64,000 bases of DNA from positions 12,318 to 76,317 of the forward strand of contig JACOXD010000011.1 of assembly GCA_016176465.1 (NCBI GenBank), given 5' to 3'. Below the pieces are notes generated by a model. That model did not search any database. It was not told where the DNA came from and saw only the letters and a list, made by a program, of their open reading frames with translations. The stretch comes from Candidatus Daviesbacteria bacterium. GTDB lineage: Bacteria > Patescibacteriota > Microgenomatia > Daviesbacterales > UBA10151. Shown one piece after another: positions 1 through 64,000 of the stretch. Position numbers and translations under genes: made by a program. The number at the start of each line of letters is the position of its first letter. Positions within the stretch are counted from its first letter, which is position 1.

Positions 1-137
1 CAGGTTGTGTTAACATTTCTACTCCTTATCAGCTCCCTCTTCATCCGATTGTCTTTCCAAAAGCTCCTGTTCGTCATCCTGGCTGCTACAAACCTCACAC
101 GGACATTTACCCGATTCGACCATTTCATCAACTGTGA

Positions 138-1580
138 TCATGCTTCTACCTCCTCTGTGTAGGAAAGTTCGGTTTGCGTTAGTTTAGAAGGTGACACTTG
201 TGACTCATGTGACTCTGCTTCTGATATACCGCTATCTTCTGAAGGGTCTGAATCTTTATTAGGTATATCTGTTTCAGTGTCAGAAGTGTCATTAGAGGTA
301 TCCAAACCATAATTGAGTTTGAGTTTCTCAATTAGATCCAGATCGTAGAAAATCCCTCGCTTACCAGCTGTCCTCTTCTTTACGAACCCTAACCCTCTTA
401 ATATTCTGCCGATGACATCTTCTGCTAGAGTAAATCGTTCTTCCTTACCAGTGTTAATTTTTTTAGTAACAGCCTCTATAGATAGGAATCCTTTTTCTAC
501 TTCGTAATTCAGGTCAATTACCATCTCTAAAACCTTGGCTTCTAGGGAATCAGTTGCATCTTCTTTTTTCCTCTCGGAAATAATGTTTAACAGTCGGGCA
601 AAAGAAGCTTCTTTTTCTGGGAAATAAGTGGTAACTATTTTATATAGTGAGCCAGCAATATCACCCAAACGCCCAGAAGCGGGTTTATCTACCTCTTTCA
701 GCTCATCCTGATAGTGTAAAATCCTAAAAGCAGTTAACCTGGCCTTTAGCTCCCATGCATCCTTAGGCGTTACTGGGTTATTGAATACCTTGCCTGTAGG
801 CTTCATATCAACTGAAATAGCTCTTGACTCTAAAATATCGTCAACAGGTCTATTTGTGGCAATTATGGTTGGACCAAATAAATTAAAGGTTTTGGTATCC
901 CTAAAGGCTCCTTTCTCAGGCCACAGGGTGCGTGATGAACTAGATCCTTCCTCGAACCGTGCCAAAATAAGATCATCACAATTAGCTCTTTGAAACTTCT
1001 TAGGTGCATCCTTAACATCAAAGCCTAAAGCAGCCTTATGGTCGTTACCCCAGCGGATAATATCAGCTTCCCGTACAGTCTCCGTCCATACTCCTCGGCG
1101 AGATACATAGATACATCCCTTACCGGTTCTACTTTTACCCCTCTCCTTAACTGCATAAAGATAAATAATGGGTGAAAAGTGCAGCTTATCCAATAGGTAG
1201 GTATGGAAATCCCACAAGGCTAAAAGGTCGTAATAGGCTTCATGGGGAAGATCTGATATATTCTTATGGTAAGTGAGCAACTCCTCATACAGATCTAAGC
1301 TGTGTCGTAGATTAGCCTTGTATTCAGCTAGATAATGGAAGACTTTGTCAGCATCGGCTATAAAGTAGGGTATTGAACTTTTAGGGGGTGGTGCAAAAAC
1401 CTTATCTTCAACCCTTATGGTGTCTACAAGATTCAGTCCTTCGGTTAGATAAACTAGTTTCTCTTCAACAACTAAGACATCAATGGTTCCTGGAGCATCT
1501 AGGGAGTATGTTACTCTGTCTTCTTTATTACTATCTTTTTTGGCTTTTAGCTTTTCATCAATCCCTTCAAAATTATCCAT
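138..1580 (-). CDS. Replication-associated protein (partner of Prim-Pol; primase C-terminal/helicase-like?), acidic Ser/Asp-rich tail
   Basis: 480 aa ORF overlapping the Prim-Pol stop by 8 bp (operon); no clear Walker A found; function inferred from context only. Confidence 0.3.
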   Translation of the reverse strand: MDNFEGIDEKLKAKKDSNKEDRVTYSLDAPGTIDVLVVEEKLVYLTEGLNLVDTIRVEDKVFAPPPKSSIPYFIADADKVFHYLAEYKANLRHSLDLYEELLTYHKNISDLPHEAYYDLLALWDFHTYLLDKLHFSPIIYLYAVKERGKSRTGKGCIYVSRRGVWTETVREADIIRWGNDHKAALGFDVKDAPKKFQRANCDDLILARFEEGSSSSRTLWPEKGAFRDTKTFNLFGPTIIATNRPVDDILESRAISVDMKPTGKVFNNPVTPKDAWELKARLTAFRILHYQDELKEVDKPASGRLGDIAGSLYKIVTTYFPEKEASFARLLNIISERKKEDATDSLEAKVLEMVIDLNYEVEKGFLSIEAVTKKINTGKEERFTLAEDVIGRILRGLGFVKKRTAGKRGIFYDLDLIEKLKLNYGLDTSNDTSDTETDIPNKDSDPSEDSGISEAESHESQVSPSKLTQTELSYTEEVEA

Positions 1581-2370
1581 TTTTTGTCCTTTCCCTAGTC
1601 AGAAAATTGACAGCACTTTCAAATTTCCGATTGACTTCTTTGGTTGCTAGTGGAGGCTGAAAGGTGGAATTTATAAAGAGCAGAAATTGATAGACTAGTT
1701 TTGATGGGATACCACGAGCCAATAAGCTACAAGCAGCTCTGTAGAGATTAATATCTCTAGCACCCTCTGTTTGCCCTAGAATTGACTTCCAATCCAAATT
1801 AGTTGAACTTTTGTTTGTACCCTGAAGATCAATTATCCATTGAGGCATTTCATGAAATTCATTAACAAATGGTGGAGTAATCCAAGTATATTGATTACCA
1901 GAGGCATGAATTGATGGTGGTAGAATTACGTAACCGCCATCGGATTTTAGATCAATTCCATCTTTTATCCCATTCTGGCTATGAACATTAGGATTATACT
2001 GGTAGAAATGGTGTGATCCACCCCCACCAGTTTGTGACTTAACTGTATCTGTTAGGTTATCAGTAGTACCAGCATGTCTTGGGTCAACATCAATTACACT
2101 AACACCGGATAGTTTTCCTGTAACAAGGCCAATATTTGCCCAGGGCCACTTTGACCACCAATCGTTTATCTCATCAATAGTTGGTAATTTCTTTTGGTAT
2201 TCAAACCAAGACTCAAGACAAGGTTTTTTATTGGACGGGTTAATAGGGATAACTGACCAACCTTTTGAAAGATATTTTAAAGCAGCCTCTAGATTAGTCA
2301 TTCTGTGCTTCCTCCGCTGCAACAAGTACGTATCCCTTTCCCTCACAGCCCTGACAAACTTTCGCTCCAT
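1573..2370 (-). CDS. Bifunctional DNA primase/polymerase (AEP-superfamily Prim-Pol) N-terminal domain protein
   Basis: Motifs KGWSVIP, GLVTG, VIDVDPRHAG (hhDhD), GGGSHHFY (sxH), IDLKSDGGYVILPPSIHASGNQYTW typical of pfam Prim-Pol. Confidence 0.75.
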   Translation of the reverse strand: MERKFVRAVRERDTYLLQRRKHRMTNLEAALKYLSKGWSVIPINPSNKKPCLESWFEYQKKLPTIDEINDWWSKWPWANIGLVTGKLSGVSVIDVDPRHAGTTDNLTDTVKSQTGGGGSHHFYQYNPNVHSQNGIKDGIDLKSDGGYVILPPSIHASGNQYTWITPPFVNEFHEMPQWIIDLQGTNKSSTNLDWKSILGQTEGARDINLYRAACSLLARGIPSKLVYQFLLFINSTFQPPLATKEVNRKFESAVNFLTRERTKNG

Positions 2371-2515
2371 ATTTCAAAGTTCCAAAACCACGACAAACCG
2401 GACACTCAATCGGTAAGTGCTTAGCTTTTACTTTAATTACTCTGATTTTTGTTTCTTTTTGAAAGTCGTCCATGCCATCCAAACCCAATCCTTTGAGATC
2501 ATAATGGCACATCAA
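2294..2515 (-). CDS. Small DnaJ-type zinc-finger protein (CxxCxGxG x2)
   Basis: 73 aa; CPVCRGFG ... CQGCEGKG repeats. Confidence 0.4.
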   Translation of the reverse strand: MMCHYDLKGLGLDGMDDFQKETKIRVIKVKAKHLPIECPVCRGFGTLKYGAKVCQGCEGKGYVLVAAEEAQND

Positions 2516-2603
2516 TTAAGGCTTCTCAAAAGGATTGTGTGAGAATTTTGATCCTGAAACAGACCAAAAAAGTTTTTATTAAAGCCGTATAAAGTAATGG
2601 GGC

Positions 2604-2993
2604 TTAAGTAGGTTTAAGATGATAAAACCACTTTCTACCTCGCCTGAACTTATCTATACCCATGTTCATATTTCTTAAGGGTTCATAAGATTTTATTGTC
2701 TTTCTGGTATCAGTTACCAAACGTCCTGGTGCCTTGCTATTTGTCTCTTCTGCAATCCCATTAATATCAAGGGAACCTTTTATAATAAGCGCTTCAAGTA
2801 GTTTTTGTTGTTTTTCTGGAAAATGAAAATTCTTTATGATAGTTTTGAACAAGCTGGTACGCTGTCTTCTGGCACTCTTTGGGTATTTTGGTTCATCAAT
2901 TTCTCTGATTTCATGACCCTCATCAGCCAAAAAAAGCCGCATTGCTGCTTGGGCAATAGGGGGCATTGATAGTTTTTTCTTCCTTCCATCCAT
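2604..2993 (-). CDS. Hypothetical protein (mobile-element accessory); starts with MDGRKK shared 19-nt start sequence
   Basis: 129 aa ORF; first 19 nt identical to start of ORF at 5262. Confidence 0.35.
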   Translation of the reverse strand: MDGRKKKLSMPPIAQAAMRLFLADEGHEIREIDEPKYPKSARRQRTSLFKTIIKNFHFPEKQQKLLEALIIKGSLDINGIAEETNSKAPGRLVTDTRKTIKSYEPLRNMNMGIDKFRRGRKWFYHLKPT

Positions 2994-3217
2994 CCTTCAA
3001 TAATTCCTTATATTGCGTGCATGGATTAACAGATTTTTCCAAGCTCACTACGCAGGGTAATTATACCTTAAAAAGTAGTATAATTGAATCTGAGCAGGCG
3101 TGGAGATAATTTTACCCCTAAGGATATTAAATTTTAACTATTTTTCACTTATTCTGGAAGCTAATGTAAGATTGTAGTGGGGGTATACATTTTTGATATG
3201 TGCTGTTAACCAGCTTC

Positions 3218-4081
3218 CTAAGGCTGAGCCATAATTTGTATCTTTTCCCGTTCCAATGCACTTTTTTCAGCTTGCAGCAAGTCAATTCTGTATCTCATGT
3301 CAGCTATAGTGTTGTTAATCATTTGTGTACAGATGTAATTATCACACCCTTGATCAAATTGTTGAACTTGGGCCTGTATATTGTTCTGCCAAAAAGCAAT
3401 GTCCTTATTGATCTTATTAATTTTTCCATCAATCATTTTTAGAGCTTGTTCTTTTCCTGTATTGGGGCTGGGAGTTGGTGAGGGGGTGGGTGTTGGAGTA
3501 CTTGTGGGCTTTGGGGTAGGAGAGCTTGTTTTAGGAACTTGAACGGGTTTAGGTGTAGGAGATACGTCCTTCAAAATTATATCTGATGAATCAAGTTTCC
3601 ATTTTCCGTCTTCTAATACCAGCTTCCAGATTCCTTCAAAAGTTTTGGTTTGAACTTGTCCCTTTAAATCATCTTTAGCTTCTATCTGAACATAAACTAT
3701 CTTGTTTGATAAATCCTGGACATAGACATCTTTAGTTACTACATTTAATGTGTTTTTGTAACCACTGACAAAATTATCATAATTCTGGGCATAATTTTGA
3801 AAATTTTTACTTAATAGATTCCAGGCAGAATCAAATTCTTTGGAAGATATTGCGGCATAGAAATCTTTTACAGGTATTAATAGATCAGATTCAACCATGG
3901 GAACAGGAGTTGGAGAAGGTTCTTGTTGCTCGGTTAGATTTTTTATCTGTAACAATCCACCTTCTCCGCTTAGGTTTAATTTAACTAAACCTGTTTCCCT
4001 AACCACCGCTACTGTAAATAATCCTACTACAGCCCAGATTATAATTGGAATTACCACAAATCCTTTTTGAGAGTTTGTCAT
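3218..4081 (-). CDS. Membrane-anchored protein with Pro/Thr-rich linker and C-terminal coiled coil
   Basis: N-terminal TM helix, PTPKPTSTPTPTPSPTPSP linker, Q-rich coiled-coil tail. Confidence 0.45.
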   Translation of the reverse strand: MTNSQKGFVVIPIIIWAVVGLFTVAVVRETGLVKLNLSGEGGLLQIKNLTEQQEPSPTPVPMVESDLLIPVKDFYAAISSKEFDSAWNLLSKNFQNYAQNYDNFVSGYKNTLNVVTKDVYVQDLSNKIVYVQIEAKDDLKGQVQTKTFEGIWKLVLEDGKWKLDSSDIILKDVSPTPKPVQVPKTSSPTPKPTSTPTPTPSPTPSPNTGKEQALKMIDGKINKINKDIAFWQNNIQAQVQQFDQGCDNYICTQMINNTIADMRYRIDLLQAEKSALEREKIQIMAQP

Positions 4082-4126
4082 ATTATTTACTCCTACTTTA
4101 TGTTAACACACCCAAAACCACTACAT

Positions 4127-4309
4127 TCACGGCTGCCACCAAGGTTTTTGACATTCTTCCCAAGCATCAAAACTCGTAATTTTACCCGCCATACGATCAG
4201 CAAATTCCTTTTGGCAATGATTATAGTACACATCACTTCTCCAGAAGTAAAAAAATAGAAGCCCAAACCCTATTAAGGCAACAATTAATACTTTTTGAAA
4301 GGTTGTCAT
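4127..4309 (-). CDS. Small single-pass membrane peptide, MTTFQK family (2 Cys in tail)
   Basis: 60 aa; MTTFQKVLIVALIGFGLLFFYFW... paralogous to 4333-4505 and 4972-5235. Confidence 0.4.
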   Translation of the reverse strand: MTTFQKVLIVALIGFGLLFFYFWRSDVYYNHCQKEFADRMAGKITSFDAWEECQKPWWQP

Positions 4310-4332
4310 TGTTTAATATATATGTTTATTTT

Positions 4333-4505
4333 TTATCAGGAATGAATCCAAAACCTTGCTTCGAATATTGATCGCAAATAGTAAAACGTTGTGGCGTTTC
4401 TGCTGTAGCACAAGCATAAAATTCAAAACCTGTTTTAAAAAAATATAAAAAGAGGGCTCCAAAAACTATTAAAATTGAAATAAGCCATTTTTGAAAAGTT
4501 GTCAT
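4333..4505 (-). CDS. Small single-pass membrane peptide, MTTFQK family paralog (57 aa, not in ORF track)
   Basis: Manual translation of minus strand: MTTFQKWLISILIVFGALFLYFFKTGFEFYACATAETPQRFTICDQYSKQGFGFIPDKK. Confidence 0.35.
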
Positions 4506-4952
4506 TTATCCTTTTCTATCTTTCTTCCTAATATGATCAATAAATATACTAACTATGGCATACAAAAAACCCAGAGCCAAAAAAGCACCCATTAATATTA
4601 GCAGAGATCCTGAGATAGCTCCTCCTATTTTTACTAAAATAGGATTACCCATATACCAACCTAGAAACATGAAAAGTGCGATAATAGATAATATAACAAT
4701 GCCAGTACGCCACACGTTACCTACAACCCACCAAAGTGTCACTTTCAGTCCGTCTTGCTCAATTCTTTTATCAACTTTCTTCCATAGTTTTTGAACAAGT
4801 AGAACTCCAAAGAAAAATAAAAGGACCTTGAAAGTATTCGTGTAGGTTTCTTCTGCAATAAAAGATATAAAAATGATCAAACCCAAGAGGGTAATTATGA
4901 CTGTATTATTTGATTCATCGTTATTGCTGTAATCTCCAATTTTATGTATCAT
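4506..4952 (-). CDS. Multi-pass membrane protein (4 TM), hypothetical
   Basis: 148 aa hydrophobic ORF. Confidence 0.4.
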   Translation of the reverse strand: MIHKIGDYSNNDESNNTVIITLLGLIIFISFIAEETYTNTFKVLLFFFGVLLVQKLWKKVDKRIEQDGLKVTLWWVVGNVWRTGIVILSIIALFMFLGWYMGNPILVKIGGAISGSLLILMGAFLALGFLYAIVSIFIDHIRKKDRKG

Positions 4953-4971
4953 TATTTTCCCTCTAAAAGAT

Positions 4972-5262
4972 TTAGGTTAACCAGAAAAAAATCAAAATTA
5001 CCAGGAAGAAAATAATATAGATTAATGTTATTTTCTTATAAAATTTCTGTTCAGATTTTTGCTCTATAACTAAATCCCATAGACTTAAACCTGTATGAAT
5101 TCCAGTTTTTAAGTTGAATGTAGAAATAGTAACTAGAATTGCCAAAAAAAACATCACTGGCGCAACAGCTGCTATAACTAAAATTTGAATAGGAAAAAAA
5201 AGAATTGCAACAAGCAATTTTTGAAAAGCTGTCATACTATTTGTTTTCTTCCTTCCATCCAT
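4972..5262 (-). CDS. Small membrane protein, MTAFQK family paralog with MDGRKK N-extension
   Basis: ORF track 4972-5301; likely start at 5262 (ATGGATGGAAGGAAG) or 5235 (MTAFQK). Confidence 0.35.
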   Translation of the reverse strand: MDGRKKTNSMTAFQKLLVAILFFPIQILVIAAVAPVMFFLAILVTISTFNLKTGIHTGLSLWDLVIEQKSEQKFYKKITLIYIIFFLVILIFFWLT

Positions 5263-5449
5263 ACCAGTATGAAAGTAGGAAAATTCCAATGATAACCACA
5301 ATTACTACTACCTGTTGTGAGTCTCCTCTTTCAAGAACTGGGGAAAGAAGCTGAAGCCCAAGAATTAAAGTTATTACAAAAAGAACTGCATAGGCATATT
5401 TTCTAAATCTCTTTGGAAACAGCAATAAAAGCCAAAGAATAGGATTCAT
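5237..5449 (-). CDS. Small 2-TM membrane protein, hypothetical
   Basis: 70 aa hydrophobic ORF. Confidence 0.3.
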   Translation of the reverse strand: MNPILWLLLLFPKRFRKYAYAVLFVITLILGLQLLSPVLERGDSQQVVVIVVIIGIFLLSYWYGWKEENK

Positions 5450-5531
5450 GTTCGTTTAACCTCAATTCATGCGTAAAACTGGAATATATTTCCTGTTCAT
5501 ATTCTGGCATATATTCCAGAATTTAGTCAAT

Positions 5532-5741
5532 ATGACCAAATATAAAAAACTTGGAGAGAAAGTTAAGAAATTGAGGAAAGCTCGAGATTGGACGCAAGAA
5601 AAATTGGCAGAAGCTGCAAATGTTGACCCAAAGACAATTATAGAGTTAGAAGCTGGTAAAAGAGCAAACCCTACCCTCCAAACTCTTAATAAACTTGCAA
5701 GAGCCTTAAAAACTTCTCTTGAAGAGTTACTCTCTACCTAA
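5532..5741 (+). CDS. XRE-family helix-turn-helix transcriptional regulator
   Basis: LGEKVKKLRKARDWTQEKLAEAANVDPKTIIELEAGKRANPTLQTLNKLARAL; start moved to internal ATG 5532. Confidence 0.7.
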   Translation: MTKYKKLGEKVKKLRKARDWTQEKLAEAANVDPKTIIELEAGKRANPTLQTLNKLARALKTSLEELLST

Positions 5742-5976
5742 AAATCCTGAGATGGTACCAATTTGAAGAAATTTATCCAGCTGGGGTTTTAAGGACCCTT
5801 AGAATAAGGACAGGGGACGTGAGAACCTATATATATTTTCCCACAGTTCCTATCTATGCTGTAAGCACAAAGTCACACACCACCTTCTGTATCAGAGAAA
5901 CCCCTTTTCTTTCTACTTCCTGTAATGTTAGTTATCGGAACAAAAATTGTCTGTCCTCCTATCTTAGCCTCAGCGT

Positions 5977-6699
5977 TCAGTTAATGGTCGTATACTGAAC
6001 ACCTGTGGGCAAATAATCCTTATAAAATGGGTTGTCCAAGATATATTTTATGCTTGATTTACCCATTCCAAACTTATCCCCAATAGCTTGCAAGGTTAGC
6101 TTCTCTTTTATTCTGAAGTTAAAGATTGCTTTTACCTTTTCAAACTCATTCTTATCAATGACCAAATCACTCTTTTGTGCCATATTACGCTTCTTTAACT
6201 TAAAGCCAAGCGGTAACATATCAGGTGATCCAAGTCTTCTACCCTGCCTTGTAAGTTCCTGTAGTGCATCAATTGTACGTTCTGCTATCAGATCCCGCTC
6301 CATCTGTGCCATAGCTCCCATGACTGTAAGAAAAAACTTACCAGAAGCAGAACTTGTATCTATATTCTCGTTTAGACTTATAAATTGAATATCATTTTTT
6401 GCAAAAACATCTTCAATAAGATAGAGGAGGTCCCGAGTTTTACGGGTTAATCGGTCTAATTTGTAGCAAATAACACCATCTATTTTCTTTTCCTTGACTA
6501 AATTTATGATTTTTTGAAGTCCTGGTCTATTCATGGTCTTACCAGATTTACCCTCCTCAATAATCATTTCCACTAAATCCATGTCCTTTAAATCCGCATA
6601 AGCCATAATTTTATGCTCCTGATTATCTAAGCTAACACCATCACGGCTCTGCTCAAGAGTTGATACCCTGGTATATCCAATTACTCTAAGCTTTTTCAT
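5977..6699 (-). CDS. Serine recombinase (resolvase/invertase type, N-terminal catalytic domain)
   Basis: VIGYTRVSTLEQ ... DGVICYKLDRLTR ... catalytic-Ser resolvase motifs. Confidence 0.85.
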   Translation of the reverse strand: MKKLRVIGYTRVSTLEQSRDGVSLDNQEHKIMAYADLKDMDLVEMIIEEGKSGKTMNRPGLQKIINLVKEKKIDGVICYKLDRLTRKTRDLLYLIEDVFAKNDIQFISLNENIDTSSASGKFFLTVMGAMAQMERDLIAERTIDALQELTRQGRRLGSPDMLPLGFKLKKRNMAQKSDLVIDKNEFEKVKAIFNFRIKEKLTLQAIGDKFGMGKSSIKYILDNPFYKDYLPTGVQYTTIN

Positions 6700-7241
6700 T
6701 TTTCTTCCTCATCAACAATTTTTATCCTTCTGTATCCCTTAATTGGTTTGCCATATGCGTAATGCGTTGGTGAACCTAAGATAGATTGCGGACGTCCTTT
6801 GTATTCTGGTTGATCTAATTTCTTAGTGAAATGTTTAACATCCGCTGTGAGTTTTCTGATGTCCTCGTTACAGGTATATAGATTTATTGCTTGGTGTAAG
6901 AAAACCGCCATAGAACCGCCAGGTTGGGCAGTTAATACTGGAGATAGCTTTTCAATAGCCTCATTAAACTGTTGTACTAATTTCGATCTTTCTTCTGATT
7001 TATCCGGTAAAGGAAGTCCAGCATATACTAATAACTCGGTACCATTTATCCTGTACCATTTACCTCCAAATTTATTAGCCTGTAACCTTCCTGATTTGAT
7101 AGCTCGATGAATAGTGGCTACTGAAACATGAAGCAATTCAGCTGCTTCCTCTGCTGTATAGGTCGTGAAATGTAATATTGGATCGCTCATAATGTTTAAG
7201 TCTACATCAACGATGATGTATTTGTCAATATTAAGATTCAT
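6696..7241 (-). CDS. Excisionase-family HTH DNA-binding protein (Xis/MerR-like) with C-terminal extension
   Basis: TAEEAAELLHVSVATIHRAIKSGRLQANKFGGKWYRING; 4-bp overlap with recombinase start. Confidence 0.55.
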   Translation of the reverse strand: MNLNIDKYIIVDVDLNIMSDPILHFTTYTAEEAAELLHVSVATIHRAIKSGRLQANKFGGKWYRINGTELLVYAGLPLPDKSEERSKLVQQFNEAIEKLSPVLTAQPGGSMAVFLHQAINLYTCNEDIRKLTADVKHFTKKLDQPEYKGRPQSILGSPTHYAYGKPIKGYRRIKIVDEEEK

Positions 7242-7286
7242 AATTAGATCATTTGCATGTGCTCTTGATAATCTTGAAAGGGGTAA

Positions 7287-7832
7287 CTAGTCTAATGAAA
7301 GGTTAATGGTCTTAACTTTCTCGATAGCCACCTTAAAGGCAGTGATACCATCGACTAAATCGGCATAGGCTCTATGTAATTGCCTAAAAGATACATACTT
7401 ACCAAGGCTATTCCAAGAAGGATGTGCAAAATCATTCCTTATATCATTTACTCTTGTCATTAATCTAAATAAGTCAACATCGAATTCGTATGTTTCATTA
7501 AGCTTTCTAAAAACCTCTAAGCGGCGAGCAAAACCTAATCTTTCTATAAAATTATCATAAAGAAACCTTGCTCTAGCTAATTGCGGTCCAGTTAGAGGTT
7601 TATCCCGAATTAAAATCCCTTTTGGATAAAAGTAATGTAGGATTGTAGTCGTCATCCCATCATCCATTTCAGCGTGAACAAAAATGGCCCAGTGCCTCAG
7701 CTCTTTTAAATCTTCTTTGGTTATATCTCCAAATGGTGGAGTCCTTCGATCAAAAACAGTTTCTAATCCCTCTAATATTTGTTTAAGAGTTGTAATCTGT
7801 TGCTTGTAGTTATTCACCCAGAAATTATACAA
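7287..7832 (-). CDS. Hypothetical protein
   Basis: 181 aa ORF, no recognised motif. Confidence 0.3.
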   Translation of the reverse strand: MYNFWVNNYKQQITTLKQILEGLETVFDRRTPPFGDITKEDLKELRHWAIFVHAEMDDGMTTTILHYFYPKGILIRDKPLTGPQLARARFLYDNFIERLGFARRLEVFRKLNETYEFDVDLFRLMTRVNDIRNDFAHPSWNSLGKYVSFRQLHRAYADLVDGITAFKVAIEKVKTINLSLD

Positions 7833-8089
7833 TAGAAGAACATATACTACCGTATGAACTCAAAGAGATCTGTAAATTTGTAGTTCCTGAAATGACAGGT
7901 TTGGTATTAGGGCCAGACTAACGTCTACCAGGTGGACACCAGAGCCCTAATTAAACCGCAAAAGTAGCTATTTTTAAATGATTCTTAAGTTGAGATAATT
8001 GAGCAAATAGTAATTGTGTTTCACTTGAGTTACTATCTAACAGTTGCGTTATAGGTTCGAGTACAGAACCGACTCCCGCTCCAAGATGG

Positions 8090-8860
8090 AACACCTTCGA
8101 GGTGGTCTAGGCAGGCACCTCTTCTCTATTCTAAAACCAAGTGCTTGATCTTATCTAATTCTCTAGCATAGCTTACTTGATCCAAAACAAATTTTTTATA
8201 TTCATTTATAGATTTAAAAAAACCTAAAACCTCCTCAGAGCTTGTAATCTTCTCTGCTTTTGGTACCAAATACTCAAAGTAAGAAGACCATTGGTAGTTT
8301 TCCAAATCCTCCGTCTTAATTAAGTAGGAAGTTACTGGGTTTAGATGAATATATCTTGATAGATGAATAAACTGTTCATCAGAATCAACAAACACTGCCT
8401 TGAATAACCCCTGAAGAAGTGGACCCACTCTTTTATTTTTGGTGTTAAAGTATTTGGTATAAGAGTTAGAAAAGTTAGATATAAATTTAGATATACCATT
8501 TTCTTTCTTCTGCTTTAGTAGGAAGTGAAAATGGTTGGGCATTAAACAAAAAGCAATAATTTCTACTAATACATTCTCATCATCTAAGTTTTTCCATAAT
8601 TCATCTTTTTTGTCATTTGCGAGATCTAAAAACTTGGAAAATTTCAAAGGCAGACTTCCGTAGCGGTAAAACTTTAAAGTTTCTAAAGCTCTTGAATATT
8701 CCCTGCTTTTGGTAAAAATTGGACGCTTCTCTACACCTCGATTAAAAACATGATAGATGATCTGCTCATTTGCAAAAACAAACTTTCTATTTGTGGGCAT
8801 CTATTTAAAGTATGGACTAAAAAAGGACAGGTGTCAACCCAGACCACCTTTCAGGTGGTT
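8090..8860 (-). mobile_element. IS200/IS605-like element (HUH Y1 transposase flanked by CACCT-N3-AGGTG hairpins; TTGACA in left end)
   Basis: Hairpins at 8092-8104 (caccttcgaggtg) and 8844-8858 (ccacctttcaggtgg) flank tnpA-like ORF; same motif flanks second copy at 42.5 kb. Confidence 0.6.
8126..8800 (-). CDS. tnpA: IS200-like / REP-associated tyrosine (HUH, Y1) transposase
   Basis: HuH motif LMPNHFHFLL and catalytic Tyr in SRYIHLNPV; ~70% identical paralog at 42589-43233. Confidence 0.75.
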   Translation of the reverse strand: MPTNRKFVFANEQIIYHVFNRGVEKRPIFTKSREYSRALETLKFYRYGSLPLKFSKFLDLANDKKDELWKNLDDENVLVEIIAFCLMPNHFHFLLKQKKENGISKFISNFSNSYTKYFNTKNKRVGPLLQGLFKAVFVDSDEQFIHLSRYIHLNPVTSYLIKTEDLENYQWSSYFEYLVPKAEKITSSEEVLGFFKSINEYKKFVLDQVSYARELDKIKHLVLE

Positions 8861-8906
8861 CTTTGCTCTTTGCTATGTGATTATCGAGGTCTGCTAAGCT
8901 CTTAAT

Positions 8907-11762
8907 TTAATTTTTCCTAATTATGTTTTCTCCTAAAATATTTACACTGCCTTTATCTAACTTTTCATAAATTTCCTGTTTTTTATTATTAACTATCTTA
9001 TTATCTGCAATTTCATTATTTGATGCGCTCTCAAGTAAATATAATCCTATTTGATTTAAATCTATTGTATTTCCTAAAATTTTATTCATCTTTGATTTTA
9101 TGTAAATACCGCTATTATTATTGCTTAATGAATTCTTGCTTATAAAATTATTATTAGCTTCCCCATACAGATAAACCCCATATTGTGAATTTTTGCTAAT
9201 TTCATTATTTGTAAGTAAGTTCTCAGAAGAATTCTCATTTAGCCTTATACCTCTTTGGTTATCGTAGACTTTATTATTTTTTATTACGTTACTGCTTGAG
9301 TCATATAAAGCTATACCATCTCTATTCCCATAAACTGTATTACTTTCAACAATATTATTATTAGATTTTTTATCAAGCATTATTCCGTGGAGTTTATTAT
9401 TGTAAGAAAGATTATTCTTAATTGTGTTATTAATACACCTTTTAGAAAAAATTATTCCGTGATTTCCATTGTTGTAAGCTCTATTTCCTTCAACCAAAAA
9501 GTAATTTGAATCATCATGAGGATCAAAACCATACTGAATATTTGAGTAAAAATCATTATTTTTCCAAACCATTCCTGTTGCCCCAAAAGTATAGGCTCCA
9601 AAATAGTTATGATGGAATTTAGAATTTTTTACCTCTCCTGTGAGCAGATATTTTTCCCCATCAGCTACTGAGGCTCTCCAGGATATTCCATAAGTAGGAG
9701 CTAGTCTCTCAGGAGGTGCATGATATCCTAAATAAGAAACTTCAGAATCATAAACATCCATTTGAGAGGAAGCTCTTGCTACTATGAAACTTCTTCCATT
9801 TTTATAATTTAAATCTACATCTTTCAAATTTTGATCCCATGAAGTAATTTTTACTCCATTAATTACTACATTTGCGTTGTGAGCTTTTATCCAGACAAAA
9901 TCATTATCAGTACTTAAAAGCTTAAGCCAGCTAACTTCACCCTTATCCACTATTAATCTCGTACCTGTTCCTAAGTACAAGTTTTTCTTAAGCAACCAAA
10001 CTTTAGGCTCAACCTCTTCTATATATTCATCACCTAAGTGGGCTTTGAGTACTGATAAAGTAAGTATATTTCCTCTGCCCGCAACATTTATAGTTTGCTT
10101 TTTTTCATCAAAACTTACCTGGAGAGTAGGAGGGGTCTTTTGTATGAAATTATAATCTTCACTCAAAGAAAAGCTAAAATTAGGCGAAGGGATACTTAGT
10201 CTAATTCCAGAATCCAGAGTATTCCAATTTGGGAAAAACTGTGCGTTTGCAGTATATAAGTCAGCTAATGCAACATTAAATTTTTCAGCTATTGTTGAAA
10301 GAGTCTCCCCACTTTTTACCTCATAGATTTCTATACTGTTTCCCAAATGGCCTGAAGATGTAGAAGTGCCTAAGACTGAGGGACGGGAGGTAAATTTATC
10401 AGATTTATTTTTAGAATAGGCAAGAGTTGAACCAGAACTATTTAAACAACAAGAATTTTTAAACCCGAAGACTAAACTTGTCATAACAAAAATTACCATA
10501 CAAGTAAGAGCGTATGCAGGTAGTTGTTGCAAAAACCTAAATTGAGGTAATCTTGATTTATCCCATCTTGTTATCCAGCTGTGAGTATTTAAAGTAAAAA
10601 AAGCATATATTTTTAAAGATGCACTTATAAAAGTATATAAAATATAAAAAGGTAAGATTAAAATATCATTTGGCCTTCTTTTTAAATGCGGGTAAATTTT
10701 GAGAGCACGTGAGAGAAACCACCAAACAACAATGAGCCCTGCGGCTAAATAAAGTCCAAAATATAAAGATACTAAAAAGTAAATAGGACTTAAAATTATC
10801 ACAAAAGCCTGAATAAATTTATCAATCTGAAAAAAAGCAAATGCTGGGTGCTTGAATGGCCACCCTTGCAAAAGTGCTTTAATATCTGATCTTAGACTAT
10901 TTCTTGTCCATCTCAACCTTTGCTTTAAATAAGATAACATATCCTTCATTCCAGGGGTATAAATCCTGGCATTACTTTGGTATGCAACTTTCCATCCTGC
11001 TTTCAAAACTAAATTAGTAAGTCTCTTATCATCTCCTGATATAACTTTTCTCCCAAAAAAAGTTTCATTCAAAAGGTCATCACACAAAGTTAAAACTACC
11101 TTTTTTCTATAAAAGCCTGTTCTTCCACAAATGCAGGCTATGGCGTCTCCTGCTGCAGCTAAAAATGGAAGCTCATCAAAACATCTAAGATCAAGTTGGA
11201 TGTCAAAAATCCTCTGGGCTAAAGTGCTTGGAGTAAGTACATTTTGTCTGGGACATACACCTGCTACTTTTGGGTCTGCAAAGGGCGAAAGACCGTTTCT
11301 TATAACATCTTTATCCCATAAAGTATCAGAATCAACCAGAGCAATTATTTCCCCTTTTGCTACTCTTATACCATCTACTAAAGCTGCTCTTTTACCTGGA
11401 GTTTTTGTGATTCTTAACTTTGCTTTTTTAAAACTTCTAGCAAATTCTCTAAATACTTTTATTGCTTTTAAGTCTGTATAATCAATTACAGCAATTATCT
11501 CATTAGGATTATTCTCTCTCCATGATAGTAGGGCAGCGCGAAAAGTAACAGGATGCTCATTATACACAGGAGTAACAATTGAAACAGTTGTTTTAAAATA
11601 ATTGGTTTTAGGAATGTAGTATCTACCTACTCCTTTTTTAAAAACCCAAGTTGTCCAGCGCCAAATACCAATTATTCCTAAAGGTAGATAAAAAGAAATT
11701 AAATTTTTATAGCTTTCTAAACTAGATTTAAGATCAGGAATTGAAACTTGAGAGTAGTCCAT
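8907..11762 (-). CDS. Processive GT2 polysaccharide synthase (Alg8/BcsA-like, QRLRW) fused to LysM and AlgG-like right-handed beta-helix C5-epimerase domain
   Basis: VSIVTPVYNEHP, DSDTLWDKD, QRLRWTRN; multiple TM; LysM YEVKSGETLSTIAEKFNVALADLY; beta-helix repeats with DPHD and NNLSYNN motifs. Confidence 0.7.
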   Translation of the reverse strand: MDYSQVSIPDLKSSLESYKNLISFYLPLGIIGIWRWTTWVFKKGVGRYYIPKTNYFKTTVSIVTPVYNEHPVTFRAALLSWRENNPNEIIAVIDYTDLKAIKVFREFARSFKKAKLRITKTPGKRAALVDGIRVAKGEIIALVDSDTLWDKDVIRNGLSPFADPKVAGVCPRQNVLTPSTLAQRIFDIQLDLRCFDELPFLAAAGDAIACICGRTGFYRKKVVLTLCDDLLNETFFGRKVISGDDKRLTNLVLKAGWKVAYQSNARIYTPGMKDMLSYLKQRLRWTRNSLRSDIKALLQGWPFKHPAFAFFQIDKFIQAFVIILSPIYFLVSLYFGLYLAAGLIVVWWFLSRALKIYPHLKRRPNDILILPFYILYTFISASLKIYAFFTLNTHSWITRWDKSRLPQFRFLQQLPAYALTCMVIFVMTSLVFGFKNSCCLNSSGSTLAYSKNKSDKFTSRPSVLGTSTSSGHLGNSIEIYEVKSGETLSTIAEKFNVALADLYTANAQFFPNWNTLDSGIRLSIPSPNFSFSLSEDYNFIQKTPPTLQVSFDEKKQTINVAGRGNILTLSVLKAHLGDEYIEEVEPKVWLLKKNLYLGTGTRLIVDKGEVSWLKLLSTDNDFVWIKAHNANVVINGVKITSWDQNLKDVDLNYKNGRSFIVARASSQMDVYDSEVSYLGYHAPPERLAPTYGISWRASVADGEKYLLTGEVKNSKFHHNYFGAYTFGATGMVWKNNDFYSNIQYGFDPHDDSNYFLVEGNRAYNNGNHGIIFSKRCINNTIKNNLSYNNKLHGIMLDKKSNNNIVESNTVYGNRDGIALYDSSSNVIKNNKVYDNQRGIRLNENSSENLLTNNEISKNSQYGVYLYGEANNNFISKNSLSNNNSGIYIKSKMNKILGNTIDLNQIGLYLLESASNNEIADNKIVNNKKQEIYEKLDKGSVNILGENIIRKN

Positions 11763-12681
11763 TTTGAGAAAGATTTAAGTTTTCTTCTTTAGGAATTTCA
11801 AGAACTACTTCCTCCTCCTTAGTACTCAGTGATTCGTTAATTTTAACAGTTTCTTTAAGTAAAGGAGTTTTTAAATTTAGGTTGGAGGCCCAAGCTAAAA
11901 AAGCCTGAATATCTTTTGGCAAACAAGCTCCATCAAAAGCTCCTAAATCCTTGATTCCATAGTTTGGATTCCACATCCCTTCTGCACTCTTTGCAACTAA
12001 AGGAAAGATGTTTTCAGGATTTAAGCCAAGTTGCTTGCAGATAATTCTCATCTCATTAAAAAAAGTGATTTTTGTGGCATTAAAGATATTGTGGACATAT
12101 TTTTGAATTTCAGCTTCCACTATAGGTATTCTATAAATAGGACAATCGAAGTCTTTATAAATTTCCCTTAGAGTCTCGCCTGATTTTATGTCAAACTCTC
12201 CAATAACTATAACCCAAGGCTTCAGCGTGTCATCTAAAGATGTTTTCTGTCTTAAATATTCAGGGTTCATGCATAAACCTAAGTCCTTTCCAAATTTTTT
12301 GCCTGAATGTTCTTCAATTGTTTTTAAGACAAGACTTTCAGTTGTACCTGGGATAACAGTGCTTCTTACAACTACTAAATGATACTTGGATATTTTTGAT
12401 AACCATTTCCCTAAATCTTTACAGACTGACTTCATTATCCTTAAATCGCTTTTTCCATCTACTGTAGGCGTTGGTACACAAAAAAAAGTTGCATCAAAAT
12501 CGTACTTTTCTGAGGATAATTTATTTACTATTAAAGCTTTATATCCTTCTTTTTTTAAGGTGGAAATAATAGTTGGATTAATATCTGTAAAAACCACACT
12601 TAATCCTTTAGATTGAAGAGCTTTTCCTGTCGCCTGTCCTACTACACCTGAACCTATAATGCAAATCTTAGTATTTTTCAT
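11734..12681 (-). CDS. UDP-glucose/GDP-mannose 6-dehydrogenase family protein (short form lacking canonical C-terminal domain)
   Basis: Rossmann KICIIGSGVVGQATG, VPTP, catalytic Cys motif GACLPKD; only ~75 aa after Cys. Confidence 0.7.
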   Translation of the reverse strand: MKNTKICIIGSGVVGQATGKALQSKGLSVVFTDINPTIISTLKKEGYKALIVNKLSSEKYDFDATFFCVPTPTVDGKSDLRIMKSVCKDLGKWLSKISKYHLVVVRSTVIPGTTESLVLKTIEEHSGKKFGKDLGLCMNPEYLRQKTSLDDTLKPWVIVIGEFDIKSGETLREIYKDFDCPIYRIPIVEAEIQKYVHNIFNATKITFFNEMRIICKQLGLNPENIFPLVAKSAEGMWNPNYGIKDLGAFDGACLPKDIQAFLAWASNLNLKTPLLKETVKINESLSTKEEEVVLEIPKEENLNLSQNGLLSSFNS

Positions 12682-12857
12682 TCTTTATAAATTAAGACTG
12701 GTAAAAAATCCCTATAAACATTCTTATAATGGCTCCTACTAAATGTCAATAGTCCTTTTAAGTATTTATATAAATTCAAAAGTTTTTACCTCTCAAAGAA
12801 AAGCTAATTGACATAGTAGTTTAAATTAAGTTATTTTAGATTTAAGGGATTCCTTTT

Positions 12858-14675
12858 ATGGGATTTATAAGAAAGAATATAATTTATCCTTCTCTCTTAA
12901 GTTTAATAATTATTTTTTTTGCAGTTCAATCTAAAGAAGTGAGAGCAGCAGACTGTGCCTTAAGTAATATCCGCTTTGCAAGCTCTTCAAATACAATTTA
13001 TCTGTCTGGTCCCATAACTTGCAGCCTTTCTCAACTTAAAGCTTTAAAATCCTCTCTACCTTTATATTTAGTAGATGCCAGTAGTAAAACATGGTTGCTT
13101 AAAGCTAATTTAAAACTTGAAGATGGGGCAACTTTAAACCTTTATGGAACAAGTATAGGAGGCGACGTTAATTATTTGCGTTTAAAAAGTAACAATAGTT
13201 CAAGTGCTAACTCCATAGTATGGATTAGAGCTGATTGGGGCAATATAAATATTAAAAATACTAAAATCACCTCTTGGGATGAAGCTAAAAAGTCTCCAGA
13301 TACTGAGTACGGTAAATATAAACGCTCATTTATTCATGTTAGATCATTTCTTGCATCTGATGGTATTACCCCTAAAGAGTCTCGAATGGATATTATTGAC
13401 AGTGAGGTTGGATATTTAGGCTACTACGCGGCTGAATCATATGGTCTTGCATGGAAAGTTTCGGGAAGTGGACCTAATTTATATGACAAGGTTAATGTTT
13501 ATGGGGATGTTATAAATTCTCACATTCACCATAATTACTTTGGTATGTACACATTTGGTGCAGATGCAATGAAGATACAAAATAATGAAGTAGACACTAA
13601 TGTAATGTACGGAATAGACCCTCACGATGATTCTGATAATTTATTAATTGAAGGAAACAGAACTCACCACAATGGTACTCATGGAATAATTTGTTCACAA
13701 AGGTGTAACAATTTAACGATCAGAAACAATAAATCCTACGAAAATAAGGGTACAGGTATAATGCTTCATCGCAACACTAATGATTCTTTGGTAGAAAACA
13801 ATGATCTTTTTGGTAATTCAGATAGTGGTATTGCTATTTTTGATAGTCACGAAAACATAATCCGAGGAAATATTTCCCATGATAATAAAAATGGAATTAG
13901 ATTTAGTGTAGGCAGTTCTGGAAATACAACTGAACTAAATGAGTTTAGCGAAAATGACGGTTATGGCTTATATTTTTATAAAGGGAGCGATGCCCCGACA
14001 AGTGGAACTGGAAGAATAACTGGCAACAAGTTTATAAAAAATAAAGTTATAGATAATGGGGACTACGCTGTTAAATTAAAAGAAGCAGACTTGAATATTT
14101 TTGAGCAAAATGAATTTAAGGGCAATTCAAGAGAGATTAACATTTCAGACAGCAATCAAAATATATTTTTAGGCAATTTATCAGACAGTTTTTACAATGC
14201 TAGCCTTAAAGCTAAAAATACTATTAAAGATACGGATTCAGCTTTAGTAAAAGTCTCAGATTCAGCAAGCAGCATGGAAGTTTTAAGCAGTAGCAATTTT
14301 ATTTTTCAAAATGACAAAAGTCTTCCTACTAGCGCTGAAAATTCTAAAACTTACATAAATTTAACTCGTGCGCTAACCTCTTCAACAGTTAACTTCAAAA
14401 GACTTAATTTTAAAGTAAAGCCCGCTGCCGATAAAGTTGACGTAACAGTATTAACTTGGGAAACATCAAATTCTTTTGGTAAAAAATGGAAGGAAAAAGC
14501 AACTTCTTCTGTTACAGTAGATTATGAAGTTTCAGATTTAAAACCTGATACTAAGGTAGATGTTTTAATAAATGGGAATGTTTTTAACTCCTTTACTTCT
14601 GATTCATCAGGAAAAATTAACTTCACATATGATGGTAATGTACTGGAGCGAACTTTTGAAGTAAAGGAATCTTAA
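12858..14675 (+). CDS. Secreted right-handed beta-helix protein, AlgG-like C5-epimerase paralog
   Basis: Signal peptide; YGIDPHDDSDN and RNNKSYENKGTGIMLH motifs; paralog of C-terminus of 8907-11762. Confidence 0.6.
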   Translation: MGFIRKNIIYPSLLSLIIIFFAVQSKEVRAADCALSNIRFASSSNTIYLSGPITCSLSQLKALKSSLPLYLVDASSKTWLLKANLKLEDGATLNLYGTSIGGDVNYLRLKSNNSSSANSIVWIRADWGNINIKNTKITSWDEAKKSPDTEYGKYKRSFIHVRSFLASDGITPKESRMDIIDSEVGYLGYYAAESYGLAWKVSGSGPNLYDKVNVYGDVINSHIHHNYFGMYTFGADAMKIQNNEVDTNVMYGIDPHDDSDNLLIEGNRTHHNGTHGIICSQRCNNLTIRNNKSYENKGTGIMLHRNTNDSLVENNDLFGNSDSGIAIFDSHENIIRGNISHDNKNGIRFSVGSSGNTTELNEFSENDGYGLYFYKGSDAPTSGTGRITGNKFIKNKVIDNGDYAVKLKEADLNIFEQNEFKGNSREINISDSNQNIFLGNLSDSFYNASLKAKNTIKDTDSALVKVSDSASSMEVLSSSNFIFQNDKSLPTSAENSKTYINLTRALTSSTVNFKRLNFKVKPAADKVDVTVLTWETSNSFGKKWKEKATSSVTVDYEVSDLKPDTKVDVLINGNVFNSFTSDSSGKINFTYDGNVLERTFEVKES

Positions 14676-15700
14676 AGTGAAACTTTAAAAAACTCCAGCG
14701 TTCTTTGTAAAAAAAGATCATGGTTATTAGATAAACCATGATCATCTCCAGGATACCTAAAAAATTCTACTTGTTTCCCCTTTTCCTGTAGTATTTTTAA
14801 AAGCTTTTCTGAAAACTCAATAGGTACTACCTGATCTTTCTCTCCATGGTGAATTTGGATGGGAGCAGTCACAAAATCTACATAATTAATAGCTGATACC
14901 TTATCCCAAAACAGTGGGTTTTCTTTAGGAGTACCAAATTCTTGGGGTAATCTTTGCCTACCAGAATCGCTAGCCCAGATGGGTTTAGTAAACCTCTCTG
15001 GCCAGGAGTAATATAAGTCATAAGCAGATGCTACTACTCCTGCAAATAACACTGCTGCTTTAATATCGCTAGATATAACTAGGGATCGCAGTGTTATTTG
15101 TCCACCCATTGAATGGCCCCACATACCTATTTTTTCTGGGTTGATCAGCGTTAAGGGTGAAGATTGGGTCTTTAACGCTAATTTCTTAATTGAGGCTACC
15201 AAGTTTAAAACATCGTATGTATAGTAAGGTGAATAATGGCCACTTTCATCTCTACCTTCACTATTATCATGACCCCTATAATCTGGCTTTATAACAACAA
15301 ATCCATTTTGTGCATAAAATTTAGCATCATCTTTGTAAGAATTTATTGTTGAATAAGATCTTGGACTGATAAATCCATGGTTTAAAATTATAATAGGAAA
15401 ACCTCCTTCCGGAACCTCTCTCGTGGGAACATTCATTAAAGCAAATAGCCTTAAGTTCTCTGAAGGATAAGCTATTATATAGCTTTTAAACCCATCATAA
15501 TCCCCTACTTTTTCTACTAAATCTATCGCTCCTCCCTCGTAATGCTTTTTTCTCATCTCTTCAATCATTAAAGGGTGAGAGTTAACAGGAAGATTAGAAG
15601 ATGAAGACTTTGAAGTATATAGGCTTTTGCCTATAATTAGGGCGACTAAAATAAATATAACTACTGCTCCCAAAATTAAAATTCCAGACAAGACTTTCAT
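14672..15700 (-). CDS. Alpha/beta hydrolase (prolyl oligopeptidase/esterase-like), membrane anchored
   Basis: GHSMGG nucleophile elbow, C-terminal Asp/His; N-terminal TM. Confidence 0.6.
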   Translation of the reverse strand: MKVLSGILILGAVVIFILVALIIGKSLYTSKSSSSNLPVNSHPLMIEEMRKKHYEGGAIDLVEKVGDYDGFKSYIIAYPSENLRLFALMNVPTREVPEGGFPIIILNHGFISPRSYSTINSYKDDAKFYAQNGFVVIKPDYRGHDNSEGRDESGHYSPYYTYDVLNLVASIKKLALKTQSSPLTLINPEKIGMWGHSMGGQITLRSLVISSDIKAAVLFAGVVASAYDLYYSWPERFTKPIWASDSGRQRLPQEFGTPKENPLFWDKVSAINYVDFVTAPIQIHHGEKDQVVPIEFSEKLLKILQEKGKQVEFFRYPGDDHGLSNNHDLFLQRTLEFFKVSL

Positions 15701-15745
15701 TAAAAAGGGATGTTAGGCTAAAGTGGGAGTAGTTGCAAGCTTACT

Positions 15746-16120
15746 TTAGAGTTCTTGAAGATCTTTATCAACTTCGGTAAACTCTTTATCTACATCTTCG
15801 ATCTCCATGGAAGTTAGCTCATTGATCGTGTCATCACCGTTGCTTTCTGTTTGATTTGTTTGGGAGGGCTTTAAAGTGCCAATATTGGCCATGCTATTAA
15901 TATAAAAATAAGCTCCTCCAGCAATAATCAGTATTAGGGCTAAAAATGCCCCGATAAAAATTAATAGTTTAGTATTTTTGGAGGAACCTCCCCCACTTGC
16001 AATTACTGTTGCTTCAGCGCTGGAGGGACTTTGGGTGGCGGGAGCAACTGGAGTTGGTGGAACTTCTACTTCAGTGGAGGGCTTAACTGGTTGTGGTGGC
16101 GGATTTGTTGATTGCTCCAT
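15746..16120 (-). CDS. Pro-rich single-pass membrane protein, hypothetical
   Basis: 124 aa ORF. Confidence 0.3.
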   Translation of the reverse strand: MEQSTNPPPQPVKPSTEVEVPPTPVAPATQSPSSAEATVIASGGGSSKNTKLLIFIGAFLALILIIAGGAYFYINSMANIGTLKPSQTNQTESNGDDTINELTSMEIEDVDKEFTEVDKDLQEL

Positions 16121-16123
16121 TTT

Positions 16124-16750
16124 TTATTTTTCTGCAGCTATCTTTAACCCCAATCTAATCGCATCTATAATAGCTCTTCTCGCTGCTGTTATTTTTTCTC
16201 TAACTTCCTTTAAATCAGCGCGCAAAGTATTTTTAGCATCAAGCGCATCTTTATTTACAGCACTTTCTGAGGAAACAGTAATAGTATATTCCTCTGCTGC
16301 TTGGCTGGCAACAGCTACTCTAGCATCTGCTATTAAAGTTTCGGCGCTGTCAAAGGATTGTTTTACTTCAAAGTTAGATGTAAGGAGAGGGGCAATTCTT
16401 GGTTTTGCTTCAAACCTTTTAAGCAAGTTTTCCATTGTGGTTAGGTGGCGAGTATAAGCTTTAGTGAGTTTTTGGTTTATCATATTTAGGTTTCTGTTGA
16501 TATTTTCTACTCTTTTGGCCTTGACTTGATCTTTAAAAGTTTTCAATTTGGCTAATAATTTGGCTTCTCTAGAGGCTATATTTTCAATTTTGGTGTTTAG
16601 TTTCTCCTTAAGGTTTTCCTTTTGCTCTATTAATCTATCTATAGCTCTAATCTTATCTCCACTAGGAGTTGAATCTTTTGCATAAACTGGGTACAAAGGG
16701 GTTAAATAAAGAATGGTTGCAGCGGTTAACAGGGCAAGCTTAAATTTCAT
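16124..16750 (-). CDS. Secreted coiled-coil protein, hypothetical
   Basis: Signal peptide MKFKLALLTAATILYLTPLYPVYA, K/E-rich heptads. Confidence 0.35.
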   Translation of the reverse strand: MKFKLALLTAATILYLTPLYPVYAKDSTPSGDKIRAIDRLIEQKENLKEKLNTKIENIASREAKLLAKLKTFKDQVKAKRVENINRNLNMINQKLTKAYTRHLTTMENLLKRFEAKPRIAPLLTSNFEVKQSFDSAETLIADARVAVASQAAEEYTITVSSESAVNKDALDAKNTLRADLKEVREKITAARRAIIDAIRLGLKIAAEK

Positions 16751-16788
16751 TACTAAGTTACTACTTTAAAGAAAAAGATGTAGTTTTG

Positions 16789-17121
16789 TCAACTTTTGCT
16801 TGTAGATAGGATCTCTCTTTTAAAACAGTAAGCACCTATCCAACCACATTCGAAGGCAATTCTACCTACTTCCCTATCAGGGTTACTAAGTAAAAAAAAT
16901 CTGGCTCCTTCTATTCCAGCTTCTGCAGTTATTATTTCATCAGGAGAATATCTATTAGTGTAAAGTCGAGTAGTTAGATCTATCAGTAAGTCTACATGCC
17001 CTTTAATAACGGGATTCTCTAAAAAGGGTGCAGCAAATTCCAATACTTCCTCAGCAAACCAGCCTGCTCTTTCCTGAGCAGGTACTCCCTCCCATTCTTT
17101 ACTGGTATAACCATGAGGCAT
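16789..17121 (-). CDS. Hypothetical protein
   Basis: 110 aa ORF. Confidence 0.3.
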   Translation of the reverse strand: MPHGYTSKEWEGVPAQERAGWFAEEVLEFAAPFLENPVIKGHVDLLIDLTTRLYTNRYSPDEIITAEAGIEGARFFLLSNPDREVGRIAFECGWIGAYCFKREILSTSKS

Positions 17122-17165
17122 AGGCGAAAATATAACACATTTTTGGTAAAATAGGTAGGTGCACT

Positions 17166-17239
17166 GCCCCCATAGCTCAGTGGATTAGAGCAGGGCGGTT
17201 CTAACGCCAAGGTCGGGGGTTCGAATCCCTCTGGGGGTG
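17166..17239 (+). tRNA. tRNA-Arg (anticodon TCT, tentative)
   Basis: D-arm TAGCTCAGTGGATTAGAGC, T-arm GGGGGTTCGAATCCCTC, anticodon loop GTTCTAA; G1-U72 wobble and one stem mismatch. Confidence 0.65.
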
Positions 17240-17297
17240 CTACAAAAAAATTAGTTGGGAAAACTATTACTGTTTGGTTTAGATATGCCTTCACTTT

Positions 17298-17327
17298 AGC
17301 TTTCAACCCCCGGGGTTTCCACATAAA
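17298..17327. repeat. 30-bp GC-core repeat, left copy of inverted pair (partner 23384-23413)
   Basis: agctttcaacccccggggtttccacataaa is the reverse complement of the 23384-23413 copy except for a one-base shift in the C/G core. Confidence 0.6.
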
Positions 17328-17899
17328 TGGGGTTGTGCAGCACATTGAAGCAACCTAGCATCAAAACTATTAATTCCTGATTCTACAAAATTAATACTAC
17401 CTTCTTGTTTCGGTACTCTATTATCATAAATATCTTCTGGCAAACTAATTACTTTTTTAGCAACTAATTTACCCTTATCATTTAACCCAAATATATAAAT
17501 TGTTTGTGGATGGAATGGTCTATCTGAAGTGTCCTCTCTAGCTCTTACTAAATCTCTCTTTCTTGCTCTATCAGTAACCGGTCCTCTTACTTCTAAACTC
17601 AGAATTGGGCTAAGTCCTAACTTTTCATATGCATAAAAAGACCTAGTTGGTTCTCCCAGGAAAGTTAACTTAGGATAATGTTGAAACGCAAGTGATCTTC
17701 TCCCCAAAAATACAGCTTGTTTAGCAAAACCCAGCAGTTCTTCTGGATCATATTCACGTTTATGGTATAAACTGTGCCAAAGGGCTCCAAAAAAGTAAGT
17801 AGCTCTGTTTACTAAAAATGGACGACCTTGGTTAGGTATCTCAATAGCTTGTTCAGTCCTCATAAAATTATTATAGCTCAATAGACTATAGTTGTGCAA
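17303..17899 (-). CDS. Hypothetical protein downstream of dinB
   Basis: 198 aa ORF co-oriented with dinB. Confidence 0.35.
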   Translation of the reverse strand: MHNYSLLSYNNFMRTEQAIEIPNQGRPFLVNRATYFFGALWHSLYHKREYDPEELLGFAKQAVFLGRRSLAFQHYPKLTFLGEPTRSFYAYEKLGLSPILSLEVRGPVTDRARKRDLVRAREDTSDRPFHPQTIYIFGLNDKGKLVAKKVISLPEDIYDNRVPKQEGSINFVESGINSFDARLLQCAAQPHLCGNPGG

Positions 17900-17907
17900 C
17901 TATAGGG

Positions 17908-19278
17908 TTAGAGCTTAAATCTTCTGTCTGCTAAAAAAGGATTTGCTTTCCTATAAACTTTAACTGAGTTAAGTAAAACCCCTCTTTGCAAAGTAAACTC
18001 TCCAAACTTATCATTAATTTTATCTAAAGCTTTAGTTATAACTTCTTTTACTTTTACTTCTGGAAGAAGATTTAAGTTTTCAGGAGTTGTTGGTTTTAAA
18101 TTAGAAATAGAAATACCTATCATTCTTATAGCTTTCTCATCCCAAAGGCTCATGAATATCCCCCACCCTGTTTTAAATATTTCCAAACCGTCACTAGTAA
18201 AAGAAACTGTGCTTTGCGCTCCATCTCCTAAGAATCCAATCCCGGTTTGGAATTGAGGCGACAAACCGGGATTGTAGGTTTGTTTAAATGCATATCTAAA
18301 CCAAAGGGAAACAGTTTTACCTACTAGTTTTTTGGCTCGCATTCTTCTTGCAACTAATTCTGAAAGCTTAAGCAAGATTTGTTTAATTTCTTCATAAGAG
18401 TCTGCGTCATGATCTATTGTGTGTCTATGACCAATTGATTTTACTTCTTCTTTCTCATAAAAAGGGCTGACAGGAGAATCATCCAATCCCCTGCTCATGT
18501 TATATAAAGTTTGTCCATAACTTTTAAAAGAGGCTAATAAATACTCCAAGTTTACTCTTCTTAAATCAGAAAAATTAAAAATCCCCATATTATTTAACCT
18601 CCTTTTAATCCTAAACCCTATCCCACAAACCTCATTTAGCTCAATTTGGTCTAAAATTCTCATTGCTGCCTGCTCATCTGCTATTACCAGCAACCCATCG
18701 GGTTTGTATAAAGACCCAGCTAATTTAGCTAAAAATTTGTTATAAGAAATCCCAATAGAACATGTAATCCACTCCCCAATCTTAGCTCTTATTTGGGATT
18801 TAATATCTATAGCCATTTCAATAACGTCATTCCCGACCCGCTTCGCCGGAGCGAGAGCGAGGCGAGCCTGATCGGGAATCTGAATAGATCTCCCAATCGA
18901 GTTGGAAGATGACATTTTTAATTTGGGTGATGACTTCTTGGGCTGAGGCAGTTCTATAAATGCCTCATCGATAGAGAAAAGCTCTATATAGGGGGAATAG
19001 CTTTTTAGAATATTTAAAAATTTTTTAGTAGTAGATAAGTATTTATCAGAATCCCCTTTTACTAAAATTAATTGTGGACAAAGTTTTCTAGCTTCATATA
19101 AATTCATCCCAGTTTTTACCCCAAACTTTTTAGCCTCCACTGATGCAGCACCAACTACAGTCCTCTTCATTCTATCTCCACCAGTTACCCCAATAGGTTT
19201 ACCTCTAAGTCTTGGGTTAGCTTGCTGTTCAACCCTGGCAAAGTAGCTATTAAAATCTATATGTAATATTGTTCTCAT
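17908..19278 (-). CDS. dinB: DNA polymerase IV (Y-family, DinB) carrying two in-frame palindromic insertions
   Basis: ILHIDFNSYFARVEQ, SIDEAFIEL, YNKFLAKLAG; insertions at 18237-18274 and 18829-18879. Confidence 0.8.
   Translation of the reverse strand: MRTILHIDFNSYFARVEQQANPRLRGKPIGVTGGDRMKRTVVGAASVEAKKFGVKTGMNLYEARKLCPQLILVKGDSDKYLSTTKKFLNILKSYSPYIELFSIDEAFIELPQPKKSSPKLKMSSSNSIGRSIQIPDQARLALAPAKRVGNDVIEMAIDIKSQIRAKIGEWITCSIGISYNKFLAKLAGSLYKPDGLLVIADEQAAMRILDQIELNEVCGIGFRIKRRLNNMGIFNFSDLRRVNLEYLLASFKSYGQTLYNMSRGLDDSPVSPFYEKEEVKSIGHRHTIDHDADSYEEIKQILLKLSELVARRMRAKKLVGKTVSLWFRYAFKQTYNPGLSPQFQTGIGFLGDGAQSTVSFTSDGLEIFKTGWGIFMSLWDEKAIRMIGISISNLKPTTPENLNLLPEVKVKEVITKALDKINDKFGEFTLQRGVLLNSVKVYRKANPFLADRRFKL
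18237..18274. repeat. RPE-like palindromic element (perfect 13-bp stem CAATCCCGGTTTG/CAAACCGGGATTG) in frame within dinB
   Basis: Encodes YNPGLSPQFQTGIG; near-identical copies in uvrB and uvrC. Confidence 0.7.
18829..18879. repeat. GC-rich palindromic in-frame insertion in dinB (ATTCCCGA-35 nt-TCGGGAAT)
   Basis: ~70% GC segment in AT-rich gene; encodes extra loop IPDQARLALAPAKRVGNDV absent from canonical DinB. Confidence 0.5.
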
Positions 19279-19301
19279 CTGTGTTCGACCGTAGTGGAGA
19301 A

Positions 19302-19568
19302 CTACAACTTAAAGTTGTTTATTAAGATCTTTCTCTTTTTATCTTGACTCCAACCTTTAATCTGTTTTTCTCTTATCCTAGCTTGTTCATAATCATTATG
19401 TTGCTCAAAGTACACTAATCTCTTAACTCCATGCTTAGCAGTATATTTACCGCCTAACCCGCTTAAATGTTGTTCAAATCTTAGCTCTGGTTTCCATGTT
19501 AAGCCGGTATAATATGTTCCATCTCTACACTCAATGATATAGACATACCAGCTCCATTGATTTTTCAT
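19302..19568 (-). CDS. GIY-YIG nuclease family protein (UPF0213-like)
   Basis: WYVYIIECRDGTYYTGLT ... RFEQH ... GWSQDKK. Confidence 0.7.
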   Translation of the reverse strand: MKNQWSWYVYIIECRDGTYYTGLTWKPELRFEQHLSGLGGKYTAKHGVKRLVYFEQHNDYEQARIREKQIKGWSQDKKRKILINNFKL

Positions 19569-19606
19569 AGGTACTTCTCCATGCGCTTCGCTTAGTCGAA
19601 GATAAA

Positions 19607-19855
19607 CTACTCAGACTCCTCTACAGCCTCCAGAAACCACTTAAGAGACTTAAGTTCAAATTTTAATCTATAAAAATTTCCATCTTTACTTGAAACTGAG
19701 AAAAAATAAACCAAGTTACCCTCCTCTTTAGCTGTATGAACTAAATTTATTTTATCTATCTGAATTTTTCTATCTTTCCAGAAAAAAATATAAGGGTGGA
19801 CTTTAACTCCTTTAAAAAATACCCAAACATTGATAGGTTCAGATAGTTCAAGCAT
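19607..19855 (-). CDS. Hypothetical protein
   Basis: 82 aa ORF. Confidence 0.3.
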   Translation of the reverse strand: MLELSEPINVWVFFKGVKVHPYIFFWKDRKIQIDKINLVHTAKEEGNLVYFFSVSSKDGNFYRLKFELKSLKWFLEAVEESE

Positions 19856-19986
19856 AAAAGGTGATAAGTAACTTTTCGTATCTCGTATTACGTATCTCTT
19901 ATCACTATCTGTTATATACCCAAAGAAAATCCAAAGTCAATATAGAAAATTGTAAATAAAATTCATGGTAAAATTAAGCCTCTATT

Positions 19987-21684
19987 ATGAAGTTTTTGCT
20001 CTGTTTGCTATTTTCTCTGTTGTTTCTTTTTTTTGCTCAACCTACCCAAGCCATTGTTAACCCAAACTCTGTTCCTAATAATAAATTTGGAATTCATATT
20101 ATCTCTGCAAGTATTGATGAGGCTTCCCCTGCAGGAAGTTTAGTTAACTCATCTGGTGGTGATTGGGGCTATATCACAGTCTTAATTGAGAGTAAAGACA
20201 GAGATAAAAATAAATGGCAGGCCTTTTTTGATGATTTAAGAAAAAGGCATTTAATTCCAATTGTACGGCTAGCCACACAACCAGATCCTGCTGGGTTTTG
20301 GAAAAGACCATACCAAAGGGAGGAAGAAGCTTGGGCTAATTTTTTGGATGAGTTAAACTGGCCTACAAAAAACAGGTATGTAATTATTTATAACGAGCCA
20401 AACCATGCAACAGAGTGGGGAAATAGTGTGGATGCTAAGGACTATGCTCAAACTCTCAATAAAACTATTGATGAACTTAAGAAAAAATCAGAGAATTTTT
20501 TTATCTTAAACGCAGGATTTGACGCCTCTGCTCCTGAGAAATTGCCTAATTACTCTGATCAATTTGAGTTTATGAGACAAATGAATGATGAAGTACCAGG
20601 CATTTTTAATAAACTTGACGGCTTTGCCTCTCACTCTTACCCTAACCCCGGCTTTGTTTCCTCACCTGATGATTTTGGAAGAGGTAGCGTACGTACTTTT
20701 GCCTGGGAGATGGGTGTTTTAAGAGAACTTGCAGTTAATAAAGATTTACCTATTTTTATTACTGAAACTGGCTGGAAACACTCAGATGGCCAAAAGTTTG
20801 ATCCATCTTTGCCTTCTCCTGAAAAGATAGCCCAAAATTATAAGATAGCTTTTGAGGGTGCTTGGAACAGTAATAGAATTGTGGCAGTTACCCCCTTTTT
20901 ATTAAATTATCAAGAGACTCCATTTGACCATTTTTCTTTCCAAAAAAATGGTGAGAAAAACTATCATCCTCAGTTTGTAGAAATTAAAAAAATGCCTAAA
21001 TTAAAAGGCAGACCTATTCAAGAAGACCAAGCTAATTTAGTAAAAGGAAAAATATTTAGCTCTCTAGTTGCAGGAGAAAATTATGCTATCGCACTAACTT
21101 TTAAAAATATCGGGCAATCTATTTGGAATGAGTATGAAACTGTTACCCTGCAAGCTGTCTTGGGCGGTGGAGAGCTGGAATTTAAGGGCGTGCCTATACC
21201 TAAAGGAGTTAAGGTAGAACCGGGCCAAGATCATACTTTTTTAGTGAAAATTAAAGCTCCTGGTGATGGAAAATATAAAATTGCCTTAAATTTATTTAGG
21301 GGGAATGAACAGTTTAGTTCAAAATCTGTTGAGTTTGAAACAGAAGTTAAATCTCCTGTTATCTTACAAGTTAAAGCTAAATTAAGGTGGAAAGAAAATT
21401 CATCCGGAGATTATATCTTAGGGGTAACAGGGGTAATTCAAGACAGCTTTAAAAAAATAGCTCTAAATTCAGGTGGGGAATCGGAAAATATAGAGATGAG
21501 GCAGTTGTTGCCTGAGTATACTTTTGAGTTTAGCTTAAGAAAACCTTACTATAAATCTAAATCTTTAATTCAAAATGTTAAATCTGGGATAAATACACTA
21601 GATTTTGGAATTTTGGAGCCAGACTTCCCAGCAGCAATTTTAAACCCCAAAGAATTATGGAAGTTATTACCTTTTAGTAATTAA
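19987..21684 (+). CDS. Secreted glycoside hydrolase, clan GH-A (GH5-like) with C-terminal beta-sandwich region
   Basis: Signal peptide; NEPN acid/base and ITETGW nucleophile motifs. Confidence 0.5.
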   Translation: MKFLLCLLFSLLFLFFAQPTQAIVNPNSVPNNKFGIHIISASIDEASPAGSLVNSSGGDWGYITVLIESKDRDKNKWQAFFDDLRKRHLIPIVRLATQPDPAGFWKRPYQREEEAWANFLDELNWPTKNRYVIIYNEPNHATEWGNSVDAKDYAQTLNKTIDELKKKSENFFILNAGFDASAPEKLPNYSDQFEFMRQMNDEVPGIFNKLDGFASHSYPNPGFVSSPDDFGRGSVRTFAWEMGVLRELAVNKDLPIFITETGWKHSDGQKFDPSLPSPEKIAQNYKIAFEGAWNSNRIVAVTPFLLNYQETPFDHFSFQKNGEKNYHPQFVEIKKMPKLKGRPIQEDQANLVKGKIFSSLVAGENYAIALTFKNIGQSIWNEYETVTLQAVLGGGELEFKGVPIPKGVKVEPGQDHTFLVKIKAPGDGKYKIALNLFRGNEQFSSKSVEFETEVKSPVILQVKAKLRWKENSSGDYILGVTGVIQDSFKKIALNSGGESENIEMRQLLPEYTFEFSLRKPYYKSKSLIQNVKSGINTLDFGILEPDFPAAILNPKELWKLLPFSN

Positions 21685-22160
21685 GCGGCTAACGCTCCTG
21701 TAACGATAGCTATTTTATCAGCATATCCTTCTTTAGGAAATGCTAGAGTAAACGGGATGTGCATTACCCTAAGCTTATAGACATCCTCGACCTCTTCTCC
21801 TATTGCCTTATTTGCTTTATAAAGCCTGTCTCTAAGTCTGGGTGCCAGTACTAACTTACTTGAATCAGTAAATATAAATCTTGGATCGCGCTCTCGCCAA
21901 ATAACTACCCCATTATCAATTATAGGGATGTGAACGGGCCGTGGCGCGTGGAATGTAAGATTAAAACTCCAAGCCTGTAATTCAACAGGTCTAGAAGTCT
22001 CTCCTCTGACAGCAGGCAGTATATCTTCTAAAGCAAACTTTACCCACTGACTAGTGCCCAAAACAGCTAGGGCTTGGGCGTAAAATCCAATTACTGCTAA
22101 CGCAGCCTCTTCAATTTTAGATCTATTCCATTCAACTAACTCCACAGCTTCATTTTTCAT
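21681..22160 (-). CDS. Hypothetical protein
   Basis: 159 aa ORF. Confidence 0.3.
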   Translation of the reverse strand: MKNEAVELVEWNRSKIEEAALAVIGFYAQALAVLGTSQWVKFALEDILPAVRGETSRPVELQAWSFNLTFHAPRPVHIPIIDNGVVIWRERDPRFIFTDSSKLVLAPRLRDRLYKANKAIGEEVEDVYKLRVMHIPFTLAFPKEGYADKIAIVTGALAA

Positions 22161-22229
22161 AGCAAATGCCTGTTACCTATAGGATAACTGGAAGTAGGAT
22201 CAAAAATCAAGTACAATATAAGCCTAAAT

Positions 22230-22302
22230 GGTGGCTGTAGCTCAGTGGTAGAGCGCTGGTTTGTGGAACCGGATGTCGCGGGTTCGAATCCCGTCAGTCA
22301 CC
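22230..22302 (+). tRNA. tRNA-His (anticodon GTG) with genome-encoded G-1
   Basis: G-1 + GTGGCTG acceptor, anticodon loop TTGTGGA, T-arm GCGGGTTCGAATCCCGT, discriminator C73. Confidence 0.8.
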
Positions 22303-22337
22303 CAAAAGAAGTAAAAAGTTGAAGGTGTGAACGTAGT

Positions 22338-22823
22338 TCACCCTGAGGGTGGAAATACATTTGCATTTATCTTTAGCGCTTCAATATCACGTTGCTTAGC
22401 GTTAATTACCCGCTCACCAACAATTATATCTTGCTGGGTTTTAGAGGCAAATAGAAGTTTTAAGGTTTCATCAAACCGAATCCAGACAGGGATATAGTCT
22501 TTTAAAGGAGAAAAGTTTAGCGCTTTGCCAACCTCAGCGTAGAATACATAGTTAATTTTATCTAATCCTTCATGGAAATAGTCATAAATTGGCAAAATAC
22601 GCTTTATTTTAAGATCTATTTTTAGAAATTCAAGCACTACTCTTTGAAATGTAATCATTGCATCTTCTCCTTCCCTACCTTCTCCTCCCAACATAGACCA
22701 TGCTGGACTAGAGTCATCTGTTGGTTGGGACTGAAGCAAGAGAATTTGCCCGGTCTTTTGGTTGTAAAGGAATCCGCTTGCATAAAAGGGTTTATGCATG
22801 GGAGTAGTATAACACAATTGCAT
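22338..22823 (-). CDS. Possible divergent NUDIX hydrolase
   Basis: GGEGREGEDAMITFQRVVLEFL weakly matches Nudix box. Confidence 0.3.
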   Translation of the reverse strand: MQLCYTTPMHKPFYASGFLYNQKTGQILLLQSQPTDDSSPAWSMLGGEGREGEDAMITFQRVVLEFLKIDLKIKRILPIYDYFHEGLDKINYVFYAEVGKALNFSPLKDYIPVWIRFDETLKLLFASKTQQDIIVGERVINAKQRDIEALKINANVFPPSG

Positions 22824-22904
22824 AAATTTATTCTCTTGCTTCTCCTCAGGAGATAATTAAACTATAGGTTGATATATTTCCCCTAAAATCCTATAATTCT
22901 TTAT

Positions 22905-23372
22905 ATGCAGTCTCGATTAGAAATTAGGCATGCTCGCTTCGGGAAGCTGATGACAATTAGAGCATTTAGAGAAGGTGAACCGGTGGGCGGATTGGAGTAT
23001 TTCCCCGCCGAAACTCCAGGTGGTCCTATCACGCTTGAGGGGGTCAACTGTGATCCAGCTGAACCCTACTTAGGTAGAAAGCTACTTAGAAGGTTTGTTG
23101 AAACAGTAGGTCCTAATAAGTTAATAGTTGGATATATTGCCAATGATTCAACAAAAAGATACCTTCTGCGTAGCGGATTCATGGAAGGAGTAGATGAACA
23201 AAGTCCCAAAGATATTACAGAATTAATTGATTTGGAAAAAATTCCTCTGACAAGAGTATTAAGAACTGGTAATTTAAACTTAACCAGATTGCGCATTGTT
23301 TATAGCGCGGAGGTATTAGAAGCAGATCCAGAATTCCCTTATGCGATCCATTTTGAAGCTGTTACTAAATAA
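22905..23372 (+). CDS. Hypothetical protein (possible GNAT-fold acetyltransferase)
   Basis: PYLGRKLLRRFVE resembles GNAT motif A. Confidence 0.3.
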   Translation: MQSRLEIRHARFGKLMTIRAFREGEPVGGLEYFPAETPGGPITLEGVNCDPAEPYLGRKLLRRFVETVGPNKLIVGYIANDSTKRYLLRSGFMEGVDEQSPKDITELIDLEKIPLTRVLRTGNLNLTRLRIVYSAEVLEADPEFPYAIHFEAVTK

Positions 23373-23383
23373 ATTTTACAGAG

Positions 23384-23413
23384 TTTATGTGGAAACCCCC
23401 GGGGTTGAAAGCT
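23384..23413. repeat. 30-bp GC-core repeat, right copy of inverted pair (partner 17298-17327)
   Basis: tttatgtggaaacccccggggttgaaagct. Confidence 0.6.
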
Positions 23414-23481
23414 AATATGTTAAGAGATTATACAGCCCTATAGTTTGATTAATATCCTCAAATACCTTATAATTATAAATC

Positions 23482-24225
23482 ATGGTTGAAGAAAATGGAA
23501 GCGGTAAAGGGGAAGATTTATCAAAATACCAATTTATGTATAGAGTTGCTGAGCCAATAACAACTGTACTTAAGCAAAGCGCGCGCATGCGTAAAACAAA
23601 CAGGGATATAGTATATACTTCCAGAAAGTATCTGGATTATGGAGACCCCCCAAAACCCTTTTGTCTTGCTGTTAGTCCTGAAGGGACAAAGCTTTTAAAA
23701 GAGTCTGACAGGTTATTAAAAATACTAGCTCTTACCCTAGAAGATGAAGAAATAGCTACACACTTACAAAATTTAAATTTACCAAATTTTAATGCCCATA
23801 TTGCCGGGCTTCCTTTAGGGGTTTCTTCCAGAATAGCTTTTGCCTGGATACAGGTTATCGAAAAGTCTCGTGCAGATTTTCAGGGAGAATTTCACCCACT
23901 TTCTGGCTTAGAAAGATTTGATGCTACTAGGGCTTTGGAAGATGAGGGTTTTGAATGCTTCCATCCTTACGTGGCTACTAACTGGAAATATGTGGTTGAG
24001 TTTCCAACAGGGGTTAGAGTTAAACAAGAGCAGTCTAACCTGGTTAGAAAAGCTTTTGAGGGATATTTAGAGGTAGCAGATAGAAGACTAAAGCGATTGA
24101 AGAGAAGAGGATTTTGGCAGCCTCACTGGAAACTAAGAACAGATCCTGAGTATTACTACATTGTTGATTTGAGACACAAAAGAGCTTTAAAAAGATTTAA
24201 AGCGTTTGATCCAGTAACAAGTTAG
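23482..24225 (+). CDS. Hypothetical protein
   Basis: 247 aa ORF. Confidence 0.35.
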   Translation: MVEENGSGKGEDLSKYQFMYRVAEPITTVLKQSARMRKTNRDIVYTSRKYLDYGDPPKPFCLAVSPEGTKLLKESDRLLKILALTLEDEEIATHLQNLNLPNFNAHIAGLPLGVSSRIAFAWIQVIEKSRADFQGEFHPLSGLERFDATRALEDEGFECFHPYVATNWKYVVEFPTGVRVKQEQSNLVRKAFEGYLEVADRRLKRLKRRGFWQPHWKLRTDPEYYYIVDLRHKRALKRFKAFDPVTS

Positions 24226-24242
24226 GATAAAATAGATCTCGT

Positions 24243-24797
24243 ATGAGTAAAGAAAATGGCTTAGAAATTATTAATAGTATCCGTTTTGATACTGAGGTTG
24301 AGAGAACACTAGCTTTGGAAGATTATGAAGGTGGACACTTTACCGAGGCAGATTTAAACCCTCCCAGACTAATCCAAAGGATGAGAATGCGGATGGTCGC
24401 CTTTCATGAAATTGGCCATAAAAAACTAGTTTCAGCTTTTGGTTATGCACTGAAAGCAATATCTGTTATCCCTAGAGGCATAACTTTGGGTTATACAAGT
24501 TATGCAACTACTAATGAGGATCCAGAAACAGCTGCAGAACATGGAATAGCTTTAGCTTTAGGCTCAGTTGCTGCTCAAGAAAGAGTAGGATTAAACCCAT
24601 GGGAAGGAACTGGTTCAGATTACCCTAAAGCTAAAAGATTATCAGAAGGGTTATCTGAACTAACAGGAGGTTTGGTTCACGCCAGTGAGTATTTCTCTAG
24701 AGGTTTATCTTTAGCTAAAGCTTGTTTAGCTTCCATTCCTATTTCCCAACTAAAAGTGGAAGCAAGAAGTTTAGAACAAGCAGGCACAGTTGCTTAA
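24243..24797 (+). CDS. Stand-alone FtsH-like (peptidase M41) metalloprotease domain protein
   Basis: VAFHEIGHKKL (HExxH) followed by ISVIPRGITLGYT, matching the FtsH protease-domain motifs; no AAA domain. Confidence 0.45.
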   Translation: MSKENGLEIINSIRFDTEVERTLALEDYEGGHFTEADLNPPRLIQRMRMRMVAFHEIGHKKLVSAFGYALKAISVIPRGITLGYTSYATTNEDPETAAEHGIALALGSVAAQERVGLNPWEGTGSDYPKAKRLSEGLSELTGGLVHASEYFSRGLSLAKACLASIPISQLKVEARSLEQAGTVA

Positions 24798-24976
24798 GCA
24801 CCCTTAAGTGACGCCCCAGCTCTTGATGTGTCTAGTCTTCGACCCTGAGGACTTCGACGGTGAGCTCAGTCGAACCGCTCAGACCGAAGGGCTAACCCAC
24901 ACCGGGTGTGGGGTGTGTAGGAATTGTTAAATTACCTACTTGCATAAATAAAAAATATCCTGGTATACTCGGCTAT

Positions 24977-25675
24977 ATGTTTTGGAAAATTTTATTTTTC
25001 CTTCTTATAGTAATTGTTAGCCCTCCTTCTTTAGTATTTGCCTCCCACAATAATCAACTCCAAACTAATATTGATATAGATATAAGAAATCGCTCTAGGG
25101 TAACTGAAAGTATTAAAATAACAATTTCTAACCCTAATGTTTTTGAGGTAACTAAAGTTAACCCAAGCAAGGCTGATTTTTTACAAGATGTATCTTTAAC
25201 AGGAAGCAATTTTGGAAGTACTCCTGGTTTTGTTAATTTTTATAATAGAAATAGCAGTCTTGTAGCTGGAGCAGTAATTAGTAATTGGACAAATTCAGAG
25301 GCAAAGTTTAAGGTTCCAGCCATTTTAGGTCACTCCAGATATTATTTAGAACTTCAAAAATCAGATGGGACTAGAAGTAACAAAATTAAGTTTTATGTTG
25401 ACGATGGCCAGCCAAAAATAAATTTATTGGAATCAAGTAACGCTAGAGTTGGAGAATTATTAACAATTAGGGGTGAGGAGTTAGGGAGAAGAGGAAAGGT
25501 AATCTTTTCCCAAAATGGGGTTAATGTTGCTGAGGGAGCAGTTAGGTCATGGACATCTTCCAGGATAAGAGTATACGTACCAGCTGGATTAAACTCAGGG
25601 CAAGAATATGGAATTCAAATTATTACCAATGATAACCGCCCCACCTCCTTGGTCTTTTATATCTTAGGGTTTTAG
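24977..25675 (+). CDS. Secreted protein with Ig/TIG-like repeats, hypothetical
   Basis: Signal peptide MFWKILFFLLIVIVSPPSLVFA; start moved from 24908. Confidence 0.35.
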   Translation: MFWKILFFLLIVIVSPPSLVFASHNNQLQTNIDIDIRNRSRVTESIKITISNPNVFEVTKVNPSKADFLQDVSLTGSNFGSTPGFVNFYNRNSSLVAGAVISNWTNSEAKFKVPAILGHSRYYLELQKSDGTRSNKIKFYVDDGQPKINLLESSNARVGELLTIRGEELGRRGKVIFSQNGVNVAEGAVRSWTSSRIRVYVPAGLNSGQEYGIQIITNDNRPTSLVFYILGF

Positions 25676-27088
25676 AACAAAAAATCTCCAGATAAAGGGA
25701 AAGTGGATTGTTGAAAGGGAAGTTGATGGTCCTATTGGACAAGAGAGGCTTTCACAGACAATTTCAAACTGGTTATAAATATAAATACTATTAAAGTAAA
25801 CTCCCACAACAATAACAACTACTAAAATAATCTTACAGATTTTTTCCAAGAATTCTTTGCGATAAAGTTCATAAAATAAAGAAGGTAGTGTTAGTAGAGA
25901 AAATAGCACTCTAAAAGTATTAGATGGTATCCCTGATCTAAAAGGGTTTATTAAGTAGTACCTGGTTGCCAAAAGCAGACCTACTAACAATACACTTTTG
26001 AAAAAAGTAATTTTATTAAATATAACTTGTATTCCCCATGCACCCATAATTGCCATCATGGGATATATTGGGTATCTATACCAAGGCAATAAATCTTGTT
26101 CTCCACCAGATAATAAAACTATTACTACCCAATACAAAAAGGCAAAGGGGACAACTTTTTTTAATCCTTCCGGAGGATTGATTAAAAAATAAATAGAAAA
26201 TAATAAACAAAAAACAAACCATCCATCAAAAAAAGTAAAAATATCATAAGCTGGTGTTTGCAGCAAGAAAGCAAGTCCTGAAAATCCTGCCGGTCTACTT
26301 CCCTGAATAGAAACTATCTTTAAAAAAATATCCTTGTCAAAATAAAACCCATATAAAATAAAGATAATTACAAATGGGATTGTTGCTAAAAATAGATAGA
26401 AAAAAAGTTTAGGTTTTTTTTGGGCAAATGCAAAGTACATAGCAAAAAAAGTTATAAAATAGCCGGTAGGTTTGGCAAGTCCGCCAAGTCCTGCAAGTAA
26501 TGGAACAATTAAAAGATAAGCGATATTTTTAGTTTCATTAAACTTAATTATTAAATAAACAGCCAGAGTAAAAAGTAGGGCAATCAAATTTTCTGGAACA
26601 GAAAGCCTTGAAGAAAAAACAAAGATGGGGGTTACACCATAAATTAGTAGACTCAATATCCCCATCCAATAGCCACTAAGAATTTTGGCAATTAGAAAAA
26701 TTAAAATAGAGGTTAAAGCGGCAAAAATTATTGCCGGAGCCCTTATATAAGAGGCGGGTAAAAGGTAGTTTTTATCCGCACCATATAAATGGGCCGCTCC
26801 TCCAGAGATTAACGAATATAAGGGAGGTTCATCTAGCCATGGTTTATATAAAGTTACACTTTGAATAGGAGGCCCACCATTTAAACTTTTTGGCCCTAGA
26901 TAGACTTGGTTTTTTTTAGGATAATCAAGCGCTGACCAAGAGACCGGAACTCCCTCTTCTATTAAATAAATCCCGGCCCAACCAAATAAGTGTTCTTCTA
27001 AATGTCCCTCACCCGGAACTTTATCAAAATTGTGAGTTCTTAAAATAAAAGTAAATAAAAAAACAAGAATAAATAGAACTAATTTCAT
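25664..27088 (-). CDS. GT-C family membrane glycosyltransferase (PMT/ArnT-like, GT39/GT83)
   Basis: ~12 predicted TM helices, periplasmic loop architecture typical of GT-C. Confidence 0.45.
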   Translation of the reverse strand: MKLVLFILVFLFTFILRTHNFDKVPGEGHLEEHLFGWAGIYLIEEGVPVSWSALDYPKKNQVYLGPKSLNGGPPIQSVTLYKPWLDEPPLYSLISGGAAHLYGADKNYLLPASYIRAPAIIFAALTSILIFLIAKILSGYWMGILSLLIYGVTPIFVFSSRLSVPENLIALLFTLAVYLIIKFNETKNIAYLLIVPLLAGLGGLAKPTGYFITFFAMYFAFAQKKPKLFFYLFLATIPFVIIFILYGFYFDKDIFLKIVSIQGSRPAGFSGLAFLLQTPAYDIFTFFDGWFVFCLLFSIYFLINPPEGLKKVVPFAFLYWVVIVLLSGGEQDLLPWYRYPIYPMMAIMGAWGIQVIFNKITFFKSVLLVGLLLATRYYLINPFRSGIPSNTFRVLFSLLTLPSLFYELYRKEFLEKICKIILVVVIVVGVYFNSIYIYNQFEIVCESLSCPIGPSTSLSTIHFPFIWRFFVLKP

Positions 27089-27100
27089 ATATAATTATTT

Positions 27101-30100
27101 ATGATGGCTATTAAATTATTCTTAAATCTTTTTTTTACATTAGCGTTTTTTTTAAATTTTGTCACTACCTCATTTGCCCAAAATTCTCAAAATAATTTCG
27201 TAAATATTGTAAATCCCATAAGAGGAAGTGATTTTTGGGAACAAAATTTTAAACCAACTGATTCTATTTCTAAACAATACCAAGCTATAGAAAAAGAAAA
27301 GCTGTCTGCAACTTGGCTCCTAAGATACGACGCGCTTAAAAATAAAGAGATTTCAGATCTTCTAAAAACATTTAATCAAAATCAAGAGTTTGGAATTTTA
27401 TTTGAAGTTACTCCTACTTTAACTAAAGAATCAGGGGTCGAATATAGAAAATCGCCGTCTTGGCACCATGCTGCCAGTGTGTTCCTAACAGGCTATTCCC
27501 AAGAAGAAAGAGTTAAATTAATTGACCAAGCATTTGAGGAGTTTAGAAAAACTTTTAAGGTTTACCCTAAATCAGTTGGGGCTTGGTGGATAGATTCGTA
27601 TTCTCTAAATTACATGCGGGATAAGTATAAAATTGATGCCAGTTTAGATGTAGCCGATCAGTTTTCAACTGACGGTTATCAAGTCTGGGGACAATATTTT
27701 TCAACTCCTTTTTACCCATCTAAAGATGATGCCCTAATCACACCAAAATCAAAGGAGCGAAAAATTGATGTTGTTGTAAGTCAGTGGGCGGCTAGGGATC
27801 CATATAACGGCTATGGCGAGAGAGTTGAAGATTCAACCTATTCTGTCCAAAGCAATGATTATCTTAAGTTTCACAATTTAGATATTAATTATTTTGACAA
27901 GCTTTTGGATATTTACACCAACCAACCTCTAAATGATTTTGGGCAATTAGTAATAGGTTTAGAAAATGATTTTGATTTTAATGATTTTGGGATAGAATAT
28001 CAAAAACAACTGGAATTAATTTCACAGAAACGAAGTGAGGGAAAACTGAGAGTTTCTAAACTTGCTGATTTTGCTATTTGGTATAAAAAAAATTTTCCTG
28101 ATATATCCCCAACACAGCTGGTAAATGCAGATGATCCATTAGGTAGTGGAGGGAAAGTTTTATGGTATCAATCCCCTTTTTATCGATTAGGATTTTTTGC
28201 CAACAAAAGCGGAGCTTTTATTAGAGACTTAAGGGTTTATAACGACTCATCAAAAGAACCCTGTTTGCTAAATCCTTGTAGTGAATTAAATTTCGCATTT
28301 ACAATAGCTAAAGCGCTTGATGATGTGACCCATCGCCAAAAGTATACTCTTGATGAGGGAGAAATTAAAAACTTTCGAGTAAGCAAAAACGGAACTGATG
28401 TTATTTTAAACTATACCAATGCTGCCAATGAAAATAAAAGTATCAGGTTATTACAACAAGATTTAGAAATTGATGGTAAAATTCACACCGTTTCTGGGTT
28501 AATTATTAATGCCACATCACAAGTTCCTACTGGTCCCTCCTCAAAAAATGATCTTTCTTTTCCTAAAATACCTATTTTAAACTTATTTTTTGACTTTGTT
28601 AAAACAATATTACTTTTAACTTTATTAATTTATTTCCCGGGAAGGTTACTTGTTAAAAAATTTGTCCCCAAAATTGGAGGTTTAAACCTAGTTCCATCAT
28701 CTATAATAAGTGGATTTAGTTTGTTTCTTTTGGGGGGTCTACTTTTTACCTTTTTAAAAGTTCCCTACCTTAACTTAATAATTTTTTCCACTTTAGGAAT
28801 AATTTCTCTTTACAAATACCGTTTAAGTTTTTTACAAATCCCCAAATATTTTTTCCCTCTTCTTTTGCTTTTGAGTCTAGGCAGTTTAACTCAAAGTTCG
28901 TTTTTATTTAGAAATGGTCTTGATTATCAAGGTTTACTATTCTTTTTTTCTGAGGAGGGCATCAATGGTTTAGTACATTTATCTCAAGCAGTTAATTTAA
29001 ACTCCCTTTCTCCTAATGCTTCGTTTTTTAGCGGAGAAATTTATAATAGACCTTTTTTGTTGGATTTATTCTTGTCACAAATAAAATTTTTGGACTTGTT
29101 AGATTTATATTTTAGATTTTTGCCACTGATTTTTTCCTTTTTAGCTGGTACCTTAATATTTTATATAACAACCCGTCTTTCCAATCGCAAAGCAGGAATC
29201 TTGGCAGTATTTTTTTACTATTTTGCTTTTGATTTTGCTGCTAAAAATATTTTCTGGGTCAAACAAGCAACTTTAGTAAATACTCAGTTAAATACTACTT
29301 TTAATATTATTTTAATTTTATCAGCCATTTATTTATTTTTGCTCTACATTGGCATTAGAAATAAATTTCTAATTTGGCTTTCAATTTTAAGCACTAGCTT
29401 TTTTCTAATTGACCAACTAGGGACTCTTCTTTCTTTTAACTTCACCCCCTTTTGGTTTGTTAAAACACTTCTTGATTCACCTGATCATTTAGGAAATTTT
29501 CCCAAAGCAACAGCCAGGTTTGTTTATGAGACTAAAGGAGAAAGTTTAAAGCTTGCTGGAATTACATTAATGGGACTGGTAATCTTTTACCTGGGAATTT
29601 TGGGAGTAAGAGTTTTAGGATTATTAGCATTGCTTAGAAAGAATCATTTTCCAAAATTAACTTTTACACTTTTACTAACTTCTTTAATATTTTTTTTAAT
29701 ACCTCAATTTTTTACATACAAACTTTTTCCTGAAGAGGTAAAACAGTATTTTTATTTTAGTATAGTATTAAACAATATATTACTTGGGATGTTTTTAGGA
29801 TCTTTCTTACATTTGCGTTTGCAAAAGTTAAGTTTTGCGGTTATTGGCTTCTTAATTATTATCTCTTTACTTGGCTCTTATATAAATTTATCGCAAAAGT
29901 TTGAGGAATCCCCCACTATTAAGATATCAAGTGAAGAGCTGAGCGCATTTAATTTTTTAAAAGAACAAAAGAAGGGTGGTGTAATCTCCCTATCAGATAA
30001 TAATGACTTTCCTTTTATGCCTTATTTTAGTAGCAATCCTTATTTTCTAAATGGAGAAAAATACATCCCCCTATACTTTGAAAATTATTCACAGAGGGTT

Positions 30101-30283
30101 AATATCACCCGTGAGTTTTTTTACAATCAAAGTCCTAAAGTAGCGAAAGTATTGAAGGAAAAATACAACATTAAATATATATATTTAGAAAGGGAAAAAC
30201 TTCCAGCGTTAAATGAGCGAAAATTAAATCTTAAAAAAATATCTGAGAACGAGGAGTTTGTAATTTATCAATTGCTCTATTAA
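27101..30283 (+). CDS. Large envelope protein: secreted N-terminal domain fused to polytopic GT-C-like membrane domain
   Basis: 1060 aa; signal peptide, then >12 TM segments. Confidence 0.4.
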   Translation: MMAIKLFLNLFFTLAFFLNFVTTSFAQNSQNNFVNIVNPIRGSDFWEQNFKPTDSISKQYQAIEKEKLSATWLLRYDALKNKEISDLLKTFNQNQEFGILFEVTPTLTKESGVEYRKSPSWHHAASVFLTGYSQEERVKLIDQAFEEFRKTFKVYPKSVGAWWIDSYSLNYMRDKYKIDASLDVADQFSTDGYQVWGQYFSTPFYPSKDDALITPKSKERKIDVVVSQWAARDPYNGYGERVEDSTYSVQSNDYLKFHNLDINYFDKLLDIYTNQPLNDFGQLVIGLENDFDFNDFGIEYQKQLELISQKRSEGKLRVSKLADFAIWYKKNFPDISPTQLVNADDPLGSGGKVLWYQSPFYRLGFFANKSGAFIRDLRVYNDSSKEPCLLNPCSELNFAFTIAKALDDVTHRQKYTLDEGEIKNFRVSKNGTDVILNYTNAANENKSIRLLQQDLEIDGKIHTVSGLIINATSQVPTGPSSKNDLSFPKIPILNLFFDFVKTILLLTLLIYFPGRLLVKKFVPKIGGLNLVPSSIISGFSLFLLGGLLFTFLKVPYLNLIIFSTLGIISLYKYRLSFLQIPKYFFPLLLLLSLGSLTQSSFLFRNGLDYQGLLFFFSEEGINGLVHLSQAVNLNSLSPNASFFSGEIYNRPFLLDLFLSQIKFLDLLDLYFRFLPLIFSFLAGTLIFYITTRLSNRKAGILAVFFYYFAFDFAAKNIFWVKQATLVNTQLNTTFNIILILSAIYLFLLYIGIRNKFLIWLSILSTSFFLIDQLGTLLSFNFTPFWFVKTLLDSPDHLGNFPKATARFVYETKGESLKLAGITLMGLVIFYLGILGVRVLGLLALLRKNHFPKLTFTLLLTSLIFFLIPQFFTYKLFPEEVKQYFYFSIVLNNILLGMFLGSFLHLRLQKLSFAVIGFLIIISLLGSYINLSQKFEESPTIKISSEELSAFNFLKEQKKGGVISLSDNNDFPFMPYFSSNPYFLNGEKYIPLYFENYSQRVNITREFFYNQSPKVAKVLKEKYNIKYIYLEREKLPALNERKLNLKKISENEEFVIYQLLY

Positions 30284-30307
30284 GCTTGCTAGAATAAATT
30301 TCTGCCC

Positions 30308-31468
30308 ATGAAGTTATTTTATTTAAAGAATTTGATTATTAAAAAAGGCTTTTATTTCATCCTGGCTTTGACCTTTTCTCTTGCTGGAAGCTCTATCTAT
30401 TACTACTTTCAGGCCAAGCAAGTTAAGGAAGAGCAAATTGCATTAAGTTCCAGATTAACGAGTCTAACTTCTGATTTTGAAAAAATAAAAAATGAGGACC
30501 AGGTAAAAAGAAATGAAATCTTATCTGATGAGATTAAAAATATCCAAAGCACCTATCAAAAATCATCTAATATTTATGAAAAATTGCTAGATTATCAAGG
30601 AAAAGATATAAAAGTTAAAACTCTTTATGCAAATGCTATTTTTGATTTATCCAAAAAAAACTATGCATCTGCTTCTGCCAAATTGGTAGAAATAGAAAAA
30701 ATCTTATCAAGTGAGCAGATCAAGATAGCCGCAGAATTTAAAATTCCAGCCAATGTTCCCGAAAATAATACTGCTCCCTCTTCCGGCTATGCCAAACAAT
30801 CTGTTAAAACAGATATTGGCACTTTTTTAGTTGACATTATATCAGCAGATTTGGGTTCCACTAGAGTAATAGTAGACAGCGCCTCTGACTCTGACTGCAG
30901 TAATGATTGCCCGGTTTTATCACTTAGTGATTATGTTTCCAGAAATGGTGCATTTGCAGGAGTGAATGGTTCATATTTTTGTCCTGCCGATTATCCAAGC
31001 TGCGCTGATAAGAAAAATTCATATGACACGCTAATTATGAATAAAAACAAGAAATATATTAACTCCGATAATAATGTTTACTCTAAAGTTCCGGCAGTAA
31101 TATTTCTGGAAGGATCTGTGCGATTTGTTGGACAATCACTTGAGTGGGGACGAGATACATCTGTTAATGGAGTTTTGGCAAACTATCCTTTGCTTTTATC
31201 AGGAGGAAATATTGCTTTTGGAGGAGGTTCTGATCCCAAGCAGGGTTCTAAAGGCTCAAGGAGCTTTGTTGGAACTAAAGGTTCGACCATATATATAGGA
31301 GTTGTCCATAACGCCACAGTAGCAGAGGTGGCCCACGTACTTAAAGCTTTAGGAATAGATTATGCTCTAAATTTAGACAGTGGTGGTTCAACTGCACTCT
31401 GGAGTGGTAGCTATAAAGTAGGACCTGGTAGAAATATCCCTAGTGCTATTTTGTTTGTCCATAAGTAG
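30308..31468 (+). CDS. Phosphodiester glycosidase (NAGPA-like) family protein, membrane anchored
   Basis: C-terminal NLDSGGSTALW, GVNGSYF, RSFVGT motifs; N-terminal TM + coiled coil. Confidence 0.5.
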   Translation: MKLFYLKNLIIKKGFYFILALTFSLAGSSIYYYFQAKQVKEEQIALSSRLTSLTSDFEKIKNEDQVKRNEILSDEIKNIQSTYQKSSNIYEKLLDYQGKDIKVKTLYANAIFDLSKKNYASASAKLVEIEKILSSEQIKIAAEFKIPANVPENNTAPSSGYAKQSVKTDIGTFLVDIISADLGSTRVIVDSASDSDCSNDCPVLSLSDYVSRNGAFAGVNGSYFCPADYPSCADKKNSYDTLIMNKNKKYINSDNNVYSKVPAVIFLEGSVRFVGQSLEWGRDTSVNGVLANYPLLLSGGNIAFGGGSDPKQGSKGSRSFVGTKGSTIYIGVVHNATVAEVAHVLKALGIDYALNLDSGGSTALWSGSYKVGPGRNIPSAILFVHK

Positions 31469-31617
31469 TGTGTAATTCTGGCTTTTAATTTCTAATACAT
31501 TATATCCACTTAGAATAATCCCTAGGTGTCGGCACATTCCACCTCCCAGGTGATTGTTCTTGTTTATGCAGGTGATTGTTCTTGTTTATGTAAATTAAGT
31601 AAGAGTTTAGCAAGGAA

Positions 31618-32031
31618 TTGACTAAAAGCTTAATATCCTCTTTAATTAAAAATATGAAAAAGCATTTATGGGTTAGAAATGTTGCAACTTTATTAATATT
31701 GGTTCTCTTTTTGTATGGCTACTATAACTTCGTGACAGGAGCTTTTAGCCAAAAAACATCTGATGAGAAAATAAGTTTTAAGATAAATGAACAAGAGAAG
31801 GCTGAGGAACGTTTGGGAACTGTACTGTGGCATAGTGATAACAAAGAGGGAAATTATTCTTATTATTGCTACTTTCCCAAAGCAGGTTATGCCCACAACG
31901 GATTAAAGCAAGAAATTTTAGTTAAAAAGGTAGAAAAATTGAGTGATTGTGATGGGTGGTATGGCATAATTGAGGGAAGGGACGGGAGTTGGCTCTCCCG
32001 CAGTAAAAAATTTTTAATGCCTCATCTATAA
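31618..32031 (+). CDS. Hypothetical membrane-anchored protein
   Basis: 137 aa ORF. Confidence 0.3.
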   Translation: MTKSLISSLIKNMKKHLWVRNVATLLILVLFLYGYYNFVTGAFSQKTSDEKISFKINEQEKAEERLGTVLWHSDNKEGNYSYYCYFPKAGYAHNGLKQEILVKKVEKLSDCDGWYGIIEGRDGSWLSRSKKFLMPHL

Positions 32032-32068
32032 GCTTAATATAGATTTAAATTAAGATATAATAAAATAG

Positions 32069-32728
32069 ATGCTCACTAAAAAATTTCTCCTTTTTTTATC
32101 AATACTTTTATTTATAACCTTTATTCTTTTTTCTTATTTAGTGGCAAAAGAAAAATTTACCCAAATTGATTTTGATACAACAGTTAAGTTTCAGGATAAA
32201 ATAGCCAGAAGGCTTGACGGGCCTCTTTCGATTTTTTCTTTAGTTGGTATGGCAGAGATTACTGGCTTCATTTGGTTTATATTAATTATTTTTTTACTTT
32301 TAAAAAAACATTTTTTATCAGCATTTAGCTTTGGATTATTTCTTTTGGGTCTGATTATAGAACTTTTTGGCAAGCTATTTGTACATCACCCCTCACCTCC
32401 CTTTCTTTTTTATAGAGGAGTTTTTGACTTTGAATTTCCCAGTAACTTTGTCCACACTGATTATTCTTATCCATCAGGTCATGTTTATAGAGCAACTTTT
32501 TTACTGACTTTCTTATTTCTTTATTTTTATTTTAGATTCAAAAGTCCTTATAAGTACTTTTTTTTATCTACGTTTACACTTTTGTTTTTTGGGATGATAG
32601 TTTCCAGAATCTATTTGGGAGAACACTGGACAACAGATGTAGTAGGAGGGGCATTACTTGGTACCTCCCTTGGAATAGTTCCACTTCTTTTTATTCCACT
32701 AAAAACTAAAGTTACTGAGGTAGCTTAA
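32069..32728 (+). CDS. PAP2-family phosphatase (undecaprenyl-diphosphatase-like)
   Basis: PSGH and SRIYLGEHWTTDVVGG motifs; multiple TM. Confidence 0.6.
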   Translation: MLTKKFLLFLSILLFITFILFSYLVAKEKFTQIDFDTTVKFQDKIARRLDGPLSIFSLVGMAEITGFIWFILIIFLLLKKHFLSAFSFGLFLLGLIIELFGKLFVHHPSPPFLFYRGVFDFEFPSNFVHTDYSYPSGHVYRATFLLTFLFLYFYFRFKSPYKYFFLSTFTLLFFGMIVSRIYLGEHWTTDVVGGALLGTSLGIVPLLFIPLKTKVTEVA

Positions 32729-33024
32729 ATTCTGGCAGCCTGTAAAGCTGAATAGGTAAATACTATAGCTAATCCTGCGTTACCCAAGTCTCTAAGGAGG
32801 TTCTGGTTTGTTCCTACTCCCTCTACAGAAACCCCAAAAAAATAAGCAGCCGCGGCCGCCAAAGTTGTTACCAGGACAAAACGGACACCATTGTTTAGTG
32901 TTTGTCCATTTCTCCAACCTTGAATTTTCTCTCTTATAAAATTTAAAGGGTAGTCTGCAATCTTAAGCATAGGTTCTAGTCTTCTAATATCAGGCTCTAG
33001 TCTATCCATAACAGATGTAGCCAT
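32725..33024 (-). CDS. Small membrane protein, hypothetical
   Basis: 99 aa ORF. Confidence 0.3.
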   Translation of the reverse strand: MATSVMDRLEPDIRRLEPMLKIADYPLNFIREKIQGWRNGQTLNNGVRFVLVTTLAAAAAYFFGVSVEGVGTNQNLLRDLGNAGLAIVFTYSALQAARI

Positions 33025-33143
33025 ACAAAGATTTTATCACTTCAAGCAATCAATATCCACATTTACCTCTATACTTAGCGGAAGAGCGTGCATTGCTTCG
33101 GAAAATTAATTGACTTCAAAGTCAATTTAGATTAAACTTAGCT

Positions 33144-33578
33144 ATGAGAAAGTGTACACGTTGCCAAAAAGAAAAGTCGTTAGAGGAGTTTAATTATAAA
33201 GTTAAGTCCAAAGATTTGAGGCAATATCATTGCAAAGATTGCAGCCGCCTATATGTACGTTCACATTATGAAAGAAATAGAGAATACTATTTAGTAAAAG
33301 CACATCGTAGGAACCAAAAAATTAGGAGAGAAATTCGAAATTACGTTTGGCGTTATTTAACAAATCATCCATGCATTGATTGTGGCGAAACAGATCCAAT
33401 AGTATTAGAATTTGATCACATAAAAGATAAAAGTTTTACAATTTCCTCAGTAGGAAGAGATAAGCGATTGGCGGAAGTTCAAAATGAGATAGAAAAGTGT
33501 GAAGTTAGATGCGCAAATTGTCACCGCCGAAAAACAGCATTACAATTTAGTTGGAATAAAAATTATTTGCCTCTGTAG
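33144..33578 (+). CDS. HNH endonuclease
   Basis: Zn-finger Cys pairs, EFDHIKDK ... CANCHRRKT; stop overlaps tRNA 5' end. Confidence 0.6.
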   Translation: MRKCTRCQKEKSLEEFNYKVKSKDLRQYHCKDCSRLYVRSHYERNREYYLVKAHRRNQKIRREIRNYVWRYLTNHPCIDCGETDPIVLEFDHIKDKSFTISSVGRDKRLAEVQNEIEKCEVRCANCHRRKTALQFSWNKNYLPL

Positions 33579-33643
33579 CTTAACGGATAGAGCACTGGTC
33601 TTCGGAACCAGGTTTTGTGCGGGTTCGATTCCTGCCAGAGGCG
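33569..33643 (+). tRNA. tRNA-Arg (anticodon TCG)
   Basis: Acceptor GCCTCTG/CAGAGGC, anticodon stem-loop CTGGT-CTTCGGA-ACCAG, T-loop TTCGATT. Confidence 0.75.
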
Positions 33644-34516
33644 CTAAACAAGGGCAACCACTCTAAGAGGCTTTTCTGATCTTGTTACTATTATCTCATC
33701 CCTATTTTCTCTAATTAGATCCCCATCTAAAAATAAGTGATTATTGGCATTCCTTGCTGAAAACTCTTTTGATGTTTCAAAGTTAAGCACTCCAGGACTT
33801 GGGGCTCTCCCTAGGCTAAACGCTGCTAATGTTCTAAATAATTTAGCAATTCTTTCCCATTTTGAACCTTCTTTAATACTAACCCTGGTTAACTCTTCCC
33901 CAAAAGGATCTTGCCATGGTGCAATGGGAACGAACCCAAAAAAAGGAGTAGTTAAAAACATCTCCATTAATGGCAAACCTTCATTTGCTTTGAACAAAGA
34001 TTCAACTAATCCCCCAAAATAGGAAGCTCCTAACCGCAGTTTTCCAGGTACTAAAGGTATTGCTCTAACAATACTATTTACCTTTGCAACAGTTCCATCA
34101 TATTGGCTAAAGCTTGCAGTGTTACCAAAAGTCCTATCCCCAGCTATTCCTACCCTGAATTTTGGAAAGTAAGTTAGCTCACTTAGATCATATCCAATAA
34201 AATCATCCGCTGTCATAGCTATACACTCATTATAAAGGGCTTGAAATAAAACATTATTGGTTCCCATAGGTTTGATGCCTACAAAAGGAGGGGCTTCTGA
34301 ATTTGCCCATTGTTGCAAACAATCCCTAATAGTTTCATTTCCTCCTATAATTAAAGCTCGATTTGGTATTCCGTTAGGGTAGGCATTTGCTGAAAATTGC
34401 AGTTGGACAGAAGATGGGTTAGCGCTACTTTCTCTGGCAATCTCTAAATATCTAGCTGCCATTTTTGCAACTTCATAACCTGCACCGGCACTTATATATA
34501 TTCCTAGCTCAATCAT
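33644..34516 (-). CDS. Hypothetical protein (between two tRNA genes)
   Basis: 290 aa ORF, higher GC than flanks. Confidence 0.35.
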   Translation of the reverse strand: MIELGIYISAGAGYEVAKMAARYLEIARESSANPSSVQLQFSANAYPNGIPNRALIIGGNETIRDCLQQWANSEAPPFVGIKPMGTNNVLFQALYNECIAMTADDFIGYDLSELTYFPKFRVGIAGDRTFGNTASFSQYDGTVAKVNSIVRAIPLVPGKLRLGASYFGGLVESLFKANEGLPLMEMFLTTPFFGFVPIAPWQDPFGEELTRVSIKEGSKWERIAKLFRTLAAFSLGRAPSPGVLNFETSKEFSARNANNHLFLDGDLIRENRDEIIVTRSEKPLRVVALV

Positions 34517-34609
34517 AGAAGAAAGTATAACAAATTCTTACGCGAACAGATAAAAGTAATAAGTTTTTGATAAAATTAACAAATATAGGTTAAAGTGGTT
34601 TGCTACGAT

Positions 34610-34682
34610 GGGCCGCTAGCTCAATTGGCAGAGCAACTCCCTCTTAAGGAGTAGGTTCTCGGTTCAATCCCGAGGCGGCTCA
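34610..34682 (+). tRNA. tRNA-Lys (anticodon CTT)
   Basis: Acceptor GGGCCGC/GCGGCTC, anticodon stem-loop ACTCC-CTCTTAA-GGAGT, T-loop TTCAATC. Confidence 0.8.
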
Positions 34683-34768
34683 CACTTCACCATTTTCTCG
34701 AGGTGTTATACCTGTATAGCCTCCAAGGAATGTTACTCAAATTTACACAAAAACCTCTAACTTAGTTC

Positions 34769-35497
34769 TTATTCGTTTTCGTGGAGAGTCTTTGTTAGGT
34801 CGTTCGGATAACCTAAATGAATCCAAGGAGATGTATAACGCTCTCCAATCAATGGGTACTGTGCTTCAAATGCCTTCCTGACAACAGGAGAGATGCCACC
34901 TTGTGGCGGTGTAGGGAATTTTCTTATAAAGTCGAACATTCTTTTATCGCTTGCATAGAAATTTAAGTCGCGGAGGAAGGGATAGAGAGGTGTGTTCGGT
35001 GGAGGATGGAGAAACTCGATAACATCAATTCCTCGTAGCCTAGCTACCGCATGAGTATCAATAACCTCAAGACGGGGTGAGAGTGCCATGGCAATACTTG
35101 CTTTTGACGTCTCAAAAAGTGAGAGTGTGCGTTCATACGCACCAGGATAGGCAATAACATCTCCAGGTAATGAAATATAATTACCTTTTGTATATTCTTC
35201 CATATTCAGATATGCACCACAAATACCTTTTGTCGTATCATCAGGTACATATGTAACAGTTATCTTATTCGGTTTGTTTTTATCAACGTATTCTTTGACC
35301 TGGCTTGCTTTATAGGCAACAGCTATTTTTACGTCAACTGACCCAAATGCTGCTACAAGCGATTCAAGAATATGACCAAGCACTGCCTTCTCCTCTATAG
35401 GGAGAAGGCATTTTTGAGTTTCCCTTGCAGCTTCACCCATGCGCTTTCCATAGCCGCCAGCCATAATAAGTGCTTCAGCTTCATGTAACATAATCAT
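34769..35497 (-). CDS. Sugar-phosphate nucleotidyltransferase
   Basis: ALIMAGGYGKRM ... KCLLPI ... KAVLGHIL N-terminal NTP_transferase motifs; GC-richer region. Confidence 0.55.
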   Translation of the reverse strand: MIMLHEAEALIMAGGYGKRMGEAARETQKCLLPIEEKAVLGHILESLVAAFGSVDVKIAVAYKASQVKEYVDKNKPNKITVTYVPDDTTKGICGAYLNMEEYTKGNYISLPGDVIAYPGAYERTLSLFETSKASIAMALSPRLEVIDTHAVARLRGIDVIEFLHPPPNTPLYPFLRDLNFYASDKRMFDFIRKFPTPPQGGISPVVRKAFEAQYPLIGERYTSPWIHLGYPNDLTKTLHENE

Positions 35498-35587
35498 GCA
35501 TTATAGTCTTGCTAACCATACTAGTTAATCACACTCTAGGATTATTAGGTAACACCATATCTATGTTGGAATACCTAGTTTTATTGT

Positions 35588-36064
35588 ATGAAATATGCTA
35601 TTAAGAATGGTATGAGGTGTCTTTCATGCGATTCGCTTTCAGGGAAAACCCCGATTCTTATGGGGTCGCGAATTTATGATGGAAACTACTGGGTCATCGA
35701 GCATGCTTACCCTGTGCGCTTGAAGGGATGGCTTGTTATTGTGTTAAAGCGTCATGCGGAAGCCTTACATGAGTTAACAAAAGAAGAATTTGAAGAGCTG
35801 GCCGCGCTTCAGGAAAAAGTAACAAAGACACTTTTTGCTGTTTTAGGGGTTGAAAAAGAGTACTCATTGTGTCTTGCAGAAGGAAATTATTTTCACCATA
35901 TCCATTTTCATCAGATTGGCATACCAAAAAATTTGCCTGATAAATACAAGGGGCCGAAGGTTTTTGGATTGATGCACGAGAAACCCATTGCAGAAAAAGA
36001 AATTATTGCTTTTTGCAGAAAATTGCAAAAGATCATAGCAGAAAATATTGTTTCTAACAAATAG
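35588..36064 (+). CDS. HIT-family hydrolase
   Basis: Histidine triad FHHIHFHQI. Confidence 0.5.
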   Translation: MKYAIKNGMRCLSCDSLSGKTPILMGSRIYDGNYWVIEHAYPVRLKGWLVIVLKRHAEALHELTKEEFEELAALQEKVTKTLFAVLGVEKEYSLCLAEGNYFHHIHFHQIGIPKNLPDKYKGPKVFGLMHEKPIAEKEIIAFCRKLQKIIAENIVSNK

Positions 36065-36256
36065 CCCCGCAATATTTTGTTTGCAAAAAGGCATCTTGGG
36101 AGTATTTATGGCAATTTATGCGCTTGTATCCTTATGGAATGAAGACTTAAAAGTAAAGCGTCTGTCTCCAATTCAATTGTTGGAGGAGGACTGTCAGGTT
36201 TCCTAAATGATCAGAAAAGAAAATTATCTTGCACACACCAGGTGTGTGATTGAATT

Positions 36257-36544
36257 ATGAGAAAGCACTTTATTATATTTTTCTTGGATGATTTTCATCG
36301 TGGTGCAGTTAACCATGTAGTTCATTTTATTGGATTTACTATTTTAGGGTATGGGTTAGGTAAGCCAAGTTTGTTTTTGATAATTGTCTCTCCATTTATT
36401 ATGGAGTTGGGACATCTTTATAATTATTTTAGAGGAATACATAAAGAACATGCTTTAAAAATCATTCCCTTACAGCTCATCGCCTGGATAATATTTGTTT
36501 TAGTGGGTTATTGGATTGCAAAATCTTTTGATAATTTATTATGA
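36257..36544 (+). CDS. Small membrane protein, hypothetical
   Basis: 95 aa ORF. Confidence 0.3.
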   Translation: MRKHFIIFFLDDFHRGAVNHVVHFIGFTILGYGLGKPSLFLIIVSPFIMELGHLYNYFRGIHKEHALKIIPLQLIAWIIFVLVGYWIAKSFDNLL

Positions 36545-36560
36545 AATTAACAATTCACTT

Positions 36561-36908
36561 GGAGGATTAAATGGAAAAGTTGCTGAGAACGGCAAAAATT
36601 TAAGCGGTGGACAAGCACAAAGAATAGCAGTAGCAAGGTTGATATTAAAATCTCCAGAACTTTTTATTTTTGATGAGGCAACATCAGCACTAGATAATAC
36701 TAGTGAAGTTTTAATCCAGAAAAATATAGAACAATTATTTAAAAATAAAACTATGATTACTATCGCTCATAGATTAACTACTTTAAAAAATAGTGATCGG
36801 ATTTTAGTATTTGATAAAGGAAAAATTGTCCAGGAAGGAAACTTTAACGAACTTGCAAATAAAGAAGGGTTATTCCAAAATTTCTTAAAACAAAAGGCAA
36901 CTAGCTAA
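36561..36908 (+). pseudogene. ABC exporter ATPase C-terminal fragment (signature, Walker B, H-loop only)
   Basis: LSGGQAQRIAVARL, LFIFDEATSALD, IAHRL present; Walker A and transmembrane domain absent. Confidence 0.6.
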
Positions 36909-36911
36909 GTT

Positions 36912-37280
36912 ATGAAAGTAAAAAGTATTAGTTGGTTAGGAGTAAGAACAAATAAATTTAATGAGATGTGTAAATTTTATGAGGAGGTTTTTAAACTTCC
37001 TAAAGTTTTCTCTGAACCTGGTTTTGCTGCTTATAAATTTCCAAATGGAGATTTAATAGAAATATTTGCGGAAAGTTATGAATCTCATAAGCTCTTTAAT
37101 ACTGGACCTGTTCCTGGCTTTGAAGTGGAAAATATAGAGCAAGCTAGGGAAGAGATGGAAAAATTAGGAATAGAATTTATTGGGCCAATTGAGGAGGATA
37201 AAGATAATGGCAATAAATGGAGCCACTTTAGGCATTTAGATGGAAATATTTATGAGCTTTCACAAAGGGGAAAAAGTTAA
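36912..37280 (+). CDS. VOC/glyoxalase-bleomycin resistance family protein
   Basis: ISWLGVRTNKFNEMCKFYEEVF ... typical VOC fold sequence. Confidence 0.55.
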   Translation: MKVKSISWLGVRTNKFNEMCKFYEEVFKLPKVFSEPGFAAYKFPNGDLIEIFAESYESHKLFNTGPVPGFEVENIEQAREEMEKLGIEFIGPIEEDKDNGNKWSHFRHLDGNIYELSQRGKS

Positions 37281-38677
37281 TTTAATTCTGGGAACTGCAG
37301 TGGCAAAATTTTATTTAAACTATCCTCTACTTTTTTAAGATATACTATATTAAATTTGGGGAAATATAAAAAAGTTGCAGGAGCATCATCTTGCAGTATT
37401 TTTTGAAAATCATAATACCTTAATTTTCTTTCCTTCTGATCTGTAATTTTTCTACCGTCCTCTAAATTTTTGTCTACTCTGGCTGAAAAGTTAGATGTTT
37501 TGCTGTTATACCTTGAGATATTAGTTTGGCTTTGGGTTGAGTGCCAAAGTGAATATTGGTCAGGATCAGAAGGTATATTTTGGGCAATTAATAATGCTTG
37601 GTAGTTTTGGGGTATACCACTTTCTACTTGTAACCTTGCCTTTATTCCTTGTTTCTTCCACTCTTTAATTACCTGCTCTCCCACTTCTTTTAAATTAGTT
37701 GTTACTGTCAAAGTTATTGTGGAGGAAGCCCCGTTTTTTACTTTCTCCAATGCTTCGTCAGATTCCTTTGGTTTGCTTAAAAATTCTCTTACTTCATCAT
37801 TGTATGCCCAAGAGGATTGAGGGATAGAAGTTTTTGCTGCTGTCTCTCCCTTAATTTTTGGAGCAGCATAACTTAAGGCCAACCTAAAATTTTTATCAGA
37901 CAAAACTTCGTCTTGAGTGTTATAAAAAATCGCTACAATCCTTTGAAAGTTTGTTTTTGACCAAGAGGTAAAAGGTTTTTGATCGTTAAAATCGGAGGTA
38001 GAATTTACTGCGATCAAACTTTGGATTTCTCCCATCTGCAGGGCATTTTTAGCAATTTTTTCATTAGGATAAAATCTAATGACTACGTTTGGTAAACTAT
38101 AGTCATCGTTTGTTAAAACAATTTTATTTATAAAAACTTTATTACGGGGATCTTTATATAGATTGGCCACTTTATAGGGCCCAATACCCACTAGAGAGCC
38201 TTCCTTTAGTATTGGTCTTGTAAGTAAAGATGGAAGTGGGCTAAAAGAGTCCAAAAGTTCAAATTTAATGGTTAAATCATTAGGATAGGTTATTTTGACA
38301 TCTTCTATTGCTACCCCTAGCTGGGATGATTTTACTGAGTTTCCATCACTCCATTTCAAATCCTTTTTCAAATTAAATGTGTATACCTTAGCATCTTCGC
38401 TTACCTGCCAATTATTTACCAAATTTGCTTTTGGGGACCCTTTATCATCCATAATAACCAAACCCTTAGATAAAAGGTTGGTTACAGCTTGGGGGATATC
38501 ATTTTCAGTATATGTTCCAACAATCCCTTGGGTAATTGTTTTTCTAAATACTTTTTCCTTAAAGTACCAAAAAGCACCGGTCGCGACAGTAATTACAATT
38601 ATTACAAGTAAAAGTGTGCGAAAATGCCGTTTTAAATATCTAAAGAAAAGGTAGAGAAAAAAATTAATATTCCTCAC
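37277..38677 (-). CDS. ABC transporter substrate-binding protein, family 5 (peptide/nickel)
   Basis: YTFNLKKDLKWSDGNSV SBP_bac_5 signature; N-terminal TM anchor. Confidence 0.6.
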   Translation of the reverse strand: MRNINFFLYLFFRYLKRHFRTLLLVIIVITVATGAFWYFKEKVFRKTITQGIVGTYTENDIPQAVTNLLSKGLVIMDDKGSPKANLVNNWQVSEDAKVYTFNLKKDLKWSDGNSVKSSQLGVAIEDVKITYPNDLTIKFELLDSFSPLPSLLTRPILKEGSLVGIGPYKVANLYKDPRNKVFINKIVLTNDDYSLPNVVIRFYPNEKIAKNALQMGEIQSLIAVNSTSDFNDQKPFTSWSKTNFQRIVAIFYNTQDEVLSDKNFRLALSYAAPKIKGETAAKTSIPQSSWAYNDEVREFLSKPKESDEALEKVKNGASSTITLTVTTNLKEVGEQVIKEWKKQGIKARLQVESGIPQNYQALLIAQNIPSDPDQYSLWHSTQSQTNISRYNSKTSNFSARVDKNLEDGRKITDQKERKLRYYDFQKILQDDAPATFLYFPKFNIVYLKKVEDSLNKILPLQFPELN

Positions 38678-38892
38678 AGTATTACTGAAATTGTGGAAAC
38701 TATTAAAAAGACTGATGCAATTATAATAGTCAAAATAAAAAGAAGTTTTTCTGCACCCCTTTTAGTTCCATAAAAGCCCATATCCCCTCCAAAGGTGGTG
38801 CCAATTCCTGAACCTCTTGATTGTAAAAGGATTAAAGCAACCAGAATTATTGCTAATATTATTTGGATTAAATAAAAAAATTGTTTAACCAT
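38674..38892 (-). CDS. secG: Preprotein translocase subunit SecG
   Basis: LILLQSRGSGIGTTFGG ... FYGTKRGAEKLL pattern typical of SecG. Confidence 0.65.
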   Translation of the reverse strand: MVKQFFYLIQIILAIILVALILLQSRGSGIGTTFGGDMGFYGTKRGAEKLLFILTIIIASVFLIVSTISVIL

Positions 38893-38893
38893 T

Positions 38894-39298
38894 TTACTTT
38901 TTTACTAGCCAGTAAATAAAATGCGTTGTTAATCCTATCACGAATGAAGCCAAAATTGCTACATGCAACGTGTTTAGATCCAAAGGAGGGATTAAAATCC
39001 CATTTAAGCTTACTCCTTCAAAATGAAAAGGAACTATTTTAAACTCAGAAACTATAGCAGTTAAAAAATACAAGGCTAATACATTTACTGCCCAAGAAAA
39101 AAGTCCCAAAGTTAGCAAGTTAAGCGGTAAAAACATTAATCTTAAAACAGGAACCACAAAAAAATTAATTCCCATAAAAACTATAGATGCTAGAAGCAAG
39201 GTCTGAAACCCACCCTCTAAAACTAATCCAGGAAGTATTTTAGTAGCTAAAAGTAGAGCAACTAAATTAATGAGTAAATGGCGAAGTATTCCTTTCAC
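38894..39298 (-). CDS. DUF360/phage-holin-4_2 family membrane protein (YvlD-like)
   Basis: 4 TM; LLINLVALLLATKILPGLVLEGGFQTLL pattern. Confidence 0.5.
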   Translation of the reverse strand: MKGILRHLLINLVALLLATKILPGLVLEGGFQTLLLASIVFMGINFFVVPVLRLMFLPLNLLTLGLFSWAVNVLALYFLTAIVSEFKIVPFHFEGVSLNGILIPPLDLNTLHVAILASFVIGLTTHFIYWLVKK

Positions 39299-39305
39299 AA
39301 ATTAA

Positions 39306-40619
39306 TTATATACCTACTCTGCTAAACATTTTTTTACTTCTTAACTTAAGGTGATAGTTAAGTGCAAAACGGTGGGATTCATCTCTGATTTTTTGCAATA
39401 AACGAAGAGACATTCTTCTTTTAGGGATCTTTACAATTTCTCCCTCAATTGGATATAACCTCTCCATTTTTTTTGCCAATCCAAATATAGGAATACTTAC
39501 TTCTCGTTTCTCTAAGATAGCGGCCACCCCTCTAACCTGACCTCTCCCTCCATCGATTATAATTAAATCTGGAAAGGGCCACTCAGGATGATTTAGTCTC
39601 CTCCTCATCATCTCAGATAGCATTGCTACATCATTAGGTTTTCCAGTAATTTTTATTTTAAACTTTCGATACTGCGATTTATCTATTTCTCCATTTGCTA
39701 AAACTACAAGTGATCCTGAAGCTTCCCCCCCTTGAATATTAGAAATATCATAACCTTCAATCCTCTTAGGCAAATTAGGCAATTTCAAATCCGTCATTAG
39801 CTGCTTTAATCCCAACTTATTTTGGTCTTCCAAAAAATTAGGATTATCTAAATACATTGAAATCTCAGTTGGTTGGGTAATATATTCAATCCCAGAAATT
39901 GTTTTCTTTAAAGTTTCTGCCTTTTCAAATTGCAAGTTTTTTGCAAGATCTTTCATTTCAACTTGCAACTCACTTAACAAAACTTCTTTTTCTCCACCTA
40001 TAAATTTAATAAAGCGGTTAATAATTTTTCGGTACTCTTTTGCATCTATCAAACCTATACAGGCTCCGGGACAAAGTCTTAGATGATAGTAAAAACATGG
40101 TCTAGCTTTCCAATCCCGGATTGGATTTGAATTGACAATCCGGGATTGGATGGTTATTTTCGATGGATTAGAACACCAAGGGAAGACTCTCCTTATTTTT
40201 TTTAAAGTTTGATTAACAGTACGGGATGAAGGAAAAGGACCAAAATATTTCAATGCATCGCTTAGTTCCTGCTTTCTGGAAGTTATTATCCTTGGGAACT
40301 TTTCCTTAGTGACTTTAATATAAAGATAATCTTTATTATCAGTTAAGCGGACGTTAAAGGTGGGCAAATTTTTTTTAATTAAATTGGCTTCCAAAATAAG
40401 TGCTTCTAATTCCGATTCCACCACAAAAAAAACAATGTCGGCAATACTTTCTACTAATTGGGCTGTTTTTAAAGATGATCTATCTCTAAAATAGGAGGCA
40501 ACCCTGGACTTTAAATCTACTGCTTTGCCCACATATAAAATGTCACCTTTTAAATCTTTAAATATGTAAACGCCACTTTTGTGAGGAATATCCTCTTTCG
40601 ATAAATTCTTGGGAATCAT
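39306..40619 (-). CDS. uvrC: Excinuclease ABC subunit C (short form lacking C-terminal HhH2) with in-frame palindromic insertion
   Basis: GIY-YIG SGVYIFKDLKGDILYVGKA, UVR domain, RDESHRFAL; 437 aa. Confidence 0.8.
   Translation of the reverse strand: MIPKNLSKEDIPHKSGVYIFKDLKGDILYVGKAVDLKSRVASYFRDRSSLKTAQLVESIADIVFFVVESELEALILEANLIKKNLPTFNVRLTDNKDYLYIKVTKEKFPRIITSRKQELSDALKYFGPFPSSRTVNQTLKKIRRVFPWCSNPSKITIQSRIVNSNPIRDWKARPCFYYHLRLCPGACIGLIDAKEYRKIINRFIKFIGGEKEVLLSELQVEMKDLAKNLQFEKAETLKKTISGIEYITQPTEISMYLDNPNFLEDQNKLGLKQLMTDLKLPNLPKRIEGYDISNIQGGEASGSLVVLANGEIDKSQYRKFKIKITGKPNDVAMLSEMMRRRLNHPEWPFPDLIIIDGGRGQVRGVAAILEKREVSIPIFGLAKKMERLYPIEGEIVKIPKRRMSLRLLQKIRDESHRFALNYHLKLRSKKMFSRVGI
40110..40149. 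repeat. RPE-like palindromic element (15-bp stem CCAATCCCGGATTGG/CCAATCCGGGATTGG) in frame within uvrC
   Basis: Encodes IQSRIVNSNPIRDW; read in a different frame from the dinB/uvrB copies. Confidence 0.7.
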
Positions 40620-40641
40620 TTAAGGAATTATTATAACCCAA

Positions 40642-42486
40642 TTATCTTCTTTTTTTTCTTTTATTTCTGGTGGGCTGATTATTAGTTTTTAAATGGAAAA
40701 TTAGAGTTAATAAATATATTAAAATCATGCTACCGATAATTCCAGATACTAAAAGAGGCAGTAAACTTAGTGAGAAAAAGGGATTTACTTTAATAGGTCT
40801 ATTAAAGAGCTCCTCATTAATTTTTATTTGTAAAACATCATCAGTTTTTTTCCAAAAAGGATTTGCTGAAATACTAAATCGATATTCAAAAAGACCAAAG
40901 GGAGCAATAGCATCTACGTTTACAACTTTCAAAGGATTAATTTCTAAATCTTTAGCTAAAAAAGAAACGGTTGCGGGTTTTGAATAAGCAAAACCGTTAT
41001 TGGCTATCTTAACTTTCCCTTTAGATGGAAAACCTGCCAAAATTTCTGCGGGAATATCTATAGAGTACTCCAGTTTTGCATCCGCTATAAGAGTTTTATC
41101 AGTAAGAGTTTGATCCCTGGGTGCAATTTTTACTTGGGTTGGCCAGATTAAATCTTTCATAATTCCCTGGTGGGAAACTTTTAAATGACTTAAATCCAAT
41201 TTATTAAAATAATCCTGCCCAGAAATTGATTGCATCGTTGGGTCAATCATTATCCAACCTCTAGCCGGATCATAAAACTCCACTAAAAAGTTAGGTGTCT
41301 GAGTATTTAAGGTAGCCCCAACTACCAATCTGGTAGGAATTTTAGCTCCTCTTGAGAGGGCAATGAATAAATCTGCATATTCTAGACTCAAAGCATCCTC
41401 CGGATTATTTAATACAGTTAGAGCTCCAAGACGATAGTCATTATTGCTTAAATACCTTTCTTGGTTAAATTGCAAATGATTACCTACAAAATTTTGAATT
41501 AACTCTGCCTTTTGGTGATTTGTAAGCTTGTCCTTATCTTTTAAAATTTCTAAAAGTTTTTGTTTAACTGCTGGATCATCTTTCTGCCAAAAAGTGCTTG
41601 ATCCCAAATATTTATTAAGATTTGCCTCTTCTTCAATTTGAGGTTTTACTCTAGGATTAAGAGAAATTGAAGCAGTACCATTTATTATTACATCTCTTGT
41701 TCCCCTGATTGGAAGTTTAAATAAAGCTAGAAAATTGCCATCAGTGTCTAAAACTACATTTTCCGGTTGCGGACTTATTTTTTCTATATTAATTTCCTGT
41801 AGGGTAGTATTTGAAGGAAGCGCAACAGAGGCTATTGATGGTAGCAGTGAATTATTTTGCAATTTATATACAATTTCAAAAGTAGTGGTTTGTTTCTCCC
41901 CAAAAATCATTTTTACACCCTTTCCTTGGATTTGATCTTTGGAAAAGTTAAATACTAGATTTCCTCCAATCTCAGAAATTGTTTCTGGCTCCGGTAAGAT
42001 TAAGGTGGGATCTCCCCAAGAAGTAGGAGTTATTAAACTTAAGTTAATATTTTCCACCTCTTCTGCCAAGGCAAGTTTAGGAATAAAGATTTGGACATTT
42101 TTCCCAAACTTTTGGGAAAAATCATTGGATTCGTAAGATACATTAAATATATTTTCTTTATCAACTCCGGTAATTTGTTGGTTTAAATTTATCTCTAAGT
42201 TAGTAAGATTATTTTCTCTTTTAGTGTTTACAGTTAGCGGTACCTGATTATCAGATGCTTTAATGTTTACTAAATTGGTTGATGGGACTAATATATTAAA
42301 TTTAGTTGCATAAAAAGTGGGTGTTAAATTTTTTAAAGTAACCTTTTGTTCAACTAGTGCTTTTCCATCATTTTCGATTTTATAGGTAATGTCATATGAA
42401 GTTTTGAACTCATTAGCAGCCAAAACAGTCGATGTAAAAAAGAAGAAGCCGATGATGTAAAAAAGGAAAATAATCAATTTGTTCAT
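40642..42486 (-). CDS. Secreted surface protein with C-terminal TM anchor and basic tail
   Basis: Signal peptide; C-terminus LLPLLVSGIIGSMILIYLLTLIF...RNKRKKRR. Confidence 0.4.
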   Translation of the reverse strand: MNKLIIFLFYIIGFFFFTSTVLAANEFKTSYDITYKIENDGKALVEQKVTLKNLTPTFYATKFNILVPSTNLVNIKASDNQVPLTVNTKRENNLTNLEINLNQQITGVDKENIFNVSYESNDFSQKFGKNVQIFIPKLALAEEVENINLSLITPTSWGDPTLILPEPETISEIGGNLVFNFSKDQIQGKGVKMIFGEKQTTTFEIVYKLQNNSLLPSIASVALPSNTTLQEINIEKISPQPENVVLDTDGNFLALFKLPIRGTRDVIINGTASISLNPRVKPQIEEEANLNKYLGSSTFWQKDDPAVKQKLLEILKDKDKLTNHQKAELIQNFVGNHLQFNQERYLSNNDYRLGALTVLNNPEDALSLEYADLFIALSRGAKIPTRLVVGATLNTQTPNFLVEFYDPARGWIMIDPTMQSISGQDYFNKLDLSHLKVSHQGIMKDLIWPTQVKIAPRDQTLTDKTLIADAKLEYSIDIPAEILAGFPSKGKVKIANNGFAYSKPATVSFLAKDLEINPLKVVNVDAIAPFGLFEYRFSISANPFWKKTDDVLQIKINEELFNRPIKVNPFFSLSLLPLLVSGIIGSMILIYLLTLIFHLKTNNQPTRNKRKKRR

Positions 42487-42534
42487 AATGCAATTTTAAC
42501 ATTTAAACAAGCATTTCTTAAGGTTTAGAGCAAT

Positions 42535-43265
42535 TAGCTTGACACTAGCTTGACACCTGAAAGGTGTACGCATAAACTTTACTAGTATATGCCTGGTAGA
42601 CTTGTACCCCTAGTTAATGGAGAGTTTTATCATATTTATAATCGTGGTAGTGATAAGCGCAATATTTTTTTGCAAAATAGAGATTACATCAGATTTCAAA
42701 AAACTTTTTATTATTACCAATTTTTAGGTCCGAAGGTAAGATTTTCTAAATTTGCTAAATCTACCTTAAACCTCTTTAATCCAACACTAAATGAAAAATT
42801 AGTAGAAATTCTCTGCTTTTGTTTAATGCCTAATCATTTCCACCTACTTTTGGTTCAACAAAAAGAAAACGGCATTTCTTCCTTTATTAGTCAACTTGCT
42901 AATAGCTACACCAAGTACTTTAATACGAAATATTCTAGGGTAGGTGCATTATTTCAAGGAGTTTTTAAGTCTGTGCGGATTTCATCAGATGAGCAGCTAA
43001 TTCATATATCACGCTACATACATATTAACCCAATAGTATCTGGTTTAACAAAGAACCTCAAAAACTATAAGTGGTCATCATATTCTGAATACTTACGAAA
43101 TAGAGAAACTTTTTGCCAGATCAGCACTATTTTAAATCTTTTCCCTTCTTCCAAAAAATACTCTGAGTTTATTGAAAATCAAATTAGCTATGGAACCACT
43201 CTCGAAATGATTAAACATCAAAAAATTGATTAATTAAATTCGTGCGGACACCTGAAAGGTGCAAA
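42535..43265 (+). mobile_element. IS200/IS605-like element, second copy
   Basis: LE tagcttgaca-tagcttgacacctgaaaggtgtac (42535-42568) with TTGACA/TAAACT promoter; RE hairpin cacctgaaaggtg 43249-43261. Confidence 0.6.
42589..43233 (+). CDS. tnpA: IS200-like / REP-associated tyrosine (HUH, Y1) transposase
   Basis: LMPNHFHLLL and SRYIHINPI; paralog of 8126-8800. Confidence 0.75.
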   Translation: MPGRLVPLVNGEFYHIYNRGSDKRNIFLQNRDYIRFQKTFYYYQFLGPKVRFSKFAKSTLNLFNPTLNEKLVEILCFCLMPNHFHLLLVQQKENGISSFISQLANSYTKYFNTKYSRVGALFQGVFKSVRISSDEQLIHISRYIHINPIVSGLTKNLKNYKWSSYSEYLRNRETFCQISTILNLFPSSKKYSEFIENQISYGTTLEMIKHQKID

Positions 43266-43266
43266 G

Positions 43267-46170
43267 TTAAATAACTTTTGCTAAATATTGACCTGTGTAA
43301 GAGGATTTATTCTTTGCAATGTCTTTTGGAGTACCTTCTGCTATTACTTTTCCACCTAAATCTCCACCTTCAGGTCCTAAATCTATTACCCAGTCTGCGT
43401 TTTTAATTACATCTAAGTTGTGTTCAATAATCAAAACAGTATTTCCCAGGTTAACTAACTTTGTCAAAATTGTCAGTAACCTTTCTATATCTGCAAAGTG
43501 CAAACCAGTTGTAGGCTCATCCAGAATATACAAAGTAAGTCCTGTTTGTCTTTTGGATAATTCCGTTGCTAGTTTTATTCTTTGGGCTTCTCCACCTGAT
43601 AAAGTTGGCGCAGGTTGACCCAAGTGAATATAACCTAATCCTACCTCATTTAAAACTTGTAATTTATTTTTAGCTTGTGGGATATTGGCAAAAAATTCCA
43701 GTGCCTCCTCAACTGTCATATCTAGCACATCAGCAATATTTTTATCCTTAAAGTGAATTTCCAAAGCTTCTCTGTTATAACGTTTCCCATTACATGCCTC
43801 ACAAGTTACATAAATATCAGGCAAAAATTGCATCTCTATTTTAATTTGTCCTTCTCCCTCGCAAACTTCACACCTACCTCCTTTTACATTAAAAGAAAAC
43901 CTACCTGGCTTATATCCTTTAATTTTTGCCTCAGGGGAGGTTGCAAATAACTCTCTAATAAAAGTAAAAAGTCCTGTATAAGTTGCTGGATTAGATCTAG
44001 GCGTTCTGCCAATAGGTGATTGATCAACTAAAATTACTTTATCAATATTCTCATCCCCCTCCAATCTTTCAAATTTGCCCGGACGTTCTTTAGAGTGATA
44101 AAACTTAGAAGCTAGGGATTTAAACAAAATATCATGGATTAAAGTAGATTTACCCGATCCAGAAACCCCTGTTATAGCTATGAAATTACCCAAAGGGAAC
44201 TCTACATCAACATTTTTTAAGTTATGTTCCGAGGCTCCCAAAACTTTTAAAATGGTGGTATTTTCTTTAATTAATCCGTTAGTCTTGACTTCCACCTTTT
44301 TTCTACCTGCCAAATAAGCACCGGTCAAGCTCTGCTTATTTTTCATTAACTCCAAAGGAGTCCCAGTAGCAACAATTTTTCCGCCGTGTTCTCCAGCTCC
44401 CGGGCCGATTTCATAAAGAATGTCGGCGTTTTCCATTGTTTCACTATCATGCTCACTAACAATAACTGTATTTCCCAAGTCTCTTAACTTTTTTAGGGTT
44501 GTAATTAATCTTCTATTATCTCGCTGGTGCAATCCAATTGATGGTTCATCTAAAACATATAAAACCCCTGATAAACCTGAACCTATCTGGGAAGCAAGCC
44601 TAATTCTTTGTGCTTCTCCTCCTGCCAAAGTCATAGAAGAGCGATCTAGCGTTAAATAATTTAAACCAACGTCCATTAAAAACTGTAATCTTGATTCAAT
44701 CTCTTTAACTACAGGTTTAGCAATTGTTAATTCCCGTTCACTAAGCAATGGGGTTTTTAACTCCTTAACCCAATCCAAACCCTGAGCTATGGATTGAGAA
44801 GTAACTTCGGAAATGTTGGAATCATTAATAGTGATGGATAAAACTTCATCTTTTAACCTTGCGCCGTTACACTTGGGACAAATCTCCCGCAGCATGTATT
44901 TTTCAATTTCACCCTTAACATAATCAGACTCGGTTTCAGAGTAGCGCTCTTTTAAATAAGGCACGATCCCCTGGAAAGTTGAGTAAAAATGAGTCCATCG
45001 TCCTTGCCTATTTTTACCTTCAACTTTAAACTGCTTGTCTCCATCCCCAAATAATAATACTTTTCTGGCCTGCGCGGATAGCTGGCCAAGTCTGGTACTC
45101 AGATCAAAACCATACTCTGCCCCGACAGCTTCAATAAGCCTGGAAAACCAGGTTTCCGATCCAGCTAAACGCTGCCAGGGCAAAATGCCTCCTTCTCTAA
45201 TAGATAAAATAGGATTTAAGATTGCATCAGCATCTATTTCTAAAAGTGACCCAAGTCCCGCGCAAGTAGGACAAGCTCCATGAGGAGAGTTAAAAGAAAA
45301 AGTTCTTGGTTCTATTTCAGGCAAAGCAATGTTATCTACTGGACAAGCAAACCGCTCTGAATATAAATGATCCTCCATTTTTTTGGGGTTAGTAGGGAAT
45401 TCTAAAGAGGCATCCAAGACTTCCGAAACAATTAATGTTCCCTCCCCCAACTTTAGCGCTGTTTCAACTGATTGATTGAGTCTGGATTTAACTTGTGAAT
45501 CTTTAATAGATTTAGCGTCTAAACTCAATCTATCAACCAGCGCATCAATACTATGTTTATTAGTTTTAATTAACATTAAATCCTCTGATAAATCCCTAAT
45601 CTGCCTATCAATTCTGGCTCTTGAAAATCCTTTTTTCGCAAGATCATCTAAAAGAGAGCTATACTCCCCCTTTCTATCTTTAACAATAGGGGCTAAAATC
45701 ATTATCCTTTTTATCTTTCTATTTGATCCTTCGACTACGCTTTGGATAACGCTCTGTGTTATTTGCTCAACACTCATTCTGGATATTTCCCTGCCACAAA
45801 TAGGACAATGCGGGTGACCAACTCTGGCAAAAAGTAATCTTAAATAATCATAAACTTCTGTTGTAGTGCCTACTGTAGAGCGAGGATTGTGAGAGGCGCT
45901 CTTTTGGTCAATTGAAATAGCCGGAGATAACCCTTCTATATAATCTACATCTGGCTTATCCATTACTCCTAAAAACTGTCTAGCATAAGCACTCAAAGAT
46001 TCTACATATCTTCTTTGCCCTTCAGCATATAAGGTATCAAAAGCTAAGGAAGATTTCCCCGAACCAGAGATACCTGTAAAAACTACTAATTTATTTTTCG
46101 GTATAACTAAATCTATATTCTTAAGATTATGCTGCCTGGCTCCTTTTATAATAATTTTATCTGTTGACAA
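43267..46170 (-). CDS. uvrA: Excinuclease ABC subunit A
   Basis: Two ABC ATPase modules, [33 protein letters not shown], Zn-finger Cys; TTG start. Confidence 0.95.
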
Positions 46171-46254
46171 GGATTCGGGTTCCTTTCGCCCTAAAAAGCA
46201 ATCTATTTTAACATAAAAAATTAACTTTTTAAAGACTAAGTTAGTAGCTAAAGA

Positions 46255-47874
46255 CTATTTAGGGATTTGCAGGCTATAAACTGGAATTTTTAAATCTATT
46301 TTTTTCATCCCCTCTAAAATTTCTGAATTGGTTAGTAAAATTGAAGTAGCGGGAACTTTAGTTCCGGGAGTCCACTTAAGTATTTTTCTATCAAAGTAAG
46401 AGCTTTCAAAAAATTTGGCGGCGTATCCATCACTTCTATAAATATCTGACTCTATGAAAGGTTCCAATTTATTTTTTTTAGCCTCCTTTGACAACATAAA
46501 ATAAGAATCATGGGAATTGTTGCTAAAATGCGCTCTAACTTCTACAGGATACTTAAAGTAGTAAAATCCTAAAAAATCTACATAATTCAAAGTTAATAAG
46601 ATCGCTCCTGTTAAGAAAGATGCGCTAAGAGCTTTCTTTTTCCACAAGCTTCTTGCCCTATTTCTCAATTCCCACAGACGATATCCTCCATATGAGGCTA
46701 CCACAATATATGGTGGAAGCATCGCCAATAATCTATTGGCACGATGGAAAGAACCTACGAGTCCAAAAAACAAAGGAGCAAATAGAAAGCAGGCTAAACA
46801 AAAAACGACAAAGGAATTTTTTCTAATTGCCTGATATGCTCCTATTAAAAATAAAGGCAAACTTGTCAAAAGGAGTGCCCCGTGTTTGCCTGTTGAATGA
46901 TAAGGAGTGGCATCCCCGCTAACGTATAAAAATGCAGGGTCAAAATTAGATAAATAGTAATAAAAAAAGTTTTGATAGGAATCTATTGAAGGATTACTTC
47001 CACCAGCAATTGCTCCAGCGTATTTTAACTCAAGGATAGGAATTATGGCAAAAAAAGGGAGTAAAGCTATAGAAAAAACTAAAATTGCTTTAAAAGATTT
47101 AATTATGGTTTGTTTAGAGAAATCAAATTTAGAGTTTAAATAAACAATGTATAGGTAAGTAAGAACAGCCCAGACAGGTACAAAAAGCCTAAGTGCTTTA
47201 TAACTGTAAAAACTAATCCCTAAAGAGAGAGCTGACAAAGTTAAATAGCGCCACTTGCCTTTTCTTTGGTATAAAAGTATACCCAGTAAAAAAATAATTA
47301 TAAAAGGAACTGGTGCAATGTTTTCATGGGCTAAATGGGCCTGGATCATTAAAATTGGGGTAGTTGCAAGTAAAGTTACTCCTAAAACTGCTAATTTCCA
47401 GCCTTCAAATTTATAAAGCAGAAAAAAAATTAAAACAATACTCAAAAGAGCAAAAATTACACTAACTAACCTTAGATTGTAATAGGAGGCACCCAAGACC
47501 TTAAAAATTAGAACCATTGTATATTGATAAACTGGATTGCGCCAGTCTTTTCCATCAAGAGTCAAAACAAAAAAAGGGAGGAATCTATTATTTTCATCCC
47601 TTAAATTTTTAGAAAGTAATACACCATTAAAACCTGATGATGCTTCATCAGAGTTTATTCCTGGTGGAACATCTAGGAGCTTAAATGAAAATAAAAAATA
47701 AAAAATGACTAGTATTATTAAGCTAATAAAAAAGACAAAAACCTTATTTTTAAGAGAAAGAGTAGGCATATTTTGAGTGTAACACAATTTTAATTCTTTC
47801 TTGACAAGTGGCTTATCTAATCTTATAGTTTCAAAATATGTACAGAGAATCTTTAAGATATACACCCATTTCAC
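46255..47874 (-). CDS. GT-C family membrane glycosyltransferase (PMT/ArnT-like)
   Basis: 539 aa, ~12 TM. Confidence 0.45.
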   Translation of the reverse strand: MKWVYILKILCTYFETIRLDKPLVKKELKLCYTQNMPTLSLKNKVFVFFISLIILVIFYFLFSFKLLDVPPGINSDEASSGFNGVLLSKNLRDENNRFLPFFVLTLDGKDWRNPVYQYTMVLIFKVLGASYYNLRLVSVIFALLSIVLIFFLLYKFEGWKLAVLGVTLLATTPILMIQAHLAHENIAPVPFIIIFLLGILLYQRKGKWRYLTLSALSLGISFYSYKALRLFVPVWAVLTYLYIVYLNSKFDFSKQTIIKSFKAILVFSIALLPFFAIIPILELKYAGAIAGGSNPSIDSYQNFFYYYLSNFDPAFLYVSGDATPYHSTGKHGALLLTSLPLFLIGAYQAIRKNSFVVFCLACFLFAPLFFGLVGSFHRANRLLAMLPPYIVVASYGGYRLWELRNRARSLWKKKALSASFLTGAILLTLNYVDFLGFYYFKYPVEVRAHFSNNSHDSYFMLSKEAKKNKLEPFIESDIYRSDGYAAKFFESSYFDRKILKWTPGTKVPATSILLTNSEILEGMKKIDLKIPVYSLQIPK

Positions 47875-48437
47875 TTAGACTGTTAGCCTTGGGAGGCTTA
47901 AGCCTGGCACTCGGAGCGGCAACTGCTTACTATGATGCTCACTTTAATCCTTTGCAAACTTTTACAATTGATTCGGACGCTTCACGAACTTCAAAGTTAA
48001 GCCGTATAAAAGTTGAACGAAGCAGACTAACTGTCACTTTAGACAAGCCAGGGGATTTTAGCAGTGCTAGAGGGATAATTGATCTGGGTAGTGGTCCAGA
48101 ATACATACTTCCAAAAAAAACTCCTTTTCCACTAGATCCTTATGAGGAGGATTTTAACTCTAGATTTCCACCAAGTTGTAGCTCATATTCTCAAATGGGA
48201 GATATGCGTTTGGAACTTTGTATGAAGTACGGTATTCCAAATGATGAAATTGAAATCAACCTCGGGAAATCCCTTAGCGAAGGGCCAAAAAGTCGAAGTT
48301 TATTTTTTCATCGTAGCCTTATTGGATTAAAAAAAATTTTAGTTCGTTGGACAAACTGGAGGCTAGGACAGGTTTTACTTATTAAAGACTCAGTTGATAT
48401 TCCAGTTTCAGTAGAAACCAAATCCCAAGCTTATTAA
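47838..48437 (+). CDS. Secreted hypothetical protein (GC-richer)
   Basis: Signal peptide LRLLALGGLSLALGAATA. Confidence 0.3.
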   Translation: MYRESLRYTPISLRLLALGGLSLALGAATAYYDAHFNPLQTFTIDSDASRTSKLSRIKVERSRLTVTLDKPGDFSSARGIIDLGSGPEYILPKKTPFPLDPYEEDFNSRFPPSCSSYSQMGDMRLELCMKYGIPNDEIEINLGKSLSEGPKSRSLFFHRSLIGLKKILVRWTNWRLGQVLLIKDSVDIPVSVETKSQAY

Positions 48438-48503
48438 TCAAGCTTAACGTAATTCCCTTTTTATTTGCATTATTTTGTAAACAAGTTTAAAATCACGGGC
48501 ACT

Positions 48504-49115
48504 ATGTCTGATATTAGATGGGCAACATTGCTGGAACAACACACAGATAGACGTAAAGCTCTTGGAGCTATGTTGGCTGGGGCAGCAGTGAGTTTGCTTT
48601 CAGCTTGTGGTGGGGGAACTTCGGAAGATACTCCAGCACAAACTCCAATTCCAATAATGACTCCAGTTACCATACCTATTTCAACAAACACTCCCAACAG
48701 GGCTGCAGAGGCTAGGCCAGAAATTAAGTTTGTTCGTGATGATGAAGTTTGGAGTGTAGACATGAGAGCATGGGATGGTGGTATACATGGAAGGTGTATT
48801 TATATTTTAAAAGCAGGCGCATTAGCTAAAAATAATTACCCTACTGAAATTACTCCAGGGGCAGTTCAACTAGAGACAACTTTTGATAATAGAGACCCTC
48901 GCTTTTTAGTAGTCTCACAGTATGTATATAGGCCTGGTGGACGAGGAAATGCTGATGGCATAATGTTTCCAGAACAAATTGATCCAAATAGACCTCAAAT
49001 TTTATACTCTCAATGGGAAGATTTAAAACTTTTTGTAGTTACTTTTAATCATATAGTGAAGTGGTATGCTCCTATCCCTCCTCCCAGACTGCCAATAACC
49101 CCAGCTGCTTTTTAA
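48504..49115 (+). CDS. Putative Tat-signal lipoprotein (GC-rich, likely horizontally acquired)
   Basis: DRRKALGAMLAGAAVSLLSAC Tat-like RR motif + lipobox; ~50% GC vs ~30% background. Confidence 0.45.
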   Translation: MSDIRWATLLEQHTDRRKALGAMLAGAAVSLLSACGGGTSEDTPAQTPIPIMTPVTIPISTNTPNRAAEARPEIKFVRDDEVWSVDMRAWDGGIHGRCIYILKAGALAKNNYPTEITPGAVQLETTFDNRDPRFLVVSQYVYRPGGRGNADGIMFPEQIDPNRPQILYSQWEDLKLFVVTFNHIVKWYAPIPPPRLPITPAAF

Positions 49116-51134
49116 TTAACTGCTTAATTCTCTTATTTGATCCCTTAATCTTGCTGCTGTTTCAAAATCTAAAAGTGCTGCAGCATCTCTCATCTGTTTT
49201 TCTAATTCTTTAATAATTCTTCCTCTCTCTTTTAATGGTATATCTTCAACTGTTAATACATCCTTCCCTAATTTTTCCTCAACTTTTTCTATTAACCTTT
49301 CCCTTAATGCTTTTTCTATCGAGCGTGGTTTAATTTTATGTTTTTTATTAAATTCTATTTGATAATTCCTTCTTCTTGAAACCTCATCTATTGCTCCTTG
49401 TATTGATTTAGTAATGGTGTCTGCATACATGATTACTGCTCCATCAACGTGTCTGGCAGCACGACCCATTGTTTGGATTAAAGATGTTTTTGACCTTAAA
49501 AATCCTTCTTTATCTGCATCCAAAATAATAACCAAAGATACTTCAGGTAAATCTAACCCTTCCCTTAAAAGATTAATTCCTACAATTACATCAAATTCCC
49601 CTAATCTTAAACTTTGTAAAATATCAGAACGCTCTAAAGTAGCAATATCTGAGTGTAAATAATTGACTCTAATCCCCTTTTCTTTAAGGTAATCAGTTAA
49701 ATCCTCAGCCATCCTTTTAGTTAAAGTGGTTATTAAAACTCTCTCACCTTTACTTACCCTTTTTTCTACTTCCTTAATTACATCTTCAATTTGCCCCTCT
49801 GTTTTTCTAACAGATACTTGCGGATCAACAATACCTGTGGGTCTTACTAATTGCTGGGCTACATTGTTTGGGCTTCCAATCCCGGTTTGGAACTGAGTTG
49901 ACAAACCGGGATTGTAGCCTGCAAGTGAAAACTCATATTCATCAGGAGTAGCAGAAACATAGACAGCTTGATTAACCCTCCTCATAAACTCCTCAAACTT
50001 TAAGGGCCTATTATCTAGTGCGCTAGGCAACCTAAAACCAAATTCAACTAAAGTCTCCTTCCTGGAGCGATCGCCGTTATACATTCCTCTAATTTGAGGG
50101 ATGGTAATGTGGGATTCATCAATAATTATTAAATAATCTTTAGGAAAAAAATCTAAAAGAGTATAGGGTGGTTCACCTGGATCTCTACCATCAAAATATC
50201 TTGAGTAATTCTCAATCCCATTACAAAAACCAAACTCCTTTATCATCTCCAAATCATAATAAGTGCGCTGTTCTAACCTTTGAGACTCAAGTAATTTTCC
50301 TTGAGATTTTAAATCTTTCAATCTTAACCTTAAATCATCTTCAATTTGAAAAGTTGCTGGTTTAATTAATTGTTGAGGTGTTATATAGTGTTTTGCAGGA
50401 TACAAAGTTAAAGTTTCTAGAGTAGGAATTGACTTGCCAGTAAGAGGATCCAAATGGGAAACTCTTTCAATTTTATCTTCCAAAAACTCAATCCTTAATG
50501 CAAAGTCAGAGTAAGCTGGGAAGATATCTAAAGTGTCTCCTTTTAATCTATACGTTCCTCTTTCAAAGTCAAAATCATTTCGGACGTAAAACATTTTATT
50601 AAGCATCTTTAAGATAGATTCCATTCCTGATTTAACTCCATTTTTTAGTTGCAGTATTGCCCCTCCATATTCCTTCGGTGAACCTAAGTTATAAATACAA
50701 GAAACAGAGGCTACAACTACAACATCAGACCTAGTCATTAAAGAAGTAGTTGTTGAGAGTCGCAGTTTTTCAATCTCCTCGTTAATGGATGCATCTTTTT
50801 CAATATAGGTATCAGATGAAGGAACATAAGCCTCAGGCTGGTAATAATCATAGTAAGAAACAAAATACTCAACGGCATTTTCAGGAAATAAGGACTTAAA
50901 TTCTTGTGCCAATTGCCCGGCTAATGTTTTATTATGAGAGATAACTAGTGTTGGTCTATTTACAGCTTGGATGACATTAGCCACAGTAAAAGTTTTACCA
51001 GAACCTGTTACACCAAGCAAAACTTGATGTTTCTCATTATCCTTAATCCCCCTTACTAATTTCTCAATAGCTTGGGGCTGATCACCAGTAGGCTTAAAAT
51101 CTGAAATTATTTTAAACTTAGACATAAAGTTCAT
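49116..51134 (-). CDS. uvrB: Excinuclease ABC subunit B with in-frame palindromic insertion
   Basis: [10 protein letters not shown], helicase motifs, C-terminal UVR domain; insertion at 49877-49914. Confidence 0.95.
49877..49914. repeat. RPE-like palindromic element (perfect 13-bp stem, same arms as the dinB copy) in frame within uvrB
   Basis: caatcccggtttgg-aactgagttga-caaaccgggattg encodes [14 protein letters not shown]. Confidence 0.7.
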
Positions 51135-51187
51135 TATAGCACTTAAGCGAATATTCCCCGAATAGTAGATTTAAAGATTATGATAGA

Positions 51188-51221
51188 TTAGCTTGACACC
51201 TGAAAGGTGTACTCGTAAATT
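51188..51221 (+). promoter_or_regulatory. Solo IS200-like left-end/REP-like hairpin carrying outward TTGACA-17-TAAATT promoter
   Basis: tagcttgacacctgaaaggtgtac identical to LE of the 42.5 kb IS copy; no transposase adjacent. Confidence 0.4.
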
Positions 51222-51253
51222 CAGAACCAAATAATTGCTAAGTTTTACCTATA

Positions 51254-51640
51254 GTGCTAAAATCCTCTCTTAATATGGGCCTGGAAGCTTCAATTCACAG
51301 TTTATATGGAGAGTCTGGCGGGGAATTAGACTATCTAGCCTGTCTTACATTAAATCCCAATGATTTATATCTATTAACAAGTCAAATCGATTTAAGATTA
51401 CTTAAAAAGAGAAATCAAGACTTTAATCCGATTACTGTGATCCGACCTAGTATTGTAGTAACTGGCATAGGTGTAGATGGCATCAGACATTACAAAAGCG
51501 CCGTAATAGAAAGAAAAGAAGTGGTAATTCTAGATATTAAAGACTCTCGAACATATCTTTTTAGTGATCAATATGGTTTGTATTTAAAACCTAAAGAAGA
51601 GTTTCAAGTTTGTATGGGAGATAGATTTGAACTTTCCTAG
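51254..51640 (+). CDS. Hypothetical protein
   Basis: 128 aa ORF. Confidence 0.3.
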   Translation: MLKSSLNMGLEASIHSLYGESGGELDYLACLTLNPNDLYLLTSQIDLRLLKKRNQDFNPITVIRPSIVVTGIGVDGIRHYKSAVIERKEVVILDIKDSRTYLFSDQYGLYLKPKEEFQVCMGDRFELS

Positions 51641-51660
51641 TTTATTGTTAAACTTAAAAT

Positions 51661-52389
51661 ATGTTTGATGATTTAGCTGCCATAATTTTAGCTGCAGGTA
51701 AAGGCACAAGATTAAATTCCAAAGATATAAACAAAGTAACTTTAGAGGTTGGGGGTATTCCCATAATTATCCGTATAATTAATATTCTTAGAGAAACAGG
51801 AACAAAAAATATTTTAGTAGTGGTGGGTTTTGCTAAAGATTCTGTAGAAAAACTGCTGGATAAGGACGTTAAAACTGTGGAACAGGCAAATCAGCTTGGT
51901 ACTGGAGATGCAGTTAAAATTGCTTTGGATAAGATCTCAGCCAATACAAAAAATATTTTAATTTTAATGGGTGATGATGCTTATTTATATTCCCCAGCAA
52001 TTTTTAATAATTTTTATAAATTTCACTTAGAGCAAAAATCCGATCTTACTTTTTTAACCACTGTTTTAGAAAACACTAAAGGCTTGGGGAGAGTAATAAG
52101 AAATGAGAATGGAAATCCAGTGAGAATTGTAGAGGATAACGATGCCTCAGATGAAATAAAAAAAATAAATGAGGTAAATTTAGGTTGTTATATATTTAAG
52201 ATGGATTTTTTAAGAAAATACATTGATCAAATTCAAAAAAGTCCTATTACTGGTGAGTATTATTTAGTTGATCTAATTGAAATAGCTATTAAAAACGCTA
52301 GAATAGTAAGAGTCTATACTTTAGAAAACTTTAGCTGGAGAGGGATAAATACCAAAGAGGAGTTAGAGGAAGCTCAAAAATTAATATGA
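51661..52389 (+). CDS. Sugar nucleotidyltransferase (GlmU N-terminal-like)
   Basis: AAIILAAGKGTRLNS ... GDAV ... pyrophosphorylase fold. Confidence 0.6.
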   Translation: MFDDLAAIILAAGKGTRLNSKDINKVTLEVGGIPIIIRIINILRETGTKNILVVVGFAKDSVEKLLDKDVKTVEQANQLGTGDAVKIALDKISANTKNILILMGDDAYLYSPAIFNNFYKFHLEQKSDLTFLTTVLENTKGLGRVIRNENGNPVRIVEDNDASDEIKKINEVNLGCYIFKMDFLRKYIDQIQKSPITGEYYLVDLIEIAIKNARIVRVYTLENFSWRGINTKEELEEAQKLI

Positions 52390-52973
52390 ATTTTAAACCA
52401 ACTAACTATTTTGATTTAACAAACTTTACCCAAGCAGATATATTTGAAGGAGTTGAAAATATTTGGGAAGTATTAAAAAAACTTAGTTCTTATTTAAATG
52501 GGATTGTTATTGACCCTACTGCTAAGGTAGATCCTACAGCTAAAATTTTAGGCCCAGCTATAATTGGAGCTAATACTGTCATCGGATTTAATGCATTAAT
52601 CAGGGAGAATGTAATTACTGGAAGTGATTGCATAATAGGTCACGGAACCGAGGTTAAAAATTCTATAATTTTAAATAACAGCTTCTTTTCTCATATGAGC
52701 TATATTGGGGATAGTGTTATAGGGAATAATATCAATTTTGGGGGTGGAGCAAAAACAGGCAATTTAAGACTAGATAAAGCTCCTGTAACTGTAAAGATAG
52801 GAGAGGAAATTATTGAGACTGGTTTAGAAAAATTTGGTGCAGTTGTAGGAGATAATACAAAGATAGGAATAAATGCTGTTTTAAATCCCGGGACAATTTT
52901 AGGAAAAAATTGTATAGTTTATCCTCTAGTTTCAGTTAATGGAGTTTTTGCAGAAAATTCCAAAATTAAATAA
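52386..52973 (+). CDS. Left-handed beta-helix (hexapeptide repeat) acyltransferase (GlmU C-terminal-like)
   Basis: Hexapeptide repeats IGANTVIG / IGHGTEV / IGDSVIGNN; ATGA overlap with upstream gene. Confidence 0.6.
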   Translation: MNFKPTNYFDLTNFTQADIFEGVENIWEVLKKLSSYLNGIVIDPTAKVDPTAKILGPAIIGANTVIGFNALIRENVITGSDCIIGHGTEVKNSIILNNSFFSHMSYIGDSVIGNNINFGGGAKTGNLRLDKAPVTVKIGEEIIETGLEKFGAVVGDNTKIGINAVLNPGTILGKNCIVYPLVSVNGVFAENSKIK

Positions 52974-53038
52974 AAACCTTTAAAAAAACTTTGCCTTTTT
53001 GTTTTACAAAAAGGTATGTTTGATATATTTTGTCCTAC

Positions 53039-53069
53039 TTGACAGTTTCGGGAACTGTTTGGTATTGTT
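53039..53069 (+). promoter_or_regulatory. lexA promoter (-35 TTGACA) with overlapping palindrome ACAGTTTCGGGAACTGT, candidate LexA operator
   Basis: TTGACA 53039-44, palindrome 53042-58, -10-like TATTGT ~53064-69, 80 bp upstream of lexA. Confidence 0.4.
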
Positions 53070-53148
53070 ATCAGTAACCTTTGGATTAAACCAAAGACTT
53101 GGATAAGTTGGCAGGTAGACGGAACTGCCAGATTTATCCACCAAATAT

Positions 53149-53766
53149 ATGCCAGTTACCCTTTATCGAAGACAGCGACAAATTTTAACTTTTATTAGAG
53201 ACTATATTGATAAATATGGTTATTCCCCTACTTTAGGGGAAATTGCAGAAGCCATGGGAGTTTCCTCGCTTGCTACAGTCCACGAGCATGTTCAAACTTT
53301 AGCAAGAAAAGGGGTAATAAAAAAGTTTGAAGGTTCTGTAAGAGGAATTGAAGTTTTGGATTACAATTACGGGAACGCTCTAAAAACAGTAGAACTCAAA
53401 GTTTTAGGTTTTATAGCTGCTGGACAACCAATTATGCCCTACACTGATCCAGATGCTACGATTGGAGTATCTTCCAGTTTGGTTAACCAGCATCGAAAAT
53501 CCTTTGTATTACAAGTAAAAGGAGATTCCATGATTGAAGATGGAATCTTAGATGGGGATTTTGTCATTATTGAGGAGCAAAATTTTGCTTATGATGGGGA
53601 TATTGTGGTAGCTCTTTTAGAAAATGGCTTGGCTACTTTAAAAAGATATTTCAAAGAAAAAGATAGAATCAGACTCGAGCCTGCTAATGCTACAATGGAA
53701 CCCATTTATTCAACAGATGTTCAAATCCAAGGAAGATGTGTGGGGGTAATCCGCAGATTTAGGTAA
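53149..53766 (+). CDS. lexA: LexA repressor (S24 peptidase)
   Basis: N-terminal wHTH; AAGQP cleavage site, GDSM Ser, TLKR Lys. Confidence 0.9.
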   Translation: MPVTLYRRQRQILTFIRDYIDKYGYSPTLGEIAEAMGVSSLATVHEHVQTLARKGVIKKFEGSVRGIEVLDYNYGNALKTVELKVLGFIAAGQPIMPYTDPDATIGVSSSLVNQHRKSFVLQVKGDSMIEDGILDGDFVIIEEQNFAYDGDIVVALLENGLATLKRYFKEKDRIRLEPANATMEPIYSTDVQIQGRCVGVIRRFR

Positions 53767-54549
53767 CTAACCCATGATTTCTCTAACTTTTTCCGCTTGT
53801 CCGTTTTCCTGTAAAAGCATTGCAGTGTGAAAAATGACTTTATTAATTGCTTTTAAGCGAAGATCATTTGGGTCATAATCATGAGCTAAAAGTTCATCTC
53901 TCCAAATAATACGATTTGATAATCTTTCGAAATAAAAGTCTAATTCTGCTTCAGTGCCTAACCTAACACCTCTGGGTTCAGTGACTCCCTCATCACTAAC
54001 AAAGCCGTTGTGCGCTTGTTCCCCAGGAAGTGTTTGTTGTTTTTTAAAAAGCATTTGCTCCCTTTCACCTCTCCAATAATTAAGCAGCGCGTGAGCCCGG
54101 GAGGCCAGTCCTCCTCTAATCAATCTTGTAGCAGATGTAGCAATCATGCCATCTAAATAATTTTGGTACCCCTTTTTACTAATCTCTTTCCCATTGAGGA
54201 GAATCTCTCTATCATATATGATCAAACTTGCGCTACTTTTACAACTATCCCAAAGTATTCTTAACCAACCCACTTCCTCTTCCTTAGTCGTTGGTAGTGG
54301 CAAAGAAGGACCATCCATTTGAGTTTTTGCAGCTTCTAAAACCTTCTCTCCCTCTTCTCTTTTACCAAACTCACCCAATGTTTGAATACTTTCTCTTTCT
54401 ACAAATCGAAGGAAGAAAATCCATTTGTTTGGAGATGGATTGAGACCTTTAGGTATTTCTAACTCCCCTTCTATCAGACGGTGTTCAATTTCTACTGCTC
54501 TTTTAATTCTTCCCTTTAAAGTATCAGCTAAAGCCTCTATATAACTCAT
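53767..54549 (-). CDS. Hypothetical protein
   Basis: 260 aa ORF, no recognised motif. Confidence 0.35.
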   Translation of the reverse strand: MSYIEALADTLKGRIKRAVEIEHRLIEGELEIPKGLNPSPNKWIFFLRFVERESIQTLGEFGKREEGEKVLEAAKTQMDGPSLPLPTTKEEEVGWLRILWDSCKSSASLIIYDREILLNGKEISKKGYQNYLDGMIATSATRLIRGGLASRAHALLNYWRGEREQMLFKKQQTLPGEQAHNGFVSDEGVTEPRGVRLGTEAELDFYFERLSNRIIWRDELLAHDYDPNDLRLKAINKVIFHTAMLLQENGQAEKVREIMG

Positions 54550-54668
54550 ATTTATATTAAAAAACCTCCCTTTAGGGAGGCCTCATTAATTTTCTAAAAT
54601 TAGCCTTCCCTCAATTGCTTGATTTAACAAGCATGTGAGGGAGAACTTTATTAAAAATATTTACTAAA

Positions 54669-55283
54669 TCAAAAGTGACCATACATATCTAATTCTATAC
54701 CTAACCCCAAAAGTAAAACTATTATCACCAAAATAACTGCATCAAGTGAGTGAAAGTAAGGCCCAAGTGTATCCCAGTTTTCCCCCATAACAAACCCTAT
54801 GTAAGCTAAAAGATAGGACCAGATTAAAGATCCTACAAACGTAAGGACAATAAAGCGATAAATCGGTAACCTTGCAATCCCAGCTGGCAAGGAAATAATT
54901 GTCCTAATACCAGGCACCACTCTTGATAATAAGACAACCCCATCTTTGTATCGATGCATCAGTTTTTCTGCTAAATCCAGTTCATCTTCACTTACTAAAA
55001 TCCATTTACCATAATTTCTAATAAATCTTCTAACTATTTTTTCATGCCCAAGGTAACCTAAGTAATATGCTCCCAGTGAACCTATCAAATTTCCTAAAGC
55101 CCCTGAAAGTGCAACAAGATGAATATTAAATTTTCCCTGCGAAACTAAATATCCGGAAAAAGGCATGATAATTTCTGAGGGTAGTGGAACTAACGCTGAC
55201 TCAATAGCCATGGTTATTACTATTCCTGGGTAACCTAGGCTAGATATGATATTAATTATCCAATTTGCTATACTTTCCAGCAT
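54669..55283 (-). CDS. DedA-family membrane protein
   Basis: GYPGIVITMAIESALVPLPSEIIMPFSGYLV signature. Confidence 0.7.
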   Translation of the reverse strand: MLESIANWIINIISSLGYPGIVITMAIESALVPLPSEIIMPFSGYLVSQGKFNIHLVALSGALGNLIGSLGAYYLGYLGHEKIVRRFIRNYGKWILVSEDELDLAEKLMHRYKDGVVLLSRVVPGIRTIISLPAGIARLPIYRFIVLTFVGSLIWSYLLAYIGFVMGENWDTLGPYFHSLDAVILVIIVLLLGLGIELDMYGHF

Positions 55284-55953
55284 GCTTTACATTGTAGCAA
55301 CACCAATAGGAAATTTGGAAGACATAACTTTGCGAGCCTTAAAAATTCTAAACCAGGTTGATGGAGTAATTTGTGAAGACAGTAGAAGGACCTCAATCTT
55401 ACTAAATCATTTCCATATAAATAAACATTTATTTGTTTTAAATGACTATAATGAGGCGAGAAATATTCCTTATTTGATTGACAAATTAAAAAAAGGAGAA
55501 AACTTAAGCTTAGTTTCTGATGCAGGAACACCTTTAATTTCTGATCCAGGTTATAAATTAGTCAGAGAAGCCATCCGACAAAATGTTCCCATTGATTCTT
55601 TACCTGGACCTTCATCTTTAATTACTGCTCTTACTTTATCAGGACTTCCTCCTGATAAGTTTTTTTTTCTAGGATATTTGCCGGAAAAACCTATGGCTAG
55701 AGTAAATACTCTAAAAGCCTTAATAGAAATAGATAAAAAGTTGAAATCCACCTTTATAATTTTTCTCCCTCCACATAAGTTGCTTAAAACTTTTATTGAA
55801 ATCAAAGAAACTTTAGGAGATATAAATTTATCCTTGGCAAAGGAGTTAACTAAACTGCATCAAAAAATAGAAACAAAAAAAGCCTCTTTGTGGATCGAGG
55901 ATTTCACTGCTACTATTCCAAAGGGAGAATTTGTTTGCCTTTTTAGAATTTAA
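55282..55953 (+). CDS. rsmI: 16S rRNA (cytidine1402-2'-O)-methyltransferase RsmI
   Basis: LYIVATPIGNLEDITLRALKIL ... tetrapyrrole-methylase fold; start moved to 55282. Confidence 0.75.
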   Translation: MLYIVATPIGNLEDITLRALKILNQVDGVICEDSRRTSILLNHFHINKHLFVLNDYNEARNIPYLIDKLKKGENLSLVSDAGTPLISDPGYKLVREAIRQNVPIDSLPGPSSLITALTLSGLPPDKFFFLGYLPEKPMARVNTLKALIEIDKKLKSTFIIFLPPHKLLKTFIEIKETLGDINLSLAKELTKLHQKIETKKASLWIEDFTATIPKGEFVCLFRI

Positions 55954-57383
55954 GTGAGGATCTTTGGTTGATGGAAAAATACTTCCTCTTTTAACGCCTC
56001 CATTTTATTTAAGTTTACTCCAATCCCATATACACCAACGTCTATAAGAAATTTTAATACATCACTATTTTGGATTAAGCTTCCTTTAGTGATTATTTTA
56101 ATTTTATTTTTTTGCATTAGTTTAATTGGTGATTTAAGGAATTCGACTAGATATTTTGAATTACTTTTATATCCGCTCAACTCTTCTTCACTCAGACTAA
56201 ATCCCCCCAAATTTTCTGCTAAAAAGTCTAAATTAATAATTGCTCCATCAAATCCGGCAGTAAGATAATCCTCCAGGTTAATTAAATTTTCAGGCACAGC
56301 AATTTCCAACCAAAATTTTAGGCTTCCTTTTCTAGATATACCTGCTACAGCCAAATCTCTTTTCATCTCTAAAAATTCATCAACAGAGCGAACGTAAGGG
56401 ATTGCAACAGAAACATTAAACAACCTTTTTTTATTTCTAACAAAGTTAAATACATCGATCTCTTTTTTCAATAAAGAGATGCTATCTATTAATCTAAAAG
56501 TTCCTCTTATTCCCAATTTAGTATCAATGTAATCTCCTAGTTTAAAAATAATCTCTGCATGTTTTAAAGAAGTGGCCAGCTCACTAAGTAAAACAATTTT
56601 TCTCTCTACATCTTTTATATTTTCACTATTAAAAATTACACCCTGAGCGTTTCCATCTATGGAAAAATTATCTTCTTGTTCAAAAAAGAATTTAAGATGA
56701 ATTTTAGGTAAGTCAATTTGATCATTCTTGATAAGCGTCGATAAGCTTATCTCGTCTTTTACTTGCAAATCATCAAAAATGTGAGATTCTTTTATTTTGT
56801 AAATTTTTAACTTATATGTATTTTCTTCTTGGTCCAAAATCCAATAATAAATATGGGGGAAAATTAATTTTTCTTCTAATTCAAATACTAATTTATCTAA
56901 TTCCTTAAGCTGTTTGGGAGTTAGAATCCCATGATCAATTAAAATTTCACTATCTTTTTTAATTTCCGGATGAGGTTTTATATAGGCTCTACCTTTAGCA
57001 ACAACTTTTTCTGCAAACACAATTGCTTGAGGCCTTAAGCTATCAATGCTACCAATAAGGGTCTTATTTTTAGCTAACTCTTTTTTAAATTCATTTATCC
57101 AAGTATTAATTAATTCTTTCCAGATATTTATTTTTAAATTAAAATCCTCAGGTAGAACTAAATTTTCCATTTTTTCCCAGAGTTTTTCCAGATGATCCCT
57201 ATTTAAGTTATTAGAGTAAATATTATGATTAAGCAAGTGTTTAATTTCCGATTTAGGCGGATAAATAATTATTATTTCCGCAACCGGAAAGCCTAGATGG
57301 TAAAGTTTGCTTAAATTAAAAAGATCACTTCCTATTAAATGTTTATCACTTGGATGTATAAATTTTATAGGCAGTATATTCAT
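55950..57383 (-). CDS. Hypothetical protein (weak PEP-utilising-enzyme-like N-terminus)
   Basis: IGSDLFNLSKLYHLGFPVAEIIII resembles PPDK_N ATP-grasp start. Confidence 0.3.
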   Translation of the reverse strand: MNILPIKFIHPSDKHLIGSDLFNLSKLYHLGFPVAEIIIIYPPKSEIKHLLNHNIYSNNLNRDHLEKLWEKMENLVLPEDFNLKINIWKELINTWINEFKKELAKNKTLIGSIDSLRPQAIVFAEKVVAKGRAYIKPHPEIKKDSEILIDHGILTPKQLKELDKLVFELEEKLIFPHIYYWILDQEENTYKLKIYKIKESHIFDDLQVKDEISLSTLIKNDQIDLPKIHLKFFFEQEDNFSIDGNAQGVIFNSENIKDVERKIVLLSELATSLKHAEIIFKLGDYIDTKLGIRGTFRLIDSISLLKKEIDVFNFVRNKKRLFNVSVAIPYVRSVDEFLEMKRDLAVAGISRKGSLKFWLEIAVPENLINLEDYLTAGFDGAIINLDFLAENLGGFSLSEEELSGYKSNSKYLVEFLKSPIKLMQKNKIKIITKGSLIQNSDVLKFLIDVGVYGIGVNLNKMEALKEEVFFHQPKILT

Positions 57384-57866
57384 TTATTTAAAAATCTCTA
57401 CTCTATCATCTATCTTAATATTATACTTTTTAGCAAAACCTCCATTAACTTCTAAAACTTTGTCAGCGGGTAAAGATGGGGAAAAAGTAGGCAAATTAGC
57501 GTCTATCTCTCCCTCTTTGGGTGGTGGAACATCGGATATTATATCAACAACTTTATCTTCATCAATCCAAATTAAATCTATAGAAAACTTTAAATTTTTC
57601 ATCCAAAAAGTGTGTCTTTTTTTCTCATCCATAATAAAAAGCATACCACTACCTTGATCTAAACTTTTTCTTCCTCCCAAGCCTTGTCTTCTTTTTTCAG
57701 GAGAGTCAGCAACTTCTGCCTGGATTGAAACCTCGTTTATTTTAACTGTTACTCCTTGAAATTTTGTTGGGATGATAGAACTTAGCGCTTGCGGATTTTT
57801 ATAAAAAAACAGAGCTAAAAACAAAACAGCAATCAATAAAACTGCTTGGATAACAAATTTCTTCAT
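57384..57866 (-). CDS. DUF192 family protein (COG1430)
   Basis: GLGGRKSLDQGSGMLF ... FWMKNLKFSIDLIWID. Confidence 0.5.
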   Translation of the reverse strand: MKKFVIQAVLLIAVLFLALFFYKNPQALSSIIPTKFQGVTVKINEVSIQAEVADSPEKRRQGLGGRKSLDQGSGMLFIMDEKKRHTFWMKNLKFSIDLIWIDEDKVVDIISDVPPPKEGEIDANLPTFSPSLPADKVLEVNGGFAKKYNIKIDDRVEIFK

Positions 57867-58037
57867 TTTAGTTTGGACAATTTGGAATAACTTAATTCTA
57901 TTCTATCAGTTTCTATAATCAAATTGTCCAGTACAAGCGTTAAACTGTTTAAGGATTTTTTTAGTAGGAAGGTTGTAATGGCTTTTCGCTCCTCATAGCA
58001 CGCTTAAAGTAAAGCTCTGGTGCGAAAATGCCAAATC

Positions 58038-58994
58038 TTAGTTAGAAAAAACTTGAGTTATCATTAATCCATAAACCCCTCCATCCATTATCCCTATAGC
58101 AATCCTATTGAAATCACTTGATAAAATATTAGCTTTATGTCCTTCTGAGCGCATTAATCCTAAATGAGCAGAATCTAGTGTTGGAGCATAAGCTAGATTC
58201 TCTCCTATAATTAGATAATTTATATTATATTTTTTTACCCTATCTGCTACACTTTCTCCTTCAGGGGAGTAGTGAGAGAAGTAACCTCTTTTTAACATAT
58301 CTCCACTGTGATCTCTTGCAGGAGGTAATAATTGCGGAGCAAATTCATAAGGCTTTAGTCCTATTGAAGTTCTCTCTTTAGTCACTCTTTCCAACATCAA
58401 AACTTCTAACTGTTCATTTGGTGAAAATTCATCTGTTTGAAACCCTAGAGTAATACTTTGATTGCTTTGCGGCTTAACAGTCAGAAACGTCAAAGTATCC
58501 GAACTTATGCCACCAAAAACATTTTTTAAAGGAGCTTCCAGACTTTGAGCCCTAACTAAAATAAACGAACCAATTTTTGATTCATTAACTGCTTTTTTAA
58601 CTTTTGGCTGGATGGGGAAACTACCAATTAAAACAAGCAAAATAGCAATAAATATTAAGCCTCGAAGTAGGGATGGAATAAATGAAAAAGGTCTTAAAAA
58701 ATTATCCATTTCTTTAACAAGATAATTTCTGGATATTAGAAGGGTAATTATAAGTAAAAGTATTGACTCAACAATAAACCAAACACCTACAAATCCCAAT
58801 ACAGCGCTTAGAGAGTGTGGAACTGCAAATTGTTGTTCAAAAAAATTTCCCAAAAGGTTATAGAAACGAAGAGAAAGAAAAAAAGAAATTAAAAATGAAA
58901 AAAAATTAAAAACTTCATTTAAAAAACTTTTTCCCAAACCCTCCAGTAAAAATAGCAATAAAATTCCTAAAATAATTAAATCAATCCAATTCAT
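58038..58994 (-). CDS. CvpA-like membrane protein fused to CAP/SCP (YkwD-like) domain
   Basis: N-terminal 4 TM; C-terminal GENLAY ... HLGLMRSEGHKANIL. Confidence 0.5.
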   Translation of the reverse strand: MNWIDLIILGILLLFLLEGLGKSFLNEVFNFFSFLISFFLSLRFYNLLGNFFEQQFAVPHSLSAVLGFVGVWFIVESILLLIITLLISRNYLVKEMDNFLRPFSFIPSLLRGLIFIAILLVLIGSFPIQPKVKKAVNESKIGSFILVRAQSLEAPLKNVFGGISSDTLTFLTVKPQSNQSITLGFQTDEFSPNEQLEVLMLERVTKERTSIGLKPYEFAPQLLPPARDHSGDMLKRGYFSHYSPEGESVADRVKKYNINYLIIGENLAYAPTLDSAHLGLMRSEGHKANILSSDFNRIAIGIMDGGVYGLMITQVFSN

Positions 58995-59105
58995 AATTTT
59001 TTTTGGACTAAATCGGTCAAAATCATACTATTTAAATAGTCTTTACTGCCGATTTGTCCATTACAAGCTTACTCGATTTTACAATTATGGTTACCTGAAG
59101 GCTGA

Positions 59106-59948
59106 CTACTTTCGCTTAACTGAAGTTGCGAATGGTATCTCCAACCAGTCTTTTACTTTTCTTATTTTTTTATTTATCCTCCAAACTTCCTCCATCAAAC
59201 TCAAATCAACTCCTTTTTCTTTTGCAAAACCTAGGAGTGCAGTAACATCTTTAGGAAAACATTTTCCTCCAAAACCGCCAACTGTTGTAACATCCAAATG
59301 AGTATCTTCAATCCTTTTATCAGCAACCACTAACTTTTTAACCTCTTCATATTTAATCCCTAAAGCTTCGCATAATTTTTGCATCTGATTGGCGAAAATC
59401 ACTTTCATAGAAAGGTAAGCATTTGCCATATATTTAACCATTTCCGCGCTTGTTGGATCTGTTTGGAAAATAGGAATTTGTGGAAAGCGACTTTTATATA
59501 AAACTACAAGTCTCCTTGAAACTAAATCATTGCTGGCACCAATGATAGTCCTATCCGGATTCATAAAATCTTCCATGTAGGTTGCTTCTCTTAAAAATTC
59601 AGGATTAAAAGCAAAATGAGTTTTAGGATATTTTTTTTCATAACTTGCAGTAGTTCCGGGAACTACTGTGGATTTTATTACCACAATTTTATCACTGTTA
59701 GCCGCTAAGGGAGCAATTTTACTGATATTTTCATCAATAATAGAAAGGTCAATTCCAGACTCATCATCAAACATTGGGGTAGGTAACGTTATGAAGATAA
59801 ATTCAGATTTTTTTACAACCTCATCTAAAAAATCACTGTCTTTAAATTTATCATAAAAGTAAATTTCATCTCCTTTAAATCCATTTGCCAAAGCTTGTCC
59901 AACAATACCATAACCAATTATGCCAATTTTTGCTTTAGGTAAATCCAT
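59106..59948 (-). CDS. UDP-glucose/GDP-mannose dehydrogenase family protein (second short form)
   Basis: KIGIIGYGIVGQA, LPTP, GGKCFPKD; 280 aa, no C-terminal domain. Confidence 0.6.
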   Translation of the reverse strand: MDLPKAKIGIIGYGIVGQALANGFKGDEIYFYDKFKDSDFLDEVVKKSEFIFITLPTPMFDDESGIDLSIIDENISKIAPLAANSDKIVVIKSTVVPGTTASYEKKYPKTHFAFNPEFLREATYMEDFMNPDRTIIGASNDLVSRRLVVLYKSRFPQIPIFQTDPTSAEMVKYMANAYLSMKVIFANQMQKLCEALGIKYEEVKKLVVADKRIEDTHLDVTTVGGFGGKCFPKDVTALLGFAKEKGVDLSLMEEVWRINKKIRKVKDWLEIPFATSVKRK

Positions 59949-60108
59949 TTTTAGCTACTTTAATTTACACTTTTTTTCCTATTATTACAATAATCTAAGA
60001 TTAAATCTAATGCTTGACTAAAATTAGTAAATAAGCAATATTAAGGTAACTTTTTTAAGGGGGTGAGAAATTATAAGTAGAAATCTTTGGATAATTATAG
60101 CTGTTGTT

Positions 60109-60492
60109 GTGGTTTTACTTTTGGGAGGATACATCTATACTCAAAGAGGTGCAAAGTATCAAGCCCCATCCCCTGTAACTTCTCCAGAAATAAATAGTGC
60201 AGAAGAGGCAACATCAGAGGCATCTTCGAATCAAGAGGGATCAGAGGTCATGGTGGAAATAAGCAACTTTACCTTTGTGCCTAAAACAATAACTGTTAAG
60301 GTGGGCACAACTGTTACCTTTACAAATAAGGATTCCGTAGGACACAGCGCTACTGCAGATGATGGTAGTTTTGATACAGGAGTACTTTCTCAAAATGAGT
60401 CTGGATCAGTTACTTTTAGTAAAGCTGGTACCTTTGCATATCACTGTACCCCTCATCCTAATATGCAGGCAACTGTGGTGGTTGAGGAGTAG
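60109..60492 (+). CDS. Cupredoxin (plastocyanin/pseudoazurin-like type-1 copper protein)
   Basis: GHSATADDG ... YHCTPHPNMQ (H, C, H, M ligands); GTG start in track, N-terminal TM continues upstream without ATG. Confidence 0.7.
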   Translation: MVLLLGGYIYTQRGAKYQAPSPVTSPEINSAEEATSEASSNQEGSEVMVEISNFTFVPKTITVKVGTTVTFTNKDSVGHSATADDGSFDTGVLSQNESGSVTFSKAGTFAYHCTPHPNMQATVVVEE

Positions 60493-60675
60493 TTGTTTCT
60501 CGGTTTTTAGGCTATAGGATGTGAGAAATATAGTAGGCTTTGTGATAAAATACCAGCCAATGGAAGAAAGACCCCATCTTTATATTATCCCTATTGTCCA
60601 TACCTATGCTGACATGAGGAGTCTGAGAGACAGAACTCCTTTTGATGAGCGATATGAAGTCGCGACAACACGATA

Positions 60676-61041
60676 TTGGGTGGGAACGGAGGGAAGATGA
60701 GCCATCGTTATGAAAGTGATCCGGGAATAACATCTGACGAACAGTTAGATAGAGGAGAGCAGTACAAAGTTAGAGACATACTGATGGCTATAGTGGTGCT
60801 CCCGTTAACTTTGATGAGGTTGGCTAGAGCTTTAGAGAGACTAAATAGTGAGCTAGCCCACTACAATCGGCTACCGAAAACTTTGGAAGGTGTAGTTGAA
60901 GTCGGGCAGGATTTTAATGAAGGGTTTTATCGACTTTTTGATGGTAGAGTAAAATATAATCGTGATAATCCAGGAATCCCTCAAGATAATATATCTGAGG
61001 GAGTCTCTTCCAAGGCTAATTCTACTTATATTCCAGAATAG
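60676..61041 (+). CDS. Hypothetical protein (GC-rich island)
   Basis: 121 aa ORF. Confidence 0.25.
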   Translation: MGGNGGKMSHRYESDPGITSDEQLDRGEQYKVRDILMAIVVLPLTLMRLARALERLNSELAHYNRLPKTLEGVVEVGQDFNEGFYRLFDGRVKYNRDNPGIPQDNISEGVSSKANSTYIPE

Positions 61042-61081
61042 CTAATCAAGAAATACTTTCCAAATTGCACTGTCGTCTTAC

Positions 61082-62344
61082 CTATAAGCTATCCGCCTTA
61101 ACAACAGGTTCTGGATGGAGTCCAGAAGGATCTGTATGACCTGCATTGAGAGCTTCTGCAGCAGCTACCAATCCATCTCGTATCTGTGACCAGGTTAATC
61201 CGGGATTAGATTTAATATATAAGGCGGCTGATCCTGCTACATGAGGAGAGGCCATGCTGGTGCCGCTGATTGTGTTGTATCCGCCCCCTTTCCAGGTTGA
61301 GAGGATGCTCACACCTGGCGCCCCCAGATCAACAACACTACCATAGTTGCTGAAAGTAGCAAAAGTGTCATCCGCGCCGTAAGAAGTGGCTGGACCCAGT
61401 CCTCCTGGTTGACCATCAGAATCAGCCAAAGCTGAGACAGCGATGACGGTATCATCATAGGCAGCAGGGACAAACTTGCTTGCATCATCGCTGCTATTGC
61501 CAGCTGCTACTGCATAGGTGACACCCGCATTTGTTGAGTTACAAATTGCTTTATGCAAGGCATCACCATTAGTATTTCCGCAATTATTATCACTACTACC
61601 ACTGCCACCTAAACTCATATTAGCAACCTTGATGTTGAACGTTGCCGCGTTTGCTGTTACCCAATCAACCCCGCAGATAACTGATGACCAAGTACCTGAC
61701 CCTATTCTATTAAGCACTTTGACAGCAATAAGCTTTGCCTCAGGTGCAACCCCGACAACCCCAATATCGTTATTAACCGCGGCAATAGTTCCCGCAACAT
61801 GACTGCCATGCCCGTTATCATCATTCCCTGTCTTTGCTCCTCGAATACAGCTTTTGTTTGCGACGATGTTATTCTTTAAATCAGGATGTGCTAAATCAAT
61901 ACCAGTATCAATAACAGCCACACCAATACCCGTTCCTTTATTGGGATTTACCAGTGCATTTACCCGACTGATCCCTGTTGGGGTAGTTTGGGCAAATGCC
62001 TCAACAACTCTATCCTCCGAGACAAATTGAACACGAGAGTCACCTTTTACCTTGTCAAGTCTTGCTTGAGGGATTGTGGCGGAAAAACCTTTAAGAGCAG
62101 TAGAATACACATGTTCAACAGAAAGACCATGGGTGCGTGCCATTTCATTGGCAACATCTTGGGGGCTTCCAATATCATCTTTCAACACCACAATAAAGTT
62201 ATTGGGGATAACATTAGACTTTCCCTGAGCTTCTACCTTGAGACCTGCTTGGGATAAAAGAACACCCCCTAAGACGAATAAAAGTAACAGAGAAGCAATG
62301 AATATATGTCTAAATCTACCACTAAACATAGTTGATGTTATCAC
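61082..62344 (-). CDS. Subtilisin-like serine protease (peptidase S8) with signal peptide and I9 propeptide
   Basis: VAVIDTGIDLAHPDL (Asp), HGSHVAGTIAA (His), GTSMASPHVAGSAALY (Ser). Confidence 0.85.
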   Translation of the reverse strand: MITSTMFSGRFRHIFIASLLLLFVLGGVLLSQAGLKVEAQGKSNVIPNNFIVVLKDDIGSPQDVANEMARTHGLSVEHVYSTALKGFSATIPQARLDKVKGDSRVQFVSEDRVVEAFAQTTPTGISRVNALVNPNKGTGIGVAVIDTGIDLAHPDLKNNIVANKSCIRGAKTGNDDNGHGSHVAGTIAAVNNDIGVVGVAPEAKLIAVKVLNRIGSGTWSSVICGVDWVTANAATFNIKVANMSLGGSGSSDNNCGNTNGDALHKAICNSTNAGVTYAVAAGNSSDDASKFVPAAYDDTVIAVSALADSDGQPGGLGPATSYGADDTFATFSNYGSVVDLGAPGVSILSTWKGGGYNTISGTSMASPHVAGSAALYIKSNPGLTWSQIRDGLVAAAEALNAGHTDPSGLHPEPVVKADSL

Positions 62345-62632
62345 TATATGCTACTAGAGAGTAAAAGTCAAGTTCTACCGGATCTACCATTAAGTTTGTG
62401 ACCTACGATTTGGTTCTTACGAACTCCACTATAGAAGAATTCGTACAGACTCTCAAGGAATGGAGGATCGTATTTGAGTCTTGTCCCAAGAAATTTAATT
62501 ATGCAACCACCTAATAATCCTGGCACTAGTTGATTATGTTGGAAATTATTATCAATCAATAAACCTTTATCCCTCATCTATTTTAAGATAGGCAATTCAT
62601 TATTTGCCCGACATTAAACAGACAAGGTTACG

Positions 62633-62869
62633 TTATGGAAGTGGCTCACAAAAAGTATGGAAGAAAGCCACCTCATCATTTACTGGATTGAGGACACTTG
62701 CAAATTCTCCCAAACCTTTTGTACCATTACCGTCTAAATCTTGAGCAAAAGCTGCCTCTGTTATACCAAATAGTTGGCAACTCGCATGTCCTTCATGAGC
62801 AAAAACTGGTATTGCGGAACTTGCAAACAGTTTTGCGCTTGCAGCTGCTCCGATTAAAAATTTTTTCAA
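62633..62869 (-). CDS. Small secreted 2-Cys protein upstream of S8 protease
   Basis: Signal peptide MKKFLIGAAASAKLFASSAIPVFA then HEGHASCQ...FHTFCEPLP. Confidence 0.35.
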   Translation of the reverse strand: MKKFLIGAAASAKLFASSAIPVFAHEGHASCQLFGITEAAFAQDLDGNGTKGLGEFASVLNPVNDEVAFFHTFCEPLP

Positions 62870-62985
62870 TGTATCTCACCCCCTTTCATATGTAGGTAAT
62901 CTTTACATATGCCTTGTACCCAATGCCAAATGCATTATCCTCTAGTACACCCTCCGGGTGATTTAGCTTTACACCCTTTCTTGTG

Positions 62986-63059
62986 TGACCCGCCTCGGAC
63001 TCGAACCGAGAACCAACAGCTTAAAAGGCTGCTGCTCTTACCATTGAGCTAGCGGGCCA
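62986..63059 (-). tRNA. tRNA-Lys (anticodon TTT)
   Basis: Reverse complement: GGCCCGC-TA-GCTCAATGGTAAGAGC-A-GCAGC-CTTTTAA-GCTGT...TTCGAGT...GCGGGTC-A. Confidence 0.8.
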
Positions 63060-63213
63060 TTAATTTAGTTTTTAACCAATCCCATCCACTATACGATCTA
63101 GATACTTTAAGCCTCAATATTTTAACATTCAAGGAGGGTAATAGTCTATCTAAACTTGTAGCAATTAGTGCTGGATATGTTCCCAGAGTGAATTTGGAGT
63201 AAAATGGAAGAAA

Positions 63214-63864
63214 GTGGATACTAAAGTTAAACAAAAGCTTGATGATTTTTTCAAGCAGTACAAATATCAAAAGTTTGAAAAAGGTAAAATATTGGTGAGA
63301 GCAGATGCTAATCCAAAAGGCATTTTCTATCTTACAGAGGGTGTGGTTAGAAGATATTCAATTTCTCAACTTGGGAAGGAACTAACTCTTAATATCTATC
63401 GACCCATATCTTTCTTCCCCATGGATTTTGCAATAAATAAAACTTCTAGTTCTCATTTTTATGAGGCCATGAGTGATGTTGAGGTTTTCAGGGCTCCCAA
63501 AAAGCAGCTTTTGGAGTTTTTTAAAGAAAATAATGATGTTATGTTTGATCTAATTAGTAGAATATATAAAGGTTTAGAAGGCTATATGATGAGGATGGAG
63601 TATCTAATGGCTGGAAATGCTCAAGCTAGGCTAATCACAGAGTTTCTAATTTATGCCAGACGTTTTGGACAGTTAAAGGGCAGTAAAATAATAGTGAATT
63701 TAAAAGTAACTGAGAAAGACCTAGCTTCACAATCTGGCATGACTCGGGAAACTGTTAGTAGAGAGATCCAAAAGCTCAAACAATTGGGGATAATAGATTT
63801 TAAGAAAAATAAATTAAAATTTAATAAATTAGAGAAATTAGAACAAATGTTGTTTGGAATTTAG
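63214..63864 (+). CDS. Crp/Fnr-family transcriptional regulator
   Basis: cNMP-binding beta-roll then C-terminal HTH RETVSREIQKLKQLGII. Confidence 0.75.
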   Translation: MDTKVKQKLDDFFKQYKYQKFEKGKILVRADANPKGIFYLTEGVVRRYSISQLGKELTLNIYRPISFFPMDFAINKTSSSHFYEAMSDVEVFRAPKKQLLEFFKENNDVMFDLISRIYKGLEGYMMRMEYLMAGNAQARLITEFLIYARRFGQLKGSKIIVNLKVTEKDLASQSGMTRETVSREIQKLKQLGIIDFKKNKLKFNKLEKLEQMLFGI

Positions 63865-64000
63865 AATTTGATATAACTTAACTATTATAGGGTTGAAGTT
63901 TAGTTTTACTCAGTAAGTACCAAAAAAAAGCTATCTTCCTCTTTTATTTAAGCTTATGTGGATTATATTTTTAAATCCAAAATAGGTTAGGTTAATAACA

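Follow-up and report, generated by a model that had tools for sequence, protein, structure and literature searches.

Two inverted REP-like palindromes around a dinB-containing segment of a Candidatus Daviesbacteria genome

The repeat pair and the genes around it

The window analysed here is a 64-kb stretch of DNA from a Candidatus Daviesbacteria (CPR) MAG, in which two inverted copies of a short sequence bracket a 6.1-kb segment next to a tRNA-Arg gene (Table 1). The segment contains dinB, identified by its IMS domains and 100% identical to P0001, together with a GIY-YIG gene, a 565-aa protein that is weakly GH5-like (E=1e-4, under the Pfam cut-off), tRNA-His and a weakly matching NUDIX protein. 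With its 198-aa ORF, this bears out the gene content of the original prediction. The direction of tRNA-Arg relative to dinB varies: the two are also opposed in L012 and L014, and they run the same way in L002, L003, L011, L015 and L016, the L003 tRNA-Arg being a partial copy at a contig end.

Table 1. Positions of the repeat copies, related hairpin elements and neighbouring genes in the window
Feature	Position	Strand	Remarks
Serine recombinase gene	5977-6699
Second Y1 paralogue	8126-8800	-	Different CACCT hairpin family on its flanks
tRNA-Arg(TCT)	17166..17240	+	Direction opposite to dinB
dinB-derived fragment	17245..17295	+	KKLVGKTITVWFRYAF..; fused 4 nt past tRNA-Arg
Left 32-nt copy	17296..17327	+	REP-like, type B, CCCCSGGGG stem; TAGCTT head left/outward, CATAAA tail inward
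orf198	17303..17899	-	ORFan, 198 aa; stop TGA at 17303-17305, inside left copy
D1 hairpin doublet	18237..18274	-	In frame, little finger of resident dinB (YNPGLSPQFQTGIG)
orf155	22905..23372	+	ORFan, 155 aa; right element starts 11 nt past stop
Right 32-nt copy	23384..23415	-	Same type B element; head points right/outward
D1 sister copy, uvrC	40109-40150
Type A element	42546..42576	+	CACCT-GAA-AGGTG stem, TAGCTT head, CATAAA tail; 12 nt upstream of RAYT-like gene
RAYT-like Y1 (HUH) transposase gene	42589..43233	+	Above Pfam Y1_Tnp cut-off, below NCBIfam REP_Tyr_transpos cut-off
Diverged type A mate	43239..43269	-	Opposite side of RAYT-like gene; head outward
D1 sister copy, uvrB	49877-49914
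Solo type A element	51189..51219	+	~55 nt upstream of uvrB start codon

The pair had been predicted as 30-mers at 17298-17327 and 23384-23413. These are indeed reverse complements of each other, with a sole mismatch at the central base, and the repeat extends to 32 nt, over which 31/32 positions match (97% complementary) and whose arms are separated by 6056 nt. On the plus strand CCCCCGGGG reads identically in the left and right copies. The 30-mer found no match at <=3 mismatches in any of 100 dinucleotide-preserving shuffles, and the 64-kb window holds no further copy of the 32-mer even when up to 11/32 mismatches are allowed. Comparison of the flanks revealed no similarity between the two sites outside the 32 nt.

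The left copy starts 56-58 nt past tRNA-Arg(TCT), in agreement with its predicted position beside that gene, and it supplies the stop codon of orf198: the last codons and stop of this ORF lie within the element and antisense to the adjoining dinB fragment. The spacer of 109 nt that separates orf155 from orf247 contains the right copy. This copy has TATGT at its start (23386-23390), repeated directly past it at 23416-23420. Both copies were expected to sit at gene 3' ends, and both do lie at the 3' ends of ORFs; a convergent arrangement (orf198 and tRNA-Arg), however, exists at the left site only, the right site lying between two plus-strand ORFs.

Neither orf198 nor orf155 has a Pfam or NCBIfam match. 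Among 5.8 billion proteins both matched only themselves, orf198 was likewise its own sole match when 1.84 billion representatives were scanned in full with HMMER, and there were zero phage matches for either. Their AlphaFold models were too poor for fold searches (pLDDT 46 and 34, respectively). We also considered whether the two are paralogues, and rejected this: BLASTP, blastn and tblastx find nothing past the 32 nt.

A hairpin family at a Y1 transposase gene and in DinB

The core of the 32-mer is AACCCC-S-GGGGTT, and the element as a whole, of ~31 nt, has a TAGCTT head, separated by 2 nt from a GC-rich stem of 6 bp that is centred on a C/G (position 15), and a tail whose last bases are CATAAA. 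The same architecture is found elsewhere in the window. The 32-mer (type B) aligns without gaps over 31 nt with three elements of type A, at 42546, 51189 and 43269 (reverse complement), with both ends and the palindrome centre in common; this likeness between types consists of two 6-nt ends plus register and was spotted post hoc. Only three sites of the window match TAGCTT-N19-CATAAA exactly, namely both 32-mers and the element at 42546, where 0.03 would be expected; allowing one mismatch brings in 51189. Among six family members, stem positions paired in the shared register in 100% of cases, with changes on both sides in 3/5 pairs, whereas sliding the partner by 1-3 columns reduced pairing to 13-53%.

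The elements at 42546(+) and 43269(-) bracket the Y1_Tnp gene in inverted orientation, heads outward. The flanking elements are of type A; type B does not flank a transposase gene. The two Y1 proteins of the window score 34 and 42 bits with Pfam Y1_Tnp (cut-off 23), and 47 and 59 bits with NCBIfam REP_Tyr_transpos, under its cut-off of 80. L015 has at 6986 an element (TAGCCTTCCACACCGGGTGTGGAATCGTAAA) that matches in head, centre and tail and overlaps the 3' end of a Y1_Tnp gene of that genome. A covariance-model search of the window recovered no strong family members besides the five used for the model (2 of type B and 3 of type A), and ~124 kb of DNA from relatives contained no type B element outside dinB. 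In scans of genome and metagenome collections, which do not include the source MAG, the single matches to GGAAACCCCSGGGGTTGAAAG per scan (L001, L004) were set aside as chance, both falling in one coding stretch (presumably a UDP-GlcNAc 2-epimerase-like gene, judged by translation) of an unrelated genome of ~50% GC.

The dinB fragment adjoining the left copy has only 83% identity to any dinB. Weak dinB homology picks up again past the element (about 17328-17345, GVVQHI); because dinB homology lies on both sides, the left element occupies the insertion site in the DinB little finger. A strong hairpin insert is present at this site in 8/8 Daviesbacteria dinB genes whose DNA was examined. All eight inserts fold as 10-15-bp hairpins, and their stems differ. 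In 188 kb of Daviesbacteria DNA, CCCC[CG]GGGG occurs in five dinB little-finger inserts, in the window's dinB fragment and in the right copy, and nowhere else. The insert of the L011 dinB, whose sequence had been kept out of model construction, was found full length by the family covariance model (22 bits, E=0.006). We considered reading TTAGCTTTC as native dinB sequence, but an element head fits better, given the type A register and the duplication of GCYTTC in the fragment.

The resident dinB carries the D1 doublet in its little finger. Among the coding sequences of the window, this doublet is found in dinB, uvrB and uvrC only, and the uvrC copy retains the TAGCTTTC head in the same register.

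Origin of the two copies

On balance, each 32-mer is probably a solo copy of one REP-like palindromic element, whose family adjoins a RAYT-like Y1 (HUH) gene; the inverted orientation of the two is most likely incidental. Such copies would arise by copying of the element as a single-stranded hairpin. The RAYT-like transposase could have done this, in the manner suggested for REPs and REPINs. Alternatively, it could have happened by template switching or gene conversion associated with hairpins, with the added effect of holding the copies near identity. Two copies in 64 kb fall short of showing that type B is a dispersed family.

REPs measure 20-40 bp, lie mostly downstream of ORFs and often supply stop codons (PMC3733652). 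The elements described here share with REP/REPIN-RAYT systems a palindromic unit of ~31 nt with conserved unpaired ends, family members that flank a Y1_Tnp gene in inversion, copies just past ORFs, one of them providing the stop codon, and related doublets that make long hairpins. They differ in several respects. Neither 32-mer has a canonical tag, GTAG or CGTC; the head reads TTAGCTT, and GTGG, a listed variant (PMC3733652), stands on the tail side at 2 nt from the stem. Two type B and three type A copies were seen in 64 kb, REPs being typically dispersed in tens to hundreds of copies per genome, and the Y1 proteins fall under the curated RAYT cut-off. Finally, the host is a CPR bacterium; CPR is absent from the phyla listed in the REP survey (PMC3733652), and no paper connecting RAYTs with CPR came up in a text search of the literature. 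The present data place hairpin elements of REP/RAYT type in a CPR (Patescibacteria) lineage, some of them in frame within dinB, uvrB and uvrC.

Intragenic REPs concentrate in UvrABC and error-prone polymerase genes (PMC3733652). In-frame hairpin units or doublets in uvrB, uvrC and an error-prone polymerase gene are common to our elements, intragenic REPs (Di Nocera et al., 2013; PMC3733652) and Rickettsia palindromic elements, and our observations extend this reported, unexplained bias. Here, however, the polymerase is DinB rather than DnaE2, a single little-finger site holds different stem types in different lineages, and the host of the left copy is a fragment of a dinB pseudogene and not a functional gene.

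We also weighed another origin, which we consider unlikely: that the right copy is a one-off patch, a piece of 25-32 nt for which the dinB fragment, or else its parent allele, was the template in a microhomology template switch or short-tract gene conversion. There would then be no mobile unit, and the likeness to the RAYT-flanking hairpins would reflect only the REP ancestry of the dinB insert. The existence of just two copies in the window and the otherwise dinB-confined distribution of CCCC[CG]GGGG are consistent with this, as is the identity of the copies, at 97%, set beside the only 83% identity of the adjoining fragment to any dinB. The two TATGT motifs at the right copy are likewise what microhomology or a 5-nt duplication would leave. 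However, ATGT also follows the D1 copies in uvrC and uvrB, so that TATGT may be a tail or a target preference instead of a duplication. Moreover, the shared 32 nt correspond, within a few bases, to a complete element from head to tail in the type A register, which is unexpected for a random tract.

An explanation at the RNA level, in which the copies are terminators or mRNA-stabilising hairpins under selection at the ends of orf198 and orf155, appears quite improbable. The two copies do share their orientation relative to the ORF that each follows, and REPs have been reported to work in this way (PMC3733652). Against this, neither copy is followed by a T-run or appears among the five terminator-like sites that a terminator scan found in 16500-24500, and the 5-6-bp stem of the 32-mer folds no better than shuffled sequence (z-scores -0.7 and -1.2). 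Rfam recognised only tRNAs and did not match the copies, and the type A relatives are located in divergent promoter regions. Thus, where a dispersed terminator or REP family had been offered as an alternative, its REP half is upheld by the head, centre and tail shared with the elements beside the RAYT-like gene, and its terminator half is not. Within the REP-like reading, individual copies may still act as 3'-end RNA hairpins; the pair as such is probably without function, and as a pair the repeat is of little importance.

A more speculative idea, which we regard as a long shot, is that the DinB little finger, with similar sites in UvrB and UvrC, is a landing pad at which Daviesbacteria exchange RAYT-associated hairpin stem types. 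Such exchange could adjust the proteins of translesion synthesis and excision repair, or the mRNAs that encode them, and the heads-outward pair could be excised or flipped in trans by a RAYT-like enzyme as a 6.1-kb error-prone-polymerase segment. For comparative work the little-finger site is a clean system: at a single position in DinB, relatives carry four or more types of stem.

Ancestral synteny of the 6.1-kb interior

The block Nudix-tRNA-His-GH-orf82-dinB is present in L003, L011, L012 and L015. In L011 and L012, relatives that do not have the repeat, these genes keep the same order and the same orientation relative to markers outside the segment (orf208-like and NAGPA-like). The left junction is represented by four contigs from four sequencing runs and the right junction by three contigs from at least two runs, all in the window's orientation and with identical junctions between independent assemblies; this was judged on assembled contigs, so that a rare minority orientation could escape. 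Pfam searches revealed no transposase or integrase inside the segment. There is no target-site duplication, and the sequences flanking the repeats on the outside, CTTCACTT and TATGTTAA, are unrelated. Synteny, single orientation and the lack of a transposase, target-site duplication, invertase or terminator signature together leave the readings as element termini or as an invertible cassette unsupported. The proposal that the repeats delimit an old composite element or an invertible dinB segment is therefore not supported, either in the comparison with relatives, where the segment is collinear, or in the search for duplicated flanks.

That recombination at the copies inverts the 6.1-kb segment, by a site-specific switch or by frequent homologous flipping, is thus highly improbable, even though the inverted repeat is near-perfect over 32 nt and the window contains a serine recombinase gene. 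Neither the junction assemblies nor the orientation of the block against both flanks in L011 and L012 fits such flipping. The recombinase gene lies 10.6 kb off, within a PrimPol/HTH_17 integrated element, and its product resembles the N-terminal half of a large serine integrase. In addition, the dyad of the site is only 13 bp, and the lone mismatch falls on the central base, the very one that would have to be identical for strand exchange. Hin/Gin-type systems and invertons likewise consist of a segment between nearly perfect inverted repeats some tens of bases long. Here, however, no invertase adjoins the segment, a dyad-symmetric site whose core is identical is lacking, every assembly shows the one orientation, and the interior consists of housekeeping genes and a tRNA in place of a promoter or alternative gene ends. 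At most, the pair offers 32 nt of inverted homology for rare RecA-dependent inversion, of which there is no sign.

It is barely credible that dinB arrived beside tRNA-Arg on an old composite transposon or genomic island whose terminal inverted repeats are the two copies: the pair brackets genes adjoining a tRNA and has the heads-outward geometry seen around the RAYT-like gene, but the interior is an ancient syntenic block devoid of transposase or integrase, the outside flanks are unrelated, and the window has no second tRNA-Arg 3' end at <=3 mismatches that would bound an island.

With IS200/IS605 elements, in which Y1 TnpA recognises subterminal hairpins, the family shares a Y1 gene beside hairpins and the lack of long terminal inverted repeats; unlike such elements, the 32-mers stand 6 kb from each other with conserved chromosomal genes between them, and nothing indicates that the segment moves. 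In IS608 the left and right ends lie on the same strand, unlike the inverted 32-mers. The pair marks neither a mobile dinB cassette nor a switch, and its annotation as a transposon or island should therefore be avoided. A 474-aa 'pyruvate kinase' neighbour in L011 gave the appearance of an inversion, which proved spurious, the window's 474-aa ORF being a non-homologous PMT_2 protein.

The 32-nt element and its transposase-associated relatives

The inverted repeat of the original prediction is real: 17298-17327 and 23384-23413 are reverse complements save for the central base, and the match extends to 32 nt, with 31/32 positions matching; the arms are 6056 nt apart. Not one such match arose in 100 dinucleotide-preserving shuffles. 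Similarity between the two sites ends abruptly at the 32-nt borders, and no further copy was found in the window, even allowing 11 mismatches in 32. The left copy lies to the right of the 3' boundary of tRNA-Arg(TCT), at 17240, and contains the stop codon of orf198; the right copy starts 11 nt past the stop codon of orf155.

Coordinates of the 32-mers, related elements and associated genes in the window
Feature	Position	Strand	Remark
PrimPol/PriCT_1 protein	1573-2370		within 1-7832 element
Serine recombinase, 240 aa	5977-6699		resembles N-terminal half of CcrB/XisF large integrases
HTH_17 protein	6696-7241		within 1-7832 element
Y1_Tnp gene 1 (IS200-like, RAYT-like)	8126-8800	-	Y1_Tnp domain
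dinB little-finger fragment	17245-17295	+	encodes KKLVGKTITVWFRYAF; directly after tRNA-Arg
Left 32-mer (type B)	17296-17327	+	
orf198	17303-17899	-	
D1 hairpin doublet	18237-18274		dinB
orf155	22905-23372	+	
Right 32-mer (type B)	23384-23415	-	
uvrC	39306-40619		
D1 hairpin doublet	40109-40150		uvrC
Type A hairpin	42546-42576	+	one side of Y1_Tnp gene 2
Y1_Tnp gene 2 (IS200-like, RAYT-like)	42589-43233	+	Y1_Tnp domain
Type A hairpin	43239-43269	-	other side of Y1_Tnp gene 2
uvrA	43267-46170		
uvrB	49116-51134		
D1 hairpin doublet	49877-49914		uvrB
Type A hairpin, solo	51189-51219		~55 nt upstream of uvrB start codon
lexA	53149-53766		

The 32-mer aligns ungapped, over its full length, with the type A hairpins that flank Y1_Tnp gene 2 or stand alone near uvrB. 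The TAGCTT head, the palindrome centre at position 15 and the CATAAA tail are common to all; the sole difference is the stem, which is CACCT/AGGTG in type A and ACCCC/GGGGT in the 32-mer (type B). The exact pattern TAGCTT-N19-CATAAA occurs only in the two 32-mers and at 42546, against an expectation of 0.03, and one mismatch adds 51189. In the shared register every stem cell pairs, with three of the five pairs changed on both sides; when the partner was slid by 1-3 columns as a control, pairing was 13-53%. A covariance model built from six family members recovered two elements outside the model set, both in Daviesbacteria relatives: the dinB insert of L011, over its full length (E=0.006), and one element of L015 that is intergenic (E=0.0015). 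The Y1_Tnp gene of L015 is overlapped at its end by an element in which head, centre and tail are the same. In uvrC of the window, the hairpin's first unit (40104) begins with TAGCTTTC and also has its palindrome centre at position 15.

With moderate confidence, we take the 32-mers to be two solo type B copies of a REP-like family associated with RAYT-like genes, their inverted orientation being incidental. The geometry of the pair, heads outward, matches that around the RAYT-like gene, and the orientation is most simply a coincidence at even odds. Copying might have occurred when a RAYT transposed the element as a single-stranded hairpin, or by template switching or gene conversion. A dispersed terminator or REP family had been offered as one alternative; its REP half is supported by the shared architecture and the Y1_Tnp association, and its terminator half is not supported, because a terminator scan found neither copy terminator-like. 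An Rfam search matched neither copy, and both folded no better than shuffles.

Hairpins of the form CACCT-N3-AGGTG lie at 8092, 8845, 31540, 42554, 43249 and 51197, among them those that flank each of the two Y1_Tnp paralogues. Gene 1 is 87% identical to its copy in L002, a relative's locus, versus only 72% for dinB, and the L002 copy is positioned differently within an otherwise collinear gene order.

The dinB context

The resident dinB and the dinB fragment beside tRNA-Arg make up an inverted-repeat pair (I2). By blastn and tblastx the fragment matches dinB of L002 and L003, and over its 47 native bases identity to dinB is 83%, whether the comparison is with the window, L003 or L002. Past the left 32-mer, weak dinB homology resumes (GVVQHI versus GDGMQTTI); because this homology lies on both sides, the left 32-mer fills a defined site within a dinB pseudogene fragment. 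Of the two type B copies, one is in this dinB-derived fragment and takes the position at which the lineage's dinB genes carry such elements; the other is in a spacer after an ORF.

That site, in the DinB little finger, is a hot spot for inserts. The segment there is 8 to 48 residues long across 105 DinB homologues from Daviesbacteria, 14 of which have no insert, and many inserts read as palindromes at the peptide level (HPRGV..HPGGV, HLRGE..LHLGGV and NPGLS.QFQTGIG, for example). We folded the eight dinB genes for which DNA was available (window, L002, L003, L011, L012, L014, L015 and L016), and all eight carry a hairpin there, with 10-15-bp stems of four unrelated sequence types: CAATCCCGGTTTG, CACCCCCGGGGTG, CACCTGGAAGGTG and ACCTTCCCAC. 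DinB has a second variable insertion site, after the motif FSIDExFLE.

In the main rival explanation, the right copy is a patch for which the dinB fragment served once as template. This would fit the low copy number of type B, and also the distribution of its stem: across 188 kb of DNA from Daviesbacteria, CCCC[CG]GGGG is found only in dinB inserts (once in L011, twice each in L012 and L014), in the window's dinB fragment and in the right 32-mer. It would fit, too, the TATGT that starts the right copy and recurs just after it. Nevertheless, the shared 32 nt coincide with a complete element, head to tail, and we regard such a patch as unlikely.

With its resumed homology the dinB fragment spans 17245-17345 (+), starting 4 nt after tRNA-Arg(TCT). 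The tRNA and dinB point in the same direction in L002, L003, L011, L015 and L016, and in opposite directions in L012, L014 and the window. Two degenerate copies of a tRNA-Arg 3' end (GGGGGTTCG...CCCTCTGGGGGTGCCA) follow the tRNA in L012, at 12150-12300, and resemble old att scars. The dinB/tRNA-Arg spacer seems to be a hot spot for rearrangement.

Synteny of the bracketed segment

The DinB of the window is 100% identical to a protein encoded on an 82.6-kb contig of a Candidatus Daviesbacteria MAG (CPR, Microgenomates), and the next-closest DinB proteins are 72-74% identical. We compared the dinB loci of seven relatives (L002, L003, L011, L012, L014, L015 and L016) and short same-organism contigs from four independent sequencing runs. 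Gene annotation agreed with the genes first listed between the repeats. L011 has the order and orientation of the window throughout: NAGPA-like, Nudix, tRNA-His, GH, orf82, dinB, orf208-like. L012 agrees from Nudix through the orf208-like gene, and L002 and L003 over the portions covered. Because this collinearity includes the NAGPA-like and orf208-like genes, outer markers that fall outside both repeats, the 6.1 kb is old chromosome that keeps its ancestral orientation. The left junction is spanned by four contigs and the right by three, and every one shows the window arrangement, with identical 32-mers.

The proposal of a composite element or invertible segment is not supported, given this synteny and single orientation, the absence of any transposase or integrase gene from the 6.1-kb interior and the lack of a duplication outside the two repeats. 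A search of the window for a second tRNA-Arg 3' end found none. The window's sole recombinase, which is similar to large serine integrases in their N-terminal half, is 10.6 kb distant, within the PrimPol/HTH_17 element.

That region, 1-7832, looks like an integrated element, and GC is raised to 0.39-0.41 across the first 3 kb of the window. The two ORFs that end at the 32-mers, orf198 and orf155, are strict ORFans with self matches only, and in codon usage they resemble the genes around them. Between dinB and tRNA-Arg, relatives have an unrelated ORF of 73-74 aa. All four orf198-bearing same-organism contigs (L005-L008, from Logan) stop 64-270 nt upstream of orf198, inside the 3' part of dinB near its D1 hairpin; strain variation or a break in the assembly there may be the cause.

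Known REPs and hairpins in repair genes

REPs are 20-40-bp palindromes that often occur in pairs and usually bear a GTAG or CGTC tag; most are found downstream of ORFs, some provide stop codons, and their mobilisation by RAYTs has been proposed (PMC3733652). The present elements are like them in size, in structure, in where they lie and in being associated with a Y1 transposase gene. However, they have no canonical tag, and the window's Y1 transposases score below the curated RAYT cut-off. For these reasons, and because copy number comes from the window only, we call the elements REP-like. CPR is not among the phyla that PMC3733652 lists, and no paper connecting RAYTs with CPR came up in a text search of the literature.

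The in-frame doublets and the multi-stem DinB site are more interesting than the 32-mer pair, yet they have precedent: intragenic REPs are reported to be concentrated in genes for UvrABC, RecBCD, Pol I and error-prone polymerases (PMC3733652), a bias with which D1, a hairpin doublet in repair genes, agrees. D1 has 13-15-bp stems and a 12-nt loop, and each arm is itself palindromic with a central C/G. The only three in the 64 kb are all within SOS/NER genes; uvrA and lexA of the same window have none. In both DinB and UvrB the in-frame translation of D1 is YNPGLS.QFQTGIG, and UvrC reads it in another frame; compared with solved UvrB structures, the UvrB copy is an insertion of 17 residues. RNA folding z-scores range from -2.6 to -5.5. 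Genes uvrC, uvrA, uvrB and lexA form a DNA-damage neighbourhood at 39306-53766, with a RAYT-like gene between uvrC and uvrA.

Follow-up and report, generated by a model that had tools for sequence, protein, structure and literature searches.

Paired 13-bp palindromes inside DNA-repair genes of a Candidatus Daviesbacteria genome: probable REP/REPIN-type elements linked to a RAYT-like Y1 transposase gene

Palindromes and host genes in the window

The window, i.e. the whole 64-kb stretch of Daviesbacteria DNA analysed, contains three genes on the minus strand that each harbor a copy of the same palindromic element: dinB (17908..19278; DNA polymerase IV by its NCBI name, 456 aa, with the Pfam domains IMS and IMS_C), uvrC (39306..40619; 437 aa, with GIY-YIG, UVR and RNase H-like domains) and uvrB (49116..51134; 672 aa). 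The pattern CAATCCCGG-N20-CCGGGATTG matched exactly at three positions (18237-18274, 40111-40148 and 49877-49914), compared with zero matches expected from the shuffled window. The stems are perfect, as originally predicted (13 bp in dinB, 15 bp in uvrC, 13 bp in uvrB), and enclose a loop that measures 12 nt in each copy, not about 11 nt. Every arm is a 13-bp palindrome in its own right, CAATCC(C/G)GG(A/T)TTG; two inverted arms, the 12-nt spacer and about 8 bp of flank on either side make up a unit of 45-54 bp. The previously proposed unit size of 38-40 bp has to be corrected to this value on the basis of the family consensus (cGAACCTA, the 38 bp and GAAAGCTA) and of the 45-bp insert in uvrB. 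Written out, the CAATCC-family element reads CGAACCTA-CAATCCSGGATTG-GAAAG, CAATCCSGGATTG being the hairpin. Folded as single-stranded DNA, the window copies reached -14 to -19 kcal/mol (z = -5.5 to -7.9); the Rfam scan of the window returned five tRNAs alone, with no match at the palindromes.

The dinB copy (18237..18274; no strand is assigned to the palindromic features) consists of CAATCCCGGTTTG, the 12-nt loop and CAAACCGGGATTG, and encodes YNPGLSPQFQTGIG on the minus strand. The uvrC copy (40109..40150) is composed of the 15-bp stem TCCAATCCCGGATTG/CAATCCGGGATTGGA around its 12-nt loop and encodes IQSRIVNSNPIRDW in a different frame; the predicted coordinates were exact for dinB and uvrB, but those for uvrC (40110-40149) fell short of the stem ends. 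The uvrB copy (49872..49916) is a 45-bp, 15-codon insertion with the 38-bp core at 49877-49914, and encodes 15 residues. According to the translations, the DinB, UvrC and UvrB reading frames continue through the palindrome into conserved downstream domains, which bears out the in-frame location inside three conserved coding sequences; five of the six frames of the element are open, the YNPGL frame only with a flipped spacer.

At the protein level, the inserts of DinB and UvrB appear as gaps against solved structures (17 residues in the comparison of UvrB with 9gy7_E). In the AF2 model of DinB, the palindrome is positioned in a low-confidence loop (residues 330-350) between the strands 318-329 and 351-361; a location in surface loops, as had been presumed, is thus supported by solved-structure gaps for both proteins and by the model for DinB. 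A second, unrelated palindromic insertion is present in dinB at 18829..18879 (ATTCCCGAtC, a 31-nt spacer and GgTCGGGAAT; arms at 18870-18879 and 18829-18838): the residues it encodes read IPDQ...VGND, and it occupies the other DinB hotspot, in a region (residues 119-146) with pLDDT below 50 in the AF2 model.

Empty and occupied sites in orthologous genes

The insert is absent from 70 of 120 close UvrB orthologs and from about 14 of 120 DinB orthologs. In the codon alignment with the empty orthologs of L075 and L076, the uvrB insert stands out as a clean block of 15 codons (45 bp); neither a target-site duplication nor a shared target motif was found at this junction in comparison with the empty sites. 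Close orthologs of about 80% identity do without the site entirely, and the insert types are distributed patchily on the tree. The uvrC site is also occupied in L001, L018, L025, L028 and L031, and the insertion sites of the window are filled in several other Daviesbacteria genomes as well; decayed copies are visible among the ortholog peptides.

The empty orthologs and the gaps against solved structures rule out an ancestral protein sequence, and the recurrence of these elements at identical positions in independent MAGs and metagenome assemblies from different projects rules out an assembly artefact. Apart from the perfect repeats themselves, nothing speaks in favor of either explanation, and their combined probability is negligible. 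Of the original prediction that the palindromes are recent insertions and not ancestral sequence, the latter part was confirmed; recency is not established, given that several more Daviesbacteria genomes have an insert there too and that presence, absence and type change patchily. A MITE was also considered, as the arms could act as terminal inverted repeats; it was rejected in view of the lacking duplication at the clean uvrB junction and of outer flanks that do not form an inverted repeat.

Dispersed copies and their Y1 transposase genes

The window and the loci retrieved by two pattern scans (L001-L071, Daviesbacteria/Microgenomates) comprised 52 unique strict copies: 30 were intragenic, i.e. 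inside an ORF of 100 or more codons and no closer than 20 codons to either of its ends, 9 were located immediately 5' of a Y1 gene, and 13 were intergenic or at gene starts. The predicted existence of one dispersed palindromic family is borne out by this number and by the excess in the window (three copies versus none expected). L020 was left out of the count, its match (Verrucomicrobiota, 64% GC, different spacer) being treated as unrelated; as the strict search pattern demands perfect arms, arm conservation among the fetched loci is not usable as evidence. A scan of viral contigs for the element gave no matches. A function as DNA uptake sequence, suggested by the bias towards repair genes, was dismissed, since 64 kb contain no more than 3 copies and there is the link to a transposase gene; a relation to restriction-modification (CCSGG core) found no support, nor did a descent of the left flank from a tRNA T-arm, an idea prompted by a one-mismatch CAATCCCGA in tRNA-Lys.

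The core of the element can be inverted in place, a feature that goes beyond earlier descriptions: the flanks of L037 and L053 have the same orientation, and the 38-bp core between them is exactly inverted. With the flanks fixed, 11 "flip" versus 9 "sense" spacers were counted across copies; the Y1-adjacent copies are all "sense" (9/9), and the spacer is flipped in most intragenic copies.

At nine distinct places in relatives (L010, L027, L032, L035, L042, L043, L048, L058 and L070), a Y1 gene is found 17-30 bp downstream of the element, and a single arm follows its stop codon. The full-length proteins encoded at these places (n = 8) share 66-79% identity among themselves and form a clade of their own, with at most 58% identity to Y1 proteins flanked by CACCTGAAAGGTG, CACCCTTGGGGTG or GCAACCTTCGAGGTTGC; the palindrome family thus co-varies with the transposase clade. 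The Pfam Y1_Tnp model was matched with 37.8 bits (cut-off 23), and the sole NCBIfam match was NF047646 (REP-associated tyrosine transposase) with 48 bits, below the curated cut-off of 80. Compared with the PDB as a single sequence, the Y1 protein gave no match; a 12-sequence Y1 profile was required, and its best match was the TnpA-REP structure 4er8 (E = 6.6e-4), spanning the HuH (MPNHFH) and Tyr (RYIHLNP) motifs. His-83, His-85 and Tyr-143 are invariant in the Y1 family, whose members are putative transposases.

Both Y1 genes of the window possess flanking palindromes other than CAATCCCGG, and no CAATCCCGG-cognate Y1 gene is present in the window. The first RAYT-like Y1 (HuH) transposase gene (42589..43233, plus strand, 214 aa) lies between uvrA and uvrC, a synteny repeated in L075; its product and the CAATCCCGG-cognate transposases are members of one protein family but of different clades. 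The 13-bp palindrome CACCTGAAAGGTG is located on both of its sides, as a 5' REP (42554..42566) that overlaps TTGACA-17-TAAACT (42550-42578) and as a 3' REP (43249..43261); a dispersed intergenic CACCTGAAAGGTG copy (51197..51209) was detected upstream of the ORF 51254..51640 together with TTGACA-17-TAAATT (51193-51221). The second RAYT-like gene (8126..8800, minus strand, 224 aa) represents a third clade, with CACCTTCGAGGTG as downstream REP (8092..8104) and CACCTTTCAGGTG as upstream REP (8845..8857).

The promoter-like hexamers bear on the reading of the palindromes as cis-elements under selection, i.e. paired 13-bp operators or internal antisense promoters that would co-regulate a DNA-damage regulon, with a lineage-specific regulator co-evolving. 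Such a role would agree with the perfect dyad symmetry of every arm and the distance of 25 bp between the arm centres, with TTGACA-17-TATTTT in the uvrC copy (40132-40160, plus strand, antisense to uvrC), with TTGACA-17-TAAAnT in the Y1-adjacent copies and the 51193 copy, and with the repeated hits in repair genes across genomes and palindrome families (see below). However, it is at odds with the orthologs of about 80% identity that do without the site, the patchy distribution of types and the presence of copies in the genes of TsaB, Def, Tgt and glycosyltransferases; moreover, the flipped spacer of most intragenic copies parts the -35 from the -10 hexamer, promoter-like matches in the region were not in excess (43 versus 45.3 in shuffles), and no regulator was identified. 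Selected cis-elements are therefore a very improbable explanation, and the hexamers, although clear in the Y1-adjacent copies, are regarded as a consensus match and not as a finding.

Based on their dispersal, the Y1-gene link, the co-variation of palindrome and transposase clade, the in-frame occupancy, the empty orthologous sites, the loop location and the flipping, the three palindromes are very likely copies of a small, non-autonomous REP/REPIN-type mobile element linked to a RAYT-like Y1 transposase gene, placed in frame in surface loops of DinB, UvrB and UvrC. Counted against this reading are the lack of a CAATCCCGG-cognate Y1 gene in the window, the sub-threshold NCBIfam RAYT score, the absence of the canonical 5' tag and of a target-site duplication, and the single dominant UvrB site. 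The element takes its fullest form directly 5' of the RAYT-like Y1 (HuH) tyrosine transposase gene, with a single arm past the stop codon; in this Y1-adjacent copy, TTGACA comes from the spacer and second arm and TAAAnT, at a spacing of 17 bp, from the right flank, in the manner of a promoter. The transposase may recognise the hairpin in single-stranded DNA, cut it and rejoin it at new sites. Compact genomes such as these would then keep the copies that span a whole number of codons, have a frame free of stops and have landed in a surface loop, and the kept copies would be passively translated as 14-18 additional residues. The perfect complementarity of the arms and the flip of the core would likely result from template switching within a strand, or from recombination of one arm with the other. 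The surviving copies do sit mostly in permissive protein loops.

Relation to known palindromic elements

REPIN-RAYT work has dealt almost entirely with Proteobacteria, and the elements are viewed as extragenic, possibly beneficial passengers. The Daviesbacteria elements share with the REP/REPIN-RAYT systems (Nunvar 2010; Bertels and Rainey 2011, PMC3116915; Ton-Hoang 2012) the inverted pairing of short palindromes into one hairpin, the scattering of copies in the genome, the Y1 HuH gene between its own cognate palindromes (in relatives), several transposase clades per genome with a palindrome family each, and the conserved syntenic position of the transposase gene, which suggests its vertical inheritance. 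In contrast, the Daviesbacteria unit has just 13 bp, a doublet measuring 38 bp; the transposase gene has a promoter-like site in the 5' copy; the elements reside in a CPR bacterium; the RAYT score from NCBIfam stays below its cut-off; and more than half of the well-preserved copies are intragenic and in frame (30 of the 52 unique strict ones, in departure from the extragenic location of REPs). The GTAG/CGTC tag that is canonical at the 5' foot of REPs is absent: many copies exhibit cCTA-CAATCC at the 5' foot, so that GTAG appears on the opposite strand at the 3' side, in mirror image of the canonical layout, and other copies have gca, ttc or atc at this position. With the IS200/IS605 family and its palindrome-associated derivatives, the elements have in common the Y1 HuH transposase, direct-orientation subterminal hairpins at both gene ends, the lack of target duplication and the presumed use of single-stranded DNA; in the Daviesbacteria, however, the Y1 gene seems fixed in synteny, and the tiny hairpin is dispersed instead of the gene.

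The Rickettsia palindromic elements (RPE) had been named as the only well-known precedent, a claim that does not hold: Di Nocera, De Gregorio and Rocco (2013, BMC Genomics 14:522; PMC3733652) described intragenic GTAG/CGTC REPs whose dimers encode 20-30 residues, which are strongly over-represented in genes of replication and repair (uvrA, uvrB, UvrD, Pol I, recBCD, DnaE2) and also affect tRNA-related enzymes. The location inside ORFs, the repair-gene bias and the presence in tRNA-related enzymes are found likewise in the Daviesbacteria; the scope of the 2013 work extended to Opitutus, Rickettsia, Thauera, Thioalkalivibrio and further taxa but to no CPR genomes, and neither different families at one codon-level site across lineages nor in-place flipping was described (PMC3733652). 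The RPE (Ogata et al. 2000, 2002) resemble the present elements as in-frame palindromic repeats in conserved genes that are tolerated as extra surface segments; in contrast, RPE-1 is restricted to Rickettsia and is not known to have a linked transposase. A member or direct analogue of the RPE, i.e. a selfish palindrome without dedicated transposase that spreads by an unspecified route and is read as peptide, would account for in-frame copies that keep to the colinearity of conserved genes and for the five open frames; RPE-4/-6 have themselves been equated with CGTC-tagged REPs, and an R. conorii uvrB is reported to carry REPs (PMC3733652). Against this, the host is a CPR bacterium and not Rickettsia, a cognate Y1 gene is physically linked at nine distinct places, and the CGTC tag is missing. 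The unit of 38-54 bp also differs in size from RPE-1 with its roughly 100-150 bp. An RPE in this sense is accordingly very unlikely: the likeness is confined to the read-through as extra loops, and the closest kind is a REP/REPIN with cognate RAYT-like Y1 transposase.

Insertion hotspots in repair genes

The clustering in repair genes that had been noted is real, with uvrA, uvrB, uvrC, dinB, recR and recO recurrently hit across genomes and families, but it is not exclusive, since TsaB, Def, Tgt, methyltransferase and glycosyltransferase genes also hold copies. As intragenic REPs with repair-gene bias have been known since 2013 (PMC3733652), the Daviesbacteria add a new bacterial group and unusual insertion hotspots; no report of an intragenic REP/REPIN system in CPR bacteria was found in the literature. 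The same codon-level sites of UvrB and DinB contain different REPIN families in different lineages, which again exceeds earlier descriptions: one dominant UvrB site accommodates at least five hairpin families and is filled in 50 of 120 orthologs, further internal insert sites in UvrB are rare (3, 1 and 1 sequences), and two DinB sites behave like the UvrB hotspot, with multiple insert types. L073 carries CACACACCCGGTGTG with a homologous spacer and L074 a CACCCCCGGGGTG insert at the same sites, and L079 contains CACCTCCGAGGTG in UvrB and in UvrA, all in REPIN layout; the CACACC, CACCCC and CACCTC families display the inverted-pair layout of the CAATCC element.

Tolerance alone is not easily reconciled with one dominant UvrB site that several families occupy in so many orthologs. 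The Y1 protein or the hairpin might instead steer successive REPIN families to repair-gene sites, the hotspots then reflecting preference or in-situ replacement and not selection alone. Besides the UvrB and DinB sites, this would be in line with the single family shared by UvrA and UvrB in L079, with the published cross-phylum bias towards repair genes (PMC3733652) and with the Y1 gene embedded in the uvrA-uvrC cluster. On the other hand, the empty sites show neither a shared target motif nor a target-site duplication, no Y1 gene is near the L079 REPINs in uvrA and uvrB, the sites coincide exactly with loop-tolerant structural positions, and the poorly resolved single-gene NJ tree leaves the counts of independent gains soft. 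Targeted insertion is in consequence considered doubtful, albeit a possibility of some weight. Somewhat unlikelier is the further assumption that the uvrA, uvrB, uvrC, dinB, recR and recO sites constitute landing pads, to whose codon-level positions one transposase-specific REPIN family after another is directed, with subsequent flipping and replacement in place. If it were true, the hairpins would not merely occupy tolerated loops but could modulate repair capacity or act as internal promoters, and the cross-phylum repair-gene bias would gain a mechanistic cause, e.g. the exposure of single-stranded DNA at genes induced by damage, or short-range hops from the Y1 gene in the uvr cluster.

To our knowledge, the repair-gene preference of intragenic REPs has been a puzzle without an answer since 2013. 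In these ultra-compact CPR genomes, most well-preserved copies persist within essential or repair proteins and offer a natural system for REPIN dispersal, for the preference of intragenic REPs for DNA-repair genes and for the insertion tolerance of conserved enzymes. The hairpins inflate and diversify CPR proteins and may mislead annotation, alignment and structure prediction.

In-frame palindromes in dinB, uvrC and uvrB

The pattern CAATCCCGG-N(10-30)-CCGGGATTG occurred exactly three times in the window (approximately 35% G+C), at 18237-18274, 40111-40148 and 49877-49914, and not once in 100 shuffles. The stems of these copies are perfect (13, 15 and 13 bp; loops of 12 nt), and folding of each copy with its flanks as single-stranded DNA gave the expected hairpin (-14 to -19 kcal/mol, z = -5.5 to -7.9). 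All three are contained in long minus-strand ORFs whose frame stays open through the element: 17908..19278 (456-aa DinB; element peptide YNPGLSPQFQTGIG), 39306..40619 (437-aa UvrC; peptide IQSRIVNSNPIRDW, read in a frame that differs from that of the other copies) and 49116..51134 (672-aa UvrB; 14-residue element peptide). The DinB and UvrB proteins match, with full identity, NCBI entries from an 82.6-kb contig of Candidatus Daviesbacteria (CPR/Patescibacteria). The original prediction of RPE-like palindromes within these genes was accurate with respect to pattern, copies and in-frame position, and required correction in small details of coordinates and loop length. The window UvrC (39306-40619) is short, comprising GIY-YIG, UVR and RNase H-like domains; the C-terminal helix-hairpin-helix region is absent, and the UvrC proteins of relatives are of comparable length (430-449 aa).

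The further claim that the element was inserted is borne out by empty orthologs, a clean uvrB insert and gaps relative to solved structures. The UvrB site is empty ("SLA-GKD-NVAQQL") in 70 of the 120 closest orthologs (72-80% identity), and the DinB site in approximately 14 of 120. Codon alignment with two empty orthologs revealed a uvrB insert of exactly 15 codons (TA, the 38-bp core and GAAGC) with no visible target duplication. The solved UvrB 9gy7_E shows a 17-residue gap opposite the insert; 7yll_A (DinB) is likewise gapped, with poor alignment at this position. AlphaFold2 modelled the window DinB with a mean pLDDT of 78.9 and the insert as a low-confidence loop at residues 330-350, flanked by two strands of the little-finger domain. 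Ancestral protein sequence is excluded by the empty UvrB and DinB orthologs and the structural gaps; an assembly artefact is excluded as well.

Scanned for the exact pattern, 185,579 species genomes yielded 27 loci, nearly all in Daviesbacteria or Microgenomates MAGs, and a JGI metagenome scan 44 more. After duplicate removal, 52 unique copies remained: 30 within ORFs, 9 directly 5' of one particular gene and 13 between genes or at their starts. The consensus of the family reaches past the palindrome (cGAACCTA, 38 bp, GAAAGCTA). As perfect arms were demanded by the search pattern, arm conservation among the fetched loci is no evidence; decayed versions, e.g. YNLGLSPLFQSRIG, were found in ortholog proteins independently of the scan. 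Three TPA MAGs titled "uncultured Gammaproteobacteria" (CAYLXC01, CAYHYM01, CAYWKL01; loci L001, L002, L005, L072 and others) appear to be Daviesbacteria with a wrong taxonomic label: the Daviesbacteria element is present in all their fetched loci, which have a G+C content of approximately 35%, and CAYWKL is considered mislabelled because its DinB is 72% identical to that of the window and its gene order is the same. The sole match outside the CPR (L020, 7323-7363; Verrucomicrobiota contig, 64% G+C) has identical arms, but between them a different spacer of 15 nt that is self-complementary; this match is probably unrelated.

Association with a Y1 transposase

The gene adjoining nine copies encodes a product of approximately 215 aa with a Pfam Y1_Tnp (IS200-like) match of 37.8 bits (cut-off 23); its one NCBIfam match, REP-associated tyrosine transposase, reached 48 bits, under the 80-bit cut-off. 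The best PDB match of a 12-sequence profile was E. coli TnpA-REP (4er8, E = 6.6e-4), the alignment spanning two motifs that are invariant across the family, HuH (MPNHFH) and tyrosine (RYIHLNP). This protein family is large in Patescibacteria, where it is annotated just as "transposase". In the nine loci (L010, L027, L032, L035, L042, L043, L048, L058, L070), 17-30 bp separate the end of the CAATCCCGG element from the downstream Y1 start codon, and a single arm (..CTACAATCCGGGATTGgaa..) lies past the stop. Eight full-length transposases flanked in this way cluster together (66-79% identity; at most 58% to other Y1 proteins). In other clades, different 13-bp palindromes bracket the Y1 gene in the same manner: the two homologs in the window (8126..8800, minus; 42589..43233, plus) are both bracketed by CACCTGAAAGGTG and CACCTTCGAGGTG, and those of L055, L061 and L054 by CACCCTTGGGGTG, GCAACCTTCGAGGTTGC and CACCTTAAAGGTG, respectively. 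REP/RAYT systems are defined by this arrangement: a Y1 gene lies between its cognate palindromes, and a genome has several Y1 clades, each with a repeat family of its own. Each arm of the element is palindromic in its own right (CAATCC-C-GGATTG in one, CAATCC-G-GGATTG in the other), which makes the 38-bp unit a pair of inverted REPs, i.e. a REPIN.

Like REPINs, the Daviesbacteria element is dispersed, forms an inverted doublet, has a cognate flanked Y1 gene and co-varies with the transposase clade; on this sequence evidence it works like a REPIN. In contrast to conventional REPs, it lacks the 5' GTAG/CGTC tag and is not confined to extragenic positions. RPEs resemble it in outcome but differ in size, host and the linked transposase. 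In full-text literature searches, no paper tied RAYT or REPIN to Patescibacteria or the candidate phyla radiation. The Daviesbacteria element is of interest for its CPR host, its very small unit that survives mostly within genes, the sites common to several families and the in-place flipping described below.

At L048 (approximately 1150-1260), a CACACCCGGTGTG..TTGACACACC unit lies directly ahead of the CAATCCCGG REPIN upstream of the Y1 gene; the two stacked palindrome families may be a snapshot of family turnover. The Y1 gene 8126..8800 adjoins a block of small ORFs (window 1-7832; Prim-Pol, serine resolvase and HTH proteins, annotated from the matching contig L077) that looks like an integrated mobile element.

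Shared insertion sites, reading frames and core inversion

Differing inserts fill the UvrB site in 50 of the 120 closest orthologs: NPGL..QTGI (the family of the window element, six sequences), HTPGV..HTGC, HLRGE..HLGG, HPRGE..HPGG, KGV..PEGV, VIPANAGIQ.. and others. Other internal insert sites in these orthologs are all rare (3, 1 and 1 sequences). On a weakly resolved NJ tree the insert types are patchy, and the window UvrB clusters with an empty ortholog, near one with a different hairpin. Two DinB sites behave in the same way. The second follows the DEAFIEL motif (pLDDT <50 in the AF2 model), and orthologs carry the repeat-derived peptides SVIARSE..DCHA..LAMT, VIPAKAGIQ and ILRLTSFAQDD there; the window dinB has a second, unrelated palindromic insertion at 18829-18879 (DinB residues ~113-150; ATTCCCGAtC, 31-nt spacer, GgTCGGGAAT; peptide IPDQ...VGND). 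Such recurrent occupation might reflect real targeting or replacement, which we regard as rather unlikely, or tolerance alone.

Four other insert types were confirmed as hairpins from fetched DNA: L073 (CACACACCCGGTGTG-GAATTGAATCTA-CACACCGGGTGTGTG, its spacer homologous to that of the window element's family), L074 (CACCCCCGGGGTG, 23 nt, CACCCCGGGGGTG), L072 (ACCTTCCCAC-ATGGAGA-GTGGGAAGGT) and L079 (CACCTCCGAGGTG, 23 nt, CACCTCGGAGGTG). L073, L074 and L079 share the layout of the window element, a pair of 13-15-bp arms, one centred on C and its partner on G. By back-translation (DNA check for L079 only), peptides such as HLEGG and HLRG would be encoded by the palindromes flanking the other Y1 clades. 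The L079 palindrome, located in UvrB, recurs in the same genome as an in-frame REPIN of the CACCTCCGAGGTG family in uvrA (13814-13862); the tblastn match to this uvrA is split in two near 14137/14139, where no gene is called, and a frameshift, pseudogene or assembly error could account for the break.

Read directly off the sequence, the element is open in five of its six frames. When all copies are oriented by their flanks, the spacer is found in both directions: the "sense" form (…TTGA) in all nine Y1-adjacent copies and some others, mostly intergenic, the "flip" form (TCAA…) in most copies within genes. Read in the YNPGL frame, a sense spacer gives a TGA stop; therefore, only flipped copies can persist there. 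Insert length varies by site (45 bp in uvrB, roughly 36-54 bp elsewhere). Open frames, spacer bias and length spread are as expected if random insertions passed through a selective filter.

At a second UvrC site, occupied in L037 and L053, the flanks align at 81-85% identity in one orientation and the 38-bp core (38/38) in the opposite one; between identical outer flanks, the spacer AAGGTTCAAAAC in one is the exact reverse complement of GTTTTGAACCTT in the other. The same core difference separates the DinB copies of the window and L017. Because the outer flanks keep their orientation, in-situ inversion of the core is more economical than two independent insertions. Flipping would probably proceed by recombination or template switching between the arms, which would also hold them perfectly complementary without selection on structure.

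Repair-gene bias and promoter-like anatomy

Repair genes hold 15 of the 30 intragenic strict copies (UvrC 8 at two sites, DinB 3, UvrB 2, RecR 1, RecO 1); the others lie in TsaB (6), Def (3), Tgt, a methyltransferase, glycosyltransferases and membrane proteins. As same-site copies in different genomes are not independent events, distinct sites were counted: repair genes account for approximately 6 of 14, a proportion that looks well above the share predicted from gene content (an estimated expectation). The window Y1 gene at 42589 is situated between uvrA (43267..46170) and uvrC, an arrangement shared by the relative L075. This embedding suggests local hopping as one cause of the bias; however, L079 contains inserts without a nearby Y1 gene. 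An excess of intragenic REPs in replication and repair genes was described in PMC3733652, whose authors speculated on mutator effects.

In the Y1-adjacent copies, spacer and second arm give TTGACA, and the right flank TAAAnT 17 bases on. The TTGACA-17 arrangement recurs upstream of the window Y1 gene (42550-42578) and, antisense to uvrC, within the uvrC copy (40132-40160). These sites are consensus matches only, and across the region such matches were not in excess over shuffles. The third such match, TTGACA-17-TAAATT at 51193-51221, coincides with a dispersed CACCTGAAAGGTG copy (51197-51209) between uvrB and the ORF 51254..51640, upstream of the latter, and could act as a promoter for this host gene.

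Follow-up and report, generated by a model that had tools for sequence, protein, structure and literature searches.

A probable CGTC-tagged hairpin repeat with an enlarged loop, carried in frame within dinB of a Daviesbacteria bacterium

The palindrome at 18829-18879 of the 64 kb stretch of Candidatus Daviesbacteria DNA analysed here (the window) is, quite probably, a long-loop CGTC-tagged REP (REP-B), part of a dimer that lies in frame within a DinB surface loop and is tolerated there as a selfish or neutral passenger. In most respects REP-B is ordinary for a CGTC-tagged REP, but its loop is unusually enlarged. The unit of insertion is a dimer of REP-B with a second, short-loop hairpin (REP-A), not the 51 nt palindrome alone, and the enlarged loop consists of a conserved inner hairpin nested in an older short-loop hairpin.

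Table 1. Features in and beside dinB, in window coordinates
Feature	Position	Strand	Basis
dinB, DNA polymerase IV, 456 aa, intact	17908-19278	-	ORF; Pfam IMS, IMS_HHH_1, IMS_C
REP-B unpaired CGTC tag (orthologues: TGTC)	18825-18828	+	sequence; tag definition in PMC3733652
REP-B 5' arm ATTCCCGA, 8 bp, starts AT	18829-18836	+	pairing kept in 12/12 family copies, with compensatory changes
REP-B 35 nt loop, ancestral 5 nt CCTGA plus inserted module	18837-18871	+	sequence; orthologue alignment
GC-rich inner hairpin module, 30 nt, encodes A138-R147 (ARLALAPAKR)	18839-18868	+	clean 30 nt alignment gap
REP-B 3' arm TCGGGAAT	18872-18879	+	sequence; family pairing
REP-B unpaired tail CTG	18880-18882	+	sequence; tail consensus CCA in PMC3733652
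REP-A, partner unit, TGTC-ATCTTCCAA-CTCGA-TTGGGAGAT-CTA	18885-18914	-	hairpin scan; fold
Duplicated left half of REP-A, 21 nt, GTCATCACCCAAATTAAAAAT	18915-18935	-	alignment; relaxed hairpin scan
GIY-YIG cassette 3' flank TTCTCCACTACGGTCGAACACAG, adjoins dinB start codon	19279-19301	-	kept in homologue flanks L127, L134, L135
Single-domain GIY-YIG nuclease gene, 88 aa	19302-19568	-	Pfam GIY-YIG, E 1.3e-16
GIY-YIG cassette 5' flank (..ATCTTCGACTAAGCGAAGCGCATGGAGAAGTACCT)	19569-19605	-	conserved with homologue flanks

On the forward strand the palindrome reads ATTCCCGA CCCGCTTCGCCGGAGCGAGAGCGAGGCGAGCCTGA TCGGGAAT, that is ATTCCCGA-N35-TCGGGAAT, exactly the 8 bp arms around a GC-rich loop that an earlier note on this DNA had described. 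Inverted repeats of this size are common in the window (105 pairs of generic 8 bp arms), and a relaxed scan for hairpins combining GTC with an AT-initiated stem found 4, compared with 2.6 in Markov shuffles. A search for the exact arms gives one occurrence in the window and none in any of 100 dinucleotide shuffles, a weak test because the pattern was picked after being seen. The site stands above chance because it contains the 40-mer richest in GC anywhere in the window (0.75, the overall value being 0.35), because the palindrome (I18) can be extended imperfectly to 19 nt arms (79% complementary), and because near-identical copies exist elsewhere. Within the window there is no second copy of REP-B, whether by exact arm search or by a loop search allowing 3 mismatches. 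Rfam returned no match over 18700-19000 even at E values up to 10, and nothing but tRNAs, at gathering or looser thresholds, for the window overall and for related loci; nor does REP-B include a T-run terminator or a promoter-like site.

REP-A, which occurs once in the window and again in the orthologues L063, L002 and L003, has a 9 bp stem with one T.G pair and a 5 nt loop, with a DNA fold of -4.7 kcal/mol (z -2.4). Together REP-A and REP-B make up an opposite-orientation dimer (18825-18914; 90 nt, or 30 codons, M122-D151) in which the tags face outward and the tails lie 2 nt apart. The half-duplication of REP-A is shared with P0003 and absent from P0002 and P0004. Counting REP-A, the palindromic units in dinB number three, one more than the earlier note had proposed; the remaining unit (18238-18273) is of an untagged AATCCCGG type and, as that note held, belongs to a family separate from REP-B. 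In the window, a second palindrome family is confined to dinB, uvrC and uvrB.

The protein encoded by the host gene is identical to a Daviesbacteria 'DNA polymerase IV' held at NCBI (P0001). Its catalytic residues D8 and D104/E105 are invariant alignment columns, and its best match among the scanned GTDB species representatives reaches 72% identity. Orthologue alignment confirmed that the palindrome is an in-frame insertion relative to other DinB proteins. AlphaFold models the fold with confidence except in two inserts, and pLDDT falls below 50 at residues 116-146, flanked by a strand (105-110) and a helix (150-166); the insert site is a predicted-disordered surface loop directly past the catalytic SIDE motif and its strand. 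An extension of about 30 residues had been proposed here. The extra length is real, but relative to solved DinB structures it amounts to approximately 37 residues (116-152, without counterpart in 7yll), of which the palindrome encodes 17 (I134-N150), and only the 10 codons of the inner module are specific to the window lineage.

This loop is an insertion hot spot common to many relatives. Among 120 Daviesbacteria DinB homologues its length after SIDE ranges from 2 to 47 aa, with at least 20 aa in 48 of them and at most 8 aa (insert-free) in 45, and in relatives it is filled by many different REP-type inserts, giving peptides such as VIPAKAGIQ..WIPDQVRDD and SVIARSEATKQS..DCHAPSGLAMT. The peptide VIPAKAGI is likewise encoded by CGTC-1 units of Rickettsia conorii. 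In 1.04 Mb of Daviesbacteria DNA scanned, 16 of 24 short-loop CGTC-type hairpins fall within dinB, and the density of CGTC-type hairpins there is approximately 25-fold above that in its flanks, although these counts include inherited copies and hence non-independent events. They derive from a DNA-level scan; a peptide-motif regex applied to the 120 homologues gave excessive background.

It is very improbable that the additional residues serve the protein adaptively, for example as an interaction loop of DinB specific to this lineage, with the palindrome incidental. The insert is in frame in an intact dinB, and eukaryotic Pol kappa has a long insert at the matching position, both of which count for such a feature. 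Yet loop length and sequence are hypervariable among close relatives, the loop is predicted to be disordered, the DNA unit also occurs between genes and in other reading frames, and what is conserved is the pairing of the DNA rather than the peptide, which largely is not.

The three closest DinB orthologues (L001, L002, L003) lack the inner module and carry ATTCCCGA-TCAGG-TCGGGAAT at identical codons, with a normal 5 nt loop (CCTGA or CTTGA in short-loop relatives). Aligned with them, the window differs by a clean 30 nt gap at the loop, with collinear flanks and a junction position ambiguous by 2 nt. In a neighbour-joining tree (bootstrap 300/300) the window is sister to the short-loop clade (P0002,(P0003,P0004)); because it is sister to all three short-loop sequences, insertion and deletion of the 30 nt cost one event each, and the module was either gained by the window lineage or lost by its sister clade. 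Loop expansion has a parallel in L074, where ATCCCGGA-N29-TCCGGGAT stands in place of the -TCAAG- loop of L028, and a second in unit 1 of L095.

It is hardly credible that REP-B is a product of faulty assembly or binning, for instance of a chimeric read or MAG misjoin. The difference from the orthologues is of exactly 30 nt and preserves the frame. The window does come from a metagenome-assembled genome, and the exact DinB protein is absent from the gene-position index, but the flanks align collinearly with those of three orthologues, NCBI has a deposit of the identical protein, and near-identical units appear in independent assemblies. There is also only a slight chance that the 30 nt are a local product of slippage or template switching during replication at the existing hairpin, or filler DNA, with no dispersed element involved. 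Such an origin would accord with GG/CC microhomology at each of the two junctions, a short CTCGCT tandem inside the piece and the single copy in the window; it is already contradicted by the presence of the inner module, within like outer arms and at 85-95% identity, at non-homologous loci of other genomes. The earlier suggestion of a MITE with target-site duplication did not hold, as long inverted repeats are lacking at the ends and only the 2 nt GG/CC ambiguity flanks the 30 nt piece, a check that concerns the junctions of the 30 nt module, the loop being too divergent for an empty site to define the borders of the dimer.

The long-loop unit is a conserved dispersed family, of which Daviesbacteria MAGs and low-GC metagenome contigs yielded 12 distinct copies. 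Most of these lie between genes, and some sit in unrelated genes such as those for TatD, GluRS and an O-antigen-ligase-like protein; approximately 15 low-GC metagenome contigs carry the unit when the arm bases of the search pattern are left free. One copy (L026:3472-3532) matches REP-B at 88% over 57 nt, a second full long-loop copy lies at L056:6922-6981, and two long-form copies (L095 and L107) share one contig, Ga0155961_115. The inner-module core CCCGCTTCGCC..AGCGA..GGCGAGC is present in L026, L056, L059, L070, L016, L027, L038 and metagenome contigs. The long-loop unit is usually the second in a dimer, the first being TGTCAT(T/C)CCCGCGAAAGCGGG(A/G)ATCC, and the layout seen in the window recurs in L026, L056 and most metagenome copies. 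Pairing of the outer helix is 100% over these 12 distinct copies, compared with at most 46% in slid controls, with double changes at three of its pairs (CG/GC 6:6, GC/UA and AU/GC), and the inner 7 bp helix is 96% paired. Homologues sharing the peptide IPDQVGND use this same palindrome, not AT-rich DNA, so the refuting case named in the earlier note did not arise. Contigs hosting the family are Daviesbacteria- or CPR-like with a GC content of 0.37-0.49, which lends no support to the foreign origin once proposed for REP-B; GC richness is intrinsic to hairpin repeats. The long-loop family is low-copy: a covariance model run over 1.08 Mb of Daviesbacteria loci recovered no more than 3 long-form copies of full length.

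On the passenger explanation, a CGTC-tagged REP dimer sits in frame past the SIDE strand, its translation (M122-D151) tolerated as a disordered segment. A conserved GC-rich inner hairpin of ~30 nt is nested where ordinary units have a 5 nt loop, and the composite would spread as a unit among the genomes of Daviesbacteria and their relatives, chiefly into intergenic DNA. Such selfish spread may involve a hairpin of single-stranded DNA as intermediate and an enzyme specific for hairpins, perhaps an Ssn-type GIY-YIG nuclease. For DinB the dimer would most likely be neutral, kept in frame by selection. Weighing against this explanation are the presence of just one REP-B and one REP-A in the window, the low copy number of the long-form family, a 35 nt loop beyond the 4-5 nt of the class together with failure of the published SRM pattern (below), and the compensated conservation of the stem, which could mean function instead of selfish maintenance.

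Directly upstream of dinB, 420 nt from REP-B, the 88 aa GIY-YIG protein is a candidate Ssn-like hairpin-ssDNA nuclease, and it may be linked to REP-B. Its closest solved relatives are the UPF0213 proteins 1zg2 and 1ywl (PDB), an NCBIfam search gave no match, and its homologues (88-105 aa) are placed in unrelated contexts. The sequence of its 3' flank has no other occurrence in the window. At L034 another GIY-YIG gene occupies the same spot upstream of dinB, with CGTC-tagged hairpins on both sides; a gene of this kind lies within 10 kb of dinB at only 7 of ~62 loci. We do not adopt the adjacent protein as the cognate enzyme of REP-B and retain it only as a candidate, since its own flanking hairpins and the conserved flanks of its homologues (TATTCTTCGAC.. 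/ ..GGTCGAACAATAG) are unlike REP-B, a difference that also counts against the nuclease step proposed above, and since its contexts are unrelated.

These observations bear on another explanation, in which the hairpins are functional cis-elements, either ssDNA sites where an Ssn-type GIY-YIG nuclease, perhaps that of the upstream gene, binds or cuts, or mRNA hairpins that tune expression of the mutagenic polymerase. In both forms they would subject dinB, and perhaps further repair genes, to shared control or to control linked to recombination or transformation. We consider this unlikely, though several findings fit it: the outer stem is maintained through compensatory changes, REP-B retains what SsnA depends on, a single-domain GIY-YIG gene adjoins dinB and has the L034 analogue, CGTC hairpins are enriched in dinB, the second palindrome family keeps to dinB, uvrC and uvrB within the window, REPs elsewhere concentrate in replication and repair genes (PMC3733652), and the RNA of the REP-B region folds at -32.8 kcal/mol (z -2.6). 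Conversely, 45 of 120 DinB proteins have loops of at most 8 aa and no insert, so that no conserved function is required, the site hosts inserts of many unrelated kinds, and family copies are mostly intergenic or in unrelated genes. The GIY-YIG cassette of the window, moreover, has other flanking hairpins and unrelated contexts, proximity of such genes to dinB is infrequent, and the dinB counts are not independent.

Less probable still is a broader proposition, that hairpin repeats are preferentially fixed in DNA-repair genes (CGTC-type dimers in two dinB loops across Daviesbacteria; the second palindrome in dinB, uvrC and uvrB), serving as addresses for an Ssn-type GIY-YIG ssDNA nuclease, whose mobile gene is repeatedly found beside dinB, or as mRNA hairpins. 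Were it true, CPR bacteria, with no LexA-type regulon evident here, would use repeats to let ssDNA stress act on genes of mutagenic and excision repair, through their expression or their integrity.

REP-B extends CGTC-tagged REP and NTS-like hairpins to the Candidate Phyla Radiation and supplies a natural 'hairpin within a hairpin' variant whose composite would propagate as a unit, which fits the loop tolerance reported for Ssn nucleases. The DinB palm loop past SIDE offers a clean, densely sampled case of one protein loop repeatedly taking up selfish palindromes in frame, and adds an independent case to the unexplained clustering of intragenic REPs in replication and repair genes. In practical terms, inserts of this kind make proteins in CPR MAGs longer and more varied in length, and they explain recurrent strings in annotated proteins, namely VIPAKAGIQ, WIPDQVRDD and IPDQ..VGND.

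Among known systems, readings as an intein, intron, DGR target or CRISPR were dropped: the insert lacks the length for them and is translated in frame, its variation is in length and not in A-directed substitutions, and the window contains no array. MITEs have terminal inverted repeats of 15-30 bp and target-site duplications, whereas the arms of REP-B are 8 bp. Like the GTAG REPs of REPIN/RAYT systems and MITEs, the units here are hairpin repeats arranged as inverted doublets with presumed non-autonomous spread, but the tag is CGTC rather than GTAG, neighbouring ORFs are without a transposase domain, and no RAYT or IS200-type gene was seen among the ORFs near dinB. RPE-1, as it is described in PMC3733652 after Ogata et al. 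(2000), is similar in being an in-frame, translated, selfish palindromic repeat tolerated in surface-exposed segments, and differs in its size (~100-150 bp, against 29-59 nt for the tagged hairpin and 90 nt for the dimer here) and its unrelated sequence.

Closer is the Neisseria NTS, CGTCATTCCCGCGMAVGCGGGAATCYRG, which has CGTC, ATTCCCG..CGGGAAT and a following C-Y-R in common with REP-B. SsnA recognises CGTCATTCCCGCG..GCGGGAATC hairpins as ssDNA; it needs GTC and a C after the palindrome, the C directly after the palindrome being the most critical base for binding in Neisseria NTS, and it tolerates loop changes and extensions, loop identity being dispensable (Chenal et al. 2025, Nat Commun 16:2388; PMC11893778). 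REP-B keeps the GTC, the C past the palindrome and, in the stem, 7 of 8 positions. NTS and SRM substrates go with an Ssn gene (cd10448, single-domain GIY-YIG, about 90-100 aa) within about 5 kb; here the small GIY-YIG gene, a candidate of that kind, lies less than 0.5 kb away but bears other flanking hairpins, and L034 shows an SRM-gene-SRM arrangement. Against the SRM pattern HGTCWYN(0-2)YYVSBRHN(0-5)WNVSBRGN(0-2)RNCYNB, or an NTS match with at most 1 mismatch, the long form of the window, the short-loop form of its orthologues and REP-A all failed, REP-B because its innermost pair is A-T and its loop too long for the SRM pattern; unit 1 of L074 and unit 2 of L028 passed the SRM pattern.

The class that REP-B most resembles is that of the CGTC-tagged REPs, which include Neisseria dRS3 (CGTC-1) and Rickettsia conorii RPE-6 and RPE-4 (Di Nocera, De Gregorio & Rocco 2013, BMC Genomics 14:522; PMC3733652). 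Its members have an unpaired CGTC (or TGTC/CCTC) tag, an 8-9 bp stem opening with complementary A/T, a loop of 4-5 nt and an unpaired 3 nt tail, mostly CCA; they are commonly opposite-orientation dimers, atypical loops are mentioned for a few taxa, and intragenic copies turn up notably in genes for replication and repair, error-prone polymerases among them (PMC3733652). REP-B departs from this description in its 35 nt loop with a conserved inner hairpin and in a host phylum (CPR/Patescibacteria) outside the five listed there. CGTC-tagged REPs are repeated within a genome; REP-A and REP-B are each single in the window, the family is spread across genomes, and one metagenome contig has two long-form copies. 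The tails are CTG in REP-B and CTA in REP-A, and CCA, CTA or CCAG in relatives. The remaining anatomy agrees: the CGTC tag directly before the arm (TGTC in orthologues and REP-A), a perfect 8 bp stem starting AT in REP-B and the 9 bp stem of REP-A, an opposite-orientation dimer with no associated transposase, and occasional in-frame intragenic copies, the VIPAKAGI peptide being encoded in the dinB of relatives as well.

REP-B, the tagged hairpin within the DinB gene, contains the most GC-rich 40-mer in the whole 64 kb (0.75, in a window of 35% GC), exceeding every tRNA, and GC content is 70% in the 50-nt stretch around it. The arms and loop are exactly as the earlier note described them, and the palindrome continues imperfectly inward to give 19-nt arms with 79% complementarity. 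The region's fold is modestly more stable than that of shuffled sequence, both as DNA (-14.5 to -15.8 kcal/mol, z -1.8 to -2.6) and as RNA (-32.8 kcal/mol, z -2.6). An 8-bp inverted repeat is unremarkable by itself, because 105 comparable pairs occur within the window and a relaxed scan for tagged hairpins returns 4, against 2.6 in shuffles; the standing of REP-B depends on its composition and, even more, on the related copies at other loci. The DinB and UvrB proteins of the window are identical to NCBI entries labeled 'Candidatus Daviesbacteria bacterium' (CPR/Microgenomates).

Table. Positions in the window of the hairpin repeats, their host genes and neighboring features (REP-A and REP-B are the two units of the dimer in dinB)
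Feature	Position	Strand	Description
dinB	17908-19278	minus	456 aa; Pfam IMS, IMS_HHH_1, IMS_C
Untagged palindrome, dinB	18238-18273		CCAATCCCGG(T/A)TTGGA..CAA(A/T)CCGGGATTG
REP-A + REP-B dimer	18825-18914		90 nt = 30 codons; encodes M122-D151
REP-B palindrome	18829-18879	plus	ATTCCCGA-N35-TCGGGAAT
Additional loop bases of REP-B	18839-18868		30 bases relative to L001-L003
REP-A	18885-18914	minus	TGTC-ATCTTCCAA-CTCGA-TTGGGAGAT-CTA; 2 bases past REP-B tail
Duplicate of REP-A left half	18915-18935		21 nt; common to window and P0003 only
GIY-YIG cassette	19279-19605
GIY-YIG subfamily flanks	19569-19605, 19279-19301
Single-domain GIY-YIG gene	19302-19568		88 aa; 23 nt upstream of dinB
ORF with homologue in L031	19987-21684		weak GH5-like match
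Intergenic GC-rich island	24834-24921		AGTCTTCGACC..CAGTCGAACCGCTCAGACCGAAGGGCTAACCCACACCGGGTGTGGGG
uvrC	39306-40619
Untagged palindrome, uvrC	40112-40147		as in dinB
uvrB	49116-51134
Untagged palindrome, uvrB	49878-49913		as in dinB

'CGTC-tagged REPs', as defined by Di Nocera et al. 2013 (PMC3733652), have an unpaired CGTC or TGTC tag, an 8-9 bp stem with A and T at its start, a 4-5 nt loop and a 3-nt tail, mostly CCA; they prefer dimers, are occasionally intragenic, have no associated transposase found, and include Neisseria dRS3 and Rickettsia RPE-6/RPE-4. Set against this class, REP-B reads CGTC-ATTCCCGA-loop-TCGGGAAT-CTG on the plus strand, and with the oppositely oriented REP-A it forms a dimer. 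REP-B is indeed palindromic, inserted in frame and of a separate family, as had been proposed, but it is one half of a REP dimer of a known class rather than a MITE; because its loop departs from the defining 4-5 nt, REP-B is a new variant and no plain member of that class. Other dimers of the class occupy the same dinB codons in other Daviesbacteria, among them that of locus L028, where TGTCATTCCTGCGAAAGCAGGAATCCA ... TGGATCCCGGATCAAGTCCGGGATGACA encodes SVIPAKAGIH..WIPDQVRDD ('VIPAKAGI' is also encoded by R. conorii CGTC-1 units inside genes). Both L042 and L067 have a dimer of the L028 type elsewhere in dinB, at a second site, indicating that dimers entered dinB more than once.

The fetched loci were searched by short-word BLAST and by pattern for copies of the long form, in which a GC-rich inner hairpin is nested in the loop of a REP-B-type outer stem. 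Composite copies occur at L026:3472-3532 (88% over 57 nt, arms ATTCCGGA/TCCGGAAT) and L056:6922-6981 (arms ATTCCGTG/CACGGAAT), both intergenic and at loci non-homologous to the window dinB site, each standing second in its dimer, after a unit that reads (C/T)GTCATTCCCGCG(A/T)AGGCGGGAATC. A metagenome scan with the pattern GGCGAAGCGGGNNNGGAATGAC, which placed no constraint on the 5' arm or on the three variable arm bases, found the long-form unit on ~15 low-GC contigs; contig Ga0155961_115 carries two copies (L095, L107), and the copy in L126 differs from the window at ~4 of 60 aligned positions. Since all family copies lie in low-GC CPR-like DNA, nothing favors the foreign origin that the GC composition had suggested. 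Across an alignment of 12 distinct copies (89% mean column identity), every cell of the 8-bp outer helix is paired (100%), with three positions changed on both sides (CG/GC 6:6, GC to UA, AU to GC), and the inner 7-bp helix is nearly invariant; the whole structure is 98% paired, compared with at most 46% when partner columns are slid. The GC-rich loop of the earlier note is a hairpin module in its own right, nested and conserved. Searched across 1.08 Mb of Daviesbacteria loci, a covariance model of the long form recovers only 3 copies at full length, those of the window, L026 and L056; its other hits are partial, covering just the core or falling on short-loop units. This is a real family, but a low-copy one.

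In this clade the loops of short-loop units are CTTGA or CCTGA, and the long loop corresponds to one of these interrupted by ~30 nt after its first one or two bases; for the family as a whole it follows that a short-loop REP gave rise to the long form by gaining an inner hairpin. Independent cases of REP loop enlargement are found in dinB at L074:113-166 (ATCCCGGA-N29-TCCGGGAT; WIPDHGSASLTTGVRDDN) and in unit 1 of the L095 dimer, ~35 nt upstream of its long-form unit (ATTCCCGC-GAAGCTTGCCCTCGACTCCGATCGGAGG-GCGGGAAT).

The GC-rich core (CCCGCTTCGCC..AGCGAGGCGAG) also occurs free of REP arms at L070:9058-9096, L016:9331-9375 and L027:18758-18813, within a conserved non-coding block of ~70 nt (GAATAATCTGATAAACTCTGGCAG-core-TCTGGCTAAGATCACGTCAGGAGC). 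A CTGGC direct repeat borders it on either side, L027 has it as a tandem pair, and Rfam gives no match. Separately, the viral contigs L006 and L008 (IMG/VR; e.g. L008:2130-2315) contain units bearing GTCATTCCCGA that repeat in tandem every ~22 nt, as well as many dispersed GTCATTCCCGA..TCGGGAATCC hairpins.

Alignment of 120 Daviesbacteria DinB homologues (60-75% identity) places the dimer in a hypervariable segment that follows the catalytic ...FSIDEAF.E. strand and precedes the next helix (..IA..IK.RI). Its length ranges from 2 to 47 residues (median 15), with 20 or more in 48 homologues and 8 or fewer in 45; distant DinB proteins have ~10 residues there, and the best solved relative, 7yll, is without ~37 residues of the window DinB (query 2-115 and 153-434 align to chain 3-114 and 117-377). 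The closest proteins (P0002, P0003 and P0004, 69-74% identical) read IPDQ-VGND, or IPDQ-AGND in P0004, where the window has IPDQ-ARLALAPAKR-VGND. The corresponding DNA of L001-L003 aligns to window dinB with one clean 30-nt gap (junction ambiguity 2 nt, GG), and its hairpin, ATTCCCGA-TCAGG-TCGGGAAT (GCCGGGAAT in L003), has a loop of 5 nt. In all 300 bootstrap replicates the window falls as sister to the three short-loop sequences, (P0002,(P0003,P0004)), so at dinB a gain of 30 nt and a loss of 30 nt each take one event and fit equally.

An AlphaFold2 run with the 120-sequence alignment predicts a confident Y-family fold with pLDDT below 50 at residues 116-146, which lie after strand 105-110 and before helix 150-166, suggesting that the REP insert is a disordered excursion from the DinB palm; pLDDT is also low (52-57) at the second dinB insert, near residues 330-350, and the catalytic residues fall in invariant columns. 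This predicted placement in a disordered loop is consistent with a tolerated passenger. The lengths of 30 and 90 nt are each divisible by three, in keeping with selection for frame, and two of three coding-strand frames are open through the element. Further GC-rich in-frame inserts occur at L031:10105-10150 and L031:8320-8372, one at a third dinB site (VTGGDRM-PASPDERASRGGE-RTV) and the other in a 522-aa homologue of a window ORF (Table).

Chenal et al. 2025 (PMC11893778) demonstrated that Ssn proteins, which are small single-domain GIY-YIG proteins (cd10448), bind single-stranded hairpin repeats and cleave a few nucleotides upstream. Their targets are of two kinds, NTS (CGTCATTCCCGCGMAVGCGGGAATCYRG) and SRM, which is more degenerate; the critical bases are GTC and the C following the palindrome, loop identity is dispensable, loop extensions are tolerated, and hairpins often lie on both sides of ssn genes (PMC11893778). 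REP-B retains the tag, 7 of 8 stem positions per arm and the following C of the NTS, but matches neither the published NTS nor the SRM pattern because of its innermost A-T pair and long loop; units of L074 and L028 do match. The window carries a single-domain GIY-YIG gene beside dinB, and relatives adjoin dinB in L040, L034, L073 and L074. The L034 gene (L034:5510-5895, 96 aa) is a different single-domain gene but shares its neighbors with that of the window, an 81-aa ORF on one side and dinB on the other; an inverted pair of CGTC-tagged hairpins (CGTCATTGCGAGGAACGAAGTGACGAAGCAATCTC and GAGATTGCTTCGG..CTCGCAATGACG) encloses it, the 'SRM-ssn-SRM' layout of the Ssn paper (PMC11893778). The window subfamily has its own conserved flanks (TATTCTTCGAC..GGAGAAGTA-ATG and TTCTCCAC..GGTCGAACAATAG), with inverted motifs (TATTCTTCGAC.. 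/ ..GGTCGAACAATAG); its members are located between unrelated housekeeping genes, and homologues 60-81% identical come from CPR, Omnitrophica and others. The window gene is a mobile cassette, ending at the dinB start codon. Given these separate flanks and unrelated contexts, and a family that may be either cd10448 or UPF0213, the window protein is only a candidate enzyme for REP-B, and we infer the link to Ssn. The intergenic GC-rich island has TCTTCGAC / GTCGAAC motifs resembling the cassette flanks, and may be a solo flank hairpin.

What stands out as most interesting is that hairpin repeats are concentrated in repair genes: in dinB across the clade and, for the untagged palindrome family of the window, only in dinB, uvrC and uvrB. 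Within 1.04 Mb of dinB-centred Daviesbacteria DNA, 16 of 24 short-loop CGTC-class hairpins lie inside dinB, which makes up ~8% of the DNA scanned, an excess that is suggestive only, because events are non-independent and some copies inherited. Full copies of the untagged palindrome number exactly three in the 64 kb, and each lies in frame within a DNA-repair gene (Table); the palindrome encodes NPGLS(P/T)QFQTGIG in dinB and uvrB, and among all fetched loci recurs outside the window only in L002 dinB. Its uvrB copy occupies an insert hot spot near residue 410 of the window protein, where 25 of 120 Daviesbacteria UvrB homologues (P0241-P0360) have 6-44 extra residues, some resembling REP derivatives (e.g. 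NAGIQLSSSRSEMDSR). Di Nocera et al. 2013 (PMC3733652) likewise remarked, without explaining it, on a concentration of this kind.

Follow-up and report, generated by a model that had tools for sequence, protein, structure and literature searches.

A palindromic repeat inside uvrC of a Candidatus Daviesbacteria genome: a likely REP/REPIN-type element associated with one clade of RAYT-like genes

The uvrC gene of a Candidatus Daviesbacteria genome contains a perfect inverted repeat within its coding sequence. This locus raises the question of what the palindrome is, how it came to lie in a repair gene without breaking it, and what it means for the protein. The DNA analysed here, referred to as the window, is a stretch of 64,000 nucleotides; coordinates are counted from its first letter. 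We consider it likely, with a probability of roughly 0.8, that the palindrome is a non-autonomous REP/REPIN-type repeat whose cognate RAYT-like gene is present in related genomes, and that in UvrC it forms a passenger segment of 15 residues within a surface loop.

The palindrome and its host gene

The host gene and the parts of its palindrome are listed below.

39306..40619, minus strand: host gene uvrC, 437 aa, an intact ORF with GIY-YIG, UVR and UvrC RNase H domains
40106..40151, minus strand: inserted unit in uvrC, probably of REP/REPIN type, ~45 nt, ends uncertain by 1-2 nt
40103..40108, plus strand: TAGCTT head directly 5' of the uvrC hairpin, from sequence comparison
40109..40123, plus strand: left hairpin arm TCCAATCCCGGATTG, nearly self-palindromic (CCAATCC-C-GGATTGG)
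40124..40135, plus strand: spacer or loop GATTTGAATTGA, from folding and frame translation
40136..40150, plus strand: right hairpin arm CAATCCGGGATTGGA, followed by GGAT in the uvrC copy

A deposited Candidatus Daviesbacteria protein from an 82.6-kb contig matches the window UvrC at 100% identity. The domain search found no (HhH)2 domain in it. Its Cys motif is C149-X25-C175-X3-H179-X3-C183-X3-C187. The initial annotation had described the palindrome as translated on the minus strand inside UvrC, and the open frame at 39306-40619 with its domains in place bears this out. The length of the insert, ~45 nt, was set by analogy with a clean 45-nt insertion in uvrB described below. Codons 157-171 (40151-40107) of uvrC encode the 15 amino acids IQSRIVNSNPIRDWK.

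DNA folding produced a hairpin at 40109-40150 with a 15-bp perfect stem and a 12-nt loop. The sequence originally quoted was found at 40110-40149 apart from one correction: the second arm is aCAATCCGGGATTGG rather than CCAATCCGGGATTGG, and begins with A, not C. Because of this A, the innermost G40124 and A40135 are unpaired. The coordinates 40110-40149 thus hold 14 bp, and the 15-bp stem first reported is recovered when the outer T40109-A40150 pair is included. Folded as single-stranded DNA, the element reached -16.9 and -16.8 kcal/mol on the two strands (z = -6.5 and -7.0), and 0/200 shuffles folded as stably on either strand. Across the element copies tested z ranged from -5.2 to -7.0. The uvrC spacer has TGA in two plus strand frames and no stop in any minus strand frame.

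The architecture is that of a REPIN. Two units, CCAATCCCGGATTGG and CAATCCGGGATTGG, each nearly self-palindromic, are mutually inverted and lie 11-12 nt apart. The units are 14-15 nt each, and single units are found downstream of RAYT genes. GTAG follows the right arm in most family members, in place of the GGAT of the window uvrC copy. One variable A/T position of the arms is complementary in 32/38 sites (20 A-T and 12 T-A), which is consistent with selection on the hairpin or with its templating. The TAGCTT head also precedes other hairpin families of the window genome. A scan for TAGCTT plus a hairpin, run with control hexamers, was not discriminating at stems of ≥5 bp; just the five sites in which a GC-rich stem reached ≥6 bp were clearly REP-like.

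Several other identities were tried and rejected. An Rfam scan of 39800-40500 returned no family at gathering score; the single match, mir-145, scored 20 bits where 50 would be needed and was dismissed as a chance hairpin similarity. A tRNA fragment was suggested by GGTTCGAA in the flank, but a complete T-arm is absent and the flank varies between copies. A mini-intron, a BHB intron and an intein were rejected too, since no copy closes the frame of its host and every copy has a length of 3n, leaving nothing that needs to be removed.

Copies of the element and the Y1 transposase genes

The 15-mer arm, allowing ≤2 mismatches, occurs at 4 places (8 strand-matches) in the window where 0.04 would be expected. 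Three copies of the whole element were located, at 18236-18274, 40110-40149 and 49876-49914; a repeat finder grouped the same three as 18221-18274, 40095-40148 and 49861-49914. The uvrC palindrome is therefore one member of a dispersed family, as had been proposed, with a frequency far above chance. The other two copies and their hosts are as follows.

17908-19278: DinB-family polymerase gene, host of the element
18232..18276, minus strand: dinB copy, read as YNPGLSPQFQTGIG, inside the IMS_C / little-finger region
49116-51134: uvrB, host of the element
49872..49916, minus strand: uvrB copy, 15 codons (45 nt) cleanly inserted; the uvrB genes of L034 and L035 lack it

Comparison with orthologues supported the earlier claim that the palindrome is a true insertion. 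The window uvrB has exactly 15 codons more than its orthologues in L034 and L035. These codons correspond to 45 nt of inserted DNA, TACAATCCCGGTTTGTCAACTCAGTTCCAAACCGGGATTGGAAGC; the ends overlap ambiguously by at most 1-2 nt, and a target duplication is not evident. For UvrC, 120 orthologues that are 58-65% identical to the window protein were aligned. The first two cysteines (Cys1 and Cys2) are spaced C-X8-13-C in insert-free proteins, L036 for example having C-X13-C, versus C-X25-C in the window. Subtracting the 15 element residues from the window UvrC leaves a spacing of X10.

The copies are read in different frames, as the initial annotation had stated. The register is AAT|CCC|GGT in dinB and uvrB versus CAA|TCC|CGG in uvrC, a shift of one base, and the uvrC ORF remains intact. 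Since the insertion unit is 45 nt (3n), it causes a frameshift in no codon phase. Together with a stop-free strand, this length lets the same DNA be read as IQSRIV..PIRDWK in uvrC and as YNPGL..QTGIG in dinB and uvrB. The further claim, that insertion is tolerated in either orientation, holds only in part. In a six-frame translation of the family consensus 4/6 frames were open: 3/3 on one strand (FQSRIVKSNPIRDWK, SNPGLSSQIQSGIG and PIPDCQVKSNPGLE) and just 1/3 on the opposite strand, where two frames are closed because TGA codons sit in the spacer. The stop-free spacer orientation is the one used by 3/3 window copies and by almost every intragenic copy elsewhere. L054 is the exception, and its variant spacer has no TGA. 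L054 also shares one uvrC site and identical flanks with L044, and the spacer is inverted between them. Such a flip of the spacer explains why the flanks of some copies seem swapped. It is most simply attributed to recombination or template switching between the arms.

Pattern scans of genomes and metagenomes recovered 38 distinct element sites, all in low-GC contigs of the Daviesbacteria/Microgenomates type; the metagenome scan contributed 32 further loci. In the scan of one genome per species, the 34-nt core was confined to Daviesbacteria/Microgenomates MAGs and to three low-GC MAGs labelled 'Gammaproteobacteria', which have the same short UvrC. Genome-scan matches of 31-33 nt (L001, L007, L008, L011, L014, L016, L022 and L028) were discarded as unrelated terminator-like hairpins with A/T-run flanks. 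In another MAG (L006/L021) the contig breaks at one of the element copies. Copies are few: the 64-kb window has 3, MAG CAYLXC yields 4 distinct sites and MAG CAYWKL 5, and the best-sampled MAG likewise yields 5. In L044/L060 and L054 uvrC has the element at a second site, within the GIY-YIG domain. Further hosts are recO (L053), tgt (L055), the peptide deformylase gene def (L059/L063) and, in several genomes, a TsaB-like gene, and the element also occurs in intergenic DNA. The extragenic location usual for such repeats was not seen in the window, where 3/3 copies are inside ORFs. About half of the copies that do not adjoin RAYT genes are intragenic by a rough tally of the listing. The same element DNA is read in three different frames across genes, and judging from the sequences the element is conserved at the DNA rather than the protein level.

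Y1 (HUH, IS200-like) transposase homologues were collected by tblastn with the protein of the L035 Y1_Tnp gene. Genes ≥67% identical to the L017 protein were defined as the L017 clade. In 11/11 genes of this clade the element core lies 19-23 nt upstream of the ATG, and no Y1 gene outside the clade has the core upstream among the homologues found. The fullest copies of the element are those upstream of the clade's genes. A single 15-nt palindromic unit lies directly after the stop codon of the clade's genes, with the same left flank, TTCGAACCTA; the two flanking copies are in direct orientation. Other Y1 clades are each flanked by their own hairpin family. L035 has two Y1 genes, one with AACCCCAGGGGTT flanks and the other with CAACCTCGAAGGTTG flanks. 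The window also has two such genes.

42589..43233, plus strand: gene for a 214-aa RAYT-like Y1 transposase outside the L017 clade
8126..8800, minus strand: second RAYT-like Y1 transposase gene, 224 aa, with CCACCT..AGGTGG hairpins at ~8091 and ~8844

The gene at 42589-43233 is flanked by ACACCTGAAAGGTGT hairpins at 42546-42576 and 43247-43272. It is not the cognate partner of the uvrC element. A gene of the L017 clade is absent from the 64-kb window, both RAYT-like genes there being flanked by other hairpins.

The RAYT-like proteins pass Pfam Y1_Tnp (PF01797) with 29-42 bits against a cutoff of 23. Their sole NCBIfam match is REP_Tyr_transpos (NF047646, REP-associated tyrosine transposase) at E values of 1e-12 to 1e-16, with scores of 47-59 bits that fall under the 80-bit curated cutoff. 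The sequences contain HFH (HUH) and YIHLNP motifs. A phmmer search with the L017 protein gave no PDB match. The canonical placement of GTAG 5' of the hairpin was not found; GTAG is 3' on its strand, and the other strand has 5'-CTAC.

The element is associated with one clade of RAYT-like genes. We class it as a repeat of REP/REPIN type, and take the L017-clade gene as its cognate RAYT-like partner, because it flanks every Y1 gene of that clade while the other clades have different hairpins. Its mobility would then be driven by the RAYT-like enzyme. The Y1 transposase would recognise the hairpin on single-stranded DNA and copy the element to new sites in trans, and only harmless copies would be retained. 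Indirect evidence for such mobility comes from the presence or absence of the element at orthologous sites and from the likeness of copies within a genome. An insertion with the stop-free orientation in a permissive surface loop would add 15 residues and leave the gene unbroken, whatever the codon phase.

The Cys1-Cys2 loop of UvrC

The published UvrC motif C-X6-14-C-X3-H/Q-X3-C-X3-C binds an Fe-S cluster and protrudes from the core of the protein (PMC10085695). The element falls between Cys1 and Cys2, a length-variable stretch of this motif. All four Cys are invariant in 62 aligned UvrC orthologues. A sequence search found no solved structure covering the insert region. The insertion point was located on an AlphaFold2 model of the window UvrC. 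Mean pLDDT was 80.5, with values <50 at residues 156-162 and 164-168, and residues 143 to 175 had no secondary structure. The model thus places the insert in a low-confidence loop, and the insertion site is predicted to be a permissive surface loop. The window UvrC is most likely still functional, and the insert would be neutral for the enzyme.

At least six contigs or genomes (the window and five others) have the element at this loop. An insert is present in 14/120 UvrC orthologues; these carriers are scattered among insert-free orthologues, and their nearest relatives mostly lack it. The left junctions vary between genomes, CSN|LQSR versus CSNPPKxx|QSR, and L029 has a partial duplication of the element end. 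Degenerate versions of the insert also exist, e.g. YPKYRFANSKPIQFRK.

The loop has received other hairpins as well. In L035 its insert, TLQPSRLQA, is a copy of the hairpin family that flanks the second Y1 gene of L035, a family with four copies that share flanks. The insert in L034 contains a CACTGC-TGAAA-GCAGTG hairpin. The UvrC loop has thus taken in two REP families and, probably, a third.

The average difference per 34 nt is 2.7 between copies of one genome and 5.5 between copies of different genomes (permutation p < 1e-4). In MAGs CAYLXC and CAYWKL the uvrC copy is 0-2 nt away from the genome's other copies, compared with 3-8 nt from the copies in uvrC of other genomes. Similarity of this kind could also arise by gene conversion among copies.

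An alternative history starts from a single ancient insertion in uvrC that has since been immobile and vertically inherited. Similarity within genomes would then be due to gene conversion, and the scattered recurrence in the loop to loss and decay. Occupation of the same uvrC loop in at least six genomes and in 14/120 orthologues speaks for such a history, and the degenerate inserts agree with it. So does the window copy itself, which has no GTAG and whose nearest relative, three differences away, is another uvrC copy, that of L029. The GTAG tail is missing and 5-6 of 34 nt differ from the dinB and uvrB copies; for these reasons the window copy may be an old, immobile relic. However, CAYLXC and CAYWKL have uvrC copies that are closer to the other copies of their own genome than to uvrC copies elsewhere, left junctions differ between genomes, with a partial end duplication in L029, most of the nearest UvrC relatives of carriers are insert-free, and an unrelated second REP family occupies the same loop in L035. 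We judge the single insertion unlikely. The similarity within genomes, the scattered carriers, the differing junctions and the other inserts in the loop favour repeated insertion or conversion events at a UvrC site that is permissive or preferred.

Repair genes and known repeat systems

Four repair genes are recognisable in the window, uvrA, uvrB, uvrC and dinB. The element is present in 3/4 of these and in 0/~55 other ORFs, a bias with a Fisher's exact probability of ~1e-4 (calculated by hand and post hoc). Over all loci 4/7 host genes are repair genes. The bias may reflect tolerance in weakly constrained genes or a functional role. On a further reading, the enrichment in repair genes and the recurrent occupation of the UvrC loop go beyond tolerance: RAYT-like enzymes would target these genes by preference, or selection would keep the inserts because gaining and losing the hairpin or peptide tunes nucleotide-excision repair, as a reversible mutator or regulatory switch in CPR bacteria; we felt that this was a long shot.

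The same bias could be read as the mark of a cis-element of a DNA-damage regulon, either an intragenic operator bound by a dimeric repressor or a hairpin in the mRNA that adjusts the expression of repair genes, rather than of a selfish repeat. All three window copies are in repair genes (uvrB, uvrC and dinB) with none in the ~55 others, recO and a second uvrC site are occupied elsewhere, and Di Nocera et al. thought a comparable repair-gene bias unlikely to be fortuitous (PMC3733652). Yet tsaB, tgt, def and intergenic DNA have the same element too, every transposase gene of the L017 clade is flanked by it, and its intragenic positions are not promoter-proximal. It is also missing from uvrB and uvrC of close relatives, and therefore is not a conserved regulatory feature. 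A cis-element is thus very improbable. An SOS/LexA-type operator was likewise rejected as the main reading, given the copies in tsaB, tgt, def, intergenic DNA and transposase flanks.

A conventional MITE, with terminal inverted repeats, a DDE transposase and a target-site duplication, finds a resemblance in the inverted arms of 14-15 bp. At 45 nt, however, the element is below the described MITE range of 70-300 bp (PMC3733652), the uvrB insertion is clean without evident duplication, and the sole consistent neighbour gene encodes a Y1, not a DDE, transposase. No IS with ends matching the element was found. We give the MITE hardly any credence. An assembly or sequencing artefact, or a uvrC pseudogene, is next to inconceivable: the copy at the contig break of L006/L021 could hint at misassembly, but the same insertion occurs in independent assemblies and samples and the uvrC ORF is intact, with all domains and with the invariant residues, including the four Cys, retained.

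The REP/REPIN-type reading can be compared with four described systems. REPs inside ORFs, concentrated in uvrA, uvrB, recBCD and polymerase genes, were described in 2013 (PMC3733652), and Di Nocera et al. speculated about mutator effects in the same paper. Those intragenic REPs and the Daviesbacteria element are both short palindromes, often dimers, that are inserted in frame and encode ~15-30 aa. Both are concentrated in repair genes, there uvrA, uvrB, uvrD, recBCD and error-prone polymerase genes; in both GTAG abuts the palindrome and RAYT genes are associated. The Daviesbacteria element differs in its host, a member of the CPR, in having uvrC, dinB and recO as host genes, in the GTAG 3' of the hairpin with a TAGCTT head 5', and in that one UvrC loop has taken up at least two, probably three, REP families across lineages.

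The REPIN-RAYT system (Bertels & Rainey 2011; PMC3116915, PMC3337134) shares the two inverted REP units that, with their spacer, form a larger hairpin. It also shares the Y1 gene flanked by its own repeat, with a separate repeat family for each clade, and the greater likeness of copies within than between genomes. In contrast, the Daviesbacteria element numbers tens of copies at most, versus hundreds, its doublet is ~45 nt versus ~100 nt, and by the rough tally above half of its copies away from RAYT genes are intragenic. The Daviesbacteria RAYT-like proteins score under the curated cutoff, and the repeats that flank their genes are direct where the canonical ones are inverted.

As in the E. 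coli REP/TnpA-REP system (Messing et al. 2012; PMC3479197), an HUH/Y1 nuclease is encoded beside a hairpin repeat, and a short conserved motif marks the hairpin foot. There GTAG is 5' of an imperfect, bulged hairpin, whereas here the stem is perfect and TAGCTT is 5'.

The initial annotation drew an analogy to the Rickettsia RPEs, which is apt in that the element is inserted in frame into functional ORFs. As PMC3733652 relates the work of Ogata et al. 2000, RPEs are in-frame selfish palindromes of a compact genome that occupy surface loops and have uvrB among their hosts, all in likeness to the present element. The same account gives RPEs a CGTC tag and no dedicated transposase, whereas the Daviesbacteria element has a cognate Y1 gene and lacks CGTC at both ends. 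RPE-1 is longer, and RPEs have no sequence relationship to the element.

With in-frame REPs in repair genes reported in 2013 and RPEs in 2000, the phenomenon as such is already known. No report joining REP/RAYT and the CPR was found in the literature searched. What is new is the CPR host, the 3n length, the flipped spacers at orthologous sites and the UvrC loop with several families. REP/RAYT-type repeats would thereby be extended to the Candidate Phyla Radiation, and the bias of intragenic REPs to nucleotide-excision and translesion repair genes, unexplained since 2013, would have recurred independently. The Fe-S Cys1-Cys2 loop of UvrC offers a test case, being occupied by the element in six or more contigs, by another REP family in L035 and by a third hairpin insert in L034. 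For annotation, the 15-residue inserts should not be taken as lineage-specific functional motifs of UvrC, UvrB or DinB. Set beside the known systems, the element suggests how a compact genome may house its repeats: as a 3n unit with one stop-free strand, placed in surface loops and readable in any codon phase.

RAYT-like Y1 genes and hairpins of the window

The RAYT-like Y1 (IS200-like tyrosine transposase) genes, hairpins and palindromes considered here have the following window coordinates.

42589-43233, plus strand: RAYT-like Y1 transposase gene, between a transglutaminase-like gene and uvrA
42546-42576 and 43247-43272: TAGCTTG-ACACCTGAAAGGTGT hairpins in inverted orientation, either side of this Y1 gene
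8126-8800, minus strand: second RAYT-like Y1 gene (224 aa), with a CCACCT(TTCA/TCGA)GGTGG hairpin on either side, at around 8091 and 8844
17296-17327 and 23384-23415: TTAGCTTTC-AACCCCCGGGGTT-TCCACATAAA in two copies, inverted relative to each other and 97% complementary
18829-18879: GC-rich palindromic stretch ATTCCCGA..N35..TCGGGAAT, the second palindrome in dinB, within the IMS domain

A third copy of the TAGCTTG-ACACCTGAAAGGTGT hairpin was observed directly upstream of uvrB (51189-51219). The TTAGCTTTC-AACCCCCGGGGTT-TCCACATAAA repeat constitutes a third hairpin family that carries the TAGCTT head, and is related to the AACCCCAGGGGTT repeats that lie either side of a Y1 gene in the related locus L035. 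The palindromic stretch in dinB coincides with ~35 extra residues within the DinB catalytic domain. It was present as a single copy among the window and the fetched loci, and its fold was not significant (z = -1.8).

The Y1 gene at 8126-8800 borders a putative mobile element at about 1-8000. In the annotation of locus L069, this region contains genes for a serine recombinase (Resolvase), HTH proteins and Prim-Pol/PriCT_1, along with many small ORFs that have no Pfam match. The region resembles a mobile element that has integrated, or what remains of a prophage.

Related contigs and MAGs

The MAGs CAYLXC, CAYWKL and CAYHYM (loci L003, L006, L015, L017, L018, L021, L024, L027, L029, L031 and L004) are titled 'uncultured Gammaproteobacteria'. 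Their GC content is 35-37%, they have the repeat family in common with the window, and their UvrC proteins share 60-63% identity and the short architecture with the Daviesbacteria UvrC of the window. The Gammaproteobacteria label is probably wrong. One copy of the element was split between two contigs of a single MAG, one contig ending and the other starting there (L006:1-49 and L021:4672-4711). Short-read assemblies can be broken by the element hairpin.

In L034, a related Daviesbacteria contig, uvrB adjoins a gene for a LexA homologue with LexA_DNA_bind and Peptidase_S24 domains (1224-1841). An SOS-type regulator is therefore present in this group.

Insert sites and domain architecture of UvrC

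The UvrC Cys1-Cys2 loop, between the first two cysteines of the Fe-S motif, is hypervariable among Daviesbacteria (orthologues P0001-P0120; L034:10001-11350; L035:10001-11308). At least four insert types occupy this loop, among them GFLDS..TIAKTR and TMQPPRLQAK, the latter shown in L035 to represent one copy of a different hairpin family associated with RAYT. The element also occurs in the GIY-YIG domain, after SYFR, where it was found at one orthologous site in L044:11053 / L060 and in L054:1070. The flanks of these copies are identical while the spacer is inverted, and the encoded peptides are YNPGLKVQNQSGIGS and YNPGLVLNLQSGIGS.

The UvrC proteins of this clade are short, at 413-459 aa (window 39306-40619 plus orthologues). 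Because these proteins stop directly past the RNase H domain, the C-terminal (HhH)2 domain is absent from the UvrC of the window and its orthologues, whereas canonical UvrC possesses it.
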